Positions 1 to 64,000 of a DNA stretch of 64,000 nucleotides are shown here, piece by piece. This stretch comes from Candidatus Dadabacteria bacterium CSP1-2 (GTDB taxonomy: Bacteria > Desulfobacterota_D > UBA1144 > Nemesobacterales > CSP1-2). Position numbers and translations under genes: made by a program. Under the pieces are notes generated by a model. The model did not search any database and was not told where the DNA came from. It was given only the letters and a program-made list of their open reading frames with translations. The first letter of the stretch is position 1, and the number at the start of each line of letters is the position of its first letter. The stretch lies in the NCBI GenBank assembly GCA_001443445.1, contig LDXN01000009.1, positions 4,798 through 68,797 on the forward strand, written 5' to 3'.

Positions 1-74
1 AAACCTAAAATTTCACTTCGAATATAAAAACTCCCTTGCTTTTTAAAATCCAAATTATATAATAGTACGCCACA

Positions 75-1487
75 ATGAGAGTACTACTTGTTCAACCTCA
101 ACAAGGAACGAGTTTTGGAATAAGTAAGATTGTTACAACAGAACCCCTAGGGCTTGAGTCAATAGCCTCTCCTATGCTCCTTGATGGCCACGATGTCAGA
201 ATTATAGACCTAAAGGTAGAAAAGCCATCTAGATTGGACGAAGAGCTTAAGAAGTTTTCCCCTGAGGTGGTCGGTACAAGCTGTTCCTTTACAACTGATG
301 TTTATCCAACTATTGAGGTAGCAAAACATGTAAAGGGTTTTAACAAGAAGATCTTTGTTTTTATAGGCGGCCACCATGCGTCTCTTTTGCCCTCTGACCT
401 TTTGGTACAATCAGTAGACGCTATAGGTATTGGGGAAGGCGAGATCACTGGCAAGGAGCTTATAAACCAGTTACAAAGGGGTGAGGACCCATCTGAGGTA
501 AAAGGGGTCATGACCCACGCCCATAGAGGTGGTGAGGGTTTTACTCCAAGAGGACTTGCAAAAGATATAAATTCTTTTCCACCACCTGCAAGACACCTGA
601 CAAAAAAACTAAGAAATAGCTACCACATGGCCTTTGATGGCCCAATGGCTGCTCTAGAATCCAGCCGTGGTTGCCCTTTTGACTGTAACTTCTGTAGTGT
701 TTGGGTCTTTTTTGATAGAAAAGCCAGAGTTAAAGCCCCTGAGAAGGCTATGGAAGAGATAGCTGGCATTGAGGAAAAAGAGATATTTCTTACTGACGAT
801 ATAGCATTTGTAAACCGTAAGGAATCAGAAGAACTAGCTCTTCTCCTTAAAGAGAATGGAATTAAAAAATGGTATACATGCGAGACAAGAGCGGATTTAA
901 TAGTGAGAAATAAAGACCTACTTAAACTCTGGAGAGAAGTAGGTCTTAAAACGGTATTTGTTGGAATTGAGAAGATAGATGACGACGGACTAAAGTCAGT
1001 AAACAAAAGATTAAAAGCTACAACCAATGACAAAGCATTAGATATGCTCACTTCCCTTGGTATAAGACCTATCGCTACCTTTATTGTTGACCCGATGTTT
1101 ACAGAAGAGCAATTTGACCGCCTAAAGGAGTATGCTATTGTAAATAACCTAATAGCTCCAACTTATACAATACTTACCCCCCTTCCTGGAACAGAGGTTT
1201 ACGATGAGAGGAAGCATGAGCTAATCACCAAAAATTATCTCATGTACGATCTTCTTCATGCCGTCCTTCCTACAAGGCTTCCTCTCGAACGTTTTTATGA
1301 GAAATTTGCCGATCTTTATAACTCTGGTCACTCAACAACTAAATTCGGGCCCAGGTTCTTTGTGAGAATTCTTAAGAATCTGAGCCGTAAGAACGTTGGA
1401 ATAGCATTTAAAGTCTACAAACTAATGCAGATGATGAGAGACCAAAACCTTTACCTGGAAGCTCATAAATACCTTGAAAAAAACTAA
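75..1487 (+). CDS. B12-binding-domain radical SAM enzyme (class B rSAM), copy 1
   Basis: 470-aa ORF. N-terminal cobalamin-binding-type region (MRVLLVQP...FIGGHHAS) is followed by GCPFDCNFC, a CxxxCxxC radical-SAM cluster motif. Confidence 0.8.
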   Translation: MRVLLVQPQQGTSFGISKIVTTEPLGLESIASPMLLDGHDVRIIDLKVEKPSRLDEELKKFSPEVVGTSCSFTTDVYPTIEVAKHVKGFNKKIFVFIGGHHASLLPSDLLVQSVDAIGIGEGEITGKELINQLQRGEDPSEVKGVMTHAHRGGEGFTPRGLAKDINSFPPPARHLTKKLRNSYHMAFDGPMAALESSRGCPFDCNFCSVWVFFDRKARVKAPEKAMEEIAGIEEKEIFLTDDIAFVNRKESEELALLLKENGIKKWYTCETRADLIVRNKDLLKLWREVGLKTVFVGIEKIDDDGLKSVNKRLKATTNDKALDMLTSLGIRPIATFIVDPMFTEEQFDRLKEYAIVNNLIAPTYTILTPLPGTEVYDERKHELITKNYLMYDLLHAVLPTRLPLERFYEKFADLYNSGHSTTKFGPRFFVRILKNLSRKNVGIAFKVYKLMQMMRDQNLYLEAHKYLEKN

Positions 1488-1503
1488 TTAACAGGAGGTT
1501 GCC

Positions 1504-2925
1504 ATGAGAGTATTACTCATACAGCCCCATCAAGGTACGAACCTTGGGTTAAGTAGGGTTCTAATCACGGAACCCCTCGGACTTGAAAACGTTGCTACCC
1601 CACTCCTCGAAGACTTTCACGACGTAAGAATACTAGACCTAAGAATTGAAAACCTAAAGAAGCTTTCTGAAGAAATCTGCTACTTCGCTCCTCAAGCTGT
1701 TGGAATTAGCTGTTCGTTCACAACCGATGTATACCCTACATTAGATATAGCAAAAAATATAAAAGAGCTTAACCCAAGCACATTTGTATTCGTAGGGGGA
1801 CACCACGCATCACTTCTACCATCAGATCTTTTACAGGATCAGGTGGATGCCGTTGTAATAGGAGAAGGAGAGATTACAACAAATGAAATGATTAACGAAT
1901 TGGATCGTGGCGGAGATGTAAGCAAGGTCAAAGGGGTTATGACAAGAGAGGGCTTCATCCCTAGGGAGATTATAAGAAACCTAGATGAGATGCCACTTCC
2001 TGCAAGGCATCTTACTAAGAGGCTTAGAAGACACTATCACATAGGGTTCGACTGTCCTATGGCCTCTCTAGAGACGAGTAGAGGATGCCCATACGAGTGC
2101 AACTTTTGTAGCGTTTGGGTTTTCTATTCAAGAAAGATAAGAGGAAAATCGCCTGATAAGCTTGCCGAGGAGATAGCAAATGTAAAAGAAAAGTATATTT
2201 TCCTAACAGATGATATTGCCTTTCTCCACAAAGAACCGGCTATAAAGCTTGCTCTCAAACTCAAAGAAATGGGGGTTAAGAAGAGTTTTACATGTGAAAC
2301 AAGAGCTGATATTGTTGTCCGCCACAAAGATGTGATAGAGCTTTGGAAAGAAGTCGGTCTCGATTTTATTTTCCTTGGTCTCGAGAAGATAGATGATGAT
2401 GGGCTAAAATCAGTAAAGAAGCATACAAAAGCAAGCGTCAATGAAAAGGCGCTCGACTTAGTGAAGTCACTCGGAATAAGACCTATGGCTACGTTCATAG
2501 TTGATCCTGAATGGGAAGAAGAAGACTTTGAGAAGCTAAAGAATTATGTAATTAAGCATAAACTATCTACACCCTCATTCACAATCCTTACCCCTCTTCC
2601 AGGAACCGAGATTTACGATGAAAGAAAGAATGATCTTGTAACACTAAACTATCAACTCTTTGATCTACTTCATGTCGTTCTTCCTACAAAACTTCCTCTT
2701 CGTGAATTCTATGCAAGATTCGCTGACCTCTGTCATCAGGGACATAAAAACACAAAACTAGGCTGGGAATTTGTTAATAAGGTTACAATGGGAATGATAC
2801 ATGGAAACCCCTGGGCCGCTGTTAGAATATTTAACGTTGCTAGAATGATGAGAAATCCTGAAACCTATCTCGACGCTCATAAATACCTAGAAGAAGCTCC
2901 ATCGCTTCCTAGCCTCCAGTCCTGA
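1504..2925 (+). CDS. B12-binding-domain radical SAM enzyme, tandem paralogue (copy 2)
   Basis: 473-aa ORF, collinear with copy 1 and roughly 60% identical by eye. Same GCPYECNFC motif. GGAGG lies 6 nt upstream of the ATG, 16 nt after the copy 1 stop. Confidence 0.8.
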   Translation: MRVLLIQPHQGTNLGLSRVLITEPLGLENVATPLLEDFHDVRILDLRIENLKKLSEEICYFAPQAVGISCSFTTDVYPTLDIAKNIKELNPSTFVFVGGHHASLLPSDLLQDQVDAVVIGEGEITTNEMINELDRGGDVSKVKGVMTREGFIPREIIRNLDEMPLPARHLTKRLRRHYHIGFDCPMASLETSRGCPYECNFCSVWVFYSRKIRGKSPDKLAEEIANVKEKYIFLTDDIAFLHKEPAIKLALKLKEMGVKKSFTCETRADIVVRHKDVIELWKEVGLDFIFLGLEKIDDDGLKSVKKHTKASVNEKALDLVKSLGIRPMATFIVDPEWEEEDFEKLKNYVIKHKLSTPSFTILTPLPGTEIYDERKNDLVTLNYQLFDLLHVVLPTKLPLREFYARFADLCHQGHKNTKLGWEFVNKVTMGMIHGNPWAAVRIFNVARMMRNPETYLDAHKYLEEAPSLPSLQS

Positions 2926-3193
2926 GCAATGAATATTGCTTAAACTTTCTAGACCCTTGGGGAAGAGATTAAAAGAGGAGGTCCACTTCGACTTTATAAC
3001 TTTGGTTGTATGTATTCTCCCAATTGCATCCTTAGATTTAATTCTACAGGTTCGAGGTAGAATAATTCAAGCCACTGACTTAGATTACAATTCTTTGGTT
3101 CGGACTTCAGCATAACGTGACAAGCTCAACCGCGCGGTAGCGCGGTCGGCTCCAGCCGCGTGTTAGCCCGCTCTCCGTGATAAGTCAAAATGG

Positions 3194-4021
3194 CTACGAT
3201 AGATTCAACTCCAATATACTCAAGATTCCTGCATCAACGGTTTCGTCGAATTTGCGGGCAAACAAGCCTTGACTCGCGAGCAAGAATTCGGCGTCTTTGG
3301 ATGTAAAGTCCTTCGGACGTAACTTTATTGTTCCCATCGGCACCCACACAATTGTCCTTTTATCGTCGTTCACGATAATTCCCTTGTAGCTAGTGTTCAT
3401 TATTACCGTCTGAAAGAATCCCTCATCAGATATGAAGGTGTACCGATAGAATCTCTTGAACCTTTTGACCTCAGGGCTGTCGCATATATATTCACAGAAC
3501 TTTCTGCTCAAGATCATCCACTGATTTCCGATATAAGGAGTCACACCTCGAAGATACGGTTGCTTGATAGGAGTACGTAGTATCCTGTTGCCAAACTCAA
3601 TAAAGTAGTTCTGTATACGATTTAGTGTCTCAGGACGAACCTTGCTCTGGTTAGCCACGCGGATGAAATCGTTTCCTATATTGCGGCTAAGAAAGTCTTG
3701 GATGTGCGTCTGCGACTTTAGGGGGAAATCCTGTGCGCTAAGGTTTATGAAGAATTCCCATTCCGAGCTGATCTTCAATAACTCCTCGATGCCTCGCAAT
3801 TCAGCATCTACTATGCTGTATCCCCCCCAAAGAATGCTTTGGCTTTTCAGCAAGGATGCGTTGGCAAAGCTTGACAAGAAATCTTGTATCTCCGTCTGTA
3901 ATCCAACGCCTGACCTCTTGTCCACATGTACCAAGTAGTAGTTGGCGGGATGGTAAATTGCCCTAAAGAGTCTTTTGAACTGGCGGGGATACCGATGCAC
4001 CAAGATGAGGTATGCGATCAT
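3194..4021 (-). CDS. GT14-type (core-2/I-branching-like) glycosyltransferase
   Basis: 275-aa ORF. The N-terminus IAYLILVHRYPRQFKRLFRAIYHPANYYLVHVDKRS is the typical opening of the branching-enzyme (GT14) family. Confidence 0.65.
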   Translation of the reverse strand: MIAYLILVHRYPRQFKRLFRAIYHPANYYLVHVDKRSGVGLQTEIQDFLSSFANASLLKSQSILWGGYSIVDAELRGIEELLKISSEWEFFINLSAQDFPLKSQTHIQDFLSRNIGNDFIRVANQSKVRPETLNRIQNYFIEFGNRILRTPIKQPYLRGVTPYIGNQWMILSRKFCEYICDSPEVKRFKRFYRYTFISDEGFFQTVIMNTSYKGIIVNDDKRTIVWVPMGTIKLRPKDFTSKDAEFLLASQGLFARKFDETVDAGILSILELNLS

Positions 4022-4046
4022 CTCCTTAACGATCTCCTATAATCTG

Positions 4047-4146
4047 TATCTTCTCAATAATTCGCGGGAAACTAACCCTCCACAGCCTCTTTCACTCGTG
4101 AAAACCGAGGCTACGGGCAACTGTCCCCCCAGTTATTGAGAAGATA
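4047..4146. repeat. 100-nt element with perfect 14-bp terminal inverted repeat and nested inner stems
   Basis: tatcttctcaataa (4047-4060) pairs with ttattgagaagata (4133-4146). An inner stem joins agcctc (4084-4089) and gaggct (4107-4112) around tttcac..gtgaaa. Confidence 0.6.
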
Positions 4147-4513
4147 CTATAAGTTGTATCTCTCGAATTTCTATCATGGCAAGCCTTTCATGGTTAGGAT
4201 ATGGCTATGTCAGAATTATATTCCGAATACGACGGCTTGGCCGAAAAATGGGCGACGCCTTTGCGTACAACGAGCGGGCTAACTACTGATTAGGCGGAAT
4301 TTTTTCCGCCACACACACCCTATACGGAGTGTTATACGGAAATCCTTGCACCTTTTCCCTTGCTTTGGGAGTATACTTAAAGTGTCTCCCTAGTTCAATA
4401 GGCGAATTGCCTCATCAAAAATCTATCTGAAGATGAATCGTTGCCTCACGTAAAAATCTATTTGAAATATATCAAAATAGTCTCCCATAGGAAGAACTCC
4501 GAGGGAGGCACAG

Positions 4514-4651
4514 ATGAGGCTATCCCCGATTAAGTCGGGGATGAAGGAAAGACAATCAGTTACGGCTGTAGTGGCTGCAAGATACAGGAGAACTGGCAAG
4601 AAGGACAAAAAGACAATTCTCAACGAGTTTACACAAGCAACAAAAGATTTA
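4514..4651 (+). pseudogene. N-terminal fragment of an IS transposase, cut off at the RAYT unit
   Basis: KERQSVTAVVAARYRRTGKKDKKTILNEFTQATKD resembles the ...RY.KASKKEK..ILDEF... opening of rve-type IS transposases. Similarity stops where the 23-bp inverted repeat at 4652 begins. Confidence 0.3.
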
Positions 4652-5655
4652 GGGTCAGGCATGCAAATTGACTTAACGTTTCAAGCTACCAATGAGCTTT
4701 GATTCAGTCTTCACATCCCTAGACTCTGCATACCGACCATAAAGCCTACTTATCACAGATGGATCACGACTCAATCTTCTAGCCAACTCCTTGGTCTTAA
4801 TTCCACTCCACTCTCTTCCTAAATAAATCAACATCGATCTAGCCTCCGCTAAGGCTCGATTACGGCCCCTACTAAGTAATAAAGCAGGATCAACCTCATA
4901 CTCCTCTGCTACCACATCAACCAAATCAGAAAAAGGAATCTTCTTCATCCTCCTCTCTATCTCTCTTTCCCCCTCTGTCCTACGATCAACTTCTTCAATA
5001 AACCGCTCGTCCCCCAAGAACCGCTGGTCAATAGTTTCATAGTACTTTTCCTCATGCACTATCCCCCTACCCTCCTTCATAAACCGCAGATATGACCGTC
5101 TCGCCTGCCCTTCTCTCCTTCCAAACTGCCCTAGAATTGAAGGCGTCTCAATTTCTACCGGGGAAACATCACCCATATATGCCCTATGACTGCTCCACTG
5201 ATACTTCCATGGATCTACACTACGCTTCATACGGGCTGGGTTCAGATGTAAGTATCGCACGAGCTCCAATAAATAAGCATCCCGGTCACAAAGAATTGCC
5301 TTGTAACGACCCTGGAACAGATGACCGACCTTGGAATACTTTCGGTTATAATACTGGGTGTAGGTAAACTGAAGTCCCTGCATGAACTTAGAAAGGGGAG
5401 CATCCTTAGTTTCTACAAGAAGATGGACATGATTGGACATTAATATAAAGGCGTAAACGGTAACTCGGTATTTCTTTCGATAATGTTCTAATCGGTTCAG
5501 GTAGGCAAGGTGGTCGGATTTATCATGGAAGATGTTCTGACGTTGATTGCCACGAGATACGACATGATAGAAGGCGCCGGGAAATTCGATTCTGGGCTTT
5601 CTGGCCATGATTGTATTTTAGGATAAAATAATAAGTCAATATGCATGCCTGACCC
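4652..5655 (-). mobile_element. RAYT/IS200-like unit bounded by 23-bp inverted repeats
   Basis: gggtcaggcatgcaaattgactt (4652-4674) matches the reverse complement of aagtcaatatgcatgcctgaccc (5633-5655) at 22/23 positions. The repeats hug the single ORF. Confidence 0.7.
4673..5608 (-). CDS. REP-associated tyrosine transposase (RAYT, IS200-like Y1/HUH) with C-terminal DnaA-C-like HTH
   Basis: 311 aa. The N-terminus RKPRIEFPGAFYHVVSRGNQRQNIF, the HUH motif NHVHLLVET and YLHLNP are RAYT-like. The C-terminal EARSMLIYLGREWSGIKTKELARRLSRDPSVIS resembles DnaA domain IV. Confidence 0.8.
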   Translation of the reverse strand: MARKPRIEFPGAFYHVVSRGNQRQNIFHDKSDHLAYLNRLEHYRKKYRVTVYAFILMSNHVHLLVETKDAPLSKFMQGLQFTYTQYYNRKYSKVGHLFQGRYKAILCDRDAYLLELVRYLHLNPARMKRSVDPWKYQWSSHRAYMGDVSPVEIETPSILGQFGRREGQARRSYLRFMKEGRGIVHEEKYYETIDQRFLGDERFIEEVDRRTEGEREIERRMKKIPFSDLVDVVAEEYEVDPALLLSRGRNRALAEARSMLIYLGREWSGIKTKELARRLSRDPSVISRLYGRYAESRDVKTESKLIGSLKR

Positions 5656-5760
5656 CAATATTCTATGATTGATGTCTTATTAACTCCGCTATTATTCTTC
5701 AAAGAAAGCTGTGCTCAATTTACTGTTGGTCCGACCCCACCCTGCAATTTCAGTTTGAAT

Positions 5761-6411
5761 TTAATAATTTGCTTTAATTTCAGCTTCTACTAATGCTTTT
5801 AATTGATCGTAGCCAAAGCTTGGAAGCGGCTTCCCATTTACAAAAAATTCAGGTGTTTTCCTAACATTGAGAGCTTTAGCATCCGCAAGATCTTGTTCAA
5901 TAAGTTTTACAATTTCAGGATCATTCATATCATTTGCAATTTTTTCCAGATTGAGTCCCGCACTTGGAAGAAATTTCCATATTAATCTAGGTTGTGGATT
6001 ATGTTGACTCGCCCAGTAAGATTGAGATTGAAGCATGACCTCCAAAGTCTCCCAATACTTTCCTTGTCTTTTCGCAGCTTCAAGAATCTTGACAAAATAA
6101 TCCGAGCCATCATGAAAAGGTGCATATCTAATAACGAGTTTTATTTTGCCTGGGTTGGCTCCCATAAGATTCTTAACGTAAGGGTAAAAAGCACTACAGG
6201 TTTCACATGCAGGGTCTAGAAATTCTACGATGTAGACTTTTGCATCATCATTGCCAAGTGTTGGTGAATATTCTCGAACAAACGTTGAAGCGTTTTCCTT
6301 GGCCATAAAGCTAATTTTCTTTGATTGCTGGTTTTTATAGAAATAACCACCAAGCGCAAAGGTAAGTATTAGAAGAATACCTGATAATAAAACGATATAT
6401 TGCTTTTTCAT
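5761..6411 (-). CDS. DsbA/BdbD-family thiol:disulfide oxidoreductase (exported)
   Basis: 216 aa with an N-terminal TM/signal segment and a thioredoxin-fold CETC (CxxC) active site. Overlaps the dsbB-type gene by 4 nt. Confidence 0.8.
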   Translation of the reverse strand: MKKQYIVLLSGILLILTFALGGYFYKNQQSKKISFMAKENASTFVREYSPTLGNDDAKVYIVEFLDPACETCSAFYPYVKNLMGANPGKIKLVIRYAPFHDGSDYFVKILEAAKRQGKYWETLEVMLQSQSYWASQHNPQPRLIWKFLPSAGLNLEKIANDMNDPEIVKLIEQDLADAKALNVRKTPEFFVNGKPLPSFGYDQLKALVEAEIKANY

Positions 6412-6890
6412 TTAGAAAGCCTCCTTTTTAATATAACTAATAATGCTACTATGGTTGAAAATGATATTAACGAAAGCATCTGAATTGTCAAAAAACCAAA
6501 CAAGTCTATGTAGACCTCTGTGCATGAAACGCCTTGACTGCAAGGTTGTACGCTTTCAGGGATAATTCCATAATACAGAAGGTTATGATAAAATGCGAAA
6601 AACGATCCTGCTGAAGCTAAAGGAAGGGCATACTTAACAACGCTTTTATCAAAAGGAAAGAGCCCCACTAACAAAATTATCACCAAGGGGAACATAAAAA
6701 TCCTTTGATACCAACACAAAACACAAGGGGCAAATTGCATTATTGCACTAAAAAAAAAGCTCCCCATTGTTGAGATGCTGGCTATTAGCCAACATAGAAA
6801 AACAATATTCCAGTTTGAATTGGACGTTTGATCTAAGCGAGTCATATTGTTATTCTCCATAATTGAGAAACTCTTGCAAAATGCGTTCAT
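6408..6890 (-). CDS. DsbB/BdbC-family disulfide bond formation membrane protein
   Basis: 160 aa with four hydrophobic segments and the CVLCWYQR motif. The true start is probably an internal Met (MTRLDQ at about 6845). Confidence 0.75.
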   Translation of the reverse strand: MNAFCKSFSIMENNNMTRLDQTSNSNWNIVFLCWLIASISTMGSFFFSAIMQFAPCVLCWYQRIFMFPLVIILLVGLFPFDKSVVKYALPLASAGSFFAFYHNLLYYGIIPESVQPCSQGVSCTEVYIDLFGFLTIQMLSLISFSTIVALLVILKRRLSK

Positions 6891-6988
6891 GCAAGACCTG
6901 ACGTTGTTTTTCGGGCGAACGCTCCTTCAGAACTTCAAGCCATTTGCCTGCCCAGGTTTGGCCATCGCTAATGATTGGCGCCACATAA

Positions 6989-7246
6989 CTATTAATTAGC
7001 CTACAATAATGCAGTATAATATCCGAAAAGGCATGTTACATTGCTAATCGTTGCTTTACCCAATTATTACACATTGAGTACAAATAACCTAATTTCAATT
7101 CAAGAAAAGTAGGAACGGAAAACCGCCAAAAAAGAAACTTCTTAACCTCATATGCGGAGTTATCCAACTAAACCGTACACCCCGATTTATCTAACAGGTA
7201 TATTTAAGAATCAAGGAAAATTTCGGAATGGATAATTTAAAACTTA
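6989..7246 (+). repeat. Diverged upstream copy of the purL leader plus the first 6 purL codons
   Basis: Aligns with 7548-7788. Both share ctattaattagcc at the left end and tatctaacaggtatattta[a/g]gaatcaaggaaa..atggataat[t/c]taaaact at the right end. Confidence 0.75.
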
Positions 7247-7363
7247 CCGCACTTAAAGCCACGCTTCAGCGGCCGCTTGTTAAGCCGCGTCCACTCAGGC
7301 TCAGTGAGTCCATATGTCGAAAGCAATGCCCGCAGGTATGTGCGAAACCCGCAGTTGATCGTG

Positions 7364-7522
7364 CTATTTCTTCTTCGAACGTTCGGCCTTGCTCTTTCGT
7401 TTTATATCACGTCTATGAGCGCGCTCGTACGTCTGTATGTCCACGAACCTGCCCTTCTCATCTCGGACCGCGTAATACTTCTTGCCCGAGCTGCTTCGGT
7501 GAGTCGTCCGCTTGGTTGCCAT
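7364..7522 (-). CDS. Small basic protein (52 aa), unknown function
   Basis: Hand-translated as MATKRTTHRSSSGKKYYAVRDEKGRFVDIQTYERAHRRDIKRKSKAERSKKK. GGAGGG lies 5 nt upstream of the ATG. The patch is locally GC-rich. Below the ORF-track cutoff. Confidence 0.5.
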   Translation of the reverse strand: MATKRTTHRSSSGKKYYAVRDEKGRFVDIQTYERAHRRDIKRKSKAERSKKK

Positions 7523-7547
7523 TCTTCCCTCCTATTGCCATGCCTGG

Positions 7548-7788
7548 CTATTAATTAGCCCGCAATGCCGCAGTACAATATCTCAAAGCGTATGTTATAC
7601 CGCAAATTAAAGTTAACCCGATTGTCACACGTATAATAGAAAAAGTCAATAGAAAAATTAAAAACAGCCCCAAAAAAAGCTTATTGATCCAATACGTGAT
7701 ATTATCTGACTGAGCCATACACTACACCTTATCTAACAGGTATATTTAGGAATCAAGGAAAGTTCCTGAATGGATAATCTAAAACTCG
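7548..7788 (+). repeat. Resident copy of the duplicated purL leader/start region
   Basis: See 6989-7246. This copy is continuous with the real purL ORF. Confidence 0.75.
7551..7718 (-). CDS. Small hydrophobic protein (55 aa, about 2 TM segments), unknown function
   Basis: Hand-translated as MAQSDNITYWINKLFLGLFLIFLLTFSIIRVTIGLTLICGITYALRYCTAALRAN. AAGGTG lies 6 nt upstream. It sits directly upstream of the 52-aa ORF, and a decayed copy is visible inside repeat 6989-7246. Confidence 0.35.
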   Translation of the reverse strand: MAQSDNITYWINKLFLGLFLIFLLTFSIIRVTIGLTLICGITYALRYCTAALRAN

Positions 7789-9971
7789 CTCTAAACCATG
7801 GGCTTAAAGAGGAGGAGTATAAAAAAATAGTAGAGAACTTGGGCAGAGAGCCAAATCCTACAGAAATCGGTATCTTTGCAGCTATGTGGTCTGAGCACTG
7901 TTCGTATAAAAGCTCTAAGGTGCATCTAAAAAAACTGCCAACTAAAGGGGAAAGGGTAATTCAAGGTCCTGGGGAAAATGCAGGGATTGTAGACATTGGT
8001 GATGGCATTTGTGTTGCTTTCAAGATGGAAAGCCACAATCATCCCTCTTTTATCGAACCCTACCAGGGGGCAGCAACAGGTGTTGGTGGAATCCTGAGAG
8101 ACATCTTTACTATGGGAGCAAGACCCATTGCTCTTCTTGATTCTCTTAGATTCGGAGACCCAAAGCTTCCAAAGACAAAATATCTGGTTGAAGGTGTAGT
8201 TTCAGGAATTGCAGGATATGGAAACTGTATTGGCATTCCCACTGTTGGTGGAGAAGTTTACTTCGAGGAATGTTATAACGGGAATCCACTTGTAAATGTT
8301 TTCGCTCTTGGAGTCACCAAAAAAAATGAGATATTCAAGGGTCATGCAAGTGGCATAGGAAATCCTGTTATATACGTAGGATCAAAAACTGGAAGAGACG
8401 GCATCCACGGCGCTGTTATGGCGTCTGAGACATTCACTAGAGAAGCTGAAGAAAAAAGACCTGCAGTACAGGTAGGAGATCCCTTTACCGAAAAGCTTCT
8501 TCTTGAAGCCTGTCTCGAACTCTTTAAGACAGGAGTCGTAGTTGGTATACAGGATATGGGAGCGGCAGGGCTTACCTCTTCTTCTGTCGAAATGGCAGGT
8601 CGTGGAGGAACGGGAATTACATTGAATATCGATAAGGTACCGAGACGAGAGACCGCTATGACGCCTTATGAAGTAATGCTTTCTGAATCCCAGGAGAGGA
8701 TGCTTCTTGTTGTTCAAAAAGGAAAGGAGGAGATTGCCGAAAGAATATTTAGAAAGTGGGCGCTTGATTTTGCTGTGATTGGAGAGGTCACAGATAGTCA
8801 AAGAATAAAAGTAATGGAAAATGGGAAAACTGCCGTTGATCTTCCTATTAAACCGATTACAAAAGAAGCTCCGCTTTATAGAAGGCCAAATAAAAAACCA
8901 ATTTATCTAAGAAAGGTAAACAAGCCCAGGTTATCTTCCCTTCCAATTCCTAATGACATGAACGCAGTTCTTCTTAAACTCATCTCTTCTCCTAACCTCT
9001 CAAATAAGAGATGGATTTGCGAGCAGTATGATCACATGGTTAGGACAAACACTATCGTTGCACCTGGCTCTGACGCTGCTGTTATAAGAGTAAAGGGGAC
9101 AGACAAAGCATTAGCACTTACATCAAACTGCAACTCAAGATATTGCTATCTTGACCCATATGTCGGATCAATGATTGCCGTAGCTGAAAGCGCACGAAAT
9201 CTCGCCTGCTCTGGCGCAAAACCACTTGCAATAACAGACTGCCTAAATTTTGGGAATCCTGAAAAGCCTGAGATTATGTGGCAGTTTAAAAGATCGGTAG
9301 AAGGAATGGCAGAAGCAGCGAGACGTCTAGGAACCCCAGTAGTAAGTGGTAATGTCAGCTTCTATAACGAGACTGAGAATAAAGCAATTTATCCAACCCC
9401 GACTGTCGCAATGGTAGGACTTATCGAGAACCTAAGAAAACACATCACTCAATGGTTTAAAAAGGAGGGTGACATTATAGTGCTTCTCGGAGAAACTAAG
9501 GAGGAACTCGGTGGTAGTGAATATCTAAAACTAATTCACGAATTAGTTTCGGGGCCACCTCCTTATATTGATTTAGAGGTAGAAGCGAGTCTTACAAACA
9601 CCCTTCTTGAAGCAAGTGAAATGGGAATAATCAACTCAGCACATGATCTATCTGAAGGCGGGTTAGCAGTTGCAATCGCCGAATCTTGTTTTACACCCAA
9701 TGGTCCTGTAGGAGTGAAGATAAACCCATTCTATGGTAGAATTAGAGAAGATGCTTTTCTATTTGGAGAGTCTCAGTCAAGAGTTATAGTTTCCTTGGAC
9801 AGAAAAAACATTCGCATATTAGAGAACATCGCTTCAAAATTTGGGGTTCCAATGGAGGTAATTGGTAAAGTAGCAGGAAATAGTCTTAATATCGGCGATC
9901 TGATTAACATTCAAATCTCAAAAGCATACGAAGCGTGGGCTTTTGGGTTTGAGGATGTTTTACGGCAATAA
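7770..9971 (+). CDS. purL: Phosphoribosylformylglycinamidine synthase subunit II
   Basis: 733 aa. The motifs [12 protein letters not shown] and ESHNHPS and the duplicated AIR-synthase-like domains are typical of small-type PurL. Confidence 0.95.
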
Positions 9972-10080
9972 ATTTAGCCACGAAATAACACGGATGAACG
10001 CGAAAAGAAAAAACTTGAATGTGAAGGATTTAAAAAATTATTTTATTTGGGTAAATTCGTGTCCATTCGTGGCTAATTTA
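9971..10080. repeat. Imperfect palindrome with TTAGCCACGAA termini (heptad-type spacer element)
   Basis: aatttagccacgaa (9971-9984) pairs with ttcgtggctaattt (10066-10079). The arms continue with acacgga / tgtccattcg words and the centre is AT-rich. Confidence 0.7.
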
Positions 10081-10087
10081 AAACGCT

Positions 10088-11503
10088 ATGCCTAAACTCA
10101 AAGAAGAGTGCGGAGTTTTTGGTATTTACGGGCACCCCGAGGCTGCAAATCTCACCTATCTAGGACTTCACGCACTTCAACACCGTGGACAAGAAAGCGC
10201 TGGAATCGTCTCATCAAACGGAACGCATCTCTTTACACATCGTGAAATGGGGCTTGTAAATGACATATATACAGAAGAGGTTCTCTCGAAACTCCCTGGA
10301 AGAAATGCGATAGGCCATGTAAGATACTCAACTACAGGTTCTAGTCACCTTAAAAACTCCCAGCCAATTGTCGTTACTTATGCTCGCACTGAGCTTGCAA
10401 TCGCCCATAACGGAAACCTTACAAACGCATTAACCCTTAAAGAAGAACTTGAGCAAAGCGGGGCTATCTTTCAATCTTCTACCGATACAGAAGTAATTGT
10501 TCATCTCATTGCAAGGTCAAAAGAACAGAGTGTTATAAAGAGAATAATAGAAGCCCTTATGAGATGTAAGGGGGCATACTCCCTCCTGTTTCTCTCCCCC
10601 GAATTCATGATTGCAACAAGGGATCCATATGGATTTAGACCACTTGCTCTCGGAAAACTTGAAGATGCAGTTGTGGTTGCATCTGAAACTTGTGCGTTTG
10701 ATTTAATAGAAGCAGAGTTTATAAGAGAAATAGAGCCAGGTGAAATCTTAGTTGTAAGCCCGAGGGGAGTTGAATCCTTTAAACCATTTACTGAAGTAGG
10801 ACATAAATATTGCGTTTTTGAATTCATTTACTTTGCAAGACCGGATAGTTTTATGTTTGGAAGGAATGTCTATCAGGTGAGAAAAGAGCTCGGAAAGCAG
10901 CTCGCACGTGAGCAACCAGCTGATGCAGACATCGTGGTAGCAGTTCCAGACTCAGGCGTTCCAGCAGCGATCGGATATTCTGAGGAATCTGGGCTCCCGC
11001 TTGAGCTAGGGCTATTAAGAAACCATTACGTAGGAAGAACATTTATAGAACCTCAGCAATCGATCAGAAACTTTGGAGTAAAGCTAAAGTTAAATGCAAT
11101 AAGAGAAGTGCTTTCCGGAAAGCGAGTAGTAATAGTTGATGATTCAATAGTTAGAGGAACGACCAGCAGAAAGATTGTAAAGATGATTCGTGCCGCAGGG
11201 GCAATGGAAGTGCATATGAGAATCAGTTCACCTCCTATGTGCTTTTCGTGCTACTATGGGGTTGACACGCCGATTAGAGAGGAACTCATTGCCTCCTCAT
11301 TAGATGCGGAAGAGATAAATAAATACATAACCTCTGATACACTTGGATACCTGAGTCTTGAGGGCGTTATGAAGGCCGTTGAAAGTTATAAGGGTTTAGA
11401 TGGTAATGAAGGTTTTTGTGACGCCTGCTTTACCGGGAATTACCCTGTAGAGATAACAGACTCAAAGGTCCAACTCAAACAGCTACAACTTTTTGATAGG
11501 TAA
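10088..11503 (+). CDS. purF: Amidophosphoribosyltransferase
   Basis: 471 aa with the Ntn Cys in [13 protein letters not shown], the PRPP loop [13 protein letters not shown] and C-terminal Cys residues. Confidence 0.95.
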
Positions 11504-11565
11504 TGACATCATTTCCAAAATAATATATCACTAGATAAATACCCAGTGTTACACAAAGTAGGTAC

Positions 11566-12151
11566 TTAAGGACTGACGAGCTCGAGTTTCTTCGTTCTTG
11601 AGTAGCGACCATCAGCATTTACCGCTGTGGCTAATATTTCAGCCTGATAGATCACCACCCGAAAACCTGAGCGACAAAAACCCTCAAAGTCTTTGAGACG
11701 AATCGAGCCTTGGGCAATCAAAGTTGTAGGCGTGGGCTGGCCACCAGGGGTTTGATCTTCAGTTTCCCCTAGCTTGACTAGTCGCTGATCATGATAGAAT
11801 TCGTTTGAGGATGGATCCGTTGTCCGGCATGTTAGTAAGGTAGAGGCTGAGATGTCCAAATGAAACATACCACTCTCAGGATCATTACCCGATGCAATTA
11901 GATCAATCTTAGTCCCGGCTGGAACGTGGCGTGTTATGTCACAACAATTCGCATCTACATCTGTATAGGGAGGGGGGGGTATAAGAACCATCGCTTGGGA
12001 TGCCATATGCATCCATTTTGACGATCGGTGGCGTAGAATCTGTAGAATTAGGAGTTACTCCGTTATTGGGACAGCCTTCTAAAAGAAACGATGTACCCAA
12101 AATTGTTAGACATTGAAGCAAAATAGCAAAAACGAAGCGATTAATAGACAC
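11566..12151 (-). pseudogene. Lipoprotein gene split by a frameshift in a G8/C8 homopolymer
   Basis: ORF 11939-12151 encodes a signal peptide plus lipobox (LLEGC). ORF 11566-12012 continues in another frame. The two overlap at gggggggg (11972-11979). Confidence 0.55.
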
Positions 12152-12349
12152 AGTAATCTCTTATAATAATTTGTTGTCTAAAAATTATAAAAGGCACGAA
12201 GTAAGATGTCCAGTTAAGACTCGATTATCTGCTAACTCTCTTATTGACATCATTTTCAGCATATGATAGGAAAATTATGATACTATAAAGTAAGTAAACA
12301 GTTATGATTTCAGATAACAAAAATTTGATTCAGGAGAGAGGAACGTTAC

Positions 12350-12964
12350 ATGTCGATTCTAAATTTTGTAATAAAGGACCTTAATTATACGATCTTGAGT
12401 GCAATTTCATTATTATCAATTTTGATAATCTCAATCAGTTGTGCAAAGGTTGAGGTTTATCCTGTGCAAAATCAATACGGTAGCAAAGGTAAAATCCTAA
12501 CAGCCTCTGGTCCCGGAGTTCGTTTCTACAGGCCAGCGTTATACGTTTGGATTACAAAAGTTCAACCTTCGGATAAGGTCAATACTGTTAATCAACAGGT
12601 CAAAGATGGGGATAAAACTACCACTACGATCACTTCAATCGCAGGTACTGTCTATCAAGCGCAATTTGACTGGTTACCTGATTTCTCTCAAGAATATGTA
12701 ATTGAGTGGAATGCCGGCATAGGCGGTATAAAACCTAAATTTACACTTGAAAATGGTTGGAATCTCACAGCTTTTAATAGTGAAATTGACTCTAGAGTAC
12801 CTGAATTAATTAATGCCGTGTCAGGCGCTGTTCAAAACGTTGCAGCGGCGGCAGCAGGCGCGCTTATTGCGGATAAAAATTTCAAAGGTCCTGGTCTATA
12901 CAAATTGAACATTAGTGCTGATGGAAAATTTTCTCTTGGATACCAAGTGCTCGGACTCGAATAG
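12350..12964 (+). CDS. Hypothetical lipoprotein
   Basis: 204 aa with a hydrophobic N-terminus ending in the lipobox-like ISISC. No recognisable domain. Sits 14 nt upstream of the matrixin gene. Confidence 0.5.
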   Translation: MSILNFVIKDLNYTILSAISLLSILIISISCAKVEVYPVQNQYGSKGKILTASGPGVRFYRPALYVWITKVQPSDKVNTVNQQVKDGDKTTTTITSIAGTVYQAQFDWLPDFSQEYVIEWNAGIGGIKPKFTLENGWNLTAFNSEIDSRVPELINAVSGAVQNVAAAAAGALIADKNFKGPGLYKLNISADGKFSLGYQVLGLE

Positions 12965-12978
12965 CTAAAATAACTTAA

Positions 12979-13887
12979 ATGGCTCATGCTCGCTTGCCCG
13001 AATCACCCCCAGTAAAAACGAAGCGATTGGTCCGACCTGGAAATTTTCTAAGCTGCTATGACTATTTAAATTCTTTTTTGAATTTTCATGGTTACAAATT
13101 AAGTGATAAATCGAGCTTAGAAGAAAAGCTCAAAGAATTCCAGCGCAGAAATAAAGTACCTACTACTGGACGTCTAAACTCCCAAACATGCAGATTAATA
13201 AATTCTTACAGGTGTGTACATCCTGAAAAAGCAATCCCCTTTGAAGAAGAACAGAACCGATTTCAAGCGACAGACTATCTACCATTGAAATTAGCTCAGG
13301 ACAGAGCTTATCTAGTTGATACGGAATACAACATTGATACTACACTGTTGTTAAAAGGCGATCACCCTTATGAATTAATAAATGGAAGATGGTCACGACG
13401 AACATTAGGATTTGCGCTCGTCGGATCTTCACCAAGTTATTTGGGTTCACATGCATGGGAGGCTGTTAGGCAATCATTCAAAACATGGGGCAAAACAGGG
13501 ATAATAAGATTTGAAGAAAGAAAAGATCCAGCAAGAGCAGAGATAAGGGTGTTATGGACACCGGGACCGAATGTGGATCCGAATTCTACTGATCCTTTTT
13601 ACGGGCCGGGAGAAAAGATTGCAGTTGGTTATTATCCATACCAACATCTGAAAGAACTTGCAGGAGACTTGCATCTCGATATTAGCGAAGACTGGGTTAT
13701 ACACCCTAGCCACAAAGGATTTGATGTAGAGACTGTCGCATTGCACGAAATTGGGCATTGTCTTGGAATAGGTCATTCTACAATTCAAGACTCGATCATG
13801 TGGAGTATATACAAAGCTAATCAAAGAGATCTCATACAAGAGGATAAGCAAGAACTTGAAAGAATTTATCAAGCCATACCGTTATAA
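12979..13887 (+). CDS. Matrixin (M10) zinc metalloprotease with PG-binding-like prodomain
   Basis: 302 aa with the metzincin motif HEIGHCLGIGHS and a Met-turn (SIMWSIY). The prodomain LKEFQRRNKVPTTGRLNSQTCRLINSYRCVHPE parallels the MMP LQ.F..L..TG.LD..T...M...PRCGVPD. Confidence 0.8.
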   Translation: MAHARLPESPPVKTKRLVRPGNFLSCYDYLNSFLNFHGYKLSDKSSLEEKLKEFQRRNKVPTTGRLNSQTCRLINSYRCVHPEKAIPFEEEQNRFQATDYLPLKLAQDRAYLVDTEYNIDTTLLLKGDHPYELINGRWSRRTLGFALVGSSPSYLGSHAWEAVRQSFKTWGKTGIIRFEERKDPARAEIRVLWTPGPNVDPNSTDPFYGPGEKIAVGYYPYQHLKELAGDLHLDISEDWVIHPSHKGFDVETVALHEIGHCLGIGHSTIQDSIMWSIYKANQRDLIQEDKQELERIYQAIPL

Positions 13888-14053
13888 TAGTTTTTCCTCT
13901 GGTATAAATTAAAGCTAGGCTCACTCTTGAATGGTCCAGCTAGTTGGATTGGGTTGGAATATTCTAATATTGATTCCCGAAAATTAGAGGGCGCTGTCTT
14001 GCTTTTTGAATTTATGTCTAGTTTCTAACTCATGTTATTCATACTCTACACCT

Positions 14054-14232
14054 TGTCATGCCCGAATGTTCCCCGCTAAAGCTTGCACTCGAATGTTTTA
14101 ATCGAGCGACATACGGGGACAAGCTTTATCGGTCATCGCCACCGTTGTCATACCCGAATGTTTCTATCGGGTATCCATGTTTTAGATTCCCGCTTAAAAC
14201 ATGCGGGGATGACAGCTCCTTACCTCGATTAG
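14054..14232. repeat. GC-rich mosaic hairpin repeat cluster (GTCAT[GA]CCCGAATG..., ...GCGGGGATGAC words)
   Basis: tgtcatgcccgaatg and gtcatacccgaatgtttctatcgggtat occur here, with stems atgtttta/taaaacat and ccccgc/gcgggg. Track ORF 14058-14240 is just its translation. Confidence 0.6.
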
Positions 14233-14262
14233 GTGTATGAGTAGGCAACATCTGTTTCTAAT

Positions 14263-14424
14263 TTATAAGCTAATCCTCGATGTCTCTAATACATTCAAAT
14301 TAGCCGTAAGTTCCTCTTCGGATAAATAATGATTTGTTAATTTCCCTGCGAAATATGTTTCGTATGCGCTCATGCCAAAATGACTGTAACCCCCTAGGTT
14401 GAATAATATGGTTTGTAGAATCAT
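14263..14424 (-). CDS. Possible 53-aa ORF coupled to the DUF763 gene (TAATG overlap)
   Basis: Hand-translated as MILQTILFNLGGYSHFGMSAYETYFAGKLTNHYLSEEELTANLNVLETSRISL. Its ATG overlaps the upstream TAA by 1 nt. No homology recognised. Confidence 0.25.
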   Translation of the reverse strand: MILQTILFNLGGYSHFGMSAYETYFAGKLTNHYLSEEELTANLNVLETSRISL

Positions 14425-15521
14425 TATGTAATGAGTTTGTAGTTCTGGTTATTTTGGTCGAAAGCGGCTAGTCGTTTTAGAGCTCTTATTTTTTCACTGT
14501 AATCCACCTTTGATTTAGCTAGAGCATCATGAAGAACCGTAATGGTTCGTTCGTAGATTCTACGATCGACTGGGAAAGGAGTACCGTCCTTTCCACCATG
14601 TGCAAATGAAAATCGCGCAGGATCTCTGGTGCTAGCTCTCGTACCATAGATTAGCTCCGCTACCAATGTTAAGGCCCTAAGTGTCTTTGCACCTACTCCC
14701 TGGATACATAACAATTCCTCAAAGTTTCTAGGAACAAGCTCGTATGTGCTCAGTAAGACTTTCTTGAGGTATTTCGGATTAATATCGGCGGTAGCAACCT
14801 GATGGCGATGTGGAAGAATTAGATTTGGGAGTCGCTCTACATCCCTCAATACACCCCTGTCAGGTTGACTGGCTAGCTCTGTAATAGCATGTCGAGTTTG
14901 CTCACTATCTGAAGCTACTAGGTCAAGTGTATTACCTTTTGCATCACAGCAAATCGCTGAATGTGGCTCATTAACAAAACTATTAAGCCTTGAACTAAGC
15001 CAGTGATAACGGCGTGCCATGGAATTCGAATCATTAAACCCCTGTTGCACTACACACCACTCTTCATCCTGCGTAAAGAAAAAGCTGTGATGGTAAAGCT
15101 GATAGCCATCTTGGACTGCCGAATTATCAACCTTAGCTGATAGGCGACTTGCTTTGATAAGATTTTCCGGTTCCTGTGAGATATAATCACAAGCATTCAT
15201 AATTTCAACTGGCGTTTTTCTTGAAGAAGCTCCTTTTCCACCAGTTGCAAATAATCCAAGCTCCTTTTCTAAACCTCTTATCCCCTCCTTTATAGCGCCA
15301 CAGGTTGTGGTAGTCACGCCGCTTGAGTGCCAATCGAATCCCAAAACACAACCAAAGGCTTGGAACCAAAAGGGGTCTGACAATCTGACAAGAACCTCTG
15401 AAGCTCCATATTCGGCAGTTATATGGCAAACAATTTCACGAGCTAGACGCACCATCTTGTTAAAAAGCCAGCGAGGCGCCTTCCCGCTGTGGAGTGGGAG
15501 GTGAGCAAAACCGGTACGCAT
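14424..15521 (-). CDS. DUF763-family protein (with helix-hairpin-helix-like GVGAKTLRAL segment)
   Basis: 365 aa. LPLHSGKAPRWLFNKMVRLAREI and SDPFWFQAFGCVLGFDWHSSG are characteristic DUF763 blocks. Confidence 0.7.
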   Translation of the reverse strand: MRTGFAHLPLHSGKAPRWLFNKMVRLAREIVCHITAEYGASEVLVRLSDPFWFQAFGCVLGFDWHSSGVTTTTCGAIKEGIRGLEKELGLFATGGKGASSRKTPVEIMNACDYISQEPENLIKASRLSAKVDNSAVQDGYQLYHHSFFFTQDEEWCVVQQGFNDSNSMARRYHWLSSRLNSFVNEPHSAICCDAKGNTLDLVASDSEQTRHAITELASQPDRGVLRDVERLPNLILPHRHQVATADINPKYLKKVLLSTYELVPRNFEELLCIQGVGAKTLRALTLVAELIYGTRASTRDPARFSFAHGGKDGTPFPVDRRIYERTITVLHDALAKSKVDYSEKIRALKRLAAFDQNNQNYKLIT

Positions 15522-15579
15522 GATGAAGAGATTAGCTCGGCAAGTATTTTAAGTCAATCGTATAAAAGTACGGCTACTG

Positions 15580-16644
15580 TCAGACCCGTAGAACTTTCGC
15601 AGCTAGTGTAGTGCCAACTACACGGGCACGGATTTTTTCAAAAGCCGTTTCTCGGGTCGTTGAAGTATCATCACCGAATGGAGAGAAACCACAGTCGTCA
15701 GTCGTTCCCAGTTGGCTAAGCGGAATGTATTCGGCGGCTTCAAGGACCCGATCCCTTACTTCTTCCGGCGTTTCCACTCTCGGATTTATAGAGTCAATCA
15801 CGCCGATGAAAATTCTCTGATCAGGGTTTGCGTTTTCCTTAATGATCTTGAGAACTCTAGTACTGTCGCTCTCGCTTGCTAACTGGATGTAAAAATTCCC
15901 AACCTTGAGTTTGAACAAGCTTGGCAAGAGCTTGGCATAGTCCACATCTGCACTATGGGTCGAGTCTTGGTCTCCGCCCGGACAGGTGTGAACACCGATA
16001 TTCTTTCGCTCCTCTACCGAGAAACGACCTAGCACTCGATTGTTAAGATCGATAAAACTTTCCAGAAGTTGCCCGCTTGGATCTAGTTTCACCGCGAGTC
16101 TTCCTTCAGTAAAGTCAATCTGAACCTTAAAAGCGCCCTTCTGTAAGCAGCGGCGAATGTCGGCTCCGTTCTCACGGAGAAGCTCTTCGATAAAGGATTC
16201 TCTTGAATAGCCTTCGATACCGTTTTGTGGGTAGAGAAGGCTCAATGCCGATGCAGAGATGACTGCTTGCTTCACCGGAACATGAGCATACTTTTTTGCT
16301 ACTTCCAAATATGCATCAGCATAGGTCTTGTAACGAAATGGTCCCGCTTTCAACCTAGGCAACTGGCGCACGTGACCGTCAGCAAAGTGGATCGTGACGC
16401 CATCAGGAGCGATGTTTTCAAGTCCATGTATTGGATAGGTTGCAAAGCTCGGCTTGGTTTGTTCCCCGTCCGTGATGACTGACGACCCCGTCGCTTCGAA
16501 GAGCTCTATGGTGTTTCGGATCGCTGAGTCATATAGTGAGTTTAGTTCCTTTTGTGAAATACGACCATCTTTGAAAGCCTGTATTCCCTTGATAAGCCCT
16601 TCCGGTCTTGGAATACTGCCAATAGGTTCAGTAGGTATTGACAT
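15580..16644 (-). CDS. Cobalamin-independent methionine synthase (MetE C-terminal domain)-like protein
   Basis: 354 aa. The blocks TEPIGSIPRP...ITDGEQ, HTCPGG and GTTDDCGFSP are typical of the Meth_synt_2/UROD-like single-domain family. Confidence 0.7.
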   Translation of the reverse strand: MSIPTEPIGSIPRPEGLIKGIQAFKDGRISQKELNSLYDSAIRNTIELFEATGSSVITDGEQTKPSFATYPIHGLENIAPDGVTIHFADGHVRQLPRLKAGPFRYKTYADAYLEVAKKYAHVPVKQAVISASALSLLYPQNGIEGYSRESFIEELLRENGADIRRCLQKGAFKVQIDFTEGRLAVKLDPSGQLLESFIDLNNRVLGRFSVEERKNIGVHTCPGGDQDSTHSADVDYAKLLPSLFKLKVGNFYIQLASESDSTRVLKIIKENANPDQRIFIGVIDSINPRVETPEEVRDRVLEAAEYIPLSQLGTTDDCGFSPFGDDTSTTRETAFEKIRARVVGTTLAAKVLRV

Positions 16645-16778
16645 ATTACCCTCCTAAATAAAATTAAGGTTAATCAATATTTTACTTTACCTAACTCAGA
16701 GCGCGCAACCGAATCGCTGCTAAGCGCTACCCATGAGAGGATATAGCAAAAGATGTCACTTAAAATCTTAATCAAGGT

Positions 16779-19517
16779 TTACACAATCTCGCTGAGTTTC
16801 TCAAGCACTTCTTCCATCTTACGCTTTCTAAGAGAAAGCTCCTCAAATTTCTCTCTCTCCTTTTCAACCACCTCTTCTGGGGCACGCTCAAGAAAATCGG
16901 GGTTGGCAAGTTTCTTATTAACTTGCTCTACATTTTTTGCTACCTTTGAGATTTCTCGTTTTATTCTTTCAACTTCCTTTTCAACATCAACTAACCCTTC
17001 TATAGAGAGGAAAATCTGTAGACCCTCGATTACCTGAGCAACGGCTTTCTTGGGTTTTTCCTTGCGAGAAAGATCAATCGATGCCTTTGCTAAGCTATGA
17101 ATAAAGTTTTTATTAGCCTGAGTTATTTTAAGTATTTTTTCATTATCAGGGAGAAGAATAATGTCTACCATTTTTGAAGGATGTACACCGACTATGGCTC
17201 TTAGGTTTCTTATCCCGACAATGACCTCTTTTACGTACTCGATTTCGTCAAATGCCTCTTCGTAAATCTCATCTTTGTTGAAATTCGGATAGGAGCTAAT
17301 GGATACGCTTTCCGCCTCCTCCTCATCTGCAGTTGGCATTCTGACCCCAAGCTCCCGAAGCCTTTGATAGATCTCCTCAGTTATAAAAGGAGCAATTGGA
17401 TGAAGAAGTTGTAAAGCCGACACCAATACTTTTACCAAAATCGCCTGTGTTCTCTTTCTTGCTTCGAGATCATCACCATTTAAGATTGGTTTTACAAACT
17501 CTATATACCAATCACAAAAATCACCCCAGATGAATTGATAGATAAGTCGTGACGTTTTATCAAACTCGTATTCTTCTAAAGAGTTTTCAATCTCCTGTAT
17601 CGTTCTATTAAGCTTTGTGAGAATCCACTTGTCAGGTGTAGAAAGATTTAAACCAGTAGAGACGACCCGGCGGGTCGTCTCTACCTTATCCAAATTCATA
17701 AAAACAAACCTCGATGCATTCCAGATTTTATTCATAAAGTTTCTGTACCCTTCGATTATAGAAAGAGAAAGCTTTATATCCCTTCCCTGAGTGGCAAGTG
17801 CGGTGAGGCTGAATCTTAAAGCATCTGCTCCAAATTCATCCATTATATCAAGTGGATCAATGACATTCCCCTTTGTTTTACTCATCTTCTCACCCTTCTC
17901 ATCCCTGACAAGGGCATGGATATCAACATCTCTAAAGGGCACGTCATTCATAAACTTAAGCCCCATCATCATCATCCTTGCGACCCAGAAAAAAAGTATG
18001 TCAAAGCTTGTGACTAGAACGGAGGTAGGATAGAAGATCTCAAGCTCTTTGGTTTTTCTAGGCCATCCAAGCGTTCCAAATGGCCATAGAGCGGAGCTGA
18101 ACCATGTATCAAGGACATCAGTTTCTTGCTCGATATGGCGAGATGCGCAATGCTCACAAACCCTCGGTTCATCAACTGAAACTGTTATCCCTTCACAATC
18201 TTTACAGAACCAAGCTGGAATCCTGTGCCCCCACCATATTTGTCTTGATATGCACCAGTCCCTTATATTCCTCATCCATTCAAAATATGTGTTTTTCCAA
18301 CCCTCAGGGATAATCCTTGTTCTACCATCCTCTACCGCCTGAATTGCAGGAATTGAAAGCGGTTTAGTTCTGACAAACCACTGAAGAGAAAGCATTGGCT
18401 CAACTACAGTGCCGCACCTATAGCATTTTCCAAGCTGTAGTGAATAATCTTCTACCTTTTCTAAAACTCCTTCTTTCTCAAAGTCTTCGACGATCCGTTT
18501 CTTGCATTCAAGCCTATCAAGCCCACTGTATCTTCCAGCATTTTCATTCATCACTCCCTTAAAATCCATAATCTGAACCCTTGGAAGGTTGTGTTTTGTT
18601 CCAATCTCAAAATCAGCAAAATCGTGCGCAGGTGTAATCTTCAAAGCCCCTGTACCCATCTCCATATCTACGCTTTCATCAGCGATAACAGGAATTATTC
18701 GGTTTACGACAGGAAGGATTACCTCTTTACCAATTAGATGTTTAAATCTCTCATCTTTAGGATTAACTGCAACGGCGGTATCACCCATCATCGTCTCAGG
18801 CCTTGTCGTTGCAACAATAATGTAGAGACGACTCGGCGAGTCGTCTCTACTTGTTCCAGATTGACCATTGCTATTAGTAGAAACAAGTGGATACATTAGA
18901 TAATATAGCTTTCCTTTTGTGTCTTCACGCGTTACCTCTAGGTCTGAAAGGGCTGTATCGCAACGTGGACACCAGTTTACAAGATAATGCCCTCTATAAA
19001 TAAGCCCCTCCCTCCAAAGCCTAACGAAAGCCTCTTTAACAGCAATAGAGAGCCCCTCATCCATCGTAAATCTTTCTCTTGACCAGTCACAAGAGGCACC
19101 AAGCCTTTTTAACTGGACAATGATTCTATTTCCATATAGTTCTTTCCACTGTAAAACCCTTTTTACAAATCCTTCTCTACCCAAATCCTCCCGCTTGATT
19201 CCCTCTTTAAGAAGCTCCCTTTCAACAACAGTCTGGGTAGCAATTCCCGCATGGTCAGTTCCAGGAACCCAGAGGGCGTTAAACCCCTTCATTCTCTTAT
19301 ATCGAACTAATATATCCTGGAGTGTGTTATTTAAAGCATGCCCTATGTGGAGAGAACCAGTTACATTGGGAGGTGGGATAACAATTGTGAAGGAGGGTCT
19401 TTGAGATGAAATTGAAGCTTGAAAATATCCTTTTTTAATCCAGAACTCTAGCCACTTCTCCTCTACCTTTTTGGGGTCATAGGTTTTTTCTAACTCTATC
19501 TTATTCGCCTCTTCCAT
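16779..19517 (-). CDS. valS: Valine--tRNA ligase
   Basis: 912 aa with HIGH (SLHIGHAL), TTRPETMMGDTAVAV, KMSKS (KMSKTKGN) and a C-terminal coiled coil. Confidence 0.95.
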   Translation of the reverse strand: MEEANKIELEKTYDPKKVEEKWLEFWIKKGYFQASISSQRPSFTIVIPPPNVTGSLHIGHALNNTLQDILVRYKRMKGFNALWVPGTDHAGIATQTVVERELLKEGIKREDLGREGFVKRVLQWKELYGNRIIVQLKRLGASCDWSRERFTMDEGLSIAVKEAFVRLWREGLIYRGHYLVNWCPRCDTALSDLEVTREDTKGKLYYLMYPLVSTNSNGQSGTSRDDSPSRLYIIVATTRPETMMGDTAVAVNPKDERFKHLIGKEVILPVVNRIIPVIADESVDMEMGTGALKITPAHDFADFEIGTKHNLPRVQIMDFKGVMNENAGRYSGLDRLECKKRIVEDFEKEGVLEKVEDYSLQLGKCYRCGTVVEPMLSLQWFVRTKPLSIPAIQAVEDGRTRIIPEGWKNTYFEWMRNIRDWCISRQIWWGHRIPAWFCKDCEGITVSVDEPRVCEHCASRHIEQETDVLDTWFSSALWPFGTLGWPRKTKELEIFYPTSVLVTSFDILFFWVARMMMMGLKFMNDVPFRDVDIHALVRDEKGEKMSKTKGNVIDPLDIMDEFGADALRFSLTALATQGRDIKLSLSIIEGYRNFMNKIWNASRFVFMNLDKVETTRRVVSTGLNLSTPDKWILTKLNRTIQEIENSLEEYEFDKTSRLIYQFIWGDFCDWYIEFVKPILNGDDLEARKRTQAILVKVLVSALQLLHPIAPFITEEIYQRLRELGVRMPTADEEEAESVSISSYPNFNKDEIYEEAFDEIEYVKEVIVGIRNLRAIVGVHPSKMVDIILLPDNEKILKITQANKNFIHSLAKASIDLSRKEKPKKAVAQVIEGLQIFLSIEGLVDVEKEVERIKREISKVAKNVEQVNKKLANPDFLERAPEEVVEKEREKFEELSLRKRKMEEVLEKLSEIV
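17656..17684. repeat. 29-nt perfect palindrome GTAGAGACGACCC-GGC-GGGTCGTCTCTAC inside valS (in frame)
   Basis: 13-bp stem and 3-nt loop, checked base by base. Encodes VETTRRVVST in the variable linker before the anticodon-binding domain. Confidence 0.9.
18822..18850. repeat. Second copy of the 29-nt palindrome GTAGAGACGACTC-GGC-GAGTCGTCTCTAC inside valS (in frame)
   Basis: 13-bp stem and 3-nt loop, 27/29 identical to 17656-17684. The two differences compensate each other. Encodes SRDDSPSRLY in the variable loop before TTRPET. Confidence 0.9.
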
Positions 19518-19598
19518 GTTCGTAGTTCGTGAATCGGGTATCCAATCGTTCGACTGAGCTCACGACGAAGTCACAAATCACGAACCCCGGTCCACGAC
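19518..19598. repeat. Heptad-type spacer element (CG family) between rpoC and valS
   Basis: The left arm reads gttcgta gttcgtg aatcggg ... and the right arm reads tcacgac gaagtca caaatca cgaaccc cggtcca cgac. The two arms are approximate reverse complements. Confidence 0.7.
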
Positions 19599-22500
19599 TT
19601 ACTCTTTAACAGGGGTAGGAACGGGTATTTCCGGCGCTATGATTTCTACATCTACATCCCTATACATAGGCAGCCCGGTGCCAGCGGGTATTAATCTTCC
19701 CATAATCACATTTTCTTTTAGTCCGCGAAGACTATCCACCTTTCCTTCACAAGCCGCCTCTGTAAGTACCCTTGTAGTTTCCTGGAATGACGCTGCGGAA
19801 AGCCAGCTATCAGTGCTGAGAGAGGCCCTAGTGATACCAAGAAGAAGTGGCTCTGCTGTGGCCGGTTTTCCGCCCTGAGAGGTAACCCTTTCATTCTCTT
19901 CAAAGAAGATAATCCTTTCAACTGGTTCTCCAACAAGGAATGTTGTATCACCCGGATCCTTAACTCTCACGCGCTTTAACATCTGCCTTACTATAATCTC
20001 TATGTGTTTATCATTAATCTTAACCCCCTGGAGCCTGTAGACCTGTTGTATTTCGTCTACTAGATATCTCGCAAGGGCCTTCTCACCACGAATTCTCAGT
20101 ACATCATGAGGATTTACAGCGCCATCAACAAGCTGGTCTCCAGCCTTCACACGTTCGCCATCTCTAACTAGCACATGCTTTCCTCTTGGTACAAGGTAGT
20201 CCTTCGCTTCACCAATATCTGGAGTTACAACCATCTTTCTCTTTCCCTTTGAATCCTTTCCAAAGGATACGATTCCATCAATCTCACTCACTATCGCAGG
20301 ATCTCTAGGAAGCCTTGCTTCAAAGAGCTCTGCTACCCTTGGCAGTCCTCCAGTGATGTCCTTGGTCTTAGCCGTTTCTCTTGGAATCTTTGCAAATACA
20401 TCCCCTCCATGAACCATATCACCTTCGTTCTTTTCAATAATCGCCCCAACTGGAAGGAGATACTGGGCTGCCTTTCCATGTTTGTCGGTAACGACTATGG
20501 TAGGATGTAAATCGGGATTTTTCGATTCAACAACCACCTTTTTAAAAATTCCTGTTACCTCGTCCACCTGCTCCTTCATGCTTATACCCTCTTCAAGGTC
20601 CTGGAAGCTTACACGCCCATCCACCTCTGAGATAAATGGAGTGGTGTATGGATCCCACTCAGCAAGAAGCGATCCCCTTTTTATTTGATCACCCTCTTCA
20701 ACCCTCAACTTCGCTCCGAGAACAAGTGGATACCTTTCACGCTCGTATCCCATCTCATCCACTATAGCTAGAATTCCAGTACGATTTATTACAACGAGTC
20801 TTCCCTCGTTATTCCTCACTGTCCTAACACCGATAAGCTTTACAACACCCTCGTGTCTGCTCTCAAGTGTACTTTCTGCAACCCTCTGACTAGCAGCACC
20901 ACCTATATGGAAGGTTCTCATAGTAAGCTGGGTGCCCGGCTCCCCAATAGACTGGGCTGCTATAATCCCTACCGATTCTCCGATATTTACCAGAGCTCCT
21001 CTTGCAAGGTCTCTTCCATGGCAAAGCACGCACACACCTTGACGGGCCTCGCAAGTAAGAACAGACCTTATTTTTAACTCCGTAACGCTTCCCGCCTCGT
21101 CGATAGCGTTCGCGGCCTGCTCGTCTATCTCTTCGCTTGCCCTTACAATAATCTTTCTAGTTACAGGATCTCTAATGTCTTCAAGCACAACACGACCTAG
21201 GATTCTCTCTCCTATCCTATCTATTATCTCTCCACCTTCTATAAGTGCCCCAACTGTGATCCCATCAATCGTACCGCAGTCAAATTCCGTTATGGTTGCA
21301 TCTTGAGCAACATCAATCAACCTTCTAGTAAGGTATCCCGCATTTGCAGTTTTTAAGGCTGTATCAGCAAGCCCCTTTCTAGCTCCATGTGTTGAGATGA
21401 AGTACTGAAGCACTGTGAGGCCCTCACGAAAGTTAGATGTAATTGGCGTTTCAATAATCTCCCCTGAGGGCTTAGCCATAAGACCCCTCATCCCAGCGAG
21501 CTGGCGAACCTGGGTTTGGCTTCCTCTCGCACCTGAATCCACCATCATATAGATTGGGTTTGTGCTTGGAGCTTGGATCTCAGCCTCATTTTCGTCTTTT
21601 AAAATATCAATAGATAATTCCTTAAGCATCTCCTGAGCGATTTCTTCGCTCGTCTTAGCCCATATATCTATAACCTTGTTGTACCTTTCACCATCGGTTA
21701 TGAGCCCCTGAGAATATTGTGTTTGAACCTTTACTACCTCGTTATAAGCCTTATTTATTAGCTGCTCCTTTTTCTTTGGAATCTTCATATCATCAATTGA
21801 GATTGAAATCCCTGCTTTGGTCGAAAATTGAAACCCGAGCGTCCTCAAACGGTCTGCGAGTATAACTGTGCTCTTTCCACCGGCAACTCTAAAGCAGCTA
21901 TCTACTAGTTCCTCGATAGCACGTTTTGTCATCACCTTGTTCACTAGTTCAAAAGCAACCTCTCTTGGCATGATCTCGTAAAGCAGTATTCTGCCAACGG
22001 TAGTTTCATGCATCTTTTCATCAATTCTTACGCGTATCTTAGCATGAATGCCAACCTCATTTAAATCATAAGCCATCCTAACCTCTTCAATTGATGAAAA
22101 GGCCTTACCCTCTCCTTTCTCGAAGGGAACCTCTCTCGTCATATAATAAATACCAAGCACTATATCCTGCGTAGGAAGTATTATTGGTTTTCCGTGCGCT
22201 GGTGAGAGAATATTATTGGTTGACATAATAAGGGCCCTGCATTCTGTTTGGGCTTCAACAGAAAGCGGTACATGTACAGCCATCTGGTCTCCATCAAAGT
22301 CTGCGTTGTAAGCAGGGCATACAAGGGGATGTATTTGAATAGCTTTATCTTCAATAAGTTTTGGTTCAAAAGCCTGGATGCTTAGGCGATGAAGAGTTGG
22401 AGCACGATTTAGTAGCACAGGATGCTCCTGCACAACCTCATCAAGTGCATCCCAGACAACTGGTGCTTCTTGCTCGACAAGCTTTTTTGCAATTTTTATT

Positions 22501-23675
22501 GTCTGTGCCTTACCCCATTTCTCTAATTTTTGATATATAAAAGGTCTAAAAAGCTCAAGTGCCATCTGCTTTGGTAAACCACACTGATGGAGTCTCAGCT
22601 CAGGACCAATCACGATCACAGAGCGTCCTGAATAATCCACCCTTTTCCCAAGAAGGTTCTGACGGAACCTCCCTTGCTTTCCTTTTATAATGTCACTTAG
22701 ACTTTTTAGTGGACGGTGATTGTGAGCTAGGACAGGTCTCCCGCGCCGTCCGTTTTCAAATAGGGCATCTACAGCCTCTTGAAGCATCCTTTTTTCATTT
22801 CTAACAATGATATCAGGCGCCCCAAGCTCTAGTAATTTTCTTAGTCTGTTATTCCTATTTATTACACGACGGTAAAGATCATTTAAATCAGAGGTAGCAA
22901 ATCTGCCTCCATCTAGCGGAACAAGGGGTCTCAAGTCAGGAGGAAGTATAGGGATTTTTGTTAGAATCATCCACTCGGCTCGGTTTCCAGATTGTCTAAA
23001 GGCTTCAACAATCCTGAGCCTCTTAGCGATCCTAGCCCTCTTTATTTGAGATGTAGTATCCTTCATCTCTAACCTAAGATGTTCTGAGAGTTCGACAAGG
23101 TCTATTTTCTTAAGCATCTCCCTAACCGTTTCAGCCCCCATTCCAACCTTAAAAGTGGGTCCGTATTCCTCAAGTAATTTTCTGTACTTCTCTTCACTGA
23201 GAACCTCTCCAAATTTCAGTTGTGTTCCACCTGGATCTACAACTACATATGCCTCATAGTATAAAGCCCTTTCTAATTCCTTTAGCGTCATATCCAAAAG
23301 CATTCCTATTCTGCTTGGGATGCTTCTCAAAAACCAGATATGAGCAACCGGTGAAGAAAGCTCTATATGCCCCATCCTTTCACGCCTTACTTTGCTCGAT
23401 ATAACCTCTACGCCACATTTCTCACAGGTATGCCCCCTATGTTTAAGCCTTCTATATTTTCCGCAAAGACACTCATAATCCTTTACTGGACCAAATATCT
23501 TAGCGCAGAATAGACCGCTCCTTTCCGGTTTGAACGTTCTATAGTTAATTGTCTCTGGCTTTTTTACCTCACCTGAAGACCAATCCTTGATCTTATCAGG
23601 CGAAGCAATAGCAATCTTCACAGAAGAGTAGTCCGAAGGGTTCTTCGGTTTTTCAAAGAGGGTATCTATATCCAC
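19599..23675 (-). CDS. rpoC: DNA-directed RNA polymerase subunit beta'
   Basis: 1358 aa, unsplit, with NADFDGDQM and N-terminal Zn-binding cysteines. Confidence 0.97.
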
Positions 23676-23677
23676 TT

Positions 23678-26600
23678 TTACCTTCCTCCCTTTTGTTTTT
23701 GTAATCCTACTTTTCCATTCCCGCCTTCCTCAATAAGGTCTATATCAAGTGCAAGGGCTTGAAGCTCTTTTACTAGAACCTTGAAAGACTCTGGAAGCCC
23801 AGGTTCAAAATTCATATCGCCCTTTACGACTGAATCGAATATTCTAGTTCTCCCGATTACATCATCGGATTTCACCGTGAGAAATTCCTGAAGTGTGTAA
23901 GCGGCTCCGTACGCTTCGAGTGCCCAGACCTCCATCTCTCCAAGCCTCTGCCCCCCAAAATGGGCTTTGCCACCAAGGGGCTGCTGTGTAACGAGAGAAT
24001 AGGGTCCAATAGCCCTTGCATGAATCTTGTCTTCTACAAGATGATGGAGCTTAAGCATATACATAACACCTACAGTTACCCTTTGATCAAACGGCTCACC
24101 TGTGCGTCCATCAAAGAGTATCGTTTTCCCATCCTCCGGGAGCCCGGTGATTTTAAGCATCTCCTTTACTTCCCCTTCAGTTGCGCCGTCAAACACAGGA
24201 GACTCAATAGGTACCCCTTCTTTTAGTCTCTTCGTGAGTTCAACTACCTCTTCATCCTTTAATTCGTCAATAAATCGCCTAATCCCCTTAGAGTCATAAA
24301 TTTCCTTAAGCTTTCTCCTAAGTGATCCTGGGCTAAACTCCTGCTCAATATACTCATTTAGCTGTTGACCAAGCTCCTTTGCTGCCCAGCCCAGATGCGT
24401 CTCTAGAATCTGTCCTACGTTCATCCTTGAGGGAACACCAAGCGGATTAAGCACCATATCAACTGGGATTCCATCAGGAAGAAAGGGCATATCCTCTTCA
24501 GATAGTATCTTCGATATAACGCCCTTATTTCCGTGTCGTCCTGCCATCTTGTCTCCTACTTGGAGCTTCCTTAGTACTGCGACATGAACCTTCACTACCT
24601 TTAGCACCCCAGGAGGAAGTTCATCAGGTCGGGTCAGCTTGTCTATTTTATTGTTATAGACCATCTTTACTAAATCAATTTGTTCAAGAGTCTTTTCAAT
24701 CGCTATTTTAACCTCGGTCTCTACCTTCTCTCCCTTTTCAACACTGATATCACCTAACTTTTCAAATGGTATAGGCTGAAGATCTTCTTCGGTTATCTTT
24801 TCACCCTTCTTAATCACCATTTTTCTATTTACCGTTAACCTTCCTGCAGCTACTTTGCCCACTAGGAGGGGTCTTATTCTTTCAATTGCACCTTCTTTCA
24901 AGATCTTTATTTCGTCATCCCTGTCTTGTTTAAGACGCGCTACCTCAAAATCCTCTATACTCTTTGCCCTCTCGTCTTTATCTACCATTCTCGATGTTAG
25001 CATCTTTACATCAATTACAGTCCCGTATACCCCAGGATTCGCCCTAAGGGAGGTATCTTTTACATCACCTGCCTTATCTCCAAATATAGCCCTAAGAAGC
25101 CTTTCTTCAGGTGAAAGTTGGGTTTCTCCCTTTGGAGAAATCTTACCAACAAGTATATCTCCAGGCTTTACCTCAGCCCCAATTCTTATTATTCCACTTT
25201 CATCCAGATCCTTAAGCGTATCCTCGCCCACATTGGGAATGTCCCTGGTGATTTCCTCACGCCCAAGCTTTGTCTCGCGTGATATACACTCAAACTCTTC
25301 AATATGGATAGATGTGAATTTATCATCCCTTACAATCCTCTCGCTTATAAGGATCGCATCTTCAAAGTTGTATCCCCCCCATGGCATAAAAGCTACGACC
25401 ACATTCTGCCCGAGAGAAAGCTCGCCGTGACTTGTCGAGGGACCATCTGCAATAACTTGTCCCTTTGTAACGTACTGTCCCTTTTTTACGAACGGCCTTT
25501 GATTCCAGCATGTATTCTGATTTGATCTTTGAAACTTTATCAAATTATAAATATCAACCCCAGCATCATTTCCATCACCCGTTACCCTTACGACAATTTT
25601 AGACGCATCCACATACTCCACTATACCATCCCCCTTTACAACTACTGTTATTCCTGAATCCTTAGCCACTGTCTTTTCAAGTCCTGTCCCAACTAATGGT
25701 GCGGAAGTTCGAATAAGAGGAACAGCCTGACGCTGCATGTTAGATCCCATGAGCGCTCGGTTTGCATCATCATGCTCAAGAAACGGAATAAGAGCGGCTG
25801 ATACCGAAACGAGCTGAGCCGGAGATACATCCATAAACTCAACCTTTTCGCGCTCAACCATGAAGAATTCACCTTTATGACGTGCTGATATAAGTTCAGA
25901 CTTAAAGTGCCCATCCTCATCTAAAGGTGCGTTTGCCTGAGCAATTACATATTTCTCCTCTTCAAAAGCGTTCAGATAAAAGATTTCAGAAGTTACCTTT
26001 CCGTTTTTTACAACCCTGTAAGGAGCTTGAATAAAACCATCATCGTTCACCTTCGCATAGGTACTTAAGCTAGATATAAGACCAATGTTTGGACCCTCTG
26101 GCGTTTCAATTGGGCATATTCTTCCATAATGTGAAGCGTGAACGTCACGGACCTCAAACCCTGCACGCTCCCTTGTAAGCCCACCAGGCCCAAGTGCGCT
26201 TAGCCTTCTTTTATGTGTAATCTCAGATAACGGGTTCGTTTGATCCATAAATTGAGAAAGTTGTCCTGTTGCAAAGAACTCCTTTACAACTGAGATAACA
26301 GTCTTTGGTATAAGAAGTTCACTTGGCATCAGGTTCTCTACAGCTTGATACCCCATCTTCTCCCTTACTGACCTTGCAAGCCTCTCTAGCCCATGATAAA
26401 AGCGTTCCTCTACGAGTTCTCCAACTGTTCGAACCCTTCTATTACCTAGATGGTCAATATCATCAATCGAACCCCTAGCACCTTTGAGGTTAAGGAGATA
26501 CTTAACTGTCCCCATTATGTCTTCCTTCGTTAATGTAAGATCGTCTTCAGAGACTTCTCGATTTAGTTTATAATTAACCTTAATCCGGCCTACCTTAGAA

Positions 26601-27814
26601 AGCCTATATGTATCGGGATTAAAAAAGAGGTTATAGAAGAAGTTTTCAGCAACCCCTAGGGTCGGCGGGTCAGTGGGTCTAAACTTTTTATAGATTTCTC
26701 TAATCGCATCCTCGGAGGTTTTAGTCTTATCAGCAAGAATGGTGTTTCTAAGTGATGCACTTATAGCGATGTTATCTATATAAAAAACCTTAAACTCCTT
26801 TATCCCTCGAGCCCTAATCTCTTGAAGTTTTTCCTCTTTTATCTCCTCGTTGAAATTAAGTAATACCTCCCCAGTCTTTTGATACACAATGTCATCTGCA
26901 CAATGTCTGCCTATTATGTCAATTATTTGAATGGGAATTCTTTCAAGCTTTGCCTGACGGAGTTTATCAATTAGGTTTCCTACAAACTTTTTTCCCTTTT
27001 TTACTATAACCTCACCAGTCTTTGGATCCACTATGTCTACACTAGATTTTTGATAAGAAAGAACCTCCGGGTCAACGCTCTTTTTTATCCCATCTGTTTC
27101 AAAATAGATGGTTTCAGTTGGATAGAAATAAAGCATTATCTCTTTGGTGGTATAGCCAAGTGCCTTGAGAAGCACAGTGACAAGAAACTTTTTTTTTCTA
27201 TCGATTCTAACATGCAAGTGGTCCTTAGAATCGAATTCAAAATCAAGCCACCTTCCATCCTGTGGAACAATCCTGGCTGAGTAAGAGGTCTTTCCCACAA
27301 TCTGGTCCTTATCTTTACCCTGATTGAAGAATACCCCCGGTGAGCGGTGTAGCTGATTGACTATAACCCTCTCGGTGCCATTTATGATGAATGCGCCATT
27401 TGGGGTCATTAGCGGAATCTCGCCGAAGTAAACCTCCTGCTCCTTTACATCCCTTATCGTTCGCTCACTACCAGAGCCTGATTGAGTATCCCATATCACT
27501 AGGCGAAAAATCACATAGAGCGGAGCGACGTATGTGTAACCCTTCATCCGGCACTCATTAGTTTCGTGCTTTGGCTTATCAAGACGGTAGCTAACATATT
27601 CAAGCGATGCGCGGCCATTGTAATCCTCTATAGGAAATACAGTCTTCAATGCACGGAGAAGTCCAATATCCCTTCTTTGATCAGGACTTACATCTCTTTG
27701 AAGAAACTCGTTATACGATTTTATTTGAACCTCAAGAAGATGCGGTATTTCGAGAACAGACGGAATCTTTGAAAAACTTTTTCTTTTATAAGTTTCTACT
27801 CCCTCGAAATTCAC
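23678..27814 (-). CDS. rpoB: DNA-directed RNA polymerase subunit beta
   Basis: The ORF is open to 27901, but its first 29 codons translate the heptad repeat. A GTG at 27814, preceded by a G-rich stretch gggggtagagataag (no clean SD), gives [18 protein letters not shown]..., the usual RpoB opening. Confidence 0.93.
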
Positions 27815-27842
27815 CTTATCTCTACCCCCTTTTTGTTTATTT

Positions 27843-27912
27843 TTCGTGGCTTGTAATTCGTGGATAGTGGCTCGTAATTCGATACACGATTCTCGATTCA
27901 CGAACCACGGTC
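27843..27912. repeat. Heptad array (CG family), 10 units in register
   Basis: The units read ttcgtgg cttgtaa ttcgtgg atagtgg ctcgtaa ttcgata cacgatt ctcgatt cacgaac cacggtc. CG occupies positions 3-4 in 8 of 10 units, and the halves are inverted. Confidence 0.85.
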
Positions 27913-28311
27913 CTAATTAATTTCTGCTGTTGCGCCCGCTTCTTCAAGCTTCTTTTTCATGGCCTGTGCTTCTTCTTTCTTCACATCTTCTTTCACAGTC
28001 TTTGGAGCCCCTTCAACAAGCTCTTTCGCTTCCTTAAGACCAAGTGAGGTAATCTCCCTTATGGCCTTTATCACTTGTATCTTGTTCTCTCCGATGGATT
28101 TTAGCACTACGTTGAACTCCGTCTTTTCAGCTTCAGGCGCTTTAGCTTCAGCCGCCCCAGCACCGCCTACTTGTGTAGAGACCATAGCCACCTGTGGAGC
28201 GGCAGCCTTTACACCGAATTTTTCCTCGATCTCCTTTATTAACTCCGAAATCTCAAGCATACTTGCGCGCTCAAGATATGAAATTACATCGGCCCTTGTA
28301 ACATCAGCCAT
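27913..28311 (-). CDS. rplL: 50S ribosomal protein L7/L12
   Basis: 132 aa with an Ala/Glu/Lys-rich hinge and the typical C-terminal domain. Confidence 0.95.
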
Positions 28312-28390
28312 TGTCTAAAACCTCCTTTTTGTGATTAGTATTTAGTGTTGTTACTAGATAGACCCCTTTTCTAAAAATTTCTATAACTAT

Positions 28391-28924
28391 TTATACCTCT
28401 TCTTTTTTCTCTTTCAGATCTTTGAGTGCGTTTAATGCGTATAATAAACGCCTCTCGAGCTCCATCAACGTACTCATAAAATTAGAGATAGGAGATGAAA
28501 GTAGTCCGAGAAACTCTGTTAAAAGTGCTTGTCTTGAGGGAAGTTGTGAGAGCTTTGAAACATCGCTAACACCAATTACCTTGCCTTCAACAATGCCACC
28601 TTTTAATTTAAGTACAGGCAACTGCTTGGCAGATTCAGCGAAAACCTTAGCAACAACCACCGGATCCTCTTTACATATTGCTACAGCAGTGGCTCCCTCG
28701 AACAGGTCTTTTATCCTTTCTATATCAGTCTCGCGAGATGCTATTTTAAGAAGCGTGTTCTTAGCAACCTTAAAATCAGCTTTGGCTTTTTTAAGACGCC
28801 GCCTTAGCCCTTCTACCTCCTTTACAGTTAGCCCCTTATATTCAACGACAAATAGTGAAGGACTTGTTTTAAATCTCTCATTAAAATCTTTTACAACTTG
28901 CTCTTTGACAACCTTAGTTAACAT
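28391..28924 (-). CDS. rplJ: 50S ribosomal protein L10
   Basis: 177 aa in the conserved position between rplA and rplL. Confidence 0.93.
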   Translation of the reverse strand: MLTKVVKEQVVKDFNERFKTSPSLFVVEYKGLTVKEVEGLRRRLKKAKADFKVAKNTLLKIASRETDIERIKDLFEGATAVAICKEDPVVVAKVFAESAKQLPVLKLKGGIVEGKVIGVSDVSKLSQLPSRQALLTEFLGLLSSPISNFMSTLMELERRLLYALNALKDLKEKKEEV

Positions 28925-28944
28925 TATTCTACTCCTTATTAAAA

Positions 28945-29038
28945 TGATGCACGATGCATGAGGTTTTTATCTGTATCCTTTATCCTGCATCCTGTATCTT
29001 GCATCCTGCATCCTGCATCCTGCATCTTGTATCTCATG
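28945..29038. repeat. Heptad array (TCCTGCA / TGATGCA family) filling the rplA-rplJ spacer
   Basis: tgatgca cgatgca tgagg.. is followed by atctgta tccttta tcctgca tcctgta tcttgca tcctgca tcctgca tcctgca tcttgta tctcatg. That is 10 units in register, and the rplA stop lies in the last unit. Confidence 0.85.
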
Positions 29039-29756
29039 CTGCTATCTCAAATCCCTTTAGCTCATCGCGGATGCTTAAGGGATCAACCTTTATTCCCGGA
29101 CCCATTGTAGTAGAAAGCACAACCTTTTTGATAAATGTCCCTTTCGACGAAGATGGCTTCATCCTTGTGATTGTATCCATAAGCACAAGAAAGTTCTCTC
29201 TAAGCTTATCTGAACCAAAAGAGGCCTTTCCAACCGGGGTATGAATAACACCACCCTTATCATTTTTTATCTCGATTCTCCCCGCTTTTGCTTCCTTAAC
29301 CGCTTTTCCTATCTCGAAAGTTACAGTCCCAACCTTCGGGCTTGGCATAAGCCCTCTAGGACCGAGTATCTTACCAAGCTTTCCCACCAGGTTCATTACA
29401 TCGGGGGTTGCAATAGTAACCTCAAAATCAAGCCAATTTTCTTTGGAAATCTTCTCAATTAAATCTTCAGCACCGACGTAATCTGCACCTGTCTCCTGAG
29501 CCTCTTTCACCTTGTCACCTTTTGCAAAAACCAATACCCTCACACTTCTTCCTGTCCCGTGTGGAAGAACAATAGCTCCTCTAATCTGCTGGTCAGCATG
29601 ACGTGGGTCAATGCCGAGTTTGACTGCAGCCTCTACAGTTTCATCAAATTTCGCAGTTTTTGTTTCTTCAACTATCTTTATCGCTTCCCGAACTTCATAC
29701 AGTTTTGTAGAATCAATCTTTTTTTTAGCTTCTAAGTACCTTTTCCCTCTCTCCAT
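29034..29756 (-). CDS. rplA: 50S ribosomal protein L1
   Basis: The track ORF starts at a TTG (29771). The ATG at 29756 follows GGAGG plus 6 nt and gives [15 protein letters not shown], the usual L1 opening. Confidence 0.93.
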
Positions 29757-29777
29757 TTTTGCCTCCTTCAAATAAAT

Positions 29778-29847
29778 TCAGAAGTCAGGAGTCAGCAGCC
29801 AGAAGTTTTCTTCCTTTCTTCTGAATTCTGACTCCTGAATTCTTCTC
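29778..29847. repeat. Heptad array (TCAGAAG / TCTGAAT family), 10 units in register
   Basis: The units read tcagaag tcaggag tcagcag ccagaag ttttctt cctttct tctgaat tctgact cctgaat tcttctc. tcaggagtcag (29786-29796) is the exact complement of ctgactcctga (29828-29838). Confidence 0.85.
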
Positions 29848-29848
29848 A

Positions 29849-30265
29849 CTATACGACCTCAATACCCATACTCCTTGCCGTTCCCTCAACAATCTTAACT
29901 GCGGCTTCTATATCATCAGAATTTAGATCAGGCAGCTTTATATTAGCTATTTCTCTTACCTGTGACCTTGTTACCTTACCTACCTTTACCCTTGATGCTG
30001 TAACTGAGCCCTTATCCAATCCTGAAGCCTTTTTTAACAAATATGACACCGGAGGAGTTTTAATTATAAACGAAAATGATCTATCTGCATAAACTGTCAC
30101 TATAACAGGAAATATTCCATCCATCTTTGATGTCTGTGCATTAAAAGCCTTACAGAATTCCATTATATTTACACCCTTTTGTCCAAGAGCCGGTCCTACA
30201 GGAGGAGAAGGCGTTGCCTTCCCAGCAGGAACTAAGAGCTTTACTTCTCCAATTACCTTTTTCAT
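29849..30265 (-). CDS. rplK: 50S ribosomal protein L11
   Basis: 138 aa with the motif [17 protein letters not shown]. Confidence 0.95.
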
Positions 30266-30266
30266 C

Positions 30267-30824
30267 CTAAATTCTCTCCACTTGAGTGAAATCCAATTCT
30301 ATTGGTGTTGTCCTACCAAATATTGTTACCAGAACCTGAACCTTGCCCTTTTCAGGTTTGACTTCGTCAATAAGACCCGAGAAATTTACAAAAGGACCAT
30401 CTGTGACTCTAACAGTTTCTCCCTTCTCAAATGTAACCCTAGGTTTTGGTTTCAGGGTTCCTTCTTCTATTTGCCTCTTTATCTTAATAACCTCTTTTTC
30501 ATCTATACTAGGAACGGAATCAGGGTCAATCTTTCCTTCTTTCAGCTTACCACCAACAAACCCTATCACCTTTGGTATGTTTCTAATAAAATGCCAACTT
30601 CTCTCGTTAAGCTCCATGTTGACTAGGATGTACCCTGGGAAAAATCTCCTAAATGAGGTTTTCTTTCTGCCACCTTTTACTGGCTCGATGATGGTTTCAG
30701 TAGGCACTAAAACCTCATGAACAGATACCTCCATCCCTTCTAGTTTGACCCTCTCTTCAATTAAGGCCTTTACACGATCCTCAAAGCCTGTATTTATGTG
30801 AACCACGTACCACCTATAAGCCAT
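30267..30824 (-). CDS. nusG: Transcription termination/antitermination factor NusG
   Basis: 185 aa with NGN and KOW domains, in the conserved secE-nusG-rplK position. Confidence 0.93.
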
Positions 30825-30847
30825 ACCTATTTATTTCTCCGTCTCTC

Positions 30848-31051
30848 CTAACTCAAAACGTACTTTACTACTAATGAGAACAAGAAGTCTATTGCTCCCA
30901 AAAATGATGCAAGAATAATAGAAATAACGATAACAGCCCCGGTCGAACGAATTGATTCCCTAAGGGATGGCCATGATATGCGCTTTGCTTCAACCTCAAT
31001 ATCCTTAAAAAACTGAACAAGCATAGCTATTAATTCATTTATTTTTTCCAT
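30848..31051 (-). CDS. secE: Preprotein translocase subunit SecE
   Basis: 67 aa with a single C-terminal TM helix, in the conserved position. Confidence 0.85.
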   Translation of the reverse strand: MEKINELIAMLVQFFKDIEVEAKRISWPSLRESIRSTGAVIVISIILASFLGAIDFLFSLVVKYVLS

Positions 31052-31153
31052 TTCTCCTCAGTTATAGCCATTAAGGCAATTTGACGTTATTCATTAGTCG
31101 CTTATTTCCCAAAAATTATTTCATCAAGTATCATAGAGCAAACACATAATTTA

Positions 31154-31227
31154 CAGGGCAGGAGGGACTCGAACCCCCAACCGCTGGATTTGGAGTCCAG
31201 TGCTCTACCAAATTGAGCTACTGCCCT
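31154..31227 (-). tRNA. tRNA-Trp (anticodon CCA)
   Basis: Reverse complement is agggcagtagctcaatttggtagagcactggactCCAaatccagcggttgggggttcgagtccctcctgccctg. The acceptor stem agggcag/ctgccct and the cloverleaf fold by hand. Usual position upstream of secE. Confidence 0.9.
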
Positions 31228-31235
31228 TAATAAAA

Positions 31236-31316
31236 TGATGCGTGATACAAGATTCATGATGCACATTGCCTCTTGTATCCTGCATACCGCATCTTTCCAT
31301 CCTGAATCCTGTATCT
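31236..31316. repeat. Heptad array (TGATGCA / TCCTGCA family) between rpmG and tRNA-Trp
   Basis: tgatgcg tgataca agattca tgatgca cattgcc is followed by tcttgta tcctgca taccgca tctttcc atcctga atcctgt. Same word family as 28945-29038. Confidence 0.8.
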
Positions 31317-31475
31317 TTACTTTGTCTCCTTATGTAAGGTATGGCGTCTACACCATCTGCAGTATTTCTTGAGCTCCATTTTATCCCTATGGGTTTGTCT
31401 GTTCTTTCTAGTAGAATAATTCCTTCTTTTACAGTCACTGCAAGCAAGTGCAATAATTACAGTGTTATCTCCCAT
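31317..31475 (-). CDS. rpmG: 50S ribosomal protein L33
   Basis: Hand-translated as [52 protein letters not shown] (52 aa, CxxC...CxxC). Missing from the ORF track. Track ORF 31205-31453 is an out-of-frame artefact. Confidence 0.9.
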
Positions 31476-31486
31476 TTAGGACCCCA

Positions 31487-32671
31487 CTACTGAGTGATTT
31501 TAGTAACTACTCCTGCTCCTACTGTCCTTCCCCCTTCTCTTATTGCAAACCTTAACCCCTCCTCCATCGCCACTGGCGCTATCAACTCCACATCCATGTT
31601 CACATTATCCCCTGGCATCACCATCTCTACCCCATCTGGCAGCTTTATATTCCCTGTCACATCTGTTGTCCTTAGGTAAAACTGCGGCCTATACCCTGTG
31701 AAAAATGGTGTGTGCCTTCCCCCCTCCTCCTTCGTTAATACATACACCTCTGCCTTAAGCCTCGTATGCGGCGTTATACTCCCCGGCGCTGCCAATACCT
31801 GCCCCCTCTCCACCTCATCCTTCCCTACCCCCCTTAATAACACCCCTACGTTATCCCCTGCTACCGAATCATCTAGTATCTTCCTGAACATCTCTAAACT
31901 AGTCGCTACTGTCTTCCTTGTCTCCTTAAACCCTACTATCTCTACCTCCTCCCCTGCCTTTATCTTCCCCCTCTCTACCCTTCCTGTCACCACTGTTCCC
32001 CTTCCCGATATGGTGAATACGTCTTCTATTGCCATCAAAAATGGCTTGTCTACCTCCCTCACCGGCTCTGGTACGTACTTGTCTACTGCGCTCATTAATT
32101 CTAGTACCTGCTTCTCTGCCACTGCATCACCCTCTAATGCCTTTAGCGCACTTACTCTCACTATCGGTATCTCATCCCCTGGAAACCCATATTTGGTTAA
32201 TAATTCCCTTACTTCTAGCTCCACTAAATCTAATAGCTCAGGATCATCCATCGCATCTACCTTGTTTAGGCATACCACTATGCATGGCACACCTACCTGC
32301 CTTGCCAATAATATATGCTCTCTTGTCTGGGGCATTGGCCCATCTGGTGCGCTCACTACTAGTATTGCCCCATCCATCTGTGCTGCCCCGGTTATCATGT
32401 TCTTTACGTAGTCTGCATGCCCAGGACAGTCTACATGCGCATAGTGCCTCTTGTCTGTCTCATACTCCACGTGTGCTATGTTTATTGTTATCCCCCTCTC
32501 CTTCTCCTCTGGCGCCTTGTCTATCTCATCAAATGGGACAAACTTTGCCTTGCCTTGCTTCTCTAGTATCTTCGTTATTGCCGCTGTAAGTGTTGTCTTG
32601 CCATGATCTACGTGCCCTATTGTCCCTATGTTTAAATGCGGCTTCTTCCTCTCAAACCTCTGCTTCGCCAT
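31487..32671 (-). CDS. tuf: Elongation factor Tu
   Basis: 394 aa with [15 protein letters not shown] and NKVD motifs. Codon usage is highly atypical (see findings). Confidence 0.97.
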
Positions 32672-32701
32672 AGATTTATTACCTCCTAATATCTTGTTTA
32701 G

Positions 32702-32862
32702 CCACTAACGAACAACAAGCACGAATCACTAAATTCCGATTCCCAAGAATTCAGAAGTCGGAATCCAGAATCCAGAAGATAAAACTCTAACTTCTGAATT
32801 CTGATTTCTGGCTCCTGACTTCTTATTTGAGATTTGAAATTTGTTATTTGGAATTTGTAGTT
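32702..32862. repeat. 23 consecutive heptads in one register (three word families) filling the fusA-tuf spacer
   Basis: The units read ccactaa cgaacaa caagcac gaatcac taaattc cgattcc caagaat tcagaag tcggaat ccagaat ccagaag ataaaac tctaact tctgaat tctgatt tctggct cctgact tcttatt tgagatt tgaaatt tgttatt tggaatt tgtagtt. Confidence 0.9.
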
Positions 32863-32865
32863 TCA

Positions 32866-34947
32866 TTACGCCCCTTTTACTCTGGCCTTAATCCCTTGAG
32901 AAAGCATCTCAGGAACATCGGCATAGTGTGAGAACTCCATAGTAAACGTACCTCTTCCCTCTGTCATAGATCTTAAATGAGTGGCATAACCAAACATCTC
33001 AGAAAGAGGCACCTCCGATTTTATAGCTTGCATACCGCCTCGTAGCTCCGTCCCAATAATTCTTCCTCTTCTCGAACTTAAATCCCCAATTACAGATCCC
33101 ATAAACTCTTCGGGTACAACAACCTCAACACTCATCAAGGGTTCAAGAATTACAGGAGAAGCACGTCTAACCGCATCCTTAAACGCCATTGAAGCGGCGA
33201 TCTTAAATGCTATCTCAGAAGAATCCACCTCGTGATAAGATCCATCGTAGAGTCTCACACCAAAATCAACAACAGGATATCCTGCGATAACACCAGTCAC
33301 CATTGCCTCTTCAATACCCTTTTCAACAGCCGGTATATACTCTTTTGGAATTGCTCCACCCTTAATCTCATCTATAAACTCAAAACCCGATCCTCGTTCT
33401 CTAGGTCCTAATCTTATTTTCACATGACCGTATTGGCCACGCCCACCGGTCTGGCGGATAAACTTTCCCTCAGCCTGAGAAGAGGCTGTGATTGTTTCTT
33501 TATATGCTACCTGAGGCTTTCCAACATTTGCATCAACCTTAAATTCACGTTTTAGACGATCAACTATTATTTCTAAATGAAGCTCTCCCATACCGGCAAT
33601 AATAGTCTGACTGGTCTCTTCGTCGAACTTAACCTTGAATGATGGGTCCTCTATTGCGAGCTTTCCAAGCGATATACCAAGTTTTTCCTGATCGGCTTTA
33701 GTTTTTGGCTCAATTGCAACAGAAATAACAGGTTCAGGAAACTGAAGGCTTTCAAGAATTATAGGCTTATTTTCATCTGAAAGTGTATCACCTGTAATTG
33801 TATTCCTAAGACCAACCGCTGCAGCAATATCTCCTGCGCTTATCTCCTTGATCTCCTCACGTTTGTTTGCGTGCATCCTGAGAAGCCTTCCGATTTTCTC
33901 CCTACTACCCTTTCTTGAGTTATAGACGGATGTCCCTGAGGCAAGCTTTCCCGAATATACCCTTAAATATGTAAGCTGACCGACAAATGGGTCTGTCATT
34001 ATTTTAAAAGCAAGCGCAGAGAATGGCTCGGTTTCTTTTGGATACCTAAACTCCTCCTGATCAGTATATGGGTTTATCCCCTTTACAGGAGGCAAATCTA
34101 TCGGCGAGGGAAAAAAATCTACAACAGCATCAAGAAGGGTTTGAACGCCCTTGTTTTTAAATGCTGAACCACAAAGCACCGGGACTGCATTTATTACGAT
34201 AGTAGACTTTCTTAACACGCTTTTTATCTTTTCTTCTGTAATGGGCTTCCCGTTAAGGTAGTTTCCCATTACCTCTTCATCAAAATCTGAAAGAGATTCT
34301 AAGAGTTTCTCCCTACCCAAAATAGCTTGATCTTTTACCTGATCTGGTATTTCGATAAACTCATATTTAGATCCTAGAGAGTCCTCCTCCCAGACTACTA
34401 ATTTCATCTGAATAAGATCAATTATCCCTTTGAATTCATCATCATCAATCCACGGAATTTGAATAAAAATAGGATTAGAGTTTAATTTATTCCTGATCTG
34501 GTCAATAGTTTTAAAGAAATCAGCCCCCACTCGGTCCATCTTATTAACAAAAGCAATCCTTGGAACGTTGTAGCGGTCAGCCTGTCGCCATACTGTTTCA
34601 GATTGTGGTTCAACACCGCCGACACCATCGAAAACCACAACAGCTCCATCAAGTACCTTTAAAGACCTTTCAACCTCGATCGTAAAATCCACGTGTCCTG
34701 GAGTATCAATAATGTTGATTCTATGGTCACGCCAGAAACAAGCGGTAGTTGCTGCAGTAATGGTGATACCCCGCTCCCTTTCTTGTTCCATCCAGTCCAT
34801 TATGGCTGTGCCTTCATGAACCTCGCCAATCTTATATGTCAGACCAGTGTAATAAAGGATGCGCTCTGTCGTTGTGGTCTTACCGGCATCTATATGGGCA
34901 ATAATCCCAATATTTCTAGTCTTTTCTATAGTTACGTTACTACTCAA
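32866..34947 (-). CDS. fusA: Elongation factor G
   Basis: 693 aa with [17 protein letters not shown] and NKMD motifs. Confidence 0.97.
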
Positions 34948-34964
34948 TTATTCTCCCCCCAAAC

Positions 34965-35435
34965 TTACCACCTATAATGAGCAAAAGCCCTATTGGCTTC
35001 AGCCATCTTTTGTACATCTTCTCTTTTTTTAATCGCTCCCCCACGCCCTTGAGCTGCATCCATAATCTCGGATGCAAGCTTTTCTTCCATTGATTTTCCT
35101 TGCCTACCCCTTGCAGCATTGATTATCCATCTTATAGCAAGAGATAGACGACGAAATTGGTTTACCTCGATTGGAACTTGATATGTAGCTCCACCTACCC
35201 TTCGAGGTCTTACCTCAATAACCGGCTTTATGTTTTCCATCGCTGTATGAAAAACCTCTAGGGGATCCTTTTCCATTTTTTTACCAACCGTTTCGACAGC
35301 TTTATAGAAAATGTTTTCAGCTATACTCTTCTTTCCATCGTACATAAGGGAATTTATAAACTTTGCTACCATCAAATCTCCGTACTTAGGATCCGTAGAA
35401 ATCCGTCTCTTAGAAACTGAACCTTTTCTTGACAT
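34965..35435 (-). CDS. rpsG: 30S ribosomal protein S7
   Basis: 156 aa, typical S7 sequence and position. Confidence 0.95.
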
Positions 35436-35452
35436 CGTGGTTTTTTACTTAA

Positions 35453-35824
35453 TTACTTGGGTCTCTTGGCACCGTATTTAGAGCGGCTTTTTCTTCTATT
35501 CTGCACGCCCGTGGCATCCAATGAGCCCCTTATAATATGGTATCTTACGCCAGGAAGGTCTTTTACCCTACCACCCCTTACAAGAACTACCGAATGTTCC
35601 TGAAGTGAATGTCCTTCACCAGGGATATAACCAGTTATCTCCATACCATTTGTAAGCCTTATACGGGCAACCTTTCTAAGAGCCGAGTTCGGTTTTTTGG
35701 GAGTGGTAGTATACACTCTGATGCATACACCCCTTTTTTGAGGACAGCTCTGTAGAGCTGGAGCCTTACTTTTCTTCGTTAACTGCTCTCTCCCCTCTTT
35801 TACCAGTTGCCCAATTGTAGGCAT
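35453..35824 (-). CDS. rpsL: 30S ribosomal protein S12
   Basis: 123 aa with the motif [12 protein letters not shown]. Confidence 0.95.
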
Positions 35825-35863
35825 ATATTACAGTTTCTCCTACATATCAAAAATGAATTTAAA

Positions 35864-35893
35864 ATTATAATCATGAAATGCTTATGTTGTCAA
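35864..35893 (-). promoter_or_regulatory. Candidate sigma-70 promoter of the rpsL operon
   Basis: On the minus strand: TTGACA (35893-35888), an 18-nt spacer, then TATAAT (35869-35864). AGGAG precedes the rpsL ATG about 40 nt downstream. Confidence 0.5.
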
Positions 35894-36070
35894 GAAATAT
35901 GTAGTTGCTTGTAGTTGCAAAATGATAATGTCACCCCATGGGTTTTTGGGATAATTTCTGAATTTATCAGGAATTATCCACAAGGAGGTAGAAACACTGA
36001 TGGAAGTATTAACCTTGAGGCAGCAGGAACGATTAATGGTTATTCAAACTGGCAGAAACCTTTCTACTAG

Positions 36071-37024
36071 CTATTCCCCGTGTTCTTCAATGAACTTTTC
36101 TGCATCCATAGCAGCCATGCATCCTGTGCCAGCCGCTGTTATAGCCTGCCGATACCTATGGTCTTGAACATCACCTGCTGCAAACACTCCAGGAACACTT
36201 ATCTCTGTTGTTCCATTTTTCGTAATAATATATCCCTTTTCATCCATCTCGAGTTGTCCCTTAAAGAGCTTTGTGTTAGGAGTGTGACCAATTGCAACAA
36301 ATACTCCTTGACATGCTTTTTCGCTTATCTCTCCTGTAACTACATTCCTTATTTTTACTCCAGTTACGCCTTTTTCCTTATCCCCTATTATTTCCTCAAC
36401 AACAGAATCCCAAATAAATTCTATCTTTTTATTTTTAAATGCCCTCTCTTGCAAAATCTTTGACGCTCTTAACCTATCCCTTCGATGAATGACGGTTACC
36501 TTAGTAGCATACTTTGTAAGAAATACTGCCTCCTCTACCGCTGTATCGCCACCTCCAACTACAACAACTTCCTGATCTTTGAAGAAAAAGCCATCACATG
36601 TAGCACAAGTTGAAACACCATGTCCAAGTAGTCTTCTTTCCGAATTAATACCAAGGAGCTTAGCAGATGCTCCAGAAGCGATTATTAATGTATCTGCCTG
36701 TAAAACCGTCTCTCCTGCTACTATCTTGAATGGCCTTTTTGAAAGGTCTACAGAGGTTACTTCTGCAAATACACACTTTGCGCCGAATCTTTCTGCTTGC
36801 TTTCTCATATAATCCATTAGGTCAGGCCCCATAATTCCATCTGGAAAGCCTGGGTAGTTTTCAACAGCGGTTGTTAACGTAAGCTGACCCCCTGCTTGTG
36901 TTCCTTCAAAGACAATCGGTTCGAGGTTTGCTCTTGCAGCGTATAATGCCGCAGTGAAACCAGCGGGTCCTGAACCGATGATAACTACTTTGTATCTTTG
37001 CTTCAACTCTTCTAAATTACTCAT
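36071..37024 (-). CDS. trxB: Thioredoxin-disulfide reductase
   Basis: 317 aa with GSGPAG, the redox-active CATCDG and a second dinucleotide fold GGGDTA. Confidence 0.93.
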
Positions 37025-37192
37025 CTTTCAAATTTTCCATATTATTTTTAATTTATATAACATTCGATAAGGTAATATTCATGTCGTAGAATCAATCAAT
37101 CCTTAAATTAGAGAAATTGATCACCTTAATTATTTATGACGCGTGAATACAAAAATAGATTCAATATATAATATCAACACATAACTCAATCA

Positions 37193-38053
37193 TCATCTTG
37201 TTTCCTTGCCTACATTTGTTTTCATTACTTCTTCTAGAGTTGTCTTTCTAAAACCCTTCATTACCTCAAACTCGCTATTCCCGATTTCTGTTTCCTTAGC
37301 ATTAACTACCTCTATAATTCCTTTATTCTGCCCGACAACTTGAACTGTTTTTAGAGGATATCCCTTTTCTAATAACTTTTGATATTCCAAGCTAGATTCT
37401 AAGCCTCCACCACTACTTGTGTACAGTGAACTCAGAGTTTCGTTAACTCTATTTTGGAAGTCGTTCATCTTATTCATATCAATATCTTTATATACACTCA
37501 TATCATCTGAAACCCAAATCTCTTGATAAACAGCCCCATCGGTATAAATCTTATACATGGTAGCATTATATCCTGCCATAGTTTGTTTATCGGGGGTCTT
37601 TTCAATTCTCACCTGTACTTTCATGTCCGACTGCTTAGCCTCCCCGGGAAGTCGTAGTCCCTGTTTTTTCATCTCCTCCTCAATAGCTTTTCTCTGCTCT
37701 GGCGGCATGTTTTTTAGAGATTCTTCCAATTTCTTTCTTGACTGAGCAACGGACCTCGCTATCTCACTTATATACTCATCAATTGTGCTACCCCAGTAAA
37801 GCTTTCTACCGGAATCAACAATGAATATCTGATTGCTATTATAATTTATGATTATCTCTGAGTTTCCCTGAAGGGATTTAACCCTGTTTTTTGAAAAATA
37901 AAACTTGGATTTGATCTTTTGCTTCGAAGATTCCTTGGAAGAAGTTGCTACGCTGTAAATAACCTGTTCAATTATCCATCCCGCTCTAACACTACTTGAA
38001 AAACATAAGAAAACTAGAGCAAGAAAAAAAGATATGAATTTAAAAGTCATCAT
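37193..38053 (-). CDS. Hypothetical exported protein
   Basis: 286 aa with an N-terminal signal peptide (FLALVFLCFSSSVRA). No motif recognised. Confidence 0.5.
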   Translation of the reverse strand: MMTFKFISFFLALVFLCFSSSVRAGWIIEQVIYSVATSSKESSKQKIKSKFYFSKNRVKSLQGNSEIIINYNSNQIFIVDSGRKLYWGSTIDEYISEIARSVAQSRKKLEESLKNMPPEQRKAIEEEMKKQGLRLPGEAKQSDMKVQVRIEKTPDKQTMAGYNATMYKIYTDGAVYQEIWVSDDMSVYKDIDMNKMNDFQNRVNETLSSLYTSSGGGLESSLEYQKLLEKGYPLKTVQVVGQNKGIIEVVNAKETEIGNSEFEVMKGFRKTTLEEVMKTNVGKETR

Positions 38054-38254
38054 ATTGCTTCCTTTTAAGGGATTAAATCTAATGCATAATATATTATCAT
38101 TGGTATTATCAAAAAACTCAATTTATTTTTTATAGGATAGTTTGTTATAGTTATTTCGATTTGCGTATCATAAATATTAAATTGAAATAATTATTAGTTT
38201 AGAAAATTGGGAACTAACATCATTGTACCCTAAAACGATTTTTGGAAAGTTAAG

Positions 38255-39346
38255 ATGAAAAAAACCTTGCTTTATGATGTTCATTCTTTGCTAGGTGCTA
38301 TTTTTGATGACTTTTCAGGTTTTTTAATGCCTAAAAGTTACAATAACCCTTTAGAGGAATATCTCGCTGTAAGAAAAGGTGTTGGCCTTATTGATCTTTC
38401 GCATCGAGGGAAGTTGCGTATAAGTGGAAAGGAACATTTAAAATTCCTACAGGGCATGGTGACTAATGATGTTATGAAATTAGAAGAAGGAAAAGGCCTA
38501 TACGCAACCCTACTTACAGTAAAGGGAAAAATGGTCGCAGATATGAGGATATATCGGGAGAAAGAATCAGTACTACTCGAGCTAGAGCCGGGTCTTAATG
38601 AAAAAGTCAGGGAACTCTTACTTAAATATAGACTATCCTACAAAGCGAATATTGAAGACCTAACTGATACTTACTGTTTACTCTCTATTCAAGGTCCTAA
38701 TTCCAAAAGGCTTCTTGAAAAATACTTGGGTAAAGAAATCCCAGAACTAAAGGAATATGAATTTCTTAAAAGAGAGATTGTCAGCACTGAGGTTATGATA
38801 ACAAGAGTAAATCGAACAGGGGAAGAGGGATATGATTTTTTCATCCAACCTGATGGAGTTAAGCTTCTTTGGGAATCTCTAATTGGAAATGGTAGAGACC
38901 TTGAATTAAAACCTGTTGGTCTTGAGACAATGGAGACCATAAGAATTGAAGCAGGCGTTCCCAAATATGGCGTAGATATGGATGAAGACACAATCCCGCT
39001 TGAGGCAGGACTCCTCGATGCAATAAGTTTTGAGAAAGGATGCTACGTGGGACAAGAAGTAATTGCGCGTATCAAATGGAGAGGTCATGTAAATTGGTGT
39101 CTTGTTGGATTAGAAATTGAAGGCGAAAACTTGCCTTCAAAGGGTGATAAAATTTTTCACGGTGAACGCGAAATCGGTCATATAACAAGTAGTGTATTTT
39201 CTCCAGTACTTAATAAGGTAATAGCCCTTGGATACATAAGAAGGGAATTTAAAGATCCTGAGACTAAGGCTATAGTAAGGATAAACAGCAAAAGCAAATC
39301 AGCAACGGTTGTAAGAACGCCATTTCTTCAAAGTCGTGGTTCGTGA
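38255..39346 (+). CDS. Aminomethyltransferase-family (GcvT/YgfZ-like) folate-binding protein
   Basis: 363 aa with VGLIDLSHRGKLRISG..FLQGMVTNDV. The last 4 codons and the stop lie inside the heptad array that starts at 39332. Confidence 0.8.
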   Translation: MKKTLLYDVHSLLGAIFDDFSGFLMPKSYNNPLEEYLAVRKGVGLIDLSHRGKLRISGKEHLKFLQGMVTNDVMKLEEGKGLYATLLTVKGKMVADMRIYREKESVLLELEPGLNEKVRELLLKYRLSYKANIEDLTDTYCLLSIQGPNSKRLLEKYLGKEIPELKEYEFLKREIVSTEVMITRVNRTGEEGYDFFIQPDGVKLLWESLIGNGRDLELKPVGLETMETIRIEAGVPKYGVDMDEDTIPLEAGLLDAISFEKGCYVGQEVIARIKWRGHVNWCLVGLEIEGENLPSKGDKIFHGEREIGHITSSVFSPVLNKVIALGYIRREFKDPETKAIVRINSKSKSATVVRTPFLQSRGS

Positions 39347-39398
39347 ATTGTAGCTCGTGTATCGAATCACGATTCACTAAATACGATACACAGCTCAG
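39332..39398. repeat. Heptad array (CG family), 9 units in register
   Basis: The units read agtcgtg gttcgtg aattgta gctcgtg tatcgaa tcacgat tcactaa atacgat acacagc. The array runs from inside the CDS end up to the tRNA-Val 3' end. Confidence 0.85.
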
Positions 39399-39473
39399 TG
39401 GTGGGCGGTACTGGATTTGAACCAGTGACTTCCACCGTGTGAGGATGGCACTCTACCGCTGAGTTAACCGCCC
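39399..39473 (-). tRNA. tRNA-Val (anticodon CAC), CCA encoded
   Basis: Reverse complement is gggcggttaactcagcggtagagtgccatcctCACacggtggaagtcactggttcaaatccagtaccgcccacca. The acceptor gggcggt/accgccc and the D, anticodon and T stems all pair. Confidence 0.9.
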
Positions 39474-39499
39474 CAATATTTTATATTGAACTTGATAAT

Positions 39500-39725
39500 T
39501 CTCGTAGCGTGCTACAGGGTGTCTCGTGTCATTGTGATCACTTCGATAAACTCAGTGTAAACTCTGCAAAGCAATCTGACACGGAGTGTCATTCCGAACC
39601 ATGTCCTGAGCTCGCCGAAGGGCATGTCCTGAGCAAGGACAAAGGAGCAGTGAGGAATCTCAATCAGATCGTTTCGTCGTGAAGCCTGTACTGAGCTTTG
39701 TCGAAGTGGTCCTCGCAAACGACAG
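39500..39725. repeat. Nested GC-rich mosaic repeats (GTCATTCCGA...GAGGAATCTC interrupted by GTCCTGAGC...CGAAGGG words)
   Basis: gtgtcattccgaacc (39587), gtcctgagctcgccgaaggg (39603), gtcctgagcaagg (39626) and gtgaggaatctc (39650) occur in series. Track ORFs 39512-39718 and 39698-40051 translate it. Confidence 0.6.
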
Positions 39726-39762
39726 CTAGGACTTTCTTTAGGTTTCCCGAAAAGATTAAATT

Positions 39763-39993
39763 TCAGAACTCTTCTTCAACAATAAGTAACTTTTCGGCCT
39801 CTTCTATTATCTCCCCGAGTCTTTCCCTGAAAAGCTTTATCCCGCCAAGTGGTATTACTATGCAGGATCTCCCCCCGCTCAGCTCTGTGATTCTCAAGTA
39901 TTTTCCCTTGTGGTTTTCCTTCACGTCGAAAAAAAACCTCTTGGACTCGATGTCAACATGCTTGCTAAGGTGTTCCTTCTCTAACTTTTCCAT
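39763..39993 (-). CDS. PUR-alpha-like (DUF3276-type) nucleic-acid-binding protein
   Basis: The block ESKRFFFDVKENHKGKYLRITE is typical of the family. The start is set at MEKLEKE (GGAGG plus 7 nt upstream) rather than the track start. Confidence 0.6.
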   Translation of the reverse strand: MEKLEKEHLSKHVDIESKRFFFDVKENHKGKYLRITELSGGRSCIVIPLGGIKLFRERLGEIIEEAEKLLIVEEEF

Positions 39994-40295
39994 TTTGCTA
40001 CCTCCACCACTTCGCCTTCTCCACATGAATTCTAAAATCGGGGTAGAATAATAACTCCATAGTAGAAAAAAATCAAGACATAATATTTAGGAGATTTATG
40101 AGATTCATCTAAGACATAAGTCATTGATATTCATTTATCGAGGAAAAGAAATTCGCTATTATCATAAATGCACAATTTCTATAAGGTGATTACACACATA
40201 AATACTTCTTTAAAAAATAAGCAATATTTATTTAGCAGCTTAATCATAGGGTGTTGTATAATAGGATTAAGCTAAAGAAATAAGGAGCATCAAAC

Positions 40296-41342
40296 ATGGA
40301 AAAAAAGCTAAAATTTGGAATCGCAGGTCCTGTGCCTGGAGAATCAATATCTAACTTAATTAACTACACAAAGCTCTATGAAAGAGGAGGCTTTGATACA
40401 GTCTGGTTTCCTGACCACGTCGTATTTATGGCTAAAACATTGACACCAGAAGTATGGTCTGTCATTACAGCCGCATCTATAAAAACAAAAAAGATAGTGA
40501 TGGGAACTATTGGCGATGCCCACAGAATTCATCCTGCAATATTTGCCCATCGTCTTGCAACCGTTGATCATATCTCAAGCGGAAGAATTTTTGTCTGTGT
40601 CGGATACGGAGAAAAAATGAATCTTGATCCTTATGGAATAAGATGGGATAAACCATTAAAGCGCGTTGTAGAATCCGTTAAGATCATGCGCGCTCTTTGG
40701 AAAGGAGAGCCAGTAGACTTCAATGGAGAAATATACAAACTATCTCAAGCTGAACTGAGAATAAAACCCGTACAAGAAAACGGCGTTCCTATATATATAG
40801 CTGCGACTGCAAAGAGAGCACTCAGTGTTGCAGGTCAGCATGGAGATGGATGGGTTACAAATGCTATGCCGCCTAGGCTATTCGCCGAGAAATCAAAAGC
40901 CGTAGAAGAAGCAAGAGCCACACAGAAAACTATAGACCAGATAGAAAAATGCATTTACATATTCGTATCAATTGCTCAAAATCAAGACGAAGCCTATAAA
41001 ACACTAGAGCCAATAAAACACGCCCTTATCTGGCCCGAGTTACTTCATGAGGCAGGATACGATGTAGAAATTGCCGATGAATACAAAGACCTTCAGTATA
41101 CAAAGATTATGCCAAATGATGCAGATATGCTTAGAAGATTCAGAGAGATGGGAGCGAGGTACTATTCGAGGGAGATCGTACTTGACTTCGTAATTACAGG
41201 CTCTAAAAAGGATGTGATAAACAAAATAGAAGAATACATTCGGTCAGGAGTCAATCATTTCATCCTACGAGACTTTAGTCCCGACCGCAAAAAATCGTTT
41301 AGGGTCTTATCAAAAGAAATTCTGCCGTATTTTCGAGGATAG
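40296..41342 (+). CDS. LLM-class (luciferase-like) flavin/F420-dependent oxidoreductase
   Basis: 348 aa with FDTVWFPDH near the N-terminus and a TIM-barrel LLM pattern. Confidence 0.75.
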   Translation: MEKKLKFGIAGPVPGESISNLINYTKLYERGGFDTVWFPDHVVFMAKTLTPEVWSVITAASIKTKKIVMGTIGDAHRIHPAIFAHRLATVDHISSGRIFVCVGYGEKMNLDPYGIRWDKPLKRVVESVKIMRALWKGEPVDFNGEIYKLSQAELRIKPVQENGVPIYIAATAKRALSVAGQHGDGWVTNAMPPRLFAEKSKAVEEARATQKTIDQIEKCIYIFVSIAQNQDEAYKTLEPIKHALIWPELLHEAGYDVEIADEYKDLQYTKIMPNDADMLRRFREMGARYYSREIVLDFVITGSKKDVINKIEEYIRSGVNHFILRDFSPDRKKSFRVLSKEILPYFRG

Positions 41343-41356
41343 AAAGGAAACCTGCA

Positions 41357-41623
41357 TCAGTGCTTTATCCATCTTGGAATCTGAGATACAAAATCAGAAA
41401 ATGGGTCTCCTGATGTATCTGCGTGGAAATAAACCTTTCTCATATAGTCGAGCGCACCAGAATAGAATTCAAACTCGTTTGATAATCTAGTAAACATTCT
41501 TGGATTTCCTTTTCCCGTTTGAAGGTCAAACTTAGATACTAAGGAATAAGACCTTGTACCCTCGTTTATGTAATAGTGGAGATAAGAGCCTCTAATCACA
41601 TAATCTCTAAAAATGCCGGTCAT
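41357..41623 (-). CDS. Hypothetical protein (88 aa), downstream half of the pair
   Basis: See 41620-41910. No motif recognised. Confidence 0.4.
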   Translation of the reverse strand: MTGIFRDYVIRGSYLHYYINEGTRSYSLVSKFDLQTGKGNPRMFTRLSNEFEFYSGALDYMRKVYFHADTSGDPFSDFVSQIPRWIKH

Positions 41624-41910
41624 AAATAAAGTGAAATCACTATATATTTTCTCATCTCTCTTTCCAACCCGGAAGTTTTTTGAGAAAGACTTTGAGTATC
41701 AACTATCATCTCGACAAGCGTTTCCACTTTTCTACCCTCCGATCCTCTAATCTTATAAAGCTTCTCTGTATTAACAAAATCCGCTAGAACATCCGTCAAG
41801 TATGATGCAACCTGAGTGTCCTTATCCTTACCGAGATCATAAAAACTCATTCTTACTAGCTTCCCAAAAAATGCTCTCAAAGAGGTCATGCTCATTCTCT
41901 CAACCTTCAT
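41620..41910 (-). CDS. Hypothetical protein (96 aa), upstream half of a coupled or frameshifted pair
   Basis: The ORF ends in an ATGA overlap with the next ORF. The downstream frame is already open 25 codons earlier, across a T6/A6 run at 41676-41681. Confidence 0.4.
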   Translation of the reverse strand: MKVERMSMTSLRAFFGKLVRMSFYDLGKDKDTQVASYLTDVLADFVNTEKLYKIRGSEGRKVETLVEMIVDTQSLSQKTSGLEREMRKYIVISLYL

Positions 41911-42107
41911 GGCTCTCTATTCCCTCCCTATAGTTTTGTAAATAACTATAATAATAATTTAGCAATGTGCATAAATAAATGTCAATTAGACATATTTCCT
42001 TGTTATGCTTTCTAACTTGGTTATAATTTTGCAACTTCTAAACGCATATTCCTAAGTTTGTCGATTGCGAAAATTGAATATATAAAAATTGAAACGAATT
42101 CATTAAG

Positions 42108-42539
42108 ATGGCAAGAGTTCACCTGGATTTACCGGATAGATTTGATTTTTCTACTGAAATTCCTTTACGTGTAAGTGATATAAACTATGGCGGTCACCTT
42201 GGGCATGATTCTGTTCTATCTTTAACTCATGAAGCCCGCGTGAGGCTGCTTAACAAATATGGTTTTACGGAAATGGATATTGATGGTTCAGGGTTAATCA
42301 TTTCTGACGTTGTTATAGTCTATAAGTCTGAGGCCTTTTACGGCGAGACTATGAAAATCGAAGTTGCAGCAATCGAGTTTAGTAAATACGGTTGTGACTT
42401 TATTTATAAAATCACAGAAAAAGAATCAGGAAGAGAAGTTGCTAGAGTTAAAACAGGAATTGTGTTTTTTGATTATAGTGAAAGAGAGGTAGCCCACGTT
42501 CCAGAAAAATTCAAAGCGATTTTTCTTTCAAATGATTAG
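42108..42539 (+). CDS. Hotdog-fold acyl-CoA thioesterase (4HBT/YbgC-like)
   Basis: 143 aa. The motif DINYGGHLGHDSVL and the overall size fit the family. Confidence 0.7.
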   Translation: MARVHLDLPDRFDFSTEIPLRVSDINYGGHLGHDSVLSLTHEARVRLLNKYGFTEMDIDGSGLIISDVVIVYKSEAFYGETMKIEVAAIEFSKYGCDFIYKITEKESGREVARVKTGIVFFDYSEREVAHVPEKFKAIFLSND

Positions 42540-42617
42540 AGCAAGGGCTCGATCTTATAATTTGGTGGAAAGTTTTTCGATATAATTACTATCGCGCTAC
42601 AAGTTGGAGCAGGCTTT

Positions 42618-42944
42618 TCAATTACTGAGTTTAAAAAGATACACTCCGTCTTTAATCTCTGAAACCTCTACAGGAACCCCAACATAAAGTTTATCTGGAG
42701 AAGTTTCTAGGATTCGCCCTGTAATCTTGCATCCACCTTCAAGCTCAACAATCGCCACAGTATAAGGAGCCTCCTTTTCATGGCTCGCAAGTGGAACATG
42801 TACTGTCGAATATGTATAAAGTATTCCCTTTCCGGGAACTTCAGTCTCTTCTAATTTCTCAGATTTACAAGATTTGCAGAAATAAGCAGGAATAGAACTA
42901 ATCTTTCCACAGGAAGAACACTTAAGAACTCTTATGTTCATCAT
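42618..42944 (-). CDS. DUF35 OB-fold/Zn-ribbon protein (thiolase partner)
   Basis: CSSCGK...CKSC Zn-ribbon followed by an OB fold. The start is set at MMNIRVL, 2 nt after the thiolase stop. Confidence 0.75.
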   Translation of the reverse strand: MMNIRVLKCSSCGKISSIPAYFCKSCKSEKLEETEVPGKGILYTYSTVHVPLASHEKEAPYTVAIVELEGGCKITGRILETSPDKLYVGVPVEVSEIKDGVYLFKLSN

Positions 42945-42946
42945 CC

Positions 42947-44113
42947 TTAACACCTTGCCAAGATGTGAACAACGCATGTTGCGCCGGAGCCACCGAGATT
43001 ATGAGTAAGACCAATCTCGGCGTCCTTTACCTGTCTGTCTCCAGCCTCCCCTCGCAGTTGCTCCACAATTTCAACAATCTGACCTACTCCTGTTGCTCCC
43101 ACAGGATGACCCTTAGCTTTAAGCCCACCGCTTGGATTTACCGCGAATTTCCCGTTGAGCGATGTTAATCCATCAAGCGTAGCAGGCCCCCCTTCACCTT
43201 TTGGAACAAATCCAAGGTCCTCGATTGCAATTATCTCGGCAATCGTAAAGCAGTCGTGAACTTCAGCCACATCTACATCCTCACGCTTTACACCAGCCAT
43301 TTGAAAAGCCATGTTTGCTGCTTCAACAGTTGCATCAAATCTTGTTAAATCGTCCTTCTGGTAAAGTGCAAAGGAATCATTTGCCTGAGCAAACCCAATT
43401 ATGTCAACTGGTTTTCTAGAAAGATTTCGAGCAGTACCTTTGTCAGCTAAAATAACTGCCGATGCCCCATCTGTTATAAGTGAGCAATCATAGAGACGTA
43501 GAGGGTCGGCAACAACCCTGTTGTCATTTAAAATCTGCTCCATGCTTACCAGCTTTTGCATTTGTGCGTCAGGATTCTTAAGTGCATTTGTATGATTTTT
43601 TACAGTTACAGCAGCAAGGTGCTCTCTTGTGGTTCCGTATTGATGCATGTGCCTTCTTGCCATCATCGCAAAAGCACTTGGAAATGTGTAGCCCACCTTT
43701 ACCTCATGCTCCCAGTCTCCGGCTTTAGCAAGAAACTCCGTAACCTTTGGTGTAGGAACGGTGTTCATCTTTTCGATTCCAATAACTAGCACCTTACCAG
43801 CAGTTCCCGAACCAATCGCAAGAATCCCTTCCCTCACTGCCGAGCCTCCTGAAGCACAGGCGTTTTCAATATGTGTACAAGGAATATCGCGTCTCAGTCT
43901 CAAAGCTGCGCCAACATAAGGAGCAAGGTGGTTCTGGTTTATAAAATCGCTTCCTGCGTAATTACCGAGATAAAAGGCCTCAACCTCATCAGTTGTTATA
44001 CCTGCATCCGCCATAGCTTTCTTCCCTGCTTCTACCGCAAGATCGAGAAAACTTCGGTCCTTAATTACTCCATACCTTGTATTTCCTATTCCTATAACAG
44101 AGACTCTTTTCAT
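42947..44113 (-). CDS. Thiolase-domain protein (SCP-x/archaeal-type, DUF35-associated)
   Basis: IENACASGG holds the active Cys, and the C-terminus has HNLGGSGA. The start is set at MKRVSVIGIG. Confidence 0.8.
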   Translation of the reverse strand: MKRVSVIGIGNTRYGVIKDRSFLDLAVEAGKKAMADAGITTDEVEAFYLGNYAGSDFINQNHLAPYVGAALRLRRDIPCTHIENACASGGSAVREGILAIGSGTAGKVLVIGIEKMNTVPTPKVTEFLAKAGDWEHEVKVGYTFPSAFAMMARRHMHQYGTTREHLAAVTVKNHTNALKNPDAQMQKLVSMEQILNDNRVVADPLRLYDCSLITDGASAVILADKGTARNLSRKPVDIIGFAQANDSFALYQKDDLTRFDATVEAANMAFQMAGVKREDVDVAEVHDCFTIAEIIAIEDLGFVPKGEGGPATLDGLTSLNGKFAVNPSGGLKAKGHPVGATGVGQIVEIVEQLRGEAGDRQVKDAEIGLTHNLGGSGATCVVHILARC

Positions 44114-44235
44114 TTTTAAACCCAAATGGTTAGCATCAAAGCCGCAGACTTACTAAAGACCAATTAACCACAAATGACCACGAAGTAGCAATTTACTACA
44201 TAGTTACATAAATTTCTATCAATTAGGATTTTAGT

Positions 44236-44318
44236 AGATTCGCCGTTCATGGTTCGACAAGCTCACCACCTACGGCTTAGTTCAAGTACCGTTCGCCCTT
44301 GTCGAAGGGCGTGTTTGT
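44236..44318. repeat. GC-rich mosaic repeat (GGTTCGACAAGCTCACCAC...GCCCTTGTCGAAGGGC)
   Basis: gccctt-gtcg-aagggc forms a hairpin at 44295-44310. The GTCGAAGG word is shared with 46783, 52383 and 57908. Confidence 0.55.
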
Positions 44319-44408
44319 TTAACTAACTCCTAGCAATAATAAATTAACAGTCTACTAGCATCAGCTATCGGTTCTTGGTAAGACCTTTTGCTGATTTCAA
44401 AACAGATT

Positions 44409-45599
44409 TTAAGCCTTTTCAAGAATCATCGCTATTCCCATACCGCCGCCAATGCAGAGAGAAACAAGGCCTTTTTTAGCTGCTTTTCTTCTTTTCATCT
44501 CATGAAGTAACTTTACCACGAGAACAGCACCAGATGCTCCAATTGGATGTCCAAGCGCAATAGCACCACCGTTCACATTTATTTTCTCATCAGGAATTGG
44601 CAGATCTCTAAGCACAGACAAGGACTGAACTGCAAACGCCTCGTTTAGCTCAAAGAGGTCAATATCATCTAAAGAAAGTCCAGCCTTATGCAATACCTTT
44701 TGAATAGCAGGAACTGGTCCGATTCCCATTACGGAAGGCTCTACTCCTGCAACTGCGTACGCCACTACTGAACCCAAGGGCTTTAGTCCAAGCGCTTTTG
44801 CCTTCTCCGGTGTTGTAACAATCATAGCCGCAGCGCCATCGTTTATTCCGGAAGCGTTCCCTGCAGTGACAGTTCCACCTACTTTAAACACGGGGCGCAA
44901 GCCAGCGAGGCTCTCTAATGTTGTATCCGCCCTGGGGTGTTCGTCCTTTTCAAATGGAATGGGGTCCCCCCTTCTCTGAGGCACCAATACCGGAACTATT
45001 TCATCCTTAAACTTTCCTGACTCCATAGCAGCCTTTGTCTTCATCTGACTTTTATAAGCAAATTCATCCTGTTCTTTCCTCGTGATGTTGTACACCTCAG
45101 CTAGGTTTTCTGCTGTTACGCCCATGTGGTAGTTATTGAATATGTCCCACAATCCATCGTAGACCATACCGTCTACTATCTCATCCTTTGGCATTGCCAT
45201 TCTATAACCGTATCGCGCCTTCTGAAGATAAAATGGGGCTGCACTCATGTTCTCTATACCACCGGCGATTACTACCTCTGCATCCTCCGCTTTAATAGCC
45301 TGTGCAGCAAAAACAACTGACTGAAGGCCCGATCCACAAACCCTGTTTATTGTAATGGCAGGAGTTTGTACATTAAGACCTGCATTAAGAGAAACCTGTC
45401 TTGAAGGGTTCATCCCCTGTCCTGCTGAGAGAATGTTTCCCATGATACAATCATCAATTACCTTGGGATCAATGCCTGTACGGTTTAAAATCTCTTTTAC
45501 AACGGTAGAACCCAGAGTTGGAGCAGGAAAATCCTTCAGGACTCCACCAAATGTACCAATAGCTGTTCTTAGTGGTTCGCAAATTACAACTTTCTGCAT
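44409..45599 (-). CDS. Acetyl-CoA C-acetyltransferase (thiolase II)
   Basis: [14 protein letters not shown] and [14 protein letters not shown] motifs are present. The start is set at MQKVVICEP (GGAGG upstream) rather than the track start. Confidence 0.9.
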
Positions 45600-45904
45600 T
45601 GCCGTTAGCCTCCTTAATTTTTTACCTTGTGGCATTCTACCTTAAGAAATAAATATTTGCAAAGTTTTCAGCCAACCACTAAGGCACAAAGTTAGGAATA
45701 TGAGTTTTAAAGTAGATTCAAGAACCGGAAGAAAGAATTCCAAATCCTATCTTCGTGTCTTAGTGTCACATCGGCAGAGCTCGGCGCAGGCTTTGTGGCT
45801 GAACAGCCAAATTTCTAACCTGATTTGACAAATAATTAAAAAAAGTTAAATCTATAAATCCTTACTACCTGAATAATAACTCATAATCTCTAGGAGGTGC
45901 TGAT

Positions 45905-46663
45905 ATGATAAAGGATCTATATGACCTAAGCGGCAAGGTTGCCCTTGTCACGGGGGGCTCAAGGGGCATCGGTAGAGCAATATGTCTTGCTTTTGCTGAA
46001 GCAGGCGCCGATATTCTGCTTAACTACGCGAGAAGCGATAAACAGGCAGATGATGTAAAGAGACAAATCGAAGCCATGGGGAGAAAGTGTGTGACAGTGC
46101 GTGCTGATGTGAGTAAGTTCGAGCAGGCTCAGAATCTTGGCAAAGCAGTCATTAATCATTTTGGTAAGGTAGATATCTTGATAAACAACGCCGGAGTAAA
46201 CAGAGATAGGACACTCAGGCGTATGACACCAGAGCAGTGGAATGAGGTCATCCAAACCAACCTCTCAAGCTTATTTAATTGTACTAAGGCTGTGATTGAG
46301 CCTATGATTGCTCAAAATAGCGGCGTGATTGTTTCTGTTTCTTCAATCATAGGAGAGATGGGTAATGTTGGTCAGGTTAATTATGCATCAACTAAAGCCG
46401 GAATAATTGGTTTTACAAAGACAATGGCAAGGGAACTTGCAGGGAATAATATACGTGTAAACGCAATTGCTCCTGGATTTATAGAAACCGATATGCTAGG
46501 CACCGTACCTGAAGATATAAGAAAACAAATAGTAGCACAAATTCCATTGGGAAGATTTGGGACACCCGAAGAGATTGCACTTGCTGTTCTATTCCTATGC
46601 TCCCCTGCTGCAAGCTGGATTACGGGAATTACACTTAGAATGAACGGCGGACATTATATTTAA
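45905..46663 (+). CDS. fabG: 3-oxoacyl-[ACP]/acetoacetyl-CoA reductase (SDR)
   Basis: 252 aa with TGGSRGIG, NNAG and YASTKAG (YxxxK) motifs. Confidence 0.85.
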   Translation: MIKDLYDLSGKVALVTGGSRGIGRAICLAFAEAGADILLNYARSDKQADDVKRQIEAMGRKCVTVRADVSKFEQAQNLGKAVINHFGKVDILINNAGVNRDRTLRRMTPEQWNEVIQTNLSSLFNCTKAVIEPMIAQNSGVIVSVSSIIGEMGNVGQVNYASTKAGIIGFTKTMARELAGNNIRVNAIAPGFIETDMLGTVPEDIRKQIVAQIPLGRFGTPEEIALAVLFLCSPAASWITGITLRMNGGHYI

Positions 46664-46828
46664 TTACAATATCTACAAAAGATTCATACCAATTCCGACT
46701 GAAGACTGTGCTATCTCCCACTATAGGTCTTTCAATACCTGAGATGTTCAGCGGATAATTATCAGCTAATCCAGAGTATGTCGAAGGATGCCTATTTCAG
46801 GCCAAATGAGCACAAATCGCCCTTCGAC

Positions 46829-46881
46829 GTAGGCACGACCTTGTTCGTGCCCAAAAATAGCACAGACAAGTCTGTGCCTAC
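46829..46881. repeat. Compound GTAG...CTAC element with two internal hairpins
   Basis: The sequence is gtaggcacgaccttgttcgtgcc...gcacagacaagtctgtgcctac. Stems are ggcacga/tcgtgcc and gcacagac/gtctgtgc. It abuts the truncated hicA. Confidence 0.7.
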
Positions 46882-46913
46882 ATTATTCGAACAGTTATCA
46901 AATGGAAATGGTA

Positions 46914-47048
46914 TTAGACCTCGCTTTTGATTGGGGTAGTTTTTTTCGTTATTTGTGTAAATGGAATGGAATGTTTCTTACCTTCGCGTAATAGATAAAA
47001 CCCGTTTTCCTCAAAATACTCGATTAAGTCACGGCGTTTTACCGACAT
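46914..47048 (-). pseudogene. hicA: HicA-family toxin, apparently C-terminally truncated (44 aa)
   Basis: Hand-translated as MSVKRRDLIEYFEENGFYLLREGKKHSIPFTQITKKTTPIKSEV. The N-terminal two thirds look like HicA (RRDLI..LE..GF.L.REGGKHSI). The usual C-terminal part is missing. Confidence 0.5.
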
Positions 47049-47049
47049 T

Positions 47050-47268
47050 CTATACCTCGATAGGTATTTGCTCCAAGAGAGCTCTCCCAATTGGGATTTC
47101 TTTATTTTGCTGTCTGTAAGCTATTATCATTTCACGCAGAGCATCCTGAAGCATTTGCCTACTCTCTTCTAAAGTTTTTCCCTCCGTTATTACCTCCGGC
47201 CACTCTACCAACTGCCCCATATAGCCAGATTTTATTTTTATATATTTCGGGGTATAGGTGCTTATCAT
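47050..47268 (-). CDS. hicB: HicB-family antitoxin (UPF0150 fold)
   Basis: 72 aa with the block GYMGQLVEWPEVITEGKTLEESRQMLQDAL. Its stop lies 1 nt before the hicA ATG. Confidence 0.7.
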   Translation of the reverse strand: MISTYTPKYIKIKSGYMGQLVEWPEVITEGKTLEESRQMLQDALREMIIAYRQQNKEIPIGRALLEQIPIEV

Positions 47269-47465
47269 ATCGTCGCCTCCTTCTAGACCGCTCTGTAGCC
47301 TTCTTGTCTTATTAACATTATTTTATCCATAATACCTTAATACCTTCCTATTGCTATTCTTTCACCAAAGATATACCTACTTCAATAAAAATCCCCTATA
47401 TTTTCTTGACAACCCAACTGCATTTGGGTAACCCATTAGCAAATAATTCATTGGAGAAAAAATAA

Positions 47466-48566
47466 TTGTCGAAAATTACAGTCGGAGTTATTTTTGGAGG
47501 AAGGTCGGTAGAGCATGAAGTATCACTGCTCTCAGCAAAGTCAATTATAAGAAACTTAAACCCAGACAAATACCAAGTCTTTCCCATATTCATTGAAAAA
47601 AACGGAACGTGGCGGAAAGCGTCTATTGATAGGTGGATAAAGGATGGGGAATTGAAAATATTCACTAACTCCTTTCTTTCTCCGTCTTTAAATCCCGAGA
47701 AACCCGTATTTTACGAGCTCGGCTTGAACAAGGTTGAAGGAGAGCACAGGGTTGACGTTCTCTTTCCCGTTCTTCATGGGACATATGGGGAAGACGGAAC
47801 TGTGCAGGGACTCTTTGAGCTTATGGGAATTCCCTTTGTCGGCGCTTCGGTCCTTGGCTCTTCAATGGGCATGGACAAAATCGCCATGAAGACAATATTT
47901 AGGGAAGCTAAGCTACCAGTAGTAAAATTCACTGGATTCTACAGTCATGAGTGGAGATTAAATAGAGAAATAATAGCGAAAAATGTATTAAGTGAGATTG
48001 GAATACCCTGCTTTGTAAAATCTGCAAATCTTGGTTCAAGCGTCAGTATAACAAAGGTTAAATTAGAAGATGGCTTAGAAAAAGCTATAGATTTTGCCTG
48101 TACCTTTTCACATAGAATCATGGTCGAAAAGGCTGTATTAAACCCAAGAGAGATTGAGGTAAGCGTCCTCGGAAATGAAAACCCGATTGCATCCCTTCCT
48201 GGAGAAATTATCCCACACAGAGAGTTCTATGATTACATAGCAAAGTATATCGAAGATGGAACAGCGCTCATTGCTCCAGCAAACATTGAAGAAGGATTAG
48301 TAGAGAAGTTTCAGGAATATGCCATTAGAGCTTTTAAAGCGTTAGACTGCGAAGGGATGGGAAGGGTGGATTTCTTGATGGAAAAGACAACAGACGAGAT
48401 ATTTGTAAGTGAGATAAACACAATCCCCGGTTTTACGCAGATAAGTATGTATCCAAAACTCTGGGAAGTAAGCGGAATAAAATATCCAGAACTTGTAACA
48501 CGGCTAATAGACTTAGCACTTGATAGACATGAGATGAAAAAGAAATTGAGGACTGATATAAAGTAA
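47466..48566 (+). CDS. ddl: D-alanine--D-alanine ligase
   Basis: 366 aa with VIFGGRSVEHEVSL, an ATP-grasp domain and EINTIPGFT. TTG start. Confidence 0.93.
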   Translation: MSKITVGVIFGGRSVEHEVSLLSAKSIIRNLNPDKYQVFPIFIEKNGTWRKASIDRWIKDGELKIFTNSFLSPSLNPEKPVFYELGLNKVEGEHRVDVLFPVLHGTYGEDGTVQGLFELMGIPFVGASVLGSSMGMDKIAMKTIFREAKLPVVKFTGFYSHEWRLNREIIAKNVLSEIGIPCFVKSANLGSSVSITKVKLEDGLEKAIDFACTFSHRIMVEKAVLNPREIEVSVLGNENPIASLPGEIIPHREFYDYIAKYIEDGTALIAPANIEEGLVEKFQEYAIRAFKALDCEGMGRVDFLMEKTTDEIFVSEINTIPGFTQISMYPKLWEVSGIKYPELVTRLIDLALDRHEMKKKLRTDIK

Positions 48567-48677
48567 TGAGTTTAAAACCAATGTTATTAACTCACGTTAC
48601 GCATGTTATGTATTCGTAACCTTCACTTGTCATCCTTGAGTGTGTGAGTGTGTGTAACAAGTGTGTGACATGAGTTA

Positions 48678-49571
48678 TCAATCCTCACTTACTTCTAAAT
48701 CAGCCTTTTCTCCTCGGAAAATAACCAGGAATACGACGCCAATTATAATCCCTGCTCCACCTATAAGCTTTATAACGGAGGGTAGGTCCTGAAAAATGAA
48801 ATAAGAAAAAAGAACAACAAAAAGGGATTCAAGGGGCATCACAGCGGTTGAGTGGGAAACGTCGAGAAGCTTGATTGACTGGAACTGACTTGCTTTTGCA
48901 ATATAGGCACCTGTGAGTCCACCAAAAGCCATAAATACTAAATCCCTTAACCCCGGCGCCTGAAACCTTTCTGTAATTATTAGATATACGAAAACTACGA
49001 TTGCTACTCCTAGGGCTCTTAAATTGGCTACAGTGAGCATATTTAAATCCTGTGCAAACTTTTTTACAAGAAAAGATAATAGAGAATAGAAAAAAGCTGA
49101 AAGTAGAGCCATGAACGTACCAAGAATCAGGTAGCCCTCTTCTTGATAGGCTACAATGACACCACCCGCAATAGTAAGCATTATCCCTATTGTTTCTCCT
49201 TTATTTAATCTTTCACCCAGGAACATAATCCCTAGTAACAAAGAGAAAAGGGTCTGGGATTTCATGAGAAATGACGTAAGCGGAGGCCCTATTGTTCTTA
49301 GAGAAAAAATCCAGAGCGCTGCTCCAATGGCAGTAACTATAGAGCTCAAGACAAATATAGTTACGTAATTTCTCAAATATCGAAGCTCTGTTCTCTGTGA
49401 AGGGATGAGCATTACGGCGAATATCGAAAAGAAAAACGCCCCAAAAAACCAAAAAAATATAACTGTCTCTGGATTTAAATCCTTATTTACAGCTTTTCCA
49501 AATACATAAGACAAAGCTGTAAAAAAAGCAGTCCCTACTAAAAAAATATAGCCCCTTAGTGGATATTTCAT
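48678..49571 (-). CDS. EamA/DMT-family transporter
   Basis: 297 aa with 10 hydrophobic segments arranged as two EamA halves. Confidence 0.75.
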   Translation of the reverse strand: MKYPLRGYIFLVGTAFFTALSYVFGKAVNKDLNPETVIFFWFFGAFFFSIFAVMLIPSQRTELRYLRNYVTIFVLSSIVTAIGAALWIFSLRTIGPPLTSFLMKSQTLFSLLLGIMFLGERLNKGETIGIMLTIAGGVIVAYQEEGYLILGTFMALLSAFFYSLLSFLVKKFAQDLNMLTVANLRALGVAIVVFVYLIITERFQAPGLRDLVFMAFGGLTGAYIAKASQFQSIKLLDVSHSTAVMPLESLFVVLFSYFIFQDLPSVIKLIGGAGIIIGVVFLVIFRGEKADLEVSED

Positions 49572-49640
49572 TGTTTTTATCTTGATTTTTATCTTCAGTT
49601 TAGTAAGTCACTCATTTTTTATTTGCCGTTTGTAACTATT

Positions 49641-49848
49641 TAGCCACAAATGAACAGGCTCCAATGACCATATACAAAACAAACTAAAAATCTCAAGCAC
49701 TAAATATCAAACAAATCTTAATTTCCAAGTATCAAATTCCAAACAAATTCTAAATCAAGAATAAATACAAGATTCATTCTAGCCTCGTTTCATTTTGATT
49801 TGTTTGGGATTTGGAATTTGTGATTTCATTCGTGTCAATTCGTGGCTA
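49641..49848. repeat. About 208-nt imperfect palindrome built of heptads, with TAGCCAC[A/G]AAT termini
   Basis: The left end tagccacaaatgaac pairs with the right end attcgtggcta. The right arm reads atttgtt tgggatt tggaatt tgtgatt tcattcg tgtcaat tcgtggc. In the left arm, units end cca/tca/cca/aat/aat/aat/aca/tca every 7 nt. Confidence 0.8.
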
Positions 49849-50779
49849 AATTATTAGTATCCTTTCTTCGCCACCACCAAGCTAGTGCAGATCCGGAGAT
49901 GTTATGCCATACGCTAAACATAGCAGATGGAAGTGCAGCAAGTGCCCCAAAGTGGGTTCTTGCAAGCGCTACACCAAGCCCAGAGTTTTGCATTCCAACC
50001 TCAATTGATACAGCACGAGCCTTTGAGATATCCATCCTAAACAACCTTGCAATATAAAAACCAAGAAAAAGCCCTATTGTGTTATGAAGTACAACAGCTA
50101 TTCCTGTTTTTAGACCAATTCCTCGAAGAGATTCTGCATTTGCTGCTACTATTACTCCAACAATAAATATAATTGTAAGTGAAGAAACCAGAGGAAGGAC
50201 TTGAGCCGCATTATCAACCTTTTCCTTGAATAAACCTCTTATTCCAAGACCGAGTACTACAGGAAGTAGAATAATCTCAACCGTAGAAATAAATAACTTT
50301 AAAACGGGGACAGAAATCCATTGTCCTGCAAAGAGATACGTAAAAAGTGGAGTGAATATCGGAGAAAAAATAGTAGAAACCGAGGTCATAGTGACAGAGA
50401 GAGCGACATCTCCTCTTGCAAGATAAGTAATGACATTTGAAGCAGTTCCACCAGGACACGAACCTACAAGGACAACCCCTGCTGCAAGAAGGGGTGTAAG
50501 CCCTAGTATCTTCGCGAGCGCGAACCCCGTAAATGGCATCACTCCATACTGCGCACAAAAACCTACCAACACATCCTGTGGTCTTTGAAATATTCTCTTG
50601 AAATCCTCACCACGGAGTGTAATTCCCATTCCGAACATTATTACTCCTAACGCAGGAGTAATTAGATAGGCAAGCTTTGCAAACTGTTTTGGATAAAAAT
50701 AGGTAATTATGGAAAAAGCGATTATCCAGAAGGTGAAAAAATTTGTAAAGACGCTATTTAAAAACCTAAGAGTGCTCAA
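49835..50779 (-). CDS. Bile acid:sodium symporter (BASS/SBF) family transporter
   Basis: 314 aa, polytopic, with the motif GSCPGGTASNV. TTG start is uncertain. The last 6 codons and the stop lie inside the repeat terminus. Confidence 0.75.
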   Translation of the reverse strand: MSTLRFLNSVFTNFFTFWIIAFSIITYFYPKQFAKLAYLITPALGVIMFGMGITLRGEDFKRIFQRPQDVLVGFCAQYGVMPFTGFALAKILGLTPLLAAGVVLVGSCPGGTASNVITYLARGDVALSVTMTSVSTIFSPIFTPLFTYLFAGQWISVPVLKLFISTVEIILLPVVLGLGIRGLFKEKVDNAAQVLPLVSSLTIIFIVGVIVAANAESLRGIGLKTGIAVVLHNTIGLFLGFYIARLFRMDISKARAVSIEVGMQNSGLGVALARTHFGALAALPSAMFSVWHNISGSALAWWWRRKDTNNLATN

Positions 50780-50965
50780 GGTGACGTTGGATGCAAAAGT
50801 TTTTCAAATAACGTAAAAATTTACACAGGACTTACTTTTCCTTATCAGATGACTTCTAATTAATCTCATTGATTTTCTAAAAACCCTTTAATAGCATTTC
50901 GGGTTCTAATGCGGTATAAACTTGAAGGAATGGTATAAAATATCCTAATCAAATATACTTAGCAA

Positions 50966-51808
50966 ATGAAATTTGGCGCTCACGTATCTATTGCAGGGGG
51001 GATTCTTCATGCCCCATCTCGTGCTTATAAACTAGGCTGCGAGTGTTTTCAGATTTTTTCAAGATCCCCTCAGGGTGGTAAATCACCCAGACCAGATAAA
51101 ATTACAGTTGAGGATTTTCTAAAGGAATGTTCCAAATATAACTTCACACATTATTACATTCACACACCCTATTACATAAACCTTGCTTCACAAAATGTAG
51201 GAATAAGGGATTCCTCAGTCTCAATCATAAAGGAAGAGATACAAAGAGGTAGCCTTATCGGAGCAAAATACGTTGTAACTCATCTAGGAAGTGCAAAGGA
51301 ACTAGGAGAATCAGAAGGGCTAAAAAAGGTTATTGATGGCCTCAAGGAAATCTCGGACTCTGATTCACATTCAACGAAGCTCTTGATAGAAAACTCTGCA
51401 GGACAGGGAGCCACTCTAGGTGATAAACTTGAAAAGCTTGCTGAGATTCTTGAGATGGTTGACCACCCTGACCTCGGAATATGTCTTGACACAGCACATC
51501 TCTTAGCTTCTGGTTACGATGTTAGGACAGAGGAGGCGGTAATAAAAATCCTAGATGAATTTACTCATATTGTAGGGTTAGATAGATTAAAACTCATACA
51601 TGGAAACGACTCAAAGGTTGGGCTTGGCGAAAAGAAGGATAGACATGAACACATAGGCAAGGGGAAGATTGGAATCGAGGGTTTCAGGACAATAGTTAAC
51701 GAACCACGTCTCAAAGATATTGACATAATAATCGAGACCCCGTTAGATAAGGTAGGAGATGATATTAAGAATTTAAAAAGATTGAAAGGCTTAAAGAAAA
51801 AGAAATAA
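50966..51808 (+). CDS. nfo: Endonuclease IV
   Basis: 280 aa with MKFGAHVSIAGG and the metal-ligand His/Asp/Glu pattern (HGNDSK, IETP). Confidence 0.9.
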   Translation: MKFGAHVSIAGGILHAPSRAYKLGCECFQIFSRSPQGGKSPRPDKITVEDFLKECSKYNFTHYYIHTPYYINLASQNVGIRDSSVSIIKEEIQRGSLIGAKYVVTHLGSAKELGESEGLKKVIDGLKEISDSDSHSTKLLIENSAGQGATLGDKLEKLAEILEMVDHPDLGICLDTAHLLASGYDVRTEEAVIKILDEFTHIVGLDRLKLIHGNDSKVGLGEKKDRHEHIGKGKIGIEGFRTIVNEPRLKDIDIIIETPLDKVGDDIKNLKRLKGLKKKK

Positions 51809-51848
51809 TATTTCATAGATTAATTTTCAAACAAGGAGGTAAGATCGT

Positions 51849-52259
51849 GTGAAACGCTTAGCTATTCTTGCTTTGATGATAGCCATCATTTCACTTGCTA
51901 TGAGCTACACAAGTTCTAACCAGATCAAGGAACTACAAAGTGAGCAAAAGCAAATTTCCGACGATTTGTTAAAACTTAAGCAAGAGATCGCAAAGACATG
52001 GCAAAGTGCTGAGCAATCCGGGAGTGCTAAGCCTGTGTGGCCCAAGTACTATGATGCAACAGGTGTATTAAAATCCATGTCAGAAAATCGCATTGTTGTA
52101 GATGAAGATGAAATACCGGGTTTTATGAAAGCAATGATAATGAGCTACGAGGTTGAAAAGCCAGAACAACTAAAGGGTCTTAAAGAAGGAGATAAGGTTA
52201 AATTTAAACTCAAAGAAACAGAAAACGACCTAGCCGTTTTAGAGATTCAGAAGCAATAA
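51849..52259 (+). CDS. CusF-like periplasmic metal-binding protein
   Basis: 136 aa with GTG start after AGGAGG, a signal/TM segment, and a C-terminal domain GVLKS...IPGFMKAMIMSYEV...GDKVKFKL resembling the CusF fold. Confidence 0.55.
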   Translation: MKRLAILALMIAIISLAMSYTSSNQIKELQSEQKQISDDLLKLKQEIAKTWQSAEQSGSAKPVWPKYYDATGVLKSMSENRIVVDEDEIPGFMKAMIMSYEVEKPEQLKGLKEGDKVKFKLKETENDLAVLEIQKQ

Positions 52260-52367
52260 TCCTTTATTATGAGTTATACCGATTACAATAGGAAAGTGTT
52301 TATGCATGATTATGTTAGGAAAACAAACCATATGAGCAGCTTCTGGCTGCGATTTAGACGCACCAGG

Positions 52368-52690
52368 CCTGTCCTGAGCCTGACGAAGGGATGGTGATCC
52401 TACGTGGGTTTTTTATTAATGTAGGAGCAGCATCTTGCTGCGAATCGGCTTGGCAAAAGAAAGATTTCTCCTGGAGCCTGCACTGAGTGAATCGAAGTGG
52501 TCGAAATGACACACTCTCTTGTCATCTCGAACGAGTGTGAGAGATCTTTCGTATTCCTTTTTAAAAGAAATTCTATATTCGCGCCAAGATGGCGCTCCTA
52601 CATTAAACTATTTCATCCAATTTCTATGGTAGGGACTGATGCCCTCATCAGTCCAAATTATAAATGCCCATTCTGGGGAATGGGCGCTAC
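52368..52690. repeat. Cluster of mosaic GC-rich words and four GTAG-hairpins
   Basis: cctgtcctgagcctgacgaaggg lies at 52368-52390. GTAG hairpins are gtaggagcagcatcttgctgc (52421-52441), gcgccaagatggcgctcctac (52581-52601), gtagggactgatgccctcatcagtcc (52629-52654) and gcccattctggggaatgggcgctac (52666-52690). Confidence 0.75.
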
Positions 52691-52783
52691 AATTTATTCG
52701 TCGTAACCTAAATATCGTTTATTATTGTTATGCATAAATTCATAACAAAATAGCCGAGAATACCTATTTAAAGCGAAGTAAAC

Positions 52784-53959
52784 ATGCAAGATACTATTTC
52801 CTGGATTGACGAGGAATTAAAACAGATCAAAGATAAAAATCTGTTTCGTATATTAACTGAACTCCAAAGCGGGCAGTCACCAGAGATCATTATCGCAGGG
52901 AAGCGTTACATACTGCTTGCTTCAAATAGCTACCTAGGACTCACAACTGATCCCAAGGTTAAAGATGCAGCACAAAGAGCTTTAGAAAAGTACGGAACAG
53001 GCTCTGGAGGCTCACGTCTTGTAAGCGGAAGCTCTGATCTTCATAGAGAGCTAGAGGACAGGATTGCCGATTTCAAGAAAACCGAGGCGGCAATACTTTT
53101 TAGCTCTGGCTATCTGGCAAATGTAGGGGCTATTTCTGCTCTGGTTGGACCAGGAGATGTGATTTACAGCGATGAACTTAATCACGCATCCATCATTGAC
53201 GGATGCCGACTTTCTCATGCCGAAATAAAGATATATAAACATTGTGATGTGGAGCTTCTAGGTTCTCTTATATCTTCGGATAAGTCCAGAAATAAAAAAC
53301 TGATAGTGACGGATACCGTTTTTAGTATGGATGGGGACTTAGCGCCTCTTCCTGAGTTAGTTGAACTCGCTGAAAAATATGGCTGCATGCTAATGATTGA
53401 TGAAGCGCACGCAACAGGGGTTTTGGGGAAAAGGGGAAGCGGTGCCACAGAATACTTTAGTGTAGAAGACAGAGTTCCGATAGTTATGGGAACGCTTTCT
53501 AAAGCCGTTGGGTCTCTAGGCGGTTATGTTGCAGGAAGCAGAACGCTGATTGACTTTCTAAGAAACCGAGCACGGACTTATATCTTTGATACATCTCTTC
53601 CAGCAAGTTCCCTTGCAGCCTCTCAAGCTGCAATTGATATTATCGAGTTTGAACCTGAGAGAAGGAAGTATCTGTGGTATCTCATAGAGAAATTTAAATC
53701 AGGACTTAAAAATATTGGACTGGAATTGCTTACTTCCCATTCTGCTGTTATTCCGGTTTTGATTGGTGAAGCTCAGCCAACACTTGATTTTGCACGTCTG
53801 CTTCGTGAAAATGGGGTATTTACACCTGCTGTTCGTCCGCCTTCAGTTCCACCCGGCAAGTGCCGTATCCGCGCCACTCTCATGGCGACACACGAAGAGG
53901 AGCATATTGAATTGGCACTACGTGCATTTAAAGGGGCACGCGATTCAGTCCTAAAGTAA
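52784..53959 (+). CDS. bioF: 8-amino-7-oxononanoate synthase / 2-amino-3-ketobutyrate ligase family (PLP)
   Basis: 391 aa with SNSYLGL, DEAH and the PLP-Lys motif GTLSKAVG. Confidence 0.8.
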   Translation: MQDTISWIDEELKQIKDKNLFRILTELQSGQSPEIIIAGKRYILLASNSYLGLTTDPKVKDAAQRALEKYGTGSGGSRLVSGSSDLHRELEDRIADFKKTEAAILFSSGYLANVGAISALVGPGDVIYSDELNHASIIDGCRLSHAEIKIYKHCDVELLGSLISSDKSRNKKLIVTDTVFSMDGDLAPLPELVELAEKYGCMLMIDEAHATGVLGKRGSGATEYFSVEDRVPIVMGTLSKAVGSLGGYVAGSRTLIDFLRNRARTYIFDTSLPASSLAASQAAIDIIEFEPERRKYLWYLIEKFKSGLKNIGLELLTSHSAVIPVLIGEAQPTLDFARLLRENGVFTPAVRPPSVPPGKCRIRATLMATHEEEHIELALRAFKGARDSVLK

Positions 53960-53996
53960 CGTGAGTTTAACGTAATGGAATAGATTCGTTCCAAAA

Positions 53997-54080
53997 ATCA
54001 GACAGGAATGTCTGATCCACCAACCATTTGTGTATGTCTATAACATCGGGTATCCGGTAGTACAGACATTCTTGTCTGTT
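53997..54080. repeat. Two CAGACA..TGTCTG hairpins, the second GTAG-prefixed
   Basis: The hairpins are atcagacaggaatgtctgat (53997-54016) and gtagtacagacattcttgtctgt (54058-54080). Confidence 0.7.
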
Positions 54081-54181
54081 CTATACTCGATATAGGCAGA
54101 GAGGATGAACCATATTGCGGCTGGAAGCCACTCTTACATCTTAATGTTACACTTTTCCAATTTTCGGGGATCCAACCGCAC

Positions 54182-54290
54182 TGTCATTCCCAAATGCAGT
54201 TATTGGGAATCCAGTAAAAACTCAACTGGATACTCGATACAAGCATTAGGGTATGACATTTTGAGTAGGAGCGCCATCCCTCCCTGGCGC
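54182..54290. repeat. GTCATTCCC...GGGAATCC hairpin plus a GTAG hairpin
   Basis: The hairpins are tgtcattcccaaatgcagttattgggaatcc (54182-54212) and gtaggagcgccatccctccctggcgc (54265-54290, stem gcgcca/tggcgc). Confidence 0.7.
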
Positions 54291-54442
54291 GATAATGTGA
54301 TGGTGGGGTTGGAAAACCTTATCTATCGGAATTGGTGGCAAAATCAATTATAATCGATTGAGGCTATTATCAAAAATCACCTAAACGTTATTAACGAGAA
54401 AAAACTGGAGTGGGTTGAACAATCGCATGGCAAAAATTTAGT

Positions 54443-54865
54443 TTGCGCAGAAAATCACTAAGTGCAGCCACCGAAGGCAAGAAACTAGGTTGTAGTTTAT
54501 ATGAAGTACCGCCGGAGAAAAGAGCATTGCCTTATCACTATCATTCGGCAAATGAGGAAGCAATCTACATTTTAGAAGGTAAAGGGACGCTTCGAATGGA
54601 TGGAGAAGAAATTGGAATTTCTAAAGGAGACTACATAACATGTCCTGCAGGAAGTGGGGCACATCAAATCATCAATTCTTCGGATAATATACTTCGGTAC
54701 CTATGTTTCTCCACTATGTTAGAACCAGATGTGATAGTTTATCCTGATTCTAATAAGATTGGTATCTTTGTTGGTTCTGCACCAGGTGGCCCTAAGGAGA
54801 AACGCACCGTGCATAAATATCTACGAGGTGACGCTGAGGTTGATTATTGGGATGTTGAGGAATAA
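54443..54865 (+). CDS. Cupin-domain protein; the N-terminus appears frameshifted
   Basis: Cupin_2 pattern PYHYHSANEEAIYILEG. The expected N-terminal part (NVINEKKLEWVEQSHGK) lies in another frame upstream and joins at an A5 run (54432-54436). Confidence 0.65.
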   Translation: MRRKSLSAATEGKKLGCSLYEVPPEKRALPYHYHSANEEAIYILEGKGTLRMDGEEIGISKGDYITCPAGSGAHQIINSSDNILRYLCFSTMLEPDVIVYPDSNKIGIFVGSAPGGPKEKRTVHKYLRGDAEVDYWDVEE

Positions 54866-55884
54866 TTGTAACCTACTGTAACATTCTTGTCATTATCTTT
54901 GCTATTGTAAAAAGTTAATTTCTTGTGACGGAAGAAGAAAGAAAATATTCTCTTCCACCGTTTTTTCCTTTCCTTCTCCTCTTTCTCAGGCTCATTGTCT
55001 TTACTTAGTTGCTGTAAGAAGCTAAGTATAATTTTATTAAACTCCTCAGCCTTCTCGATAAATAGGAGATGCCCTGTTCCTTCAAGAGTTATAAATCTTG
55101 AATTCGGAATCTCTTCTGCAAGCCGCATTGATCTTTCAGGTGGTACGACTCTATCCTCACATCCAGTTATCACAAGTGTTGGGGCTTTTATTAGATGCGC
55201 CCTATCAGCCGCGTCAAAGTTCATTCCAGCCATAAATTGACGTTTCCATGCATAGTATGGCTGTCGGTTAGCAAGCCTCAAGTCTACAATGCGGTCAACT
55301 TCCTCAGTATGGGTTCTAAGGTATTCTGGTGTAAAAGCTAAAGAAAGCCCGTAACGAATCTTTTCTTTAGGCGTTAAGCCAAGGGAGTTAGCCAAAGGCA
55401 TAGGGACACTGCCTTTATTACTAAATTCGAGCACATCAGGCATTAATCCCCATAATTTTATAAAAGTGTTCCAGAGGTTGGAACCCCTAGGCATACTACC
55501 TTCTCCTCCACAGCTCGTTGAAACTAAAACAAGACTCCTTACCATATCTGGATACCTTAGAGCCAACTCTTGGGCAATAAAGCCACCCATAGAGACCCCA
55601 AGAACATGGGCTGAATCTAGCCCAAGGGCTTTGAGAAAACCTGCCGCATCATCTGCCATTGTTTCTATTGTGTACTCGCTATCGGGTTTATCGGTATTTC
55701 CAACCCCACGGTTGTCAAAAACAATAACTTTATATTCTCTGGAAAAAGCAGGAATCTGGCTAAACCACATCCAACTTGAGTAGCCGAGCCCCTCTATTAG
55801 AAGAAGGGGCTCACCTTCTCCATGAATTTCATAGTAGATATTGATGTCGTTTACTTCTACCTTGCCGGAGTTAGGATTTTTCAT
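54844..55884 (-). CDS. Alpha/beta hydrolase (3-oxoadipate enol-lactonase-like)
   Basis: 346 aa with the nucleophile elbow GVSMGG, the typical N-terminus INIYYEIHGEGEPLLLIEG, and a Lys/Glu-rich tail. Confidence 0.8.
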   Translation of the reverse strand: MKNPNSGKVEVNDINIYYEIHGEGEPLLLIEGLGYSSWMWFSQIPAFSREYKVIVFDNRGVGNTDKPDSEYTIETMADDAAGFLKALGLDSAHVLGVSMGGFIAQELALRYPDMVRSLVLVSTSCGGEGSMPRGSNLWNTFIKLWGLMPDVLEFSNKGSVPMPLANSLGLTPKEKIRYGLSLAFTPEYLRTHTEEVDRIVDLRLANRQPYYAWKRQFMAGMNFDAADRAHLIKAPTLVITGCEDRVVPPERSMRLAEEIPNSRFITLEGTGHLLFIEKAEEFNKIILSFLQQLSKDNEPEKEEKERKKRWKRIFSFFFRHKKLTFYNSKDNDKNVTVGYNYSSTSQ

Positions 55885-56335
55885 TTTGTTTAATTAAATG
55901 GGGTGGTAATTTTTCTGGTTTAAAATCTTTAAGTTTCACGTTTTCTTTCTTCTTCGCTTTTTCATCTATTTCCATAAAAACTTCTTTTGCGGCGTACATA
56001 GCGTTAAGTGCTGCTGGAAAACCTGCATAAACTGCCATTTGAATGATTATTTCGATAATCTCTTGGCGTGATACCCCGACGTTAAGTGCCCCATGAATAT
56101 GCACCTTCAATTGTGGAATGGCGTTACCTAACGCTACGAGCGCAGCAAGGGTAGCAATCTCCCTTGATTTCAAATCTAATCCTGGACGATTGTAAATATC
56201 TCCGAATGGGAATTCGAGTATATAGCGAGCTAAGTCAGGGTCAAGCTCTTGTAGTCGCTCAATGATCTGTTCTCCTTTGTCGCCTTTAATTTCTTTAAAC
56301 TTTTCTATTCCGATTTCATATCTATCTTTATTCAT
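55871..56335 (-). CDS. Carboxymuconolactone decarboxylase (CMD/AhpD-like) family protein
   Basis: 154 aa with the block LDLKSREIATLAALVALG. Overlaps the hydrolase gene by 14 nt. Confidence 0.75.
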   Translation of the reverse strand: MNKDRYEIGIEKFKEIKGDKGEQIIERLQELDPDLARYILEFPFGDIYNRPGLDLKSREIATLAALVALGNAIPQLKVHIHGALNVGVSRQEIIEIIIQMAVYAGFPAALNAMYAAKEVFMEIDEKAKKKENVKLKDFKPEKLPPHLIKQNEKS

Positions 56336-56606
56336 ATAGTTCTCCTTTTATTCTGATGCTTTTAAGAAAATTTTATAAGTTGTTTTCGCCCCTTTCGTTT
56401 TTTGCTTCTTTCTGAAAGCATTGAACAAATAAATTGTATCCTTTAATTTAGTTTAAAATTAATTTGTCATTCTGACACTTAAAATAAGCTTAGAGATTAA
56501 AGTGCAATAAACACACCTCTCTCTTGCCTCATAAATTGTTTGAAGAAGCCTTAATGAATGTTGATATAGTTTATAGACTGAACATAGTTGTGAGTGATTT
56601 AAAGAA

Positions 56607-56972
56607 CTAATTATGAAATGTAGTTACCGTAGAATGCTGCTCAATTAGCTGTTGAGGAGCCTCTCCCTTAGCCCGGGCTTCTATAAGAGCAAGTAGTCTG
56701 CTTTTTAACTCTTCATCGGGAAGACAGACTCCTGGAAGTATATACCCTAAAAGAGCAATCTCTAGGAAATACTCCACGTTTGCGTTTAGGAGATCACTTG
56801 GATATGCATCACCATACTGCTTAAACATATTCCAGTAAATCGTATCCCTGAGTTCTTTAGCTGCTTCTGAAACATTACCCGTTTGCCCTTTTTGCTGCTT
56901 CATCCACACACCCAGGTTAAATGCTATTACAATTGATTCTTTGAGGCTATGCCCCTTAATCTTCTCTTGCAT
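56607..56972 (-). CDS. Hypothetical protein
   Basis: 121-aa ORF with no recognisable motif. Confidence 0.4.
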   Translation of the reverse strand: MQEKIKGHSLKESIVIAFNLGVWMKQQKGQTGNVSEAAKELRDTIYWNMFKQYGDAYPSDLLNANVEYFLEIALLGYILPGVCLPDEELKSRLLALIEARAKGEAPQQLIEQHSTVTTFHN

Positions 56973-57081
56973 AAAAGTAACTCACCTCCTGTGACCTATA
57001 GCTCAATATCAATTCAACTATTTCTGTCACACATCCCCTGTTAACTCGACAATTTCCTGTACCTTGCTGCATGGTGCCCAG

Positions 57082-57148
57082 TGTCATTCCGAGCACAGCG
57101 AGGAATCTCAAATGGATTGCTTCGTTCGTTTTACTCCCTCGCGATGAC
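57082..57148. repeat. GC-rich mosaic repeat (TGTCATTCCGAGC..GAGGAATCTC + GATTGCTTCG...CGCGATGAC)
   Basis: Same word set as 39587-39661 and 58896-58970. Track ORF 57081-57293 is its translation. Confidence 0.6.
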
Positions 57149-57194
57149 GCCCTTTTCTGTCAATGACCAAATGTGGATCATTGTCCCAGTCAAG

Positions 57195-57602
57195 TTAAAC
57201 TCTGAACAAGCCTATATAATCGTCAATAAGAGAAAAACCTTTCTCTACATTCTTCTGCGCGATATTATGAGTTTCTTTCGTAAACTTATCTGAGACTTTT
57301 CTAGCTGACTCTACGTATTCTTTCTGAATAGTTACAAAGCGATCAACTGAGTTCCCATTCGAGAATGTTGCCAATTCCTTTGGAAACTTATCAGAGAATT
57401 CTCTTCCAGCCTTGATGAATTCCTGCTGAAGATTAAGCCACTGATCAACCTGAGCGTTTAAAACCTTTTGATTCTCTTCCCAAAGTGATAGAGCGAACTC
57501 TACACCATTTATATAATTTTCTTTCACTAGTCCTGTCATTCCTTTTACAGTCTCAGTGAAGTCCTTTACTTTTTGTGTTTCTTTTGTTGCGGCCATTTTC
57601 AT
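57195..57602 (-). CDS. Hypothetical coiled-coil protein, possibly phasin-like
   Basis: 135 aa, all-helical and Lys/Glu/Gln-rich, with AGGAGG before the ATG. The phasin assignment is a guess from composition and nearby thiolase/reductase genes. Confidence 0.3.
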   Translation of the reverse strand: MKMAATKETQKVKDFTETVKGMTGLVKENYINGVEFALSLWEENQKVLNAQVDQWLNLQQEFIKAGREFSDKFPKELATFSNGNSVDRFVTIQKEYVESARKVSDKFTKETHNIAQKNVEKGFSLIDDYIGLFRV

Positions 57603-57630
57603 GTCCTCCTGTTTAATTTGTCTTAACTAC

Positions 57631-57659
57631 AATATAATACAGGTGTAGACACTTGTCAA
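57631..57659 (-). promoter_or_regulatory. Candidate sigma-70 promoter for the 57195-57602 gene
   Basis: On the minus strand: TTGACA (57659-57654), a 17-nt spacer, then TATATT (57636-57631). Confidence 0.5.
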
Positions 57660-57665
57660 GAGAAA

Positions 57666-57683
57666 ATTTCGCAAATGCGAAAT
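57666..57683. promoter_or_regulatory. Perfect 8+8 palindrome ATTTCGCA-AA-TGCGAAAT just upstream of the -35 box
   Basis: Checked base by base. Its position is typical for an operator or activator site. Confidence 0.4.
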
Positions 57684-57893
57684 GATTTTAAATTATATAT
57701 TATTGGAAACATTAAGTAATTTATCTATAATATTTTTTATAATTGCAATTGCTAGTAAAATACCAGCTAAATTATACTTCTATAAATCGTTTTCCGCATT
57801 ATGAGCAGGAGCATAGTAACTACTTTGATCTGTCCTCTGGTATAAAAGAATCTTTCTCTATTTGTTTCCTTCTAAGGGCAAGGGCTCAGCAAG

Positions 57894-57915
57894 CCTGTCC
57901 TGAGCCTGTCGAAGG
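57894..57915. repeat. CCTGTCCTGAGCCTGTCGAAGG word
   Basis: 21 of 22 positions identical to 52368-52389. Confidence 0.6.
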
Positions 57916-58020
57916 AAAGCTGCTCATACTGGGTATCTGCCATCGCTTTCAAGTTGACTTTTTTCCCACATTACTTTAAAGTTTCTCTGGAAAAATTAAG
58001 AAAAGAGAGGTGTCATTCAC

Positions 58021-58836
58021 ATGGACTGGGGAATGAAAAATCGTATGGCTAGAATCATAAGGCCTGAAACGGGACGCGCCATTATGCTGGCGGTAGATCA
58101 CGGCTATTTTTTGGGGCCTACATCAAGATTGGAGGTTCCTCGTAGAACAATTGAACCATTAATTCCCTATGCTGATTCTTTAATGCTTACACGAGGTGTC
58201 CTACGTACATCGGTTGATCCTAACAGTGGAACAAATGTCGTGCTAAGGGTCTCTGGGGGGGTGAGTATAATTGGTCCATCTCTTGCTGATGAGGGAATAA
58301 CCACTTCTATGAAGGATGCAATACGCCTAAATGTTGCAGGTATTGGCTTATCGGTATTTGTTGGAACTGAGCACGAGCGTAAGACTCTGCTTAGCCTTGC
58401 AGAGCTTGTCAATCAGGGGGAGGAATATGGTATCCCAGTTTTGGCTATAACTGCTGTTGGCAGGGAGCTTGAAAAGCGGGATGCTCGCTTTTTATCCCTC
58501 TGTTGTCGCATATGTGCTGAACTTGGTGCACATATAGTTAAGACATATTACTGTGAGGATTTTGAGAAGGTGACTGAAAGCTGCCCAGTCCCAATCGTGA
58601 TTGCAGGTGGGCCAAAGCTCGCTACAGAACTAGATGCTCTGGAGATGTCCTATAATGCGGTTCAGCAAGGCGCTGTTGGAGTGGATATGGGCAGAAACAT
58701 ATGGCAGTCGGATTATCCTGTTGCAATGATTAGGGCTATACGTGCTGTCGTCCATGAGAATTACACACCTAAACAGGCGCATGATCTATTTAGGTCGCTT
58801 AAGGATGCAGAGGGTAAAAAGGTAGTAAGTGTCTAG
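58021..58836 (+). CDS. Class I aldolase of the DhnA/FbaB/LsrF family
   Basis: 271 aa with LAVDHGYFLGP and a Schiff-base Lys context IVKTYY. Confidence 0.7.
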   Translation: MDWGMKNRMARIIRPETGRAIMLAVDHGYFLGPTSRLEVPRRTIEPLIPYADSLMLTRGVLRTSVDPNSGTNVVLRVSGGVSIIGPSLADEGITTSMKDAIRLNVAGIGLSVFVGTEHERKTLLSLAELVNQGEEYGIPVLAITAVGRELEKRDARFLSLCCRICAELGAHIVKTYYCEDFEKVTESCPVPIVIAGGPKLATELDALEMSYNAVQQGAVGVDMGRNIWQSDYPVAMIRAIRAVVHENYTPKQAHDLFRSLKDAEGKKVVSV

Positions 58837-58895
58837 ATAGTTGTAAAAAAAATGTCTGCCGTTTCTTTCTTAACTTTAAGTGCTACCAATAGGAA

Positions 58896-59000
58896 TGTCA
58901 TTGCGAGGAGCGAGTAGTATTTCTCCCGCAGTGTGGGAGAAATGGTAATAAAAAGATACCGAAGCAATCTTAACAGTAGGGGCAATTCATAAATTGCCTC
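58896..59000. repeat. Mosaic repeat (TGTCATTGCGAGGAGCGA...CCGAAGCAATCT), inner hairpin and a GTAG hairpin
   Basis: The inner hairpin is ttctccc-gcagtgt-gggagaa (58921-58941). The GTAG hairpin is gtaggggcaattcataaattgcctc (58976-59000). Confidence 0.65.
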
Positions 59001-59059
59001 AATCATGTCGTTGGTAATGACAATTTCATATTGGTCACATCATAAATAATGAAATTCCT

Positions 59060-60085
59060 ATGCGCGTAGCAATGTATTATAACAACCGGGATGTGCGGCT
59101 TGAGAAGATGCCAACTCCACGTATAGGGTCTGGTGAAATCCTTGTACGTGTTCAGGCAAGTGGGGTTTGCGGAAGCGATGTAATGGAGTGGTATCGTGTT
59201 CCCAAGGCACCTATTGTACTAGGACATGAGATTGCGGGCGAAGTTACAGCAGTTGGTGATGGTGTTAAGTATTTCAAGGTAGGAGACCGTGTTTTCGCAA
59301 CTCATCATGTTCCATGTAATACATGCTACCACTGCCTGAGAGGAAATCACTCTGCTTGTGAAACACTTCGAAGTACGCATTTCGACCCGGGAGGCTTTGC
59401 CGAATATATCCGTGTGCCTGCCATTAATGTTGATCGCGGGGTGTTTAAGCTTCCTGATGAAGTGTCGTTTGAAGATGGCTCGTTTATTGAGCCTCTTGGT
59501 TGTGCAATACGTGGTCAGAGGTTAGCCCGATTCCAGACTGGTAGCAGCGTGCTAATTATCGGGAGTGGGATTACCGGCTTACTTCATATTCAGCTTGCCT
59601 GTGCTCAAGGCGCAGGGCGTGTTATTGCAACAGATATTAATGAGTACAGGTTGAAGGCAGCTCTCCGTTTGGGGGCCGATGCTGTTATACATGCTAATGA
59701 AGATGTGCCTAAACGCCTGTGTGAGGTTAACGATGGAAGGCTTGCCGACCTAGTTATTGTCTGTACCGGCTCGCCTCATGCTATCGAGCAATCATTCAAT
59801 TTGGTAGAACGTGGTGGAAGTATTCTTTTCTTTGCCCCCACAGATCCGGGTATAAAAATCCCAATGCCGTTTAACGAAATCTGGTGGGCTGGAATCACCA
59901 TGACTAGTTCCTATGCCGCTAGCCCTTCAGACCTTGCCATAGCTATAGAACTCATTCGATCACGGCGTGTGAATGTAAAAGATATGATTACGCATCGCCT
60001 TCCCCTTGCTGAGACAGGCCGAGGCTTCCAACTAGTCGCCGAAGCAAAAGACTCAATAAAAGTCATTATCGAGCCACAGAAGTAA
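59060..60085 (+). CDS. Zinc-dependent alcohol/polyol dehydrogenase (MDR family)
   Basis: 341 aa with GVCGSD, GHE, the structural-Zn cysteines CNTCYHCLRGNHSAC and GSGITG. Confidence 0.85.
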   Translation: MRVAMYYNNRDVRLEKMPTPRIGSGEILVRVQASGVCGSDVMEWYRVPKAPIVLGHEIAGEVTAVGDGVKYFKVGDRVFATHHVPCNTCYHCLRGNHSACETLRSTHFDPGGFAEYIRVPAINVDRGVFKLPDEVSFEDGSFIEPLGCAIRGQRLARFQTGSSVLIIGSGITGLLHIQLACAQGAGRVIATDINEYRLKAALRLGADAVIHANEDVPKRLCEVNDGRLADLVIVCTGSPHAIEQSFNLVERGGSILFFAPTDPGIKIPMPFNEIWWAGITMTSSYAASPSDLAIAIELIRSRRVNVKDMITHRLPLAETGRGFQLVAEAKDSIKVIIEPQK

Positions 60086-60114
60086 AGTGTACCTCTCGTC
60101 TTAGACCTTTCGTT

Positions 60115-60258
60115 GTATTTGAAAAAAGGTGAATATCAAAGAAAGATTTTGTATAATTACGGCAAGATTTCAATAGTTCAGTTTAGAGTTAAAAATGAAG
60201 TGGATTCAAGTTATTTTCCATCTAGGAGATAAGCAAGCTAATATTCGATTATTAGATT
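60115..60258 (+). repeat. Conserved leader repeat, copy A (upstream of the DUF4258 cassette)
   Basis: Shares gattttgtataattac (16/16), cagttt(t)tagagtt, gttattttccat[c/t]tagg(g)agataa[g/a]caa and att[c/t]g[a/g]ttatta, in the same order, with 62045-62192. Confidence 0.75.
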
Positions 60259-60303
60259 ATATCTCCCATGGCCAATAATTGTAAGCGAAGTTTAAAGGAA
60301 GGG

Positions 60304-60567
60304 ATGGAAATTCAGATTGACCCGCACACTCTAGAACGTGCTGAGGAAAGAGGCACAAACGAAGAGGAAATTAAAGATGTGATCAAGACAGGGTTTGCCA
60401 TTCCAGGGCGGTATGGTCGTATGGGGAGAGCCAAAGTCTATGATTTCAACCGGAAGCGACACGGTAAGTTTTATGAACAAAAGAGAGTTGAAGTGTTCTA
60501 TACTATCGAAAGTAGTGTTATCATAACTGTAACGGTTTATGTCTTTTATGGAAAATGGGAGGAATAA
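60304..60567 (+). CDS. DUF4258-family protein (putative toxin)
   Basis: MEIQIDPHTLERAEERGTNEEEIKDVIKTG is the typical DUF4258 opening. The start is set at the internal Met after AAGGAAGGG. Confidence 0.65.
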   Translation: MEIQIDPHTLERAEERGTNEEEIKDVIKTGFAIPGRYGRMGRAKVYDFNRKRHGKFYEQKRVEVFYTIESSVIITVTVYVFYGKWEE

Positions 60568-60568
60568 G

Positions 60569-60784
60569 ATGCAAATCCTGTATAATGTCAAAACAGACTT
60601 GCTTTACCTTCGTCTGGATGACCGGAAACAGCAAGTAGTTAACAAACGAGTCTCAGATGATGTCGTGCTAGACATTGGGGAAGATGACAGAATAGTGGGC
60701 ATTGAAATTCTTGACGCCTCTAAGCATCTGAACTTGGAGAAATTACTTCCTGTGAAATACGAGCTACTATCTGATGGGCTGTGA
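60569..60784 (+). CDS. DUF2283-family protein (putative antitoxin)
   Basis: YNVKTDLLYLRL...DIGEDDRIVGIEILDAS is the DUF2283 signature. GGAGG lies 6 nt upstream, and the start follows the DUF4258 stop by 1 nt. Confidence 0.7.
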   Translation: MQILYNVKTDLLYLRLDDRKQQVVNKRVSDDVVLDIGEDDRIVGIEILDASKHLNLEKLLPVKYELLSDGL

Positions 60785-60901
60785 ATTGGGCTGGTTATGT
60801 CAGTTAATAGAACTATTTCATCAAGGTCATTATCTTGCCACAGAAGTAGCATTGTAAAATTGATCCTATATGTGCAATATTAGACTAAGGGGAGCAAGAA
60901 T

Positions 60902-61108
60902 ATGAAGTTTATTATCACTATATTTCAGGATGAGGATGGGATGTTCATAGCTGAATGTCCATCTATCCCTGGCTGTGTGAGTCAAGGCAAGACCGAACAA
61001 GAGGCTGAGAAGAACATTCAAGAGGCAATCAAAGAGTGTTTAGAGGTGCGAGCTGAAAAAGGAATGCCTCTAACTGTGACGACTCGCCAAGTAGAGGTTC
61101 ATGTCTAA
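60902..61108 (+). CDS. hicB: HicB-family antitoxin (UPF0150)
   Basis: 68 aa with the motif FQDEDGMFIAECPSIPGCVSQGKTEQEAEKNIQEAI. Confidence 0.75.
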   Translation: MKFIITIFQDEDGMFIAECPSIPGCVSQGKTEQEAEKNIQEAIKECLEVRAEKGMPLTVTTRQVEVHV

Positions 61109-61110
61109 CG

Positions 61111-61194
61111 CCTCCTGTACCAATATTGAGACCTGGGGAGGTTGTAGCAAAGAATTCATTTAATATTGTAAGGACAATTCTTAACAACTTGTAA
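61111..61194 (+). pseudogene. Remnant of a hicA toxin gene (no start codon, about 27 codons)
   Basis: The frame reads PPVPILRPGEVVAKNSFNIVRTILNNL*, resembling the HicA opening LP.VSG.EV.KAL.K.GF..VRQ.GSH before it breaks off. Confidence 0.35.
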
Positions 61195-61352
61195 TTTTAA
61201 AGCTCCTTGTCTTATGATTTTCTAACCTGTCTGCACGCTACCAAAGCAGTCCATAAGCGCTAGAATGCATTTGCGAGGACATCGTTAAATTTGAGGTAGT
61301 AAGGGAGTTATGAGCAGTTCAGGTAGAATATGCATATGGAAGGAGGTGAAAT

Positions 61353-61559
61353 GTGCGGACATTAGAAGAGCTAATTAAGGAATTACCACCAGAACTTCAA
61401 AAGGAGGTTCATGACTTTGTACAATTTCTTTTGGAAAAACGGATGCGAAAACACGGCAGAACATTGCGTCAGGATTGGGCTGGTGCGCTCAGGGATTACA
61501 GGGATCAATATACCTCGCTGGAACTCCAGAAAAAGGCGTTAGAATGGCGAGGGGACTGA
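61353..61559 (+). CDS. DUF2281-type antitoxin (VapB-like)
   Basis: 68 aa with GTG start after GGAGG and the motif LPPELQKEVHDFVQFLLEK. Ends 3 nt before the PIN gene. Confidence 0.7.
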   Translation: MRTLEELIKELPPELQKEVHDFVQFLLEKRMRKHGRTLRQDWAGALRDYRDQYTSLELQKKALEWRGD

Positions 61560-61562
61560 GCC

Positions 61563-61964
61563 ATGTATCTAGTGGACACGAACGTGTGGCTTGAGCGTCT
61601 TCTCGACCAAGAAAGGGCAGAAGATATTCGACGGTTTCTTGATGAAACACCATCAGAGCGTCTCTTTATAACCGATTTCGCTTTTCATTCTATCGGGGTG
61701 GTAATGAGCAAATTGAATCGGATGGAGGCGTTGTTGCGTTTCGTTCAGGATGCTTTTATGGATGGAGCTGTTGCGCTGGTTCACCTCAAGCCCGAGGACA
61801 CACAACGGATCGCTTCCGTGATAAAACAATTTAACCTCGATTTTGACGATGCCTACCAGTATGTGGCTGCTGAGAAACACGACTTGACCATCGTAAGCTT
61901 TGACAGTGATTTTGAGCGCACGGAACGGGGCAGGAAAACTCCAGCCGAGGTATTGAAGCCATAA
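61563..61964 (+). CDS. vapC: PIN-domain ribonuclease toxin VapC
   Basis: 133 aa with the acidic PIN residues: MYLVDTNVW (D5), E in the ..LDQERAE stretch, DFDDAY and SFDSDF. Confidence 0.8.
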   Translation: MYLVDTNVWLERLLDQERAEDIRRFLDETPSERLFITDFAFHSIGVVMSKLNRMEALLRFVQDAFMDGAVALVHLKPEDTQRIASVIKQFNLDFDDAYQYVAAEKHDLTIVSFDSDFERTERGRKTPAEVLKP

Positions 61965-62044
61965 CCAGATACACACCATTGGACTGTAGCTAAAGTAATT
62001 GATTTTTGAGGAAATGAGGTGTTTAGGGTGTTAAGGTTAGGTTT

Positions 62045-62192
62045 TATGAAAAAAAAGTACATCTCAAAAGAGGATTTTGTATAATTACAGTAAAAAATTG
62101 CGTAATGCAGTTTTTAGAGTTTTGATAAGCGGAATAAGTTCGGGTTATTTTCCATTTAGGGGAGATAAACAAACCAGTATTTGGTTATTAAC
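62045..62192 (+). repeat. Conserved leader repeat, copy B (upstream of the HEPN-motif ORF)
   Basis: See 60115-60258. Confidence 0.75.
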
Positions 62193-62249
62193 TGTTATGT
62201 GCAATCCCCTCGCAGGCCTTTGAGATTCGAAGTATCTAGGAGAATAATT

Positions 62250-62648
62250 ATGGTTCTGGTTACTCGTTACATGGGAGCTAAAAACATTAGGGAGATGATG
62301 CAAAAAGACCAATATATTGAGGTTTTTACCCACACCCAGCTTGGTATCGAAAAAATATTGTGGGACAAAATTGTAGGAATTTTCGAAAGCGAAAAAGCAA
62401 TGTTAGTTAGAAAAACAATTGAAGAAAGTAGAGGTAGAACAGATCGATCTAATGCTACAACCGGTGAGCTTATTAAGTGGGCTCACTTTTTGGGAGCAAT
62501 TGACAACTACGAATGGAGTGATCTCATAGATTTCAATAAAAAGAGAAACGATATTATACATGGTCATGGTCAATGGTGGCATTTTGATAAAAAGCATAGA
62601 GAAGCACTCTACAAGGGAATTCGATTTTTAGAGAAAAATGATTTTTAA
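62250..62648 (+). CDS. Hypothetical protein with an HEPN-like Rx4H motif
   Basis: 132 aa from the ATG after TAGGAGAATAATT, predicted all-helical. KKRNDIIHG near the C-terminus fits R-x4-H. No partner gene is visible. Confidence 0.35.
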   Translation: MVLVTRYMGAKNIREMMQKDQYIEVFTHTQLGIEKILWDKIVGIFESEKAMLVRKTIEESRGRTDRSNATTGELIKWAHFLGAIDNYEWSDLIDFNKKRNDIIHGHGQWWHFDKKHREALYKGIRFLEKNDF

Positions 62649-62826
62649 TTTTTTATAATCCTACCTTAATCTGGCTATCAGAGGACTTCGTTTATCTCCA
62701 AAACTGCAAGACCGCGTGAAATGTAATTTAAATTGGTCTGTTCAATTTACATGATTGCAAGCATGACTAACTTAACCCACCACTATTGAACCTCCTTCCT
62801 AAACTGTTTAGACTCTCCAAATAAAC

Positions 62827-64000
62827 ATGAAAGAAGCTATAGAAGTAGCAGTTCCGATACCTCAGAGTGAAACGTTTTATTATTCAGTGCCTTCACATCT
62901 TCAAGACGGAATTCAAATCGGTAAGCGTGTTTTGGTTCCATTTAAAAACAGAAAGGCTCTTGGATTCATTATTGGATTTGGAAAACCACCAGAAGGAATA
63001 ACGTTAAGAGAAATTATAGACATTGTAGATGAAGAGCCACTTTTTGATGAAAAGAGGCTTGAGTTTCTAAAGTGGTTTTCGAATTATTACTTAAGTTCAC
63101 TAGGAATTGTTCTTAAAGCTGCCCATCCAGGGGGACTAGGAGTAAGCCTCAAAAAGGTTCTCAAGATAACAGAAAAAGGAGCTGATGTACTCACCAAAGG
63201 TAAATTAAACGAGCATGAGAAATTAATTCTTAAAACGTTATCTATTTCCGGAGAACTTACGGTTGTAAAGCTCTTTAACCTTGTTGAAGAAGCAACTTAC
63301 GAAATTCTAAACTCTCTTAAGCGAAGAAGGTTACTTGATTACAGCTATGAACTTCACTCAAACCCCAAAGTTAAGTATGAAAAGGTAATCGTTGCACTAG
63401 AAAGTGCGAAGTTGAGAGATGAAGAAAAACGAAACGGTTCTGCCAGGACGCAGATTCTTGATTTTGTACTTATGCATGGGAGAGTTCCCTACACGAATAT
63501 TAGGGAGATATTTGGAGAGGTAAGTCGACACATTCGTTGGTTGGAGAATAAAGGTTATATAAAGGTAGAAAACGTAGAGGTTACAAGAGACCCTTTTTCA
63601 GAGATACCTGCTTTCACAGAAAAACCACCTAATCTTACTCCTGATCAAGAAAGGGCATTCCAGAGTGTAAAAGAGGCTATAGAAAGAGGAAAGTTCTCAC
63701 CTTTTCTTCTTCACGGGGTTACAGGAAGCGGTAAGACCGAGGTATATCTACGAGTAATCGAAGTGGTTATTAAAAATGGAAAAGAGGCTATAGTTCTTGT
63801 TCCTGAAATCTCGCTTACGCCTCAACTTGTAAAAAGGTTTCGTGGGAGGTTTGGTAACAAGGTTGCCGTAATCCATAGTGCCCTCAGCGACGGTGAGAGG
63901 TTAGATGCGTGGCGAATGGCAAGACGAGGTGATGTAAAAATAATTATAGGTGCAAGGTCTGCGATATTTGCTCCATTTAGAAACTTAGGGATAGTTGTTG
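62827..64000 (+). CDS. priA: Primosomal protein N' (PriA helicase), 5' partial
   Basis: Absent from the ORF track because it has no stop in the window. Translation gives MKEAIEVAVPIPQSETFYYSVP...GKRVLVPF and the Walker A motif HGVTGSGKTEVY at about 63720. Confidence 0.85.
   Translation, partial: MKEAIEVAVPIPQSETFYYSVPSHLQDGIQIGKRVLVPFKNRKALGFIIGFGKPPEGITLREIIDIVDEEPLFDEKRLEFLKWFSNYYLSSLGIVLKAAHPGGLGVSLKKVLKITEKGADVLTKGKLNEHEKLILKTLSISGELTVVKLFNLVEEATYEILNSLKRRRLLDYSYELHSNPKVKYEKVIVALESAKLRDEEKRNGSARTQILDFVLMHGRVPYTNIREIFGEVSRHIRWLENKGYIKVENVEVTRDPFSEIPAFTEKPPNLTPDQERAFQSVKEAIERGKFSPFLLHGVTGSGKTEVYLRVIEVVIKNGKEAIVLVPEISLTPQLVKRFRGRFGNKVAVIHSALSDGERLDAWRMARRGDVKIIIGARSAIFAPFRNLGIVV

What the first reader, a model, noticed from the sequence alone, without database searches (positions are those of the whole stretch)
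31487..32671. tuf uses almost only purine-ending codons, unlike its operon neighbours
By hand reading of the minus strand, 23 of 24 Ile codons are ATA. Every Arg codon I read is AGG or AGA, with no CGN. Gly is about 34 GGG/GGA against 4 GGC/GGT. Pro, Ala, Val and Thr are overwhelmingly NNA/NNG. A 60-nt sample (31501-31560) is 75% purine on the coding strand, against 50% for a sample of fusA (32881-32940). The adjacent rplK, rpsL, fusA and rpmG use CCT, GCT, GGT, GTT and ATT freely. One side effect is that the antisense strand is nearly stop-free, which explains track ORFs of 237 and 186 aa. Possible explanations are xenologous replacement of tuf from a donor with AGG/ATA/GGG-rich usage, selection for a polypurine low-structure mRNA, or a chimeric assembly.
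Basis: seen in the sequence. Interest (0 to 1): 0.65.

Follow-up and report, generated by a model that had tools for sequence, protein, structure and literature searches.

The report
EF-Tu gene avoids pyrimidine-ending codons
The gene for elongation factor Tu in this Dadabacteria genome ends 90% of its freely variable codons in A or G, while about 30 ribosomal-protein, EF-G and RNA-polymerase genes beside it sit at about 48%; this is real, inherited and actively maintained, not foreign DNA or an assembly error, and its cause is not settled.

Summary
Observation confirmed. tuf (31487-32671, minus strand) has a purine at 157 of 174 four-fold third positions (0.90). Ordinary genes give 0.47, fusA+rpoBC+nusG 0.47 and 27 r-protein genes 0.49 (p=1e-28). 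ATA is 23/24 Ile and AGR is 23/23 Arg.

The bias is not horizontal transfer. EF-Tu and EF-G identity matrices agree across 8 syntenic relatives. The tuf-only bias is clade-wide (0.60-0.90; one hot-spring-type branch 0.46), with fusA flat at 0.39-0.46. Four-fold sites have turned over (48-57% differ), mostly A<->G, so purines are actively kept.

Assembly does not cause it either, although tuf is probably a two-copy repeat. Contigs diverge exactly after the stop codon into rpsJ or rpmG contexts, k-mer depth is 1.4-2x, and a closed relative has canonical tufA and tufB. The window's fusA-tuf-rpmG join is therefore doubtful.

Two layers exist. AAG, AGG, ATA and AGR preferences show a weak expression gradient, which is ordinary codon adaptation. 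Pyrimidine avoidance at four-fold sites is tuf-only and runs against the other highly expressed genes, which slightly favour T-ending codons.

The same tuf-only purine excess recurs in 14 of 116 unrelated genomes. Best guess: selection on the nucleic acid itself (purine loading of the most abundant mRNA). The benefit is unproven.

The parts
31487..32671 (-). tuf CDS (EF-Tu, 394 aa). It carries the whole anomaly: 0.90 purine at four-fold third positions. It is also the unit of a two-copy repeat.
   Evidence: Searches give the ORF, codon counts and family match. In four metagenomes, unitigs break exactly at 31487 and 32671, and the tuf pieces carry 1.4-2x the depth of the fusA contig.
32682..32687 (-). 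Shine-Dalgarno sequence AGGAGG, 10 nt upstream of the tuf ATG.
   Evidence: Read directly from the sequence.
32672..32865 (.). fusA-tuf spacer, 195 nt. It holds heptamer tandem arrays and a 13-nt perfect inverted repeat (32746-32758 / 32790-32802). It is not purine-biased and is not part of the tuf repeat.
   Evidence: Relatives have only 25-50 nt here. Contigs from elsewhere share 32823-32861.
32866..34947 (-). fusA (EF-G). It is a co-operonic control with ordinary codon usage (R4 0.43).
31476..31486 (-). Junction after the tuf stop codon. From this point conspecific contigs continue either into rpmG (as in the window) or into rpsJ.
   Evidence: 8 rpmG against 10 rpsJ contexts. The rpsJ context appears as a loose end at 31487 in runs X1-X4.
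31317..31475 (-). rpmG (L33), the first gene of the tufB-type downstream context. Its codon usage is ordinary.
   Evidence: Pfam L33 in relatives.
31154..31227 (-). tRNA-Trp(CCA) between rpmG and secE, as in the canonical tufB-secE region.
31698..32411 (+). Antisense ORF of 237 aa. It is a by-product of the lack of pyrimidines at tuf third positions.
   Evidence: no family. tuf third positions diverge freely between relatives, which excludes a conserved antisense protein.
32029..32589 (+). Antisense ORF of 186 aa, a by-product for the same reason.

Best explanation
tuf is an authentic, vertically inherited EF-Tu gene of a Candidatus Dadabacteria genome. It is present in two copies that are kept identical over exactly the coding sequence (concerted evolution). 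Its synonymous sites carry two superimposed signals.

(a) Ordinary codon adaptation. This covers the preferences for AAG, AGG and ATA and for AGR over CGN, which the other translation genes share significantly but weakly; GAG and GGG lean the same way but their shifts are not significant.

(b) A tuf-only, actively maintained exclusion of pyrimidines wherever a purine is synonymous. It is indifferent to which purine is used in NYR codons and indifferent to C versus T where a pyrimidine is obligatory.

This pattern points to selection on the purine/pyrimidine identity of the nucleic acid itself rather than on tRNA matching. In other words, it looks like purine loading of the sense strand of the cell's most heavily expressed mRNA.

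The most likely benefit (inferred, not shown) is an mRNA that pairs poorly with itself and with other RNAs. That would keep it maximally accessible to ribosomes and would allow EF-Tu to be made in several-fold excess over the genes co-transcribed with it.

Shown: the pattern, its gene specificity, its inheritance, its active maintenance and its effect on predicted folding in this gene.
Inferred: that selection acts at the RNA level, and what the benefit is.
For: - Gene specificity. R at four-fold sites is 0.90 in tuf, 0.47 in ordinary genes, 0.47 in fusA+rpoBC+nusG and 0.49 in 27 r-protein genes.
- Direction opposite to the other highly expressed genes. They slightly raise T-ending codons (GCT .38 against .34, CTT .57 against .49), while tuf has GCT 0/30 and GTT 1/46.
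- No tRNA-type signature. C among two-fold Y codons is 0.38 in tuf, 0.35 in ordinary genes and 0.25 in r-protein genes (tuf against r-proteins p = 0.04), far from the strong C preference expected of codon adaptation. A:G among NYR codons is 0.68, against 0.69-0.72 elsewhere. Ser uses the purine-rich AGY 5 times against TCR 2 and TCY 0, although AGY is read by a G34 tRNA.
- Active maintenance. Between the window and relatives at 93-94% protein identity, 48-57% of tuf four-fold sites differ (fusA about 60%). In tuf, 51 of 74 and 46 of 92 of those changes are A<->G, whereas in fusA all classes are about equal. Within the species, 12 of 19 third-position polymorphisms are A<->G.
- Clade-wide and tuf-only. 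tuf R4 is 0.90, 0.89, 0.88, 0.85, 0.84, 0.75, 0.70, 0.68, 0.68, 0.60 and 0.46, with fusA at 0.39-0.46.
- Vertical descent. The EF-Tu and EF-G identity matrices are congruent.
- Physical effect. Whole-gene MFE is -254 kcal/mol, against -315 to -335 for recodings with the neighbours' codon usage (120-nt windows, z = +3.8), and against -386 for an R3->Y3 swap at equal GC.
- Published rationale. ORF-wide mRNA structure anticorrelates with translation efficiency within operons (rho = -0.76; PMC5318159). Avoidance of RNA-RNA interactions raises protein yield, and purine loading has been proposed for that role (PMC5028192).
- Recurrence in unrelated phyla. tuf minus pooled r-protein R4 exceeds 0.2 in 14 of 116 genomes and is below -0.2 in 1 of 116.
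Against: - The absolute predicted folding of tuf (-21.1 kcal/mol per 120 nt) lies inside the range of its neighbours (-19.5 to -28.7), because the gene is more GC-rich (0.49 against 0.40-0.46).
- Using A instead of G in NRR codons would lower folding much further (-194 kcal/mol). Low structure alone therefore does not explain the codon set.
- In GC-rich lineages with the same tuf-only bias the purine is G (G3 up to 0.90), and predicted folding is not reduced (for example -39.3 against -37.1).
- No expression or structure-probing data exist for this organism. The metatranscriptome contigs were too sparse to use.
- Only translation and transcription genes could serve as the highly expressed set. 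Other very abundant proteins (GroEL, Csp, HU, porins) were not sampled.
- The amino-acid composition of EF-Tu shows no clear purine-driven shift. Amino acids with obligate pyrimidine-ending codons make up 0.168, against 0.179 +/- 0.013 in the background.
Confidence: 0.42

Rival explanations
1. Ordinary translational selection. NNR codons are read by two tRNA species (U34 and C34) and NNY codons by one (G34). In a slow grower with weak selection, only the most expressed gene would show the preference.
For: - Component (a) shows an expression gradient. From ordinary genes to fusA+rpoBC+nusG to r-proteins to tuf: AAG .45/.60/.56/.93; AGG among AGR .35/.52/.51/.87; ATA .35/.38/.44/.96; AGR .64/.72/.72/1.00.
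- A tRNA-Val(CAC) in the window shows that C34 tRNAs exist for four-fold boxes.
- G is preferred exactly in the boxes where a dedicated C34 tRNA plus an xm5U-type U34 tRNA is usual. This last point rests on my own knowledge.
- tuf is the most codon-biased gene in many bacteria, for example C. sporogenes at 0.83.
Against: - At four-fold sites there is no gradient at all.47/.47/.49, then .90. The ln-odds shift in tuf is about 36 times that of r-proteins (at least 13 times on my rough confidence interval), against 4-10 times for component (a). These ratios are my own arithmetic on the counts.
- The other highly expressed genes move slightly toward T-ending codons, the opposite of tuf.
- There is no C preference in two-fold Y codons, and Ser prefers AGY, which is read by a G34 tRNA.
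- The same tuf-against-r-protein discordance recurs in unrelated phyla with very different GC content.
Confidence: 0.2
2. Avoidance of a factor that recognises pyrimidines in RNA. Candidates are Rho, which loads on C-rich, G-poor, YC-containing RNA, or a pyrimidine-specific endoribonuclease. Under this idea the tuf transcript escapes premature termination or cleavage when translation falters.
For: - YC dinucleotides occur at 3.5 per 100 nt in tuf against 5.7-9.4 in neighbours. C/G is 0.41 against 0.55-0.73. Windows of 78 nt with C>G make up 0% in tuf against up to 23% in neighbours.
- The same holds in the GC-rich cases: L086 has YC 7.2 against 14.4 and C>G windows 0 against 0.37, and L052, L047, L011, L061 and L089 behave alike. 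This idea therefore fits lineages where the folding idea fails.
Against: - These measures are arithmetic consequences of purine loading, so they cannot separate cause from effect.
- The idea does not fit C. sporogenes (C/G 0.76 against 0.61).
- Some lineages have C-rich tuf genes (L012, L043, L149).
- A heavily translated mRNA is already shielded from Rho (my own knowledge).
- Neither a rho gene nor a relevant RNase was examined here.
Confidence: 0.12
3. Xenologous replacement: tuf was imported from a donor with AGG/ATA/GGG-rich codon usage.
For: Composition is atypical relative to the neighbours. AGR and ATA preference recalls thermophile codon usage (my own knowledge). One related branch is of hot-spring type (HR37-like).
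Against: - The EF-Tu and EF-G identity matrices are congruent.
- All close EF-Tu relatives are from the same clade.
- The bias is shared clade-wide and is graded.
- Synonymous sites are saturated between lineages while purines are retained, so any import would have to be ancient and the bias then maintained by selection anyway.
- In the roughly 240 loci examined, no neighbouring gene or pooled gene class approaches 0.9 purine-ending codons, so they offer no candidate donor. The hot-spring-type branch actually lacks the four-fold component (0.46).
Confidence: 0.03
4. Transcription-associated mutation bias in a very heavily transcribed gene.
For: The gene is presumably the most transcribed protein gene. 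Coding-strand G>C skew is strongest here (GC skew -0.41 on the + strand at 31-32 kb).
Against: - Deamination on the non-template strand gives C->T, so T3 should rise. Instead T3 at four-fold sites falls from about 0.35-0.5 to about 0.05.
- The r-protein and rpoBC operons are also heavily transcribed and show nothing.
- The changes required are Y->R transversions.
Confidence: 0.04
5. Assembly chimera or artefact, or a conserved antisense gene, produces the pattern.
For: tuf sits at a repeat-induced assembly junction. Long antisense ORFs exist.
Against: - The identical protein, with near-identical DNA, was assembled independently on more than 30 contigs from many samples and pipelines, in both contexts.
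- The bias spans the whole CDS evenly.
- tuf third positions vary freely between relatives, and the antisense ORFs hit no family. Together these exclude a conserved antisense protein.
Confidence: 0.01

Closest known systems
Purine loading of mRNA-synonymous strands (Szybalski's rule; Lao & Forsdyke 2000, as cited in PMC5028192)
   Same: There is an excess of purines on the sense strand, achieved at synonymous positions. It is independent of codon family and lowers RNA self-pairing and cross-pairing in this gene.
   Different: Purine loading is described as a genome-wide trait that is strongest in thermophiles. Here it is confined to one gene, reaches 0.90 at four-fold sites, and the neighbours in the same operon are unaffected.
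Translationally selected codon bias of highly expressed genes (tuf and r-protein genes as the classical reference set)
   Same: tuf is the most biased gene. Component (a) (AAG, AGG, ATA, AGR) is shared in weaker form by r-protein, EF-G and RNAP genes.
   Different: The purine/pyrimidine component is absent from, and partly opposite to, the r-protein genes. There is no C preference in two-fold Y codons.
Concerted evolution of tufA/tufB by gene conversion (PMC5485169; PMC6053082; canonical operon contexts in PMC6735719)
   Same: There are two contexts (fusA-tuf-rpsJ and tuf-rpmG-tRNA-Trp-secE-nusG...). Identity is confined to the CDS and ends exactly at the stop codon. A closed relative has two identical copies.
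   Different: Gene conversion explains why both copies carry the bias. It does not explain why the bias exists. GC-biased conversion would raise G and C alike, but C3 is depleted.
ORF-wide mRNA structure setting translation efficiency within operons (Burkhardt et al. 2017, PMC5318159)
   Same: It gives a reason why one ORF in a polycistronic mRNA might be kept unstructured along its whole length. The anomaly starts and stops at the ORF boundaries.
   Different: That work was measured in E. coli and is not tied to purine content. Here only predictions are available, and tuf's absolute predicted folding is not extreme.

Membership tests
EF-Tu (tuf), translational GTPase | Full-length match to the EF-Tu equivalog model, with the GTPase domain and domains 2 and 3 | tested here: met
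   TIGR00485 scores 734.8 bits (cutoff 522.4) over residues 1-393. PF00009, PF03144 and PF03143 are on record. The motifs [13 protein letters not shown] and NKVD are visible in the translation.
Duplicated tufA/tufB under concerted evolution | Two genomic contexts carry the same CDS, and identity ends at the CDS boundaries | tested here: met
   Among 19 conspecific contigs plus the window, 10 continue into rpsJ and 8 into rpmG, diverging at the first base after TAG. Unitigs break at 31487 and 32671, and depth is 1.4-2x that of fusA. A closed relative has two identical copies in the canonical contexts.
Duplicated tufA/tufB under concerted evolution | A second upstream context (tRNA-Thr/Tyr/Gly/Thr cluster) in this species | tested here: inconclusive
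   All 14 or more conspecific contigs that have an upstream flank show fusA. The tRNA cluster is seen only in relatives. An exact-protein look-up would miss contigs that stop at the branch point.
Horizontally acquired (xenologous) gene | Phylogenetic placement incongruent with neighbouring vertically inherited genes | tested here: not met
   The EF-Tu and EF-G pairwise identity matrices give the same grouping over 8 syntenic relatives. This is identity-based and not a full tree.
Horizontally acquired (xenologous) gene | Atypical composition that is recent and decaying toward the host's | tested here: not met
   Four-fold sites are 48-70% diverged between lineages, yet purines are retained. The bias is strongest in derived branches.
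Translationally selected codon usage | The same preferred codons appear, more weakly, in r-protein, EF-G and RNAP genes | tested here: not met
   It is significantly met for AAG, AGG, ATA and AGR (p = 0.0001-0.03); GAG and GGG lean the same way without significance. It is not met for R against Y at four-fold sites (.47/.47/.49/.90; r-proteins against ordinary genes p = 0.26). The T-ending trend is opposite.
Translationally selected codon usage | C preferred over T in two-fold pyrimidine-ending codons | tested here: not met
   C fraction is 0.38 in tuf, 0.35 in ordinary genes and 0.25 in r-proteins.
Purine loading of the sense strand | Purine excess at synonymous sites in all codon families, with no preference between the two purines or the two pyrimidines beyond the background | tested here: met
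   It holds for all four-fold families, Ile, Arg and Ser (AGY). The A:G ratio in NYR codons and the C:T ratio in NAY codons stay close to the background. One exception is the extra G preference in NRR codons, which I assign to component (a).
Purine loading of the sense strand | Genome-wide occurrence | tested here: not met
   Only tuf shows it among about 80 genes of this species that I examined.

The most novel reading that the evidence does not exclude
A recurrent, cross-phylum selective pressure, specific to tuf among the translation and transcription genes compared, puts purines at synonymous sites of the sense strand (A in AT-rich genomes, G in GC-rich genomes, both here). It runs against the codon preferences of the r-protein genes in the same genomes. 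This would reveal an unrecognised constraint on the gene or mRNA of the cell's most abundant protein that neither tRNA matching nor simple folding energy explains.
Probability: 0.3. Interest if true: 0.75.

Novelty: new variant of a known kind. Interest (0 to 1): 0.55.

Why it matters
tuf and the r-protein genes are the textbook reference set for 'optimal' codons. Here, and in roughly one in eight of the unrelated genomes I sampled, tuf's strongest synonymous signal is orthogonal or opposite to that of the r-protein genes.

If tuf is under a separate, nucleic-acid-level constraint, three things follow:
- Codon-adaptation indices trained on sets that include tuf are distorted in such lineages.
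- There is a selectable property of very abundant mRNAs that is distinct from tRNA matching. It could be tested by synonymous recoding in culturable species such as Clostridium sporogenes.
- Composition-based HGT detectors will wrongly flag tuf.

Practically, the work also shows that the window's fusA-tuf-rpmG adjacency should not be trusted as gene order.

Tried and rejected
I reused its loci as a background set.
- The metagenome scan with the '[11 protein letters not shown]' probe showed the motif is not clade-specific. Only L142 and L179 were relatives, so the rest also served as background.
- SD-like motifs, G-runs, AAAA depletion and purine runs in tuf are by-products of codon choice. Within-amino-acid codon permutation gives |z| < 2, except AAA at z = -2.8. 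No G3-tract quadruplex motif is present.
- A conserved antisense gene is rejected.
- An amino-acid-level purine shift in EF-Tu is not significant. The R1 excess is explained by AGR usage.
- Metatranscriptome contigs were too sparse to compare expression.
- Rfam finds only tRNA-Trp in 30800-33200.
- 'Hidden stop' (ambush) reasoning was considered and rejected. R3 would add +1-frame stops after NTR codons but removes all -1-frame stops, and it cannot explain the GCN, GGN, CCN and ACN families.
- Literature searches found no earlier description of a tuf-specific purine bias. That is not proof that none exists.
Full report
**1. What is there**

The ORF at 31487-32671 on the minus strand encodes a 394-aa EF-Tu. 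It matches TIGR00485 at 734.8 bits against a cutoff of 522, and Pfam GTP_EFTU, D2 and D3 are on record. Gene order on the minus strand is rpsL-rpsG-fusA-[195-nt spacer]-tuf-rpmG-tRNA-Trp-secE-nusG-rplK-rplA-rplJ-rplL-rpoB-rpoC. The nearest EF-Tu proteins carry names such as 'Candidatus Dadabacteria bacterium CSP1-2' and 'Thermodesulfobacteriota bacterium'.

**2.

Codon counts:
- Ile: ATA 23, ATC 1, ATT 0.
- Arg: AGG 20, AGA 3, no CGN.
- Gly: GGR 32, GGY 4.
- Ala: GCR 30, GCY 0.
- Val: GTR 44, GTY 2.
- Pro: 18 against 3.
- Thr: 21 against 6.

A purine occupies 157 of 174 four-fold third positions (0.90). The comparison values are 0.47 in 29 ordinary genes of the window, 0.47 in fusA+rpoB+rpoC+nusG, and 0.49 in 27 r-protein genes of the same species (window plus the S10/spc operon on L001). 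Fisher's test gives p = 1.2e-28. All 50 other ORFs of at least 100 aa in the window lie at 0.35-0.59.

The bias is even along the gene. The pyrimidine-ending codons that remain are almost all obligate ones (Asp, Asn, His, Tyr, Phe, Cys). The long antisense ORFs are a by-product: the antisense frames have 22, 5 and 10 stops, and the ORFs match no family.

**3. It is not an assembly artefact, but tuf sits on a repeat**

The identical protein is encoded on more than 30 independently assembled contigs from JGI, ENA, NCBI and Logan. Among 19 conspecific contigs plus the window, only 22 nucleotide positions vary.

These contigs fall into two downstream contexts that diverge at the first base after the TAG stop. 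Ten continue into rpsJ and the S10 operon, and eight continue into rpmG-secE-nusG, as the window does.

In four metagenomes the Logan unitigs break exactly at 31487 and 32671. The tuf pieces carry 1.4-2 times the k-mer depth of the fusA contig, and the rpsJ context appears as a loose end at 31487.

A closed 3.1-Mb genome of a relative (87% EF-Tu identity) has two identical copies about 213 kb apart on the same strand (my arithmetic from the coordinates). One lies in tRNA-Thr/Tyr/Gly/Thr-tuf-(rpmG)-tRNA-Trp-secE...rpoBC, and the other in rpsL-rpsG-fusA-tuf-rpsJ.

So tuf is a two-copy gene homogenised over exactly its coding sequence. This is the well-known tufA/tufB situation (PMC5485169, PMC6053082, PMC6735719).

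The window's fusA-tuf-rpmG adjacency is one of two paths an assembler can take through the repeat. By analogy with the closed relative it is probably a mis-join. I could not prove this, because no tRNA-side upstream contig of this species was recovered.

None of this creates the codon bias. It only explains why both copies carry it.

**4. It is not a recent foreign gene**

For eight relatives that carry the same rpsL-rpsG-fusA-tuf block, the EF-Tu and EF-G identity matrices give the same grouping.

| Relative | EF-Tu identity to window | EF-G identity to window |
|---|---|---|
| L219 | 0.95 | 0.87 |
| L091 | 0.94 | 0.86 |
| L094 | 0.93 | 0.86 |
| L220 | 0.91 | 0.81 |
| L095 | 0.88 | 0.81 |
| L098 | 0.87 | 0.72 |
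| L222 | 0.84 | 0.72 |

The tuf-only bias is present across the clade. tuf R4 values are 0.90, 0.89, 0.88, 0.85, 0.84, 0.75, 0.70, 0.68, 0.68, 0.60 and 0.46, while fusA is 0.39-0.46 everywhere.

The key test concerns turnover. Between the window and relatives at 93-94% protein identity, tuf four-fold sites differ at 48-57%, nearly as much as fusA at 60%. In tuf, 51 of 74 and 46 of 92 of these differences are A<->G. In fusA all four classes are about equal. The synonymous sites have therefore turned over while pyrimidines stayed excluded. That indicates continuing selection or bias, not a fading import.

In the roughly 240 loci examined, no neighbouring gene or pooled gene class approaches 0.9 purine-ending codons, so they offer no candidate donor genome.

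**5. Two layers of codon bias**

Comparing ordinary genes, then fusA+rpoBC+nusG, then r-proteins, then tuf separates two components.

(a) Preferences with a weak expression gradient, which is the signature of ordinary codon adaptation:

| Preference | Ordinary | fusA+rpoBC+nusG | r-proteins | tuf |
|---|---|---|---|---|
| ATA among Ile | .35 | .38 | .44 | .96 |
| AGR among Arg | .64 | .72 | .72 | 1.00 |
| AAG among Lys | .45 | .60 | .56 | .93 |
| AGG among AGR | .35 | .52 | .51 | .87 |

For these four the r-protein shift against ordinary genes is significant (p = 0.0001-0.03). GAG (.44/.54/.48/.86) and GGG among GGR (.33/.40/.39/.78) lean the same way, but their r-protein shifts are not significant (p = 0.23 and 0.11).

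(b) Purine against pyrimidine at four-fold sites.47.47.49, then .90. There is no gradient. By my own arithmetic on the counts, the ln-odds shift of tuf is about 36 times that of r-proteins (at least 13 times on a rough confidence interval), against 4-10 times for component (a).

Family by family, the other highly expressed genes slightly increase T-ending codons relative to ordinary genes (GCT .38 against .34, GGT .30 against .26, CTT .57 against .49). tuf nearly eliminates them (GCT 0/30, GTT 1/46).

tuf shows no C-over-T preference in two-fold codons (0.38). Its A:G ratio in NYR codons (0.68) equals the background. It prefers AGY over TCR for Ser (5:2:0, against 9:14:20 in fusA).

The hot-spring-type branch (L095/L096) has layer (a) but not layer (b), so the two layers are separable in evolution.

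**6. What layer (b) does physically**

Predicted whole-gene folding:

| Version of tuf | Whole-gene MFE (kcal/mol) |
|---|---|
| Real gene | -254 |
| Recoded with the neighbours' codon usage | -315 to -335 |
| Purines at four-fold sites swapped for pyrimidines, equal GC | -386 |
| A instead of G in NRR codons | -194 |

For the recodings, 120-nt windows average -21.1 against -25.6 +/- 1.2 (z = +3.8).

Three results limit the folding idea. tuf's absolute value per 120 nt lies inside its neighbours' range, because tuf is more GC-rich. A instead of G in NRR codons would lower folding further. SD-like motifs, G-runs and AAAA depletion are by-products of codon choice.

Purine loading also halves YC dinucleotides (3.5 against 5.7-9.4 per 100 nt) and removes windows with C>G. 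These are the features that Rho uses, to my knowledge.

**7. The pattern recurs elsewhere**

I classified genes by BLAST in 132 loci. Among 116 genomes outside the clade, tuf exceeds the pooled r-protein genes by more than 0.2 in 14, and falls more than 0.2 below them in 1.

The 14 include:
- a Gemmatimonadota MAG (L086: 0.90 against 0.48);
- two Acidobacteriota (L052 and L089; L052 is 0.76 against 0.38, with fusA+rpoBC+nusG pooled at 0.28);
- Clostridium sporogenes (0.83 against 0.51);
- a betaproteobacterium;
- Fretibacterium;
- a Vicinamibacterales genome;
- a Glassbacteria MAG.

The purine is G in GC-rich genomes (G3 up to 0.90, A about 0), A in Clostridium, and both here. In the GC-rich cases predicted folding is not reduced. 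Low structure therefore cannot be the universal driver. The Rho-type features fit the GC-rich cases and the window, but not Clostridium.

**8. Interpretation**

What is shown:
- tuf is a genuine, vertically inherited EF-Tu gene.
- It is very probably present in two copies that evolve in concert. The second upstream context was not recovered in this species.
- It carries ordinary codon adaptation plus a tuf-only, actively maintained exclusion of synonymous pyrimidines.

The pattern of what is and is not preferred (R against Y yes; C against T no; A against G in NYR no; AGY for Ser) points to selection on the purine/pyrimidine nature of the nucleic acid rather than on tRNA matching.

A mutational origin is unlikely. 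Transcription-associated deamination would raise T3, and T3 is the base most depleted.

My best explanation, at about 0.4, is purine loading of the most abundant mRNA. That would keep it poorly pairing and highly translatable relative to co-transcribed genes. Published work provides the logic: ORF-wide structure predicts translation efficiency within operons (PMC5318159), and avoiding RNA-RNA interactions raises protein yield (PMC5028192).

Rivals are tRNA-based selection visible only in tuf (about 0.2), avoidance of a pyrimidine-recognising factor such as Rho (about 0.12), and minor ones. The benefit is inferred, not demonstrated, and the GC-rich cases show that the folding version is incomplete.

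**9. Novelty and limits**

Codon bias in tuf, purine loading and tuf concerted evolution are all known. A tuf-only purine bias of this strength, opposite to the r-protein trend and recurrent across phyla, did not turn up in the literature I could search. I file it as a new variant of a known kind.

Limits:
- The set of highly expressed genes was restricted to translation and transcription genes.
- There is no complete tRNA inventory.
- There are no expression or structure-probing data.
- Congruence was tested with identity matrices, not full trees.

Noticed in passing
window 28971-29033, 29778-29843, 32746-32857: Heptamer (7-nt period) tandem arrays fill several intergenic spacers of the r-protein block. 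The rplA-rplJ spacer holds (CTGYATC)x9. The rplK-rplA spacer holds (TCAGAAG)x4 facing (TTCTGAA)x3.6. The fusA-tuf spacer holds (AGAATCC), (TTCTGAA) and (ATTTGAA) arrays plus a 13-nt perfect inverted repeat. AGAATTCAGAAGT occurs 5 times in the window (at most 1 mismatch) against 0.22 expected. Contigs from other loci share 32823-32861. This looks like a small family of repeated hairpin elements.
   Followed up: partly
window 32672-32865: The fusA-tuf spacer is 195 nt here but only about 25-50 nt in related Dadabacteria (L091, L094, L095, L098, L219, L220, L222). The extra DNA is the repeat and hairpin material.
   Followed up: partly
L086:6475-7665 (Gemmatimonadota MAG JALZAQ010000068.1): An unrelated GC-rich genome has a tuf gene with G at 90% of four-fold third positions, while 16 r-protein genes beside it are at 0.48. 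This matches the window's anomaly in size, but with G only.
   Followed up: partly
L052 (Acidobacteriota MAG), L069 (Clostridium sporogenes), L047, L011, L061, L089, L032: tuf exceeds the pooled r-protein genes by 0.24-0.38 in purine-ending codons. In L052 the r-protein genes (0.38) and the pooled fusA/rpoBC/nusG class (0.28) lean the other way.
   Followed up: partly
window 32588-32591 (tuf codons 27-28): The window reads ACA-CTT (Thr-Leu). Sixteen of the 19 conspecific contigs read ACT-TTG. Each version has one pyrimidine-ending codon, in a different place.
   Followed up: yes
window 39399-39473 (-): There is a tRNA-Val(CAC). It shows that the organism has C34 tRNAs for four-fold boxes, which bears on the decoding hypothesis.
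   Followed up: no
window 75-1487 and 1504-2925 (+): Two adjacent paralogous ORFs of 470 and 473 aa have very similar N-termini (MRVLLVQPQQGT... and MRVLLIQPHQGT...). They look like a tandem duplication.
   Followed up: no
window 32866-34947, 23678-27901, 19599-23675 (-): In the longest-ORF reading, fusA starts with TTG and rpoB and rpoC with GTG. The true starts may lie further downstream: gene calls in conspecific contigs give an RpoB of 1378-1383 aa, against 1407 aa in the ORF list.
   Followed up: no
window 29500-31340: In runs X1-X3 no contig was laid on the rpmG-secE-nusG side at 97% identity or more, although the k-mer index reported 98-99% of the words of 30500-33800. In X4 a contig diverges from the window at 31154, the edge of tRNA-Trp. 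This may be strain variation or a limit of the tool.
   Followed up: no

Follow-up and report, generated by a model that had tools for sequence, protein, structure and literature searches.

Degenerate heptanucleotide arrays, most of them able to pair as hairpin arms, in intercistronic spacers of a Dadabacteria ribosomal-protein and RNA polymerase gene cluster

What fills the long spacers between the ribosomal-protein and RNA polymerase genes of Candidatus Dadabacteria bacterium CSP1-2, and does it act there? Heptanucleotide repeats in bacteria have been on record since 1990. Within the window (the whole 64,000-nt stretch of contig LDXN01000009.1 analysed here), the initial annotation had cut the fusA–tuf spacer, from 32702 to 32862, into 23 consecutive heptads and had proposed the same architecture at eight further sites. 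The 23 units had been copied out exactly, with neighbouring units sharing 2–6 of 7 bases, and rpoC is unsplit as described (1,358 aa, TIGR02386).

We scored lag-7 identity at these nine sites against 1,000 dinucleotide-preserving shuffles per site and found the expected period-7 excess in the window. At 32702–32862, identity was 0.62, compared with 0.27 ± 0.03 in shuffles (z = 10.2), with 0 of 1,000 shuffles as high. Seven of the eight other sites were likewise periodic (z = 3.7–8.2): 28945–29038 (identity 0.70, z = 8.2), 27843–27912 (z = 6.3–6.4), 31236–31316 (z = 6.0), 29778–29847 (z = 4.8–5.5), 39332–39398 (z = 4.8), 49641–49848 (z = 3.7–3.9) and 19518–19598 (z = 3.7). Head-to-tail 7-nt tandem units were above chance at 8 loci in all (z = 3.7–10.2). 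The exception, 9971–10080, showed no period-7 signal against the same shuffles (z = −0.5) and is therefore not heptadic. Its purL–purF intercistronic hairpin (9974–10076, + strand) carries CACGAA/UUCGUG words without period 7 and has a sense fold of −33.3 kcal/mol (z = −5.9); long intercistronic hairpins thus occur in the window without heptads.

Scanned along its full length, the window showed identity of at least 0.6 at 151 positions for lag 7 and at 0–9 positions for the other lags from 4 to 12. All strict three-unit windows at lag 7 were intergenic (26 of 26), though coding sequence makes up 81% of the window, and none was found at lags 6 or 8–11 anywhere in it. TRF independently called period-7 arrays at 27880, 28971, 29778, 29819, 32746, 32792, 32825 and 49803. 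Identity decays steadily with multiples of 7 (7 > 14 > 21 > 28), with no 21-nt superperiod, which leaves the suggested match of three heptads to two helical turns unsupported. Between two hairpin arms, the earlier claim of a register without slips carries no independent meaning; among direct units the coherence is real, identity of 0.38 persisting at lag 35. Arrays occupy 6 of the 8 cluster spacers of at least 60 nt versus 2 of 33 elsewhere in the 64-kb window (Fisher P = 1.6 × 10^-4), an enrichment that may reflect high transcription or merely spacers that tolerate insertion. The units form 4–5 graded families at about nine loci within 64 kb; they are degenerate and of multiple families, as had been noted, but the families are not discrete, CAAAUUC grading into AGAAAUC and then AGAAGUC. 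In the relative L087, GAUGCAA units on the left stand opposite a right arm that grades from UCUUGCU through UCUGGCU to UCUGACU.

All arrays lie on the − strand as described here. The fusA–tuf spacer (194 nt, 32672–32865) is period-7 throughout (lag-7 z = 9.1 over the spacer), with an RNA fold of −49.4 kcal/mol (z = −3.0). Five direct CAAAUNN heptads (32824–32858) follow the fusA stop codon immediately; nothing within the spacer is complementary to them, and over 28 nt that include the stop codon they match 49803–49830 at 86% identity. They are followed by an imperfect core hairpin with AGAAGUC-type units in the left arm (32789–32823) and UGGAUUC/CGACUUC-type units in the right (32747–32780), which shares 73% identity over 63 nt with the rplK–rplA element; a further paralogous stretch inside the window matches at 82% over 28 nt. 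On the 3′ side of the hairpin come four UUCGUGN-like heptads (32705–32732) and then the tuf Shine–Dalgarno sequence AGGAGG. The 5′ CAAAUNN and 3′ UUCGUGN-like units are not mutually complementary, and the spacer, first described as a single long palindrome, is palindromic only in its central ~90 nt (32740–32831).

The neighbouring spacers carry arrays of their own. The rplK–rplA hairpin (29775–29848) sets UCAGAAU/UCAGGAG (29818–29841) against CUGACUU/CUGCUGA (29775–29805; fold −31.6 kcal/mol, z = −6.3), and the rplL–rpoB hairpin (27843–27912) sets UUCGUGA/AAUCGAG (27878–27905) against CCACGAA/UUACAAG (27843–27870; fold z = −4.3), the true rpoB start being the GTG at 27814. The rpmG–tRNA-Trp spacer (31229–31316) has GAUACAG/GAUUCAG-type units on the left (31267–31315) and UGCAUCA/UGUAUCA on the right (31235–31263), and folds at −31.2 kcal/mol (z = −5.9), the antisense strand reaching −21.9. 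The sequence CAUCAUUUUAWUAAGG on its 3′ side recurs at the rplA–rplJ array (28944–29033), in which nine GAURCAR units run from the rplA stop codon (28971–29033; TRF score 77–84) and a short partner, CUCAUGCAUCGUGCAUCAU, lies at 28944–28962. Farther off, in a spacer flanked by genes for an SBF-family transporter and an EamA transporter, a hairpin at 49708–49832 (lag-7 z = 3.7–3.9) opposes CAAAUUC/CAAAUCC (49787–49822) and GAAUUUG/UUUGGAA (49723–49756). Weaker UUCGUGA/UCACGAA heptads occupy the rpoC–valS spacer (19518–19598; lag-7 z = 3.7), where no Shine–Dalgarno sequence was recognised before valS, and UCGUGAA/ACGAACC heptads lie at 39333–39397, where the 3′ ends of gcvT (+) and tRNA-Val (−) converge.

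Most arrays have two arms, heptads on the left and nearly complementary heptads on the right, and this makes either strand foldable into a long, mismatch-studded hairpin. The initial annotation had read the inverted halves as long imperfect hairpins, which holds for most arrays (fold z = −3.0 to −6.3 in five spacers) but not for 19518–19598 (z = −0.3) or 39330–39400 (z = −1.6), both of which fold no better than shuffles. Predicted main hairpin domains comprise 15–29 pairs in five cluster spacers and 37 in the fusA–tuf core hairpin. The unpaired direct repeats in fusA–tuf, together with an rplA–rplJ array without a partner arm in the relative L002, indicate that the hairpin is not obligatory. 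Placement between cistrons was borne out: arrays begin right at, or a few bases from, the stop codon of the upstream gene, and those in the four spacers where a Shine–Dalgarno sequence can be recognised end before it. In rplK–rplA, rplA–rplJ and rplL–rpoB, the main hairpin stops 21–52 nt short of the start codon, leaving the Shine–Dalgarno sequence downstream of it; in the MFE fold of fusA–tuf, the outermost weak pairs touch AGGAGG, up to 8 nt before the tuf start.

Searches for established RNA signals returned little. Terminator-like sites were found in none of the spacers on the − strand, with only short UUUU runs after the two GAURCAR hairpins, so these do not look like intrinsic terminators or attenuators. 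Rfam at gathering threshold reported just two tRNAs and, as a check proposed at the outset, nothing for the heptad spacers; at E ≤ 1 over 19300–36300, only far sub-threshold matches fell in or near spacers, namely miRNA-like hairpins at 29780–29843 and a thermometer inside fusA. Known ribosomal-protein leaders and other Rfam families were accordingly set aside, no curated covariance model having matched. The motif GTGGCTRAAYA, seen near several hairpins, was not above chance (6 found, 3.6 expected), and an integron attC-like reading was dropped by inspection, the flanks being conserved core genes and no GTTRRRY core site being noticed at the hairpin ends.

Comparison among strains and relatives separated stable from labile spacers. 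The closest relatives are Candidatus Dadabacteria MAGs. A search with fusA gave 77% identity at best, and many contigs break at tuf because tuf is duplicated; near-identical strains were obtained by exact-protein look-up. The 194-nt fusA–tuf spacer recurs at the same length, with 1–2 SNPs, in nine independent metagenome assemblies from separate JGI and ENA samples (L401–L408 and L410) and is therefore not an assembly artefact. Groundwater or sediment samples contain the lineage (JGI 3300044501 and 3300034994; ENA ERZ272547xx–8xx). The rplA–rplJ spacer, by comparison, measures 109 nt in the window, 102 in L401 and L405, 95 in L407 and 81 in L001, differences of whole 7-nt steps between otherwise identical flanks. 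Where the window and L001 have flanking genes 96–98.5% identical in DNA, their rplK–rplA spacers are unalignable (49%) and built of different unit families, a GAUACAG-type hairpin standing there instead in L001 and L002, whereas the rplL–rpoB spacer is 100% and rplJ–rplL 97.5% identical. The rplL–rpoB spacer is identical in L001, L401, L405 and L407, and rplK–rplA in L401, L405 and L407. A proposed look at orthologous spacers found arrays in L001, L002 and L004; arrays were absent from L003, L005 and 75 more distant nusG loci (mostly Syntrophales-type; 1.1 arrays per 100 kb). The heptad-free rplL–rpoB spacer of L003 has a strong sense-biased hairpin (−34.4 versus −17.4 kcal/mol), which suggests that what is conserved at this position is the hairpin rather than the repeat.

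With moderate confidence, we read the arrays as heptanucleotide repeats of the short tandemly repeated repetitive (STRR) or long simple sequence repeat (LSSR) type, which turn over in unit steps and provide generic intercistronic hairpins in operon gaps. Judging from the length polymorphism, units would arise, and later turn over, as arrays expand and contract in unit steps, either through replication slippage or through a transcription- and hairpin-dependent process such as that of Haemophilus influenzae hmw, and recombination or gene conversion between arrays would then spread them. In the polycistronic ribosomal-protein and RNA polymerase mRNAs, they would serve as generic stem-loops, either for processing of the RNase III type or for blocking 3′ exonucleases. 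A putative RNA function of this kind is plausible. The proposal is that the hairpin matters and not the word, and that sequence and copy number could therefore drift freely.

Much of the same evidence could describe a neutral by-product, in which a lineage-specific 7-nt expansion fills tolerant spacers and the hairpins have no RNA role. Rapid turnover of units and copy number, including one wholly replaced spacer, and a patchy distribution among close relatives are what such a process would leave. The sense strand folds better in 13 of 18 spacers by a mean of −2.5 kcal/mol, which is not significant (P = 0.18), and some GAURCAR hairpins are much stronger as antisense (L002 rplK–rplA, −20.6 kcal/mol sense versus −33.7), suggesting palindromes without clear optimisation at the RNA level. 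Arbitrary units are also abundant: three tandem copies of GATRCAR gave at least 120 matches in many phyla, archaea included, a control unit of equal composition, GCTRAAR, likewise gave at least 120, and heptad-rich loci seeded with the control held 135 distinct units among 161 arrays. Across 259 arrays, about a third do not fold (z > −1), but 40% fold with z < −3. Against neutrality also stand the abutment of arrays on stop codons and their avoidance of the Shine–Dalgarno sequence in rplK–rplA, rplA–rplJ and rplL–rpoB, their concentration in a highly expressed cluster, the non-heptadic, sense-biased hairpin of L003 and the functional heptamer hairpin of H. influenzae. GATRCAR just after a stop codon occurs 37 times in sense and 18 in antisense, weak evidence in the same direction that relies on crude ORF calling; many arrays in these foreign loci are crossed by spurious ORFs, and the stop-codon orientation count alone was used. 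Taken together, we regard a purely neutral origin as possible but rather doubtful.

A phased single-stranded RNA array, in which a multimeric or multi-domain protein occupying ~7 nt per site competes with the hairpin and tunes translation or decay, is an improbable account. It would explain a strict 7-nt phasing over up to 160 nt and the modest sense-strand bias after stop codons, and cold-shock-domain or S1 OB-fold proteins and CsrA are candidates. GAUGCAG read cyclically gives CAGGAUG, the consensus sequence of the repeats that CsrA binds in CsrB. Such repeats present GGA in loops or single-stranded stretches; here GGA falls within predicted stems, in one unit family, and many units (GAUACAA) contain no GGA, which does not fit a CsrA-binding repeat array. 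S1, Csp and CsrA have been proposed as binders of TAACTGA repeats, those in ribosomal-protein operons included (MacGregor 2015, PMC4679880). Several unrelated unit families share one genome, however, and different families occupy the same spacer between flanks 98% identical, which is hard to reconcile with a sequence-specific protein; units are extremely diverse across genomes, and no candidate protein was identified within the window.

A wider reading would make heptad hairpins a single class of intercistronic RNA element that spans Dadabacteria, Nitrospirota and Acidobacteriota, with 7-nt phasing from shared machinery. Such machinery could be an OB-fold protein with a 7-nt footprint (CSD or S1), or processing coupled to transcription and RNase III together with unit-step expansion, and the result would be a self-renewing, sequence-independent setting of cistron ratios in the most highly expressed operons. 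In Acidobacteriota and Nitrospirota, arrays of unrelated units fill the rpsL–rpsG, rpsG–fusA and fusA–tuf spacers, with AAACUGA-like units in the fusA–tuf spacer of L323 (Nitrospirota), and comparison of the sequences shows an apparently independent, convergent origin of this str-operon architecture in the two phyla. That one unit turns up in several phyla cannot count as evidence for a common factor, because the control unit recurs likewise and units are highly diverse, and we give the wider reading a low probability. GATRCAR is thus no special conserved unit, GCTRAAR being equally widespread. In a metagenome scan with a 26-nt right-arm pattern of the UCAGAAG family, the contigs among the matches listed ranged from 33 to 71% GC. 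An idea that units are themselves odd palindromes (TTCWGAA, ATGCAT+N), which would have accounted for arrays and inverted arms alike, was rejected, fully self-complementary units making up 22 of 432 non-seed sub-arrays (5%) from heptad-rich loci versus 8–10% expected.

Mobile hairpins of the REP/REPIN or MITE kind, copied by a Y1 (IS200-like, RAYT-type) transposase and heptadic by accident, seem to us highly improbable, although they share some features with the arrays. Both are imperfect palindromes at 3′ or intercistronic positions, after stop codons; different loci carry paralogous copies that share their ends, one spacer was replaced cassette-like, and the window encodes a RAYT-like protein (4673–5608; Y1_Tnp plus a DnaA C-terminal HTH). 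Its REP_Tyr_transpos score of 60.5 bits lies under the NCBIfam cut-off of 80 bits, and the gene is flanked not by heptads but by its own unrelated 23-bp inverted repeats, GGGTCAGGCATGCAWATTGACTT, which are absent elsewhere in the window and from 400 loci, so that it is no REP-flanked RAYT and the link was dropped. Copies within the 64-kb window are merely 73–86% alike, largely through shared units, and many near-identical copies were not seen there; no target-site duplications or fixed termini were seen, and heptad periodicity with 7-nt step polymorphism is the behaviour of a simple sequence repeat rather than of transposition. Some REP-type palindromes stabilise upstream mRNA. Finally, repeats can mis-assemble in a metagenome, and the join across the duplicated tuf is ambiguous: fusA–tuf leads on to rpmG–secE–nusG in the window, the other possibility being the S10 operon. 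An artefact of assembly or sequencing, or mere chance, is nevertheless refuted by the nine contigs sharing the fusA–tuf spacer, the identical rplK–rplA and rplL–rpoB spacers in L401, L405 and L407 and shuffle statistics with z up to 10, and its probability is next to nil.

Returning to the preferred reading of unit-step repeats that supply generic hairpins, these data present heptad repeats as hairpin pairs filling the gaps of essential, highly expressed genes in Dadabacteria, and they make unit-step polymorphism and whole-spacer replacement measurable among natural strains. Some carriers in Acidobacteriota and Nitrospirota belong to genera with cultured members (Edaphobacter, Terriglobus, Granulicella), whose relatives L355, L360 and L379 have arrays in the rpsL–rpsG and rpsG–fusA spacers, so that ideas of processing or stability and of transcription-dependent expansion can be tested outside pathogens.

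Several known systems resemble these arrays in part. In Escherichia coli, the rplL–rpoB spacer holds an intercistronic attenuator and an RNase III site. The structured spacer here takes the same operon position, with a hairpin even in heptad-free L003, but it has no U-tract or terminator after the hairpin and no sequence or Rfam similarity. TAACTGA repeats of marine Beggiatoaceae, cyanobacteria and Bacteroidetes also lie inside standard ribosomal-protein operons, including upstream of fusA, and a post-transcriptional role has been proposed for them (PMC4679880); they are a single unit, nearly always direct (with one indirect set), that abuts start codons and usually replaces the Shine–Dalgarno sequence, whereas the arrays here have many units and inverted arms, abut stop codons and keep the Shine–Dalgarno sequence. 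In the H. influenzae hmw 5′-UTR, (ATCTTTC)n is one arm of an RNA hairpin cleaved by RNase III, and its copy-number change needs transcription and folding, in a mechanism that links both with RNase III (PMC12721329). The predicted folds here are likewise long imperfect duplexes with a heptamer array as one arm, and copy number likewise varies in whole units. The hmw repeat precedes one phase-variable adhesin and pairs with a non-repeat G-rich tract, whereas here both arms consist of repeats and the hairpins lie between cistrons of housekeeping operons; the hmw findings, transcription included, are experimental, whereas our hairpins are predicted.

STRR units in heterocystous and filamentous cyanobacteria include CCCCAGT, TTGGTCA and CAACAGT. 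The initial annotation overstated the contrast with them, as STRR are also 7 nt long, of several unit types and present as intercistronic hairpins, for example between hupS and hupL (PMC2670836), where a part in transcript stability or in translational coupling has been suggested (PMC2670836, PMC4692102). Both are tandem 7-nt units of several types, intergenic, also within operons, and capable of hairpins. The arrays here are not STRR in the strict sense: the host is Dadabacteria-like with an unsplit rpoC rather than a cyanobacterium, the units bear no relation to those of STRR and are more degenerate, and the pairing of arm and counter-arm is the rule here and occasional in STRR. As cited in later papers, heptamers are the most abundant LSSR class in many prokaryotes, and LSSR length changes have been attributed to polymerase slippage (Mrazek, Guo & Shah 2007, via PMC4679880 and PMC4692102). 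So far as those citing papers describe LSSRs, our arrays match them as an over-represented 7-nt class that is intergenic, phylogenetically sporadic and variable in length by whole units. The papers we searched contained no report of heptad arrays in MAGs of Dadabacteria, Acidobacteriota or Nitrospirota. Heptamer repeats being known from cyanobacteria and other bacteria, Dadabacteria are a new lineage for them, and the arrays extend a known phenomenon rather than reveal a new mechanism.

Heptads, degenerate 7-nt units in tandem arrays, were traced through the window by lag-7 identity, the match of each base to the base 7 on. The 23 units listed at 32702-32862 in the initial annotation were transcribed exactly (161 bases), and lag-7 identity there is 0.62 compared with 0.27 in 1,000 dinucleotide-preserving shuffles (z = 10.2). 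Seven of the eight further sites proposed are significantly period-7 (z 3.7–8.2), leaving only 9971-10080, itself a strong hairpin, without signal (z = −0.5), so the expected excess over dinucleotide-shuffled controls is present at eight of nine sites. In a whole-window scan 7 was the only enriched lag, every strict three-unit window was intergenic, and TRF concurred with the period-7 calls. Because identity falls smoothly from lag 7 through 14 and 21 to 28, there is no 21-nt superstructure, and the idea that three heptads mark two helical turns (21 bp) finds no counterpart. The word families do exist, but grade into one another.

Among spacers of at least 60 nt, arrays occur in 6 of 8 within the ribosomal/RNAP cluster compared with 2 of 33 in the rest of the window (P = 1.6 × 10−4). 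The cluster lies on the minus strand and comprises rpsL, rpsG, fusA (32866-34947), tuf (31487-32671), rpmG (31317-31475), tRNA-Trp, secE, nusG, rplK, rplA, rplJ, rplL, rpoB, rpoC (unsplit, as first described; 1,358 aa) and valS. Upstream of rpsL, a perfect sigma-70 consensus (35864-35893, minus strand; TTGACA, 18 nt, TATAAT) is probably the operon promoter. A mechanical ORF with a GTG start (23678-27901) lengthens rpoB by 29 codons across a heptad array (27815-27901); judged against relatives and the TIGR02013 match, the gene really begins with the GTG at 27814, and stop-free heptad arrays can thus inflate ORF calls.

The arrays are not an assembly artefact unique to this contig, the doubt originally raised: separate samples yielded at least 23 contigs with an identical Tuf protein, and nine of those fetched share the 194-nt fusA–tuf spacer with 1–2 SNPs. 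Identical Tuf is followed by rpsJ and the S10 operon in four of these metagenome contigs (L402-L404, L406) and by rpmG–tRNA-Trp–secE–nusG in the window, L401, L405 and L407, and the upstream context differs in L409; judged from these contigs, tuf is therefore duplicated, and the fusA–tuf–rpmG join of the window may be a chimera across the repeat. Before the other tuf copy (L409:3805-4000) lies a GAUGCGR/GAUACAG heptad hairpin enclosed by a perfect 16-bp inverted repeat (CCAAATAGACACGAAT / ATTCGTGTCTATTTGG), whose 146-nt core (3840-3985) folds at −45.9 kcal/mol (z = −4.6). The tuf–rpsJ spacer measures 200 nt in L402 (5186-5385) versus 45 nt in L403, L404 and L406 (5186-5230); since the extra DNA contains two GC-rich stem-loops, GACGGGAC...GTCCCGT and GCGGGGTT...AACCCCGC, this is an insertion polymorphism of another kind. 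The rplB–rpsS spacer of the S10 operon (L402:8112-8182, L403:7957-8027) carries heptads GGAUUUC AGAUUUC ... UCCGAAU UCCGAAA, but its fold is not stabler than those of shuffles (z = 0.2).

On the transcribed strand, most spacers run from stop codon through a heptad run, a short loop, a near-complementary heptad run and 10–50 nt to the Shine-Dalgarno and start codon. Predicted RNA hairpins are much stabler than shuffles in rplK–rplA (z = −6.3), rpmG–tRNA-Trp (−5.9), rplL–rpoB (−4.3), rplA–rplJ (−3.2) and fusA–tuf (−3.0), but not in rpoC–valS or beside tRNA-Val. The fusA–tuf spacer, first read as one long palindrome, is so only in part, because pairing is confined to the central ~90 nt (32740-32831), leaving five CAAAUNN units 5′ and four UUCGUGN-like units 3′ without partners. 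The heptad spacers contain no known Rfam family and no terminator. A long non-heptadic hairpin in the purL–purF spacer (9972-10087, plus strand; sense −33.3 versus antisense −25.7 kcal/mol) suggests that this genome is generally prone to intercistronic RNA hairpins.

By nusG identity, the closest genomes are Candidatus Dadabacteria MAGs (97% and 94%), the next relatives reaching only about 55%. Among near-identical strains and the close relative L001, the rplA–rplJ spacer measures 109, 102, 95 or 81 nt, in exact 7-nt steps built from GAURCAR units. Flanking genes are 96–98.5% identical in DNA between window and L001, yet the rplK–rplA spacer differs wholly from stop codon to Shine-Dalgarno, its hairpin being of UCAGAAU type in the window and GAUACAG type in L001 and a second array-bearing relative, L002. 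Paralogous elements occupy separate window loci (73% over 63 nt, 86% over 28 nt, 82% over 28 nt). Arrays are absent from relatives L003 (nusG 84%) and L005 (75%) and from 75 more distant loci, mostly Syntrophales-type; even so, the rplL–rpoB spacer of L003 has retained a strong hairpin that is sense-biased and non-heptadic.

These data support heptanucleotide simple-sequence arrays that turn over in unit steps, are spread or replaced by recombination and tend to come as arm/counter-arm pairs. Within polycistronic mRNA they would form generic intercistronic stem-loops, and we infer a function in RNA because arrays abut stop codons, the Shine-Dalgarno stays outside the hairpin in all three spacers in which the two could be located (rplK–rplA, rplA–rplJ, rplL–rpoB), the rplL–rpoB hairpin persists in a heptad-free relative, and Haemophilus influenzae offers experimental precedent. 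Neutrality remains a serious rival, since the sense fold is stabler than the antisense in 13 of 18 spacers, which is not significant (P = 0.18). An array for a nucleic-acid-binding protein, as floated in the initial annotation, is disfavoured because units are diverse and subject to replacement. Mobilization of the hairpins as REP-like elements by a RAYT is likewise disfavoured, because the window's RAYT-like gene (4673-5608, minus strand; region 4652-5655; IS200-type Y1 transposase domain fused to a DnaA C-terminal HTH domain; 60.5 bits against NCBIfam REP_Tyr_transpos, cut-off 80) is bounded by perfect 23-bp inverted repeats of its own, GGGTCAGGCATGCAWATTGACTT, unrelated to the heptads and without another copy in the window or 400 fetched loci. 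Elsewhere in the window (75-2925, plus strand) lie two neighbouring paralogous B12-binding radical SAM genes (470 and 473 aa). The original observation was real and well described, and its interpretation is partly supported: heptad arrays, inverted arms and long predicted intercistronic hairpins stand, the single fusA–tuf palindrome holds only in part, and discrete word families and heptads at 9971-10080 do not hold.

Scans for three GATRCAR units and for a control unit each returned at least 120 matches in many phyla, and matches listed for a 26-nt UCAGAAG-family pattern included metagenome contigs of 33–71% GC. Lag-7 arrays numbered 29 per 100 kb in GATRCAR-found loci versus 1.1 in control loci, the more distant nusG loci mentioned above; 40% of 259 arrays folded at z < −3, and units were so diverse that none is special. 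Eighty fusA loci, picked by protein similarity only and with genes placed by tblastn, held 57 arrays (9.8 per 100 kb). Arrays of unrelated units fill the rpsL–rpsG, rpsG–fusA and fusA–tuf spacers of many Acidobacteriota (L334, L339, L344, L355, L360, L375, L379, L385, L386, L391, L399) and two Nitrospirota (L323, L329), several as hairpins. Some of these loci belong to genera with cultured members, so experiments are possible, and cultured Acidobacteriota offer a possible test bed.

In the literature searched, we found no report of arrays like these from Dadabacteria or Acidobacteriota, but they belong to an already known kind of repeat. As cited in later papers, Mrazek 2007 reported that heptamers are the most abundant class among the long simple-sequence repeats of prokaryotes and hypothesized polymerase slippage (via PMC4679880, PMC4692102). 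Cyanobacterial STRR are 7-bp repeats forming hairpins between hupS and hupL, with proposed roles in stability or translational coupling (PMC2670836), and TAACTGA repeats lie inside ribosomal-protein operons of Beggiatoaceae (PMC4679880). One arm of a 5′-UTR hairpin cut by RNase III in H. influenzae is an (ATCTTTC)n array, whose copy-number change depends on transcription and folding (PMC12721329). The heptad arrays matter chiefly because ribosomal-protein operons in several phyla have converged on the same architecture.
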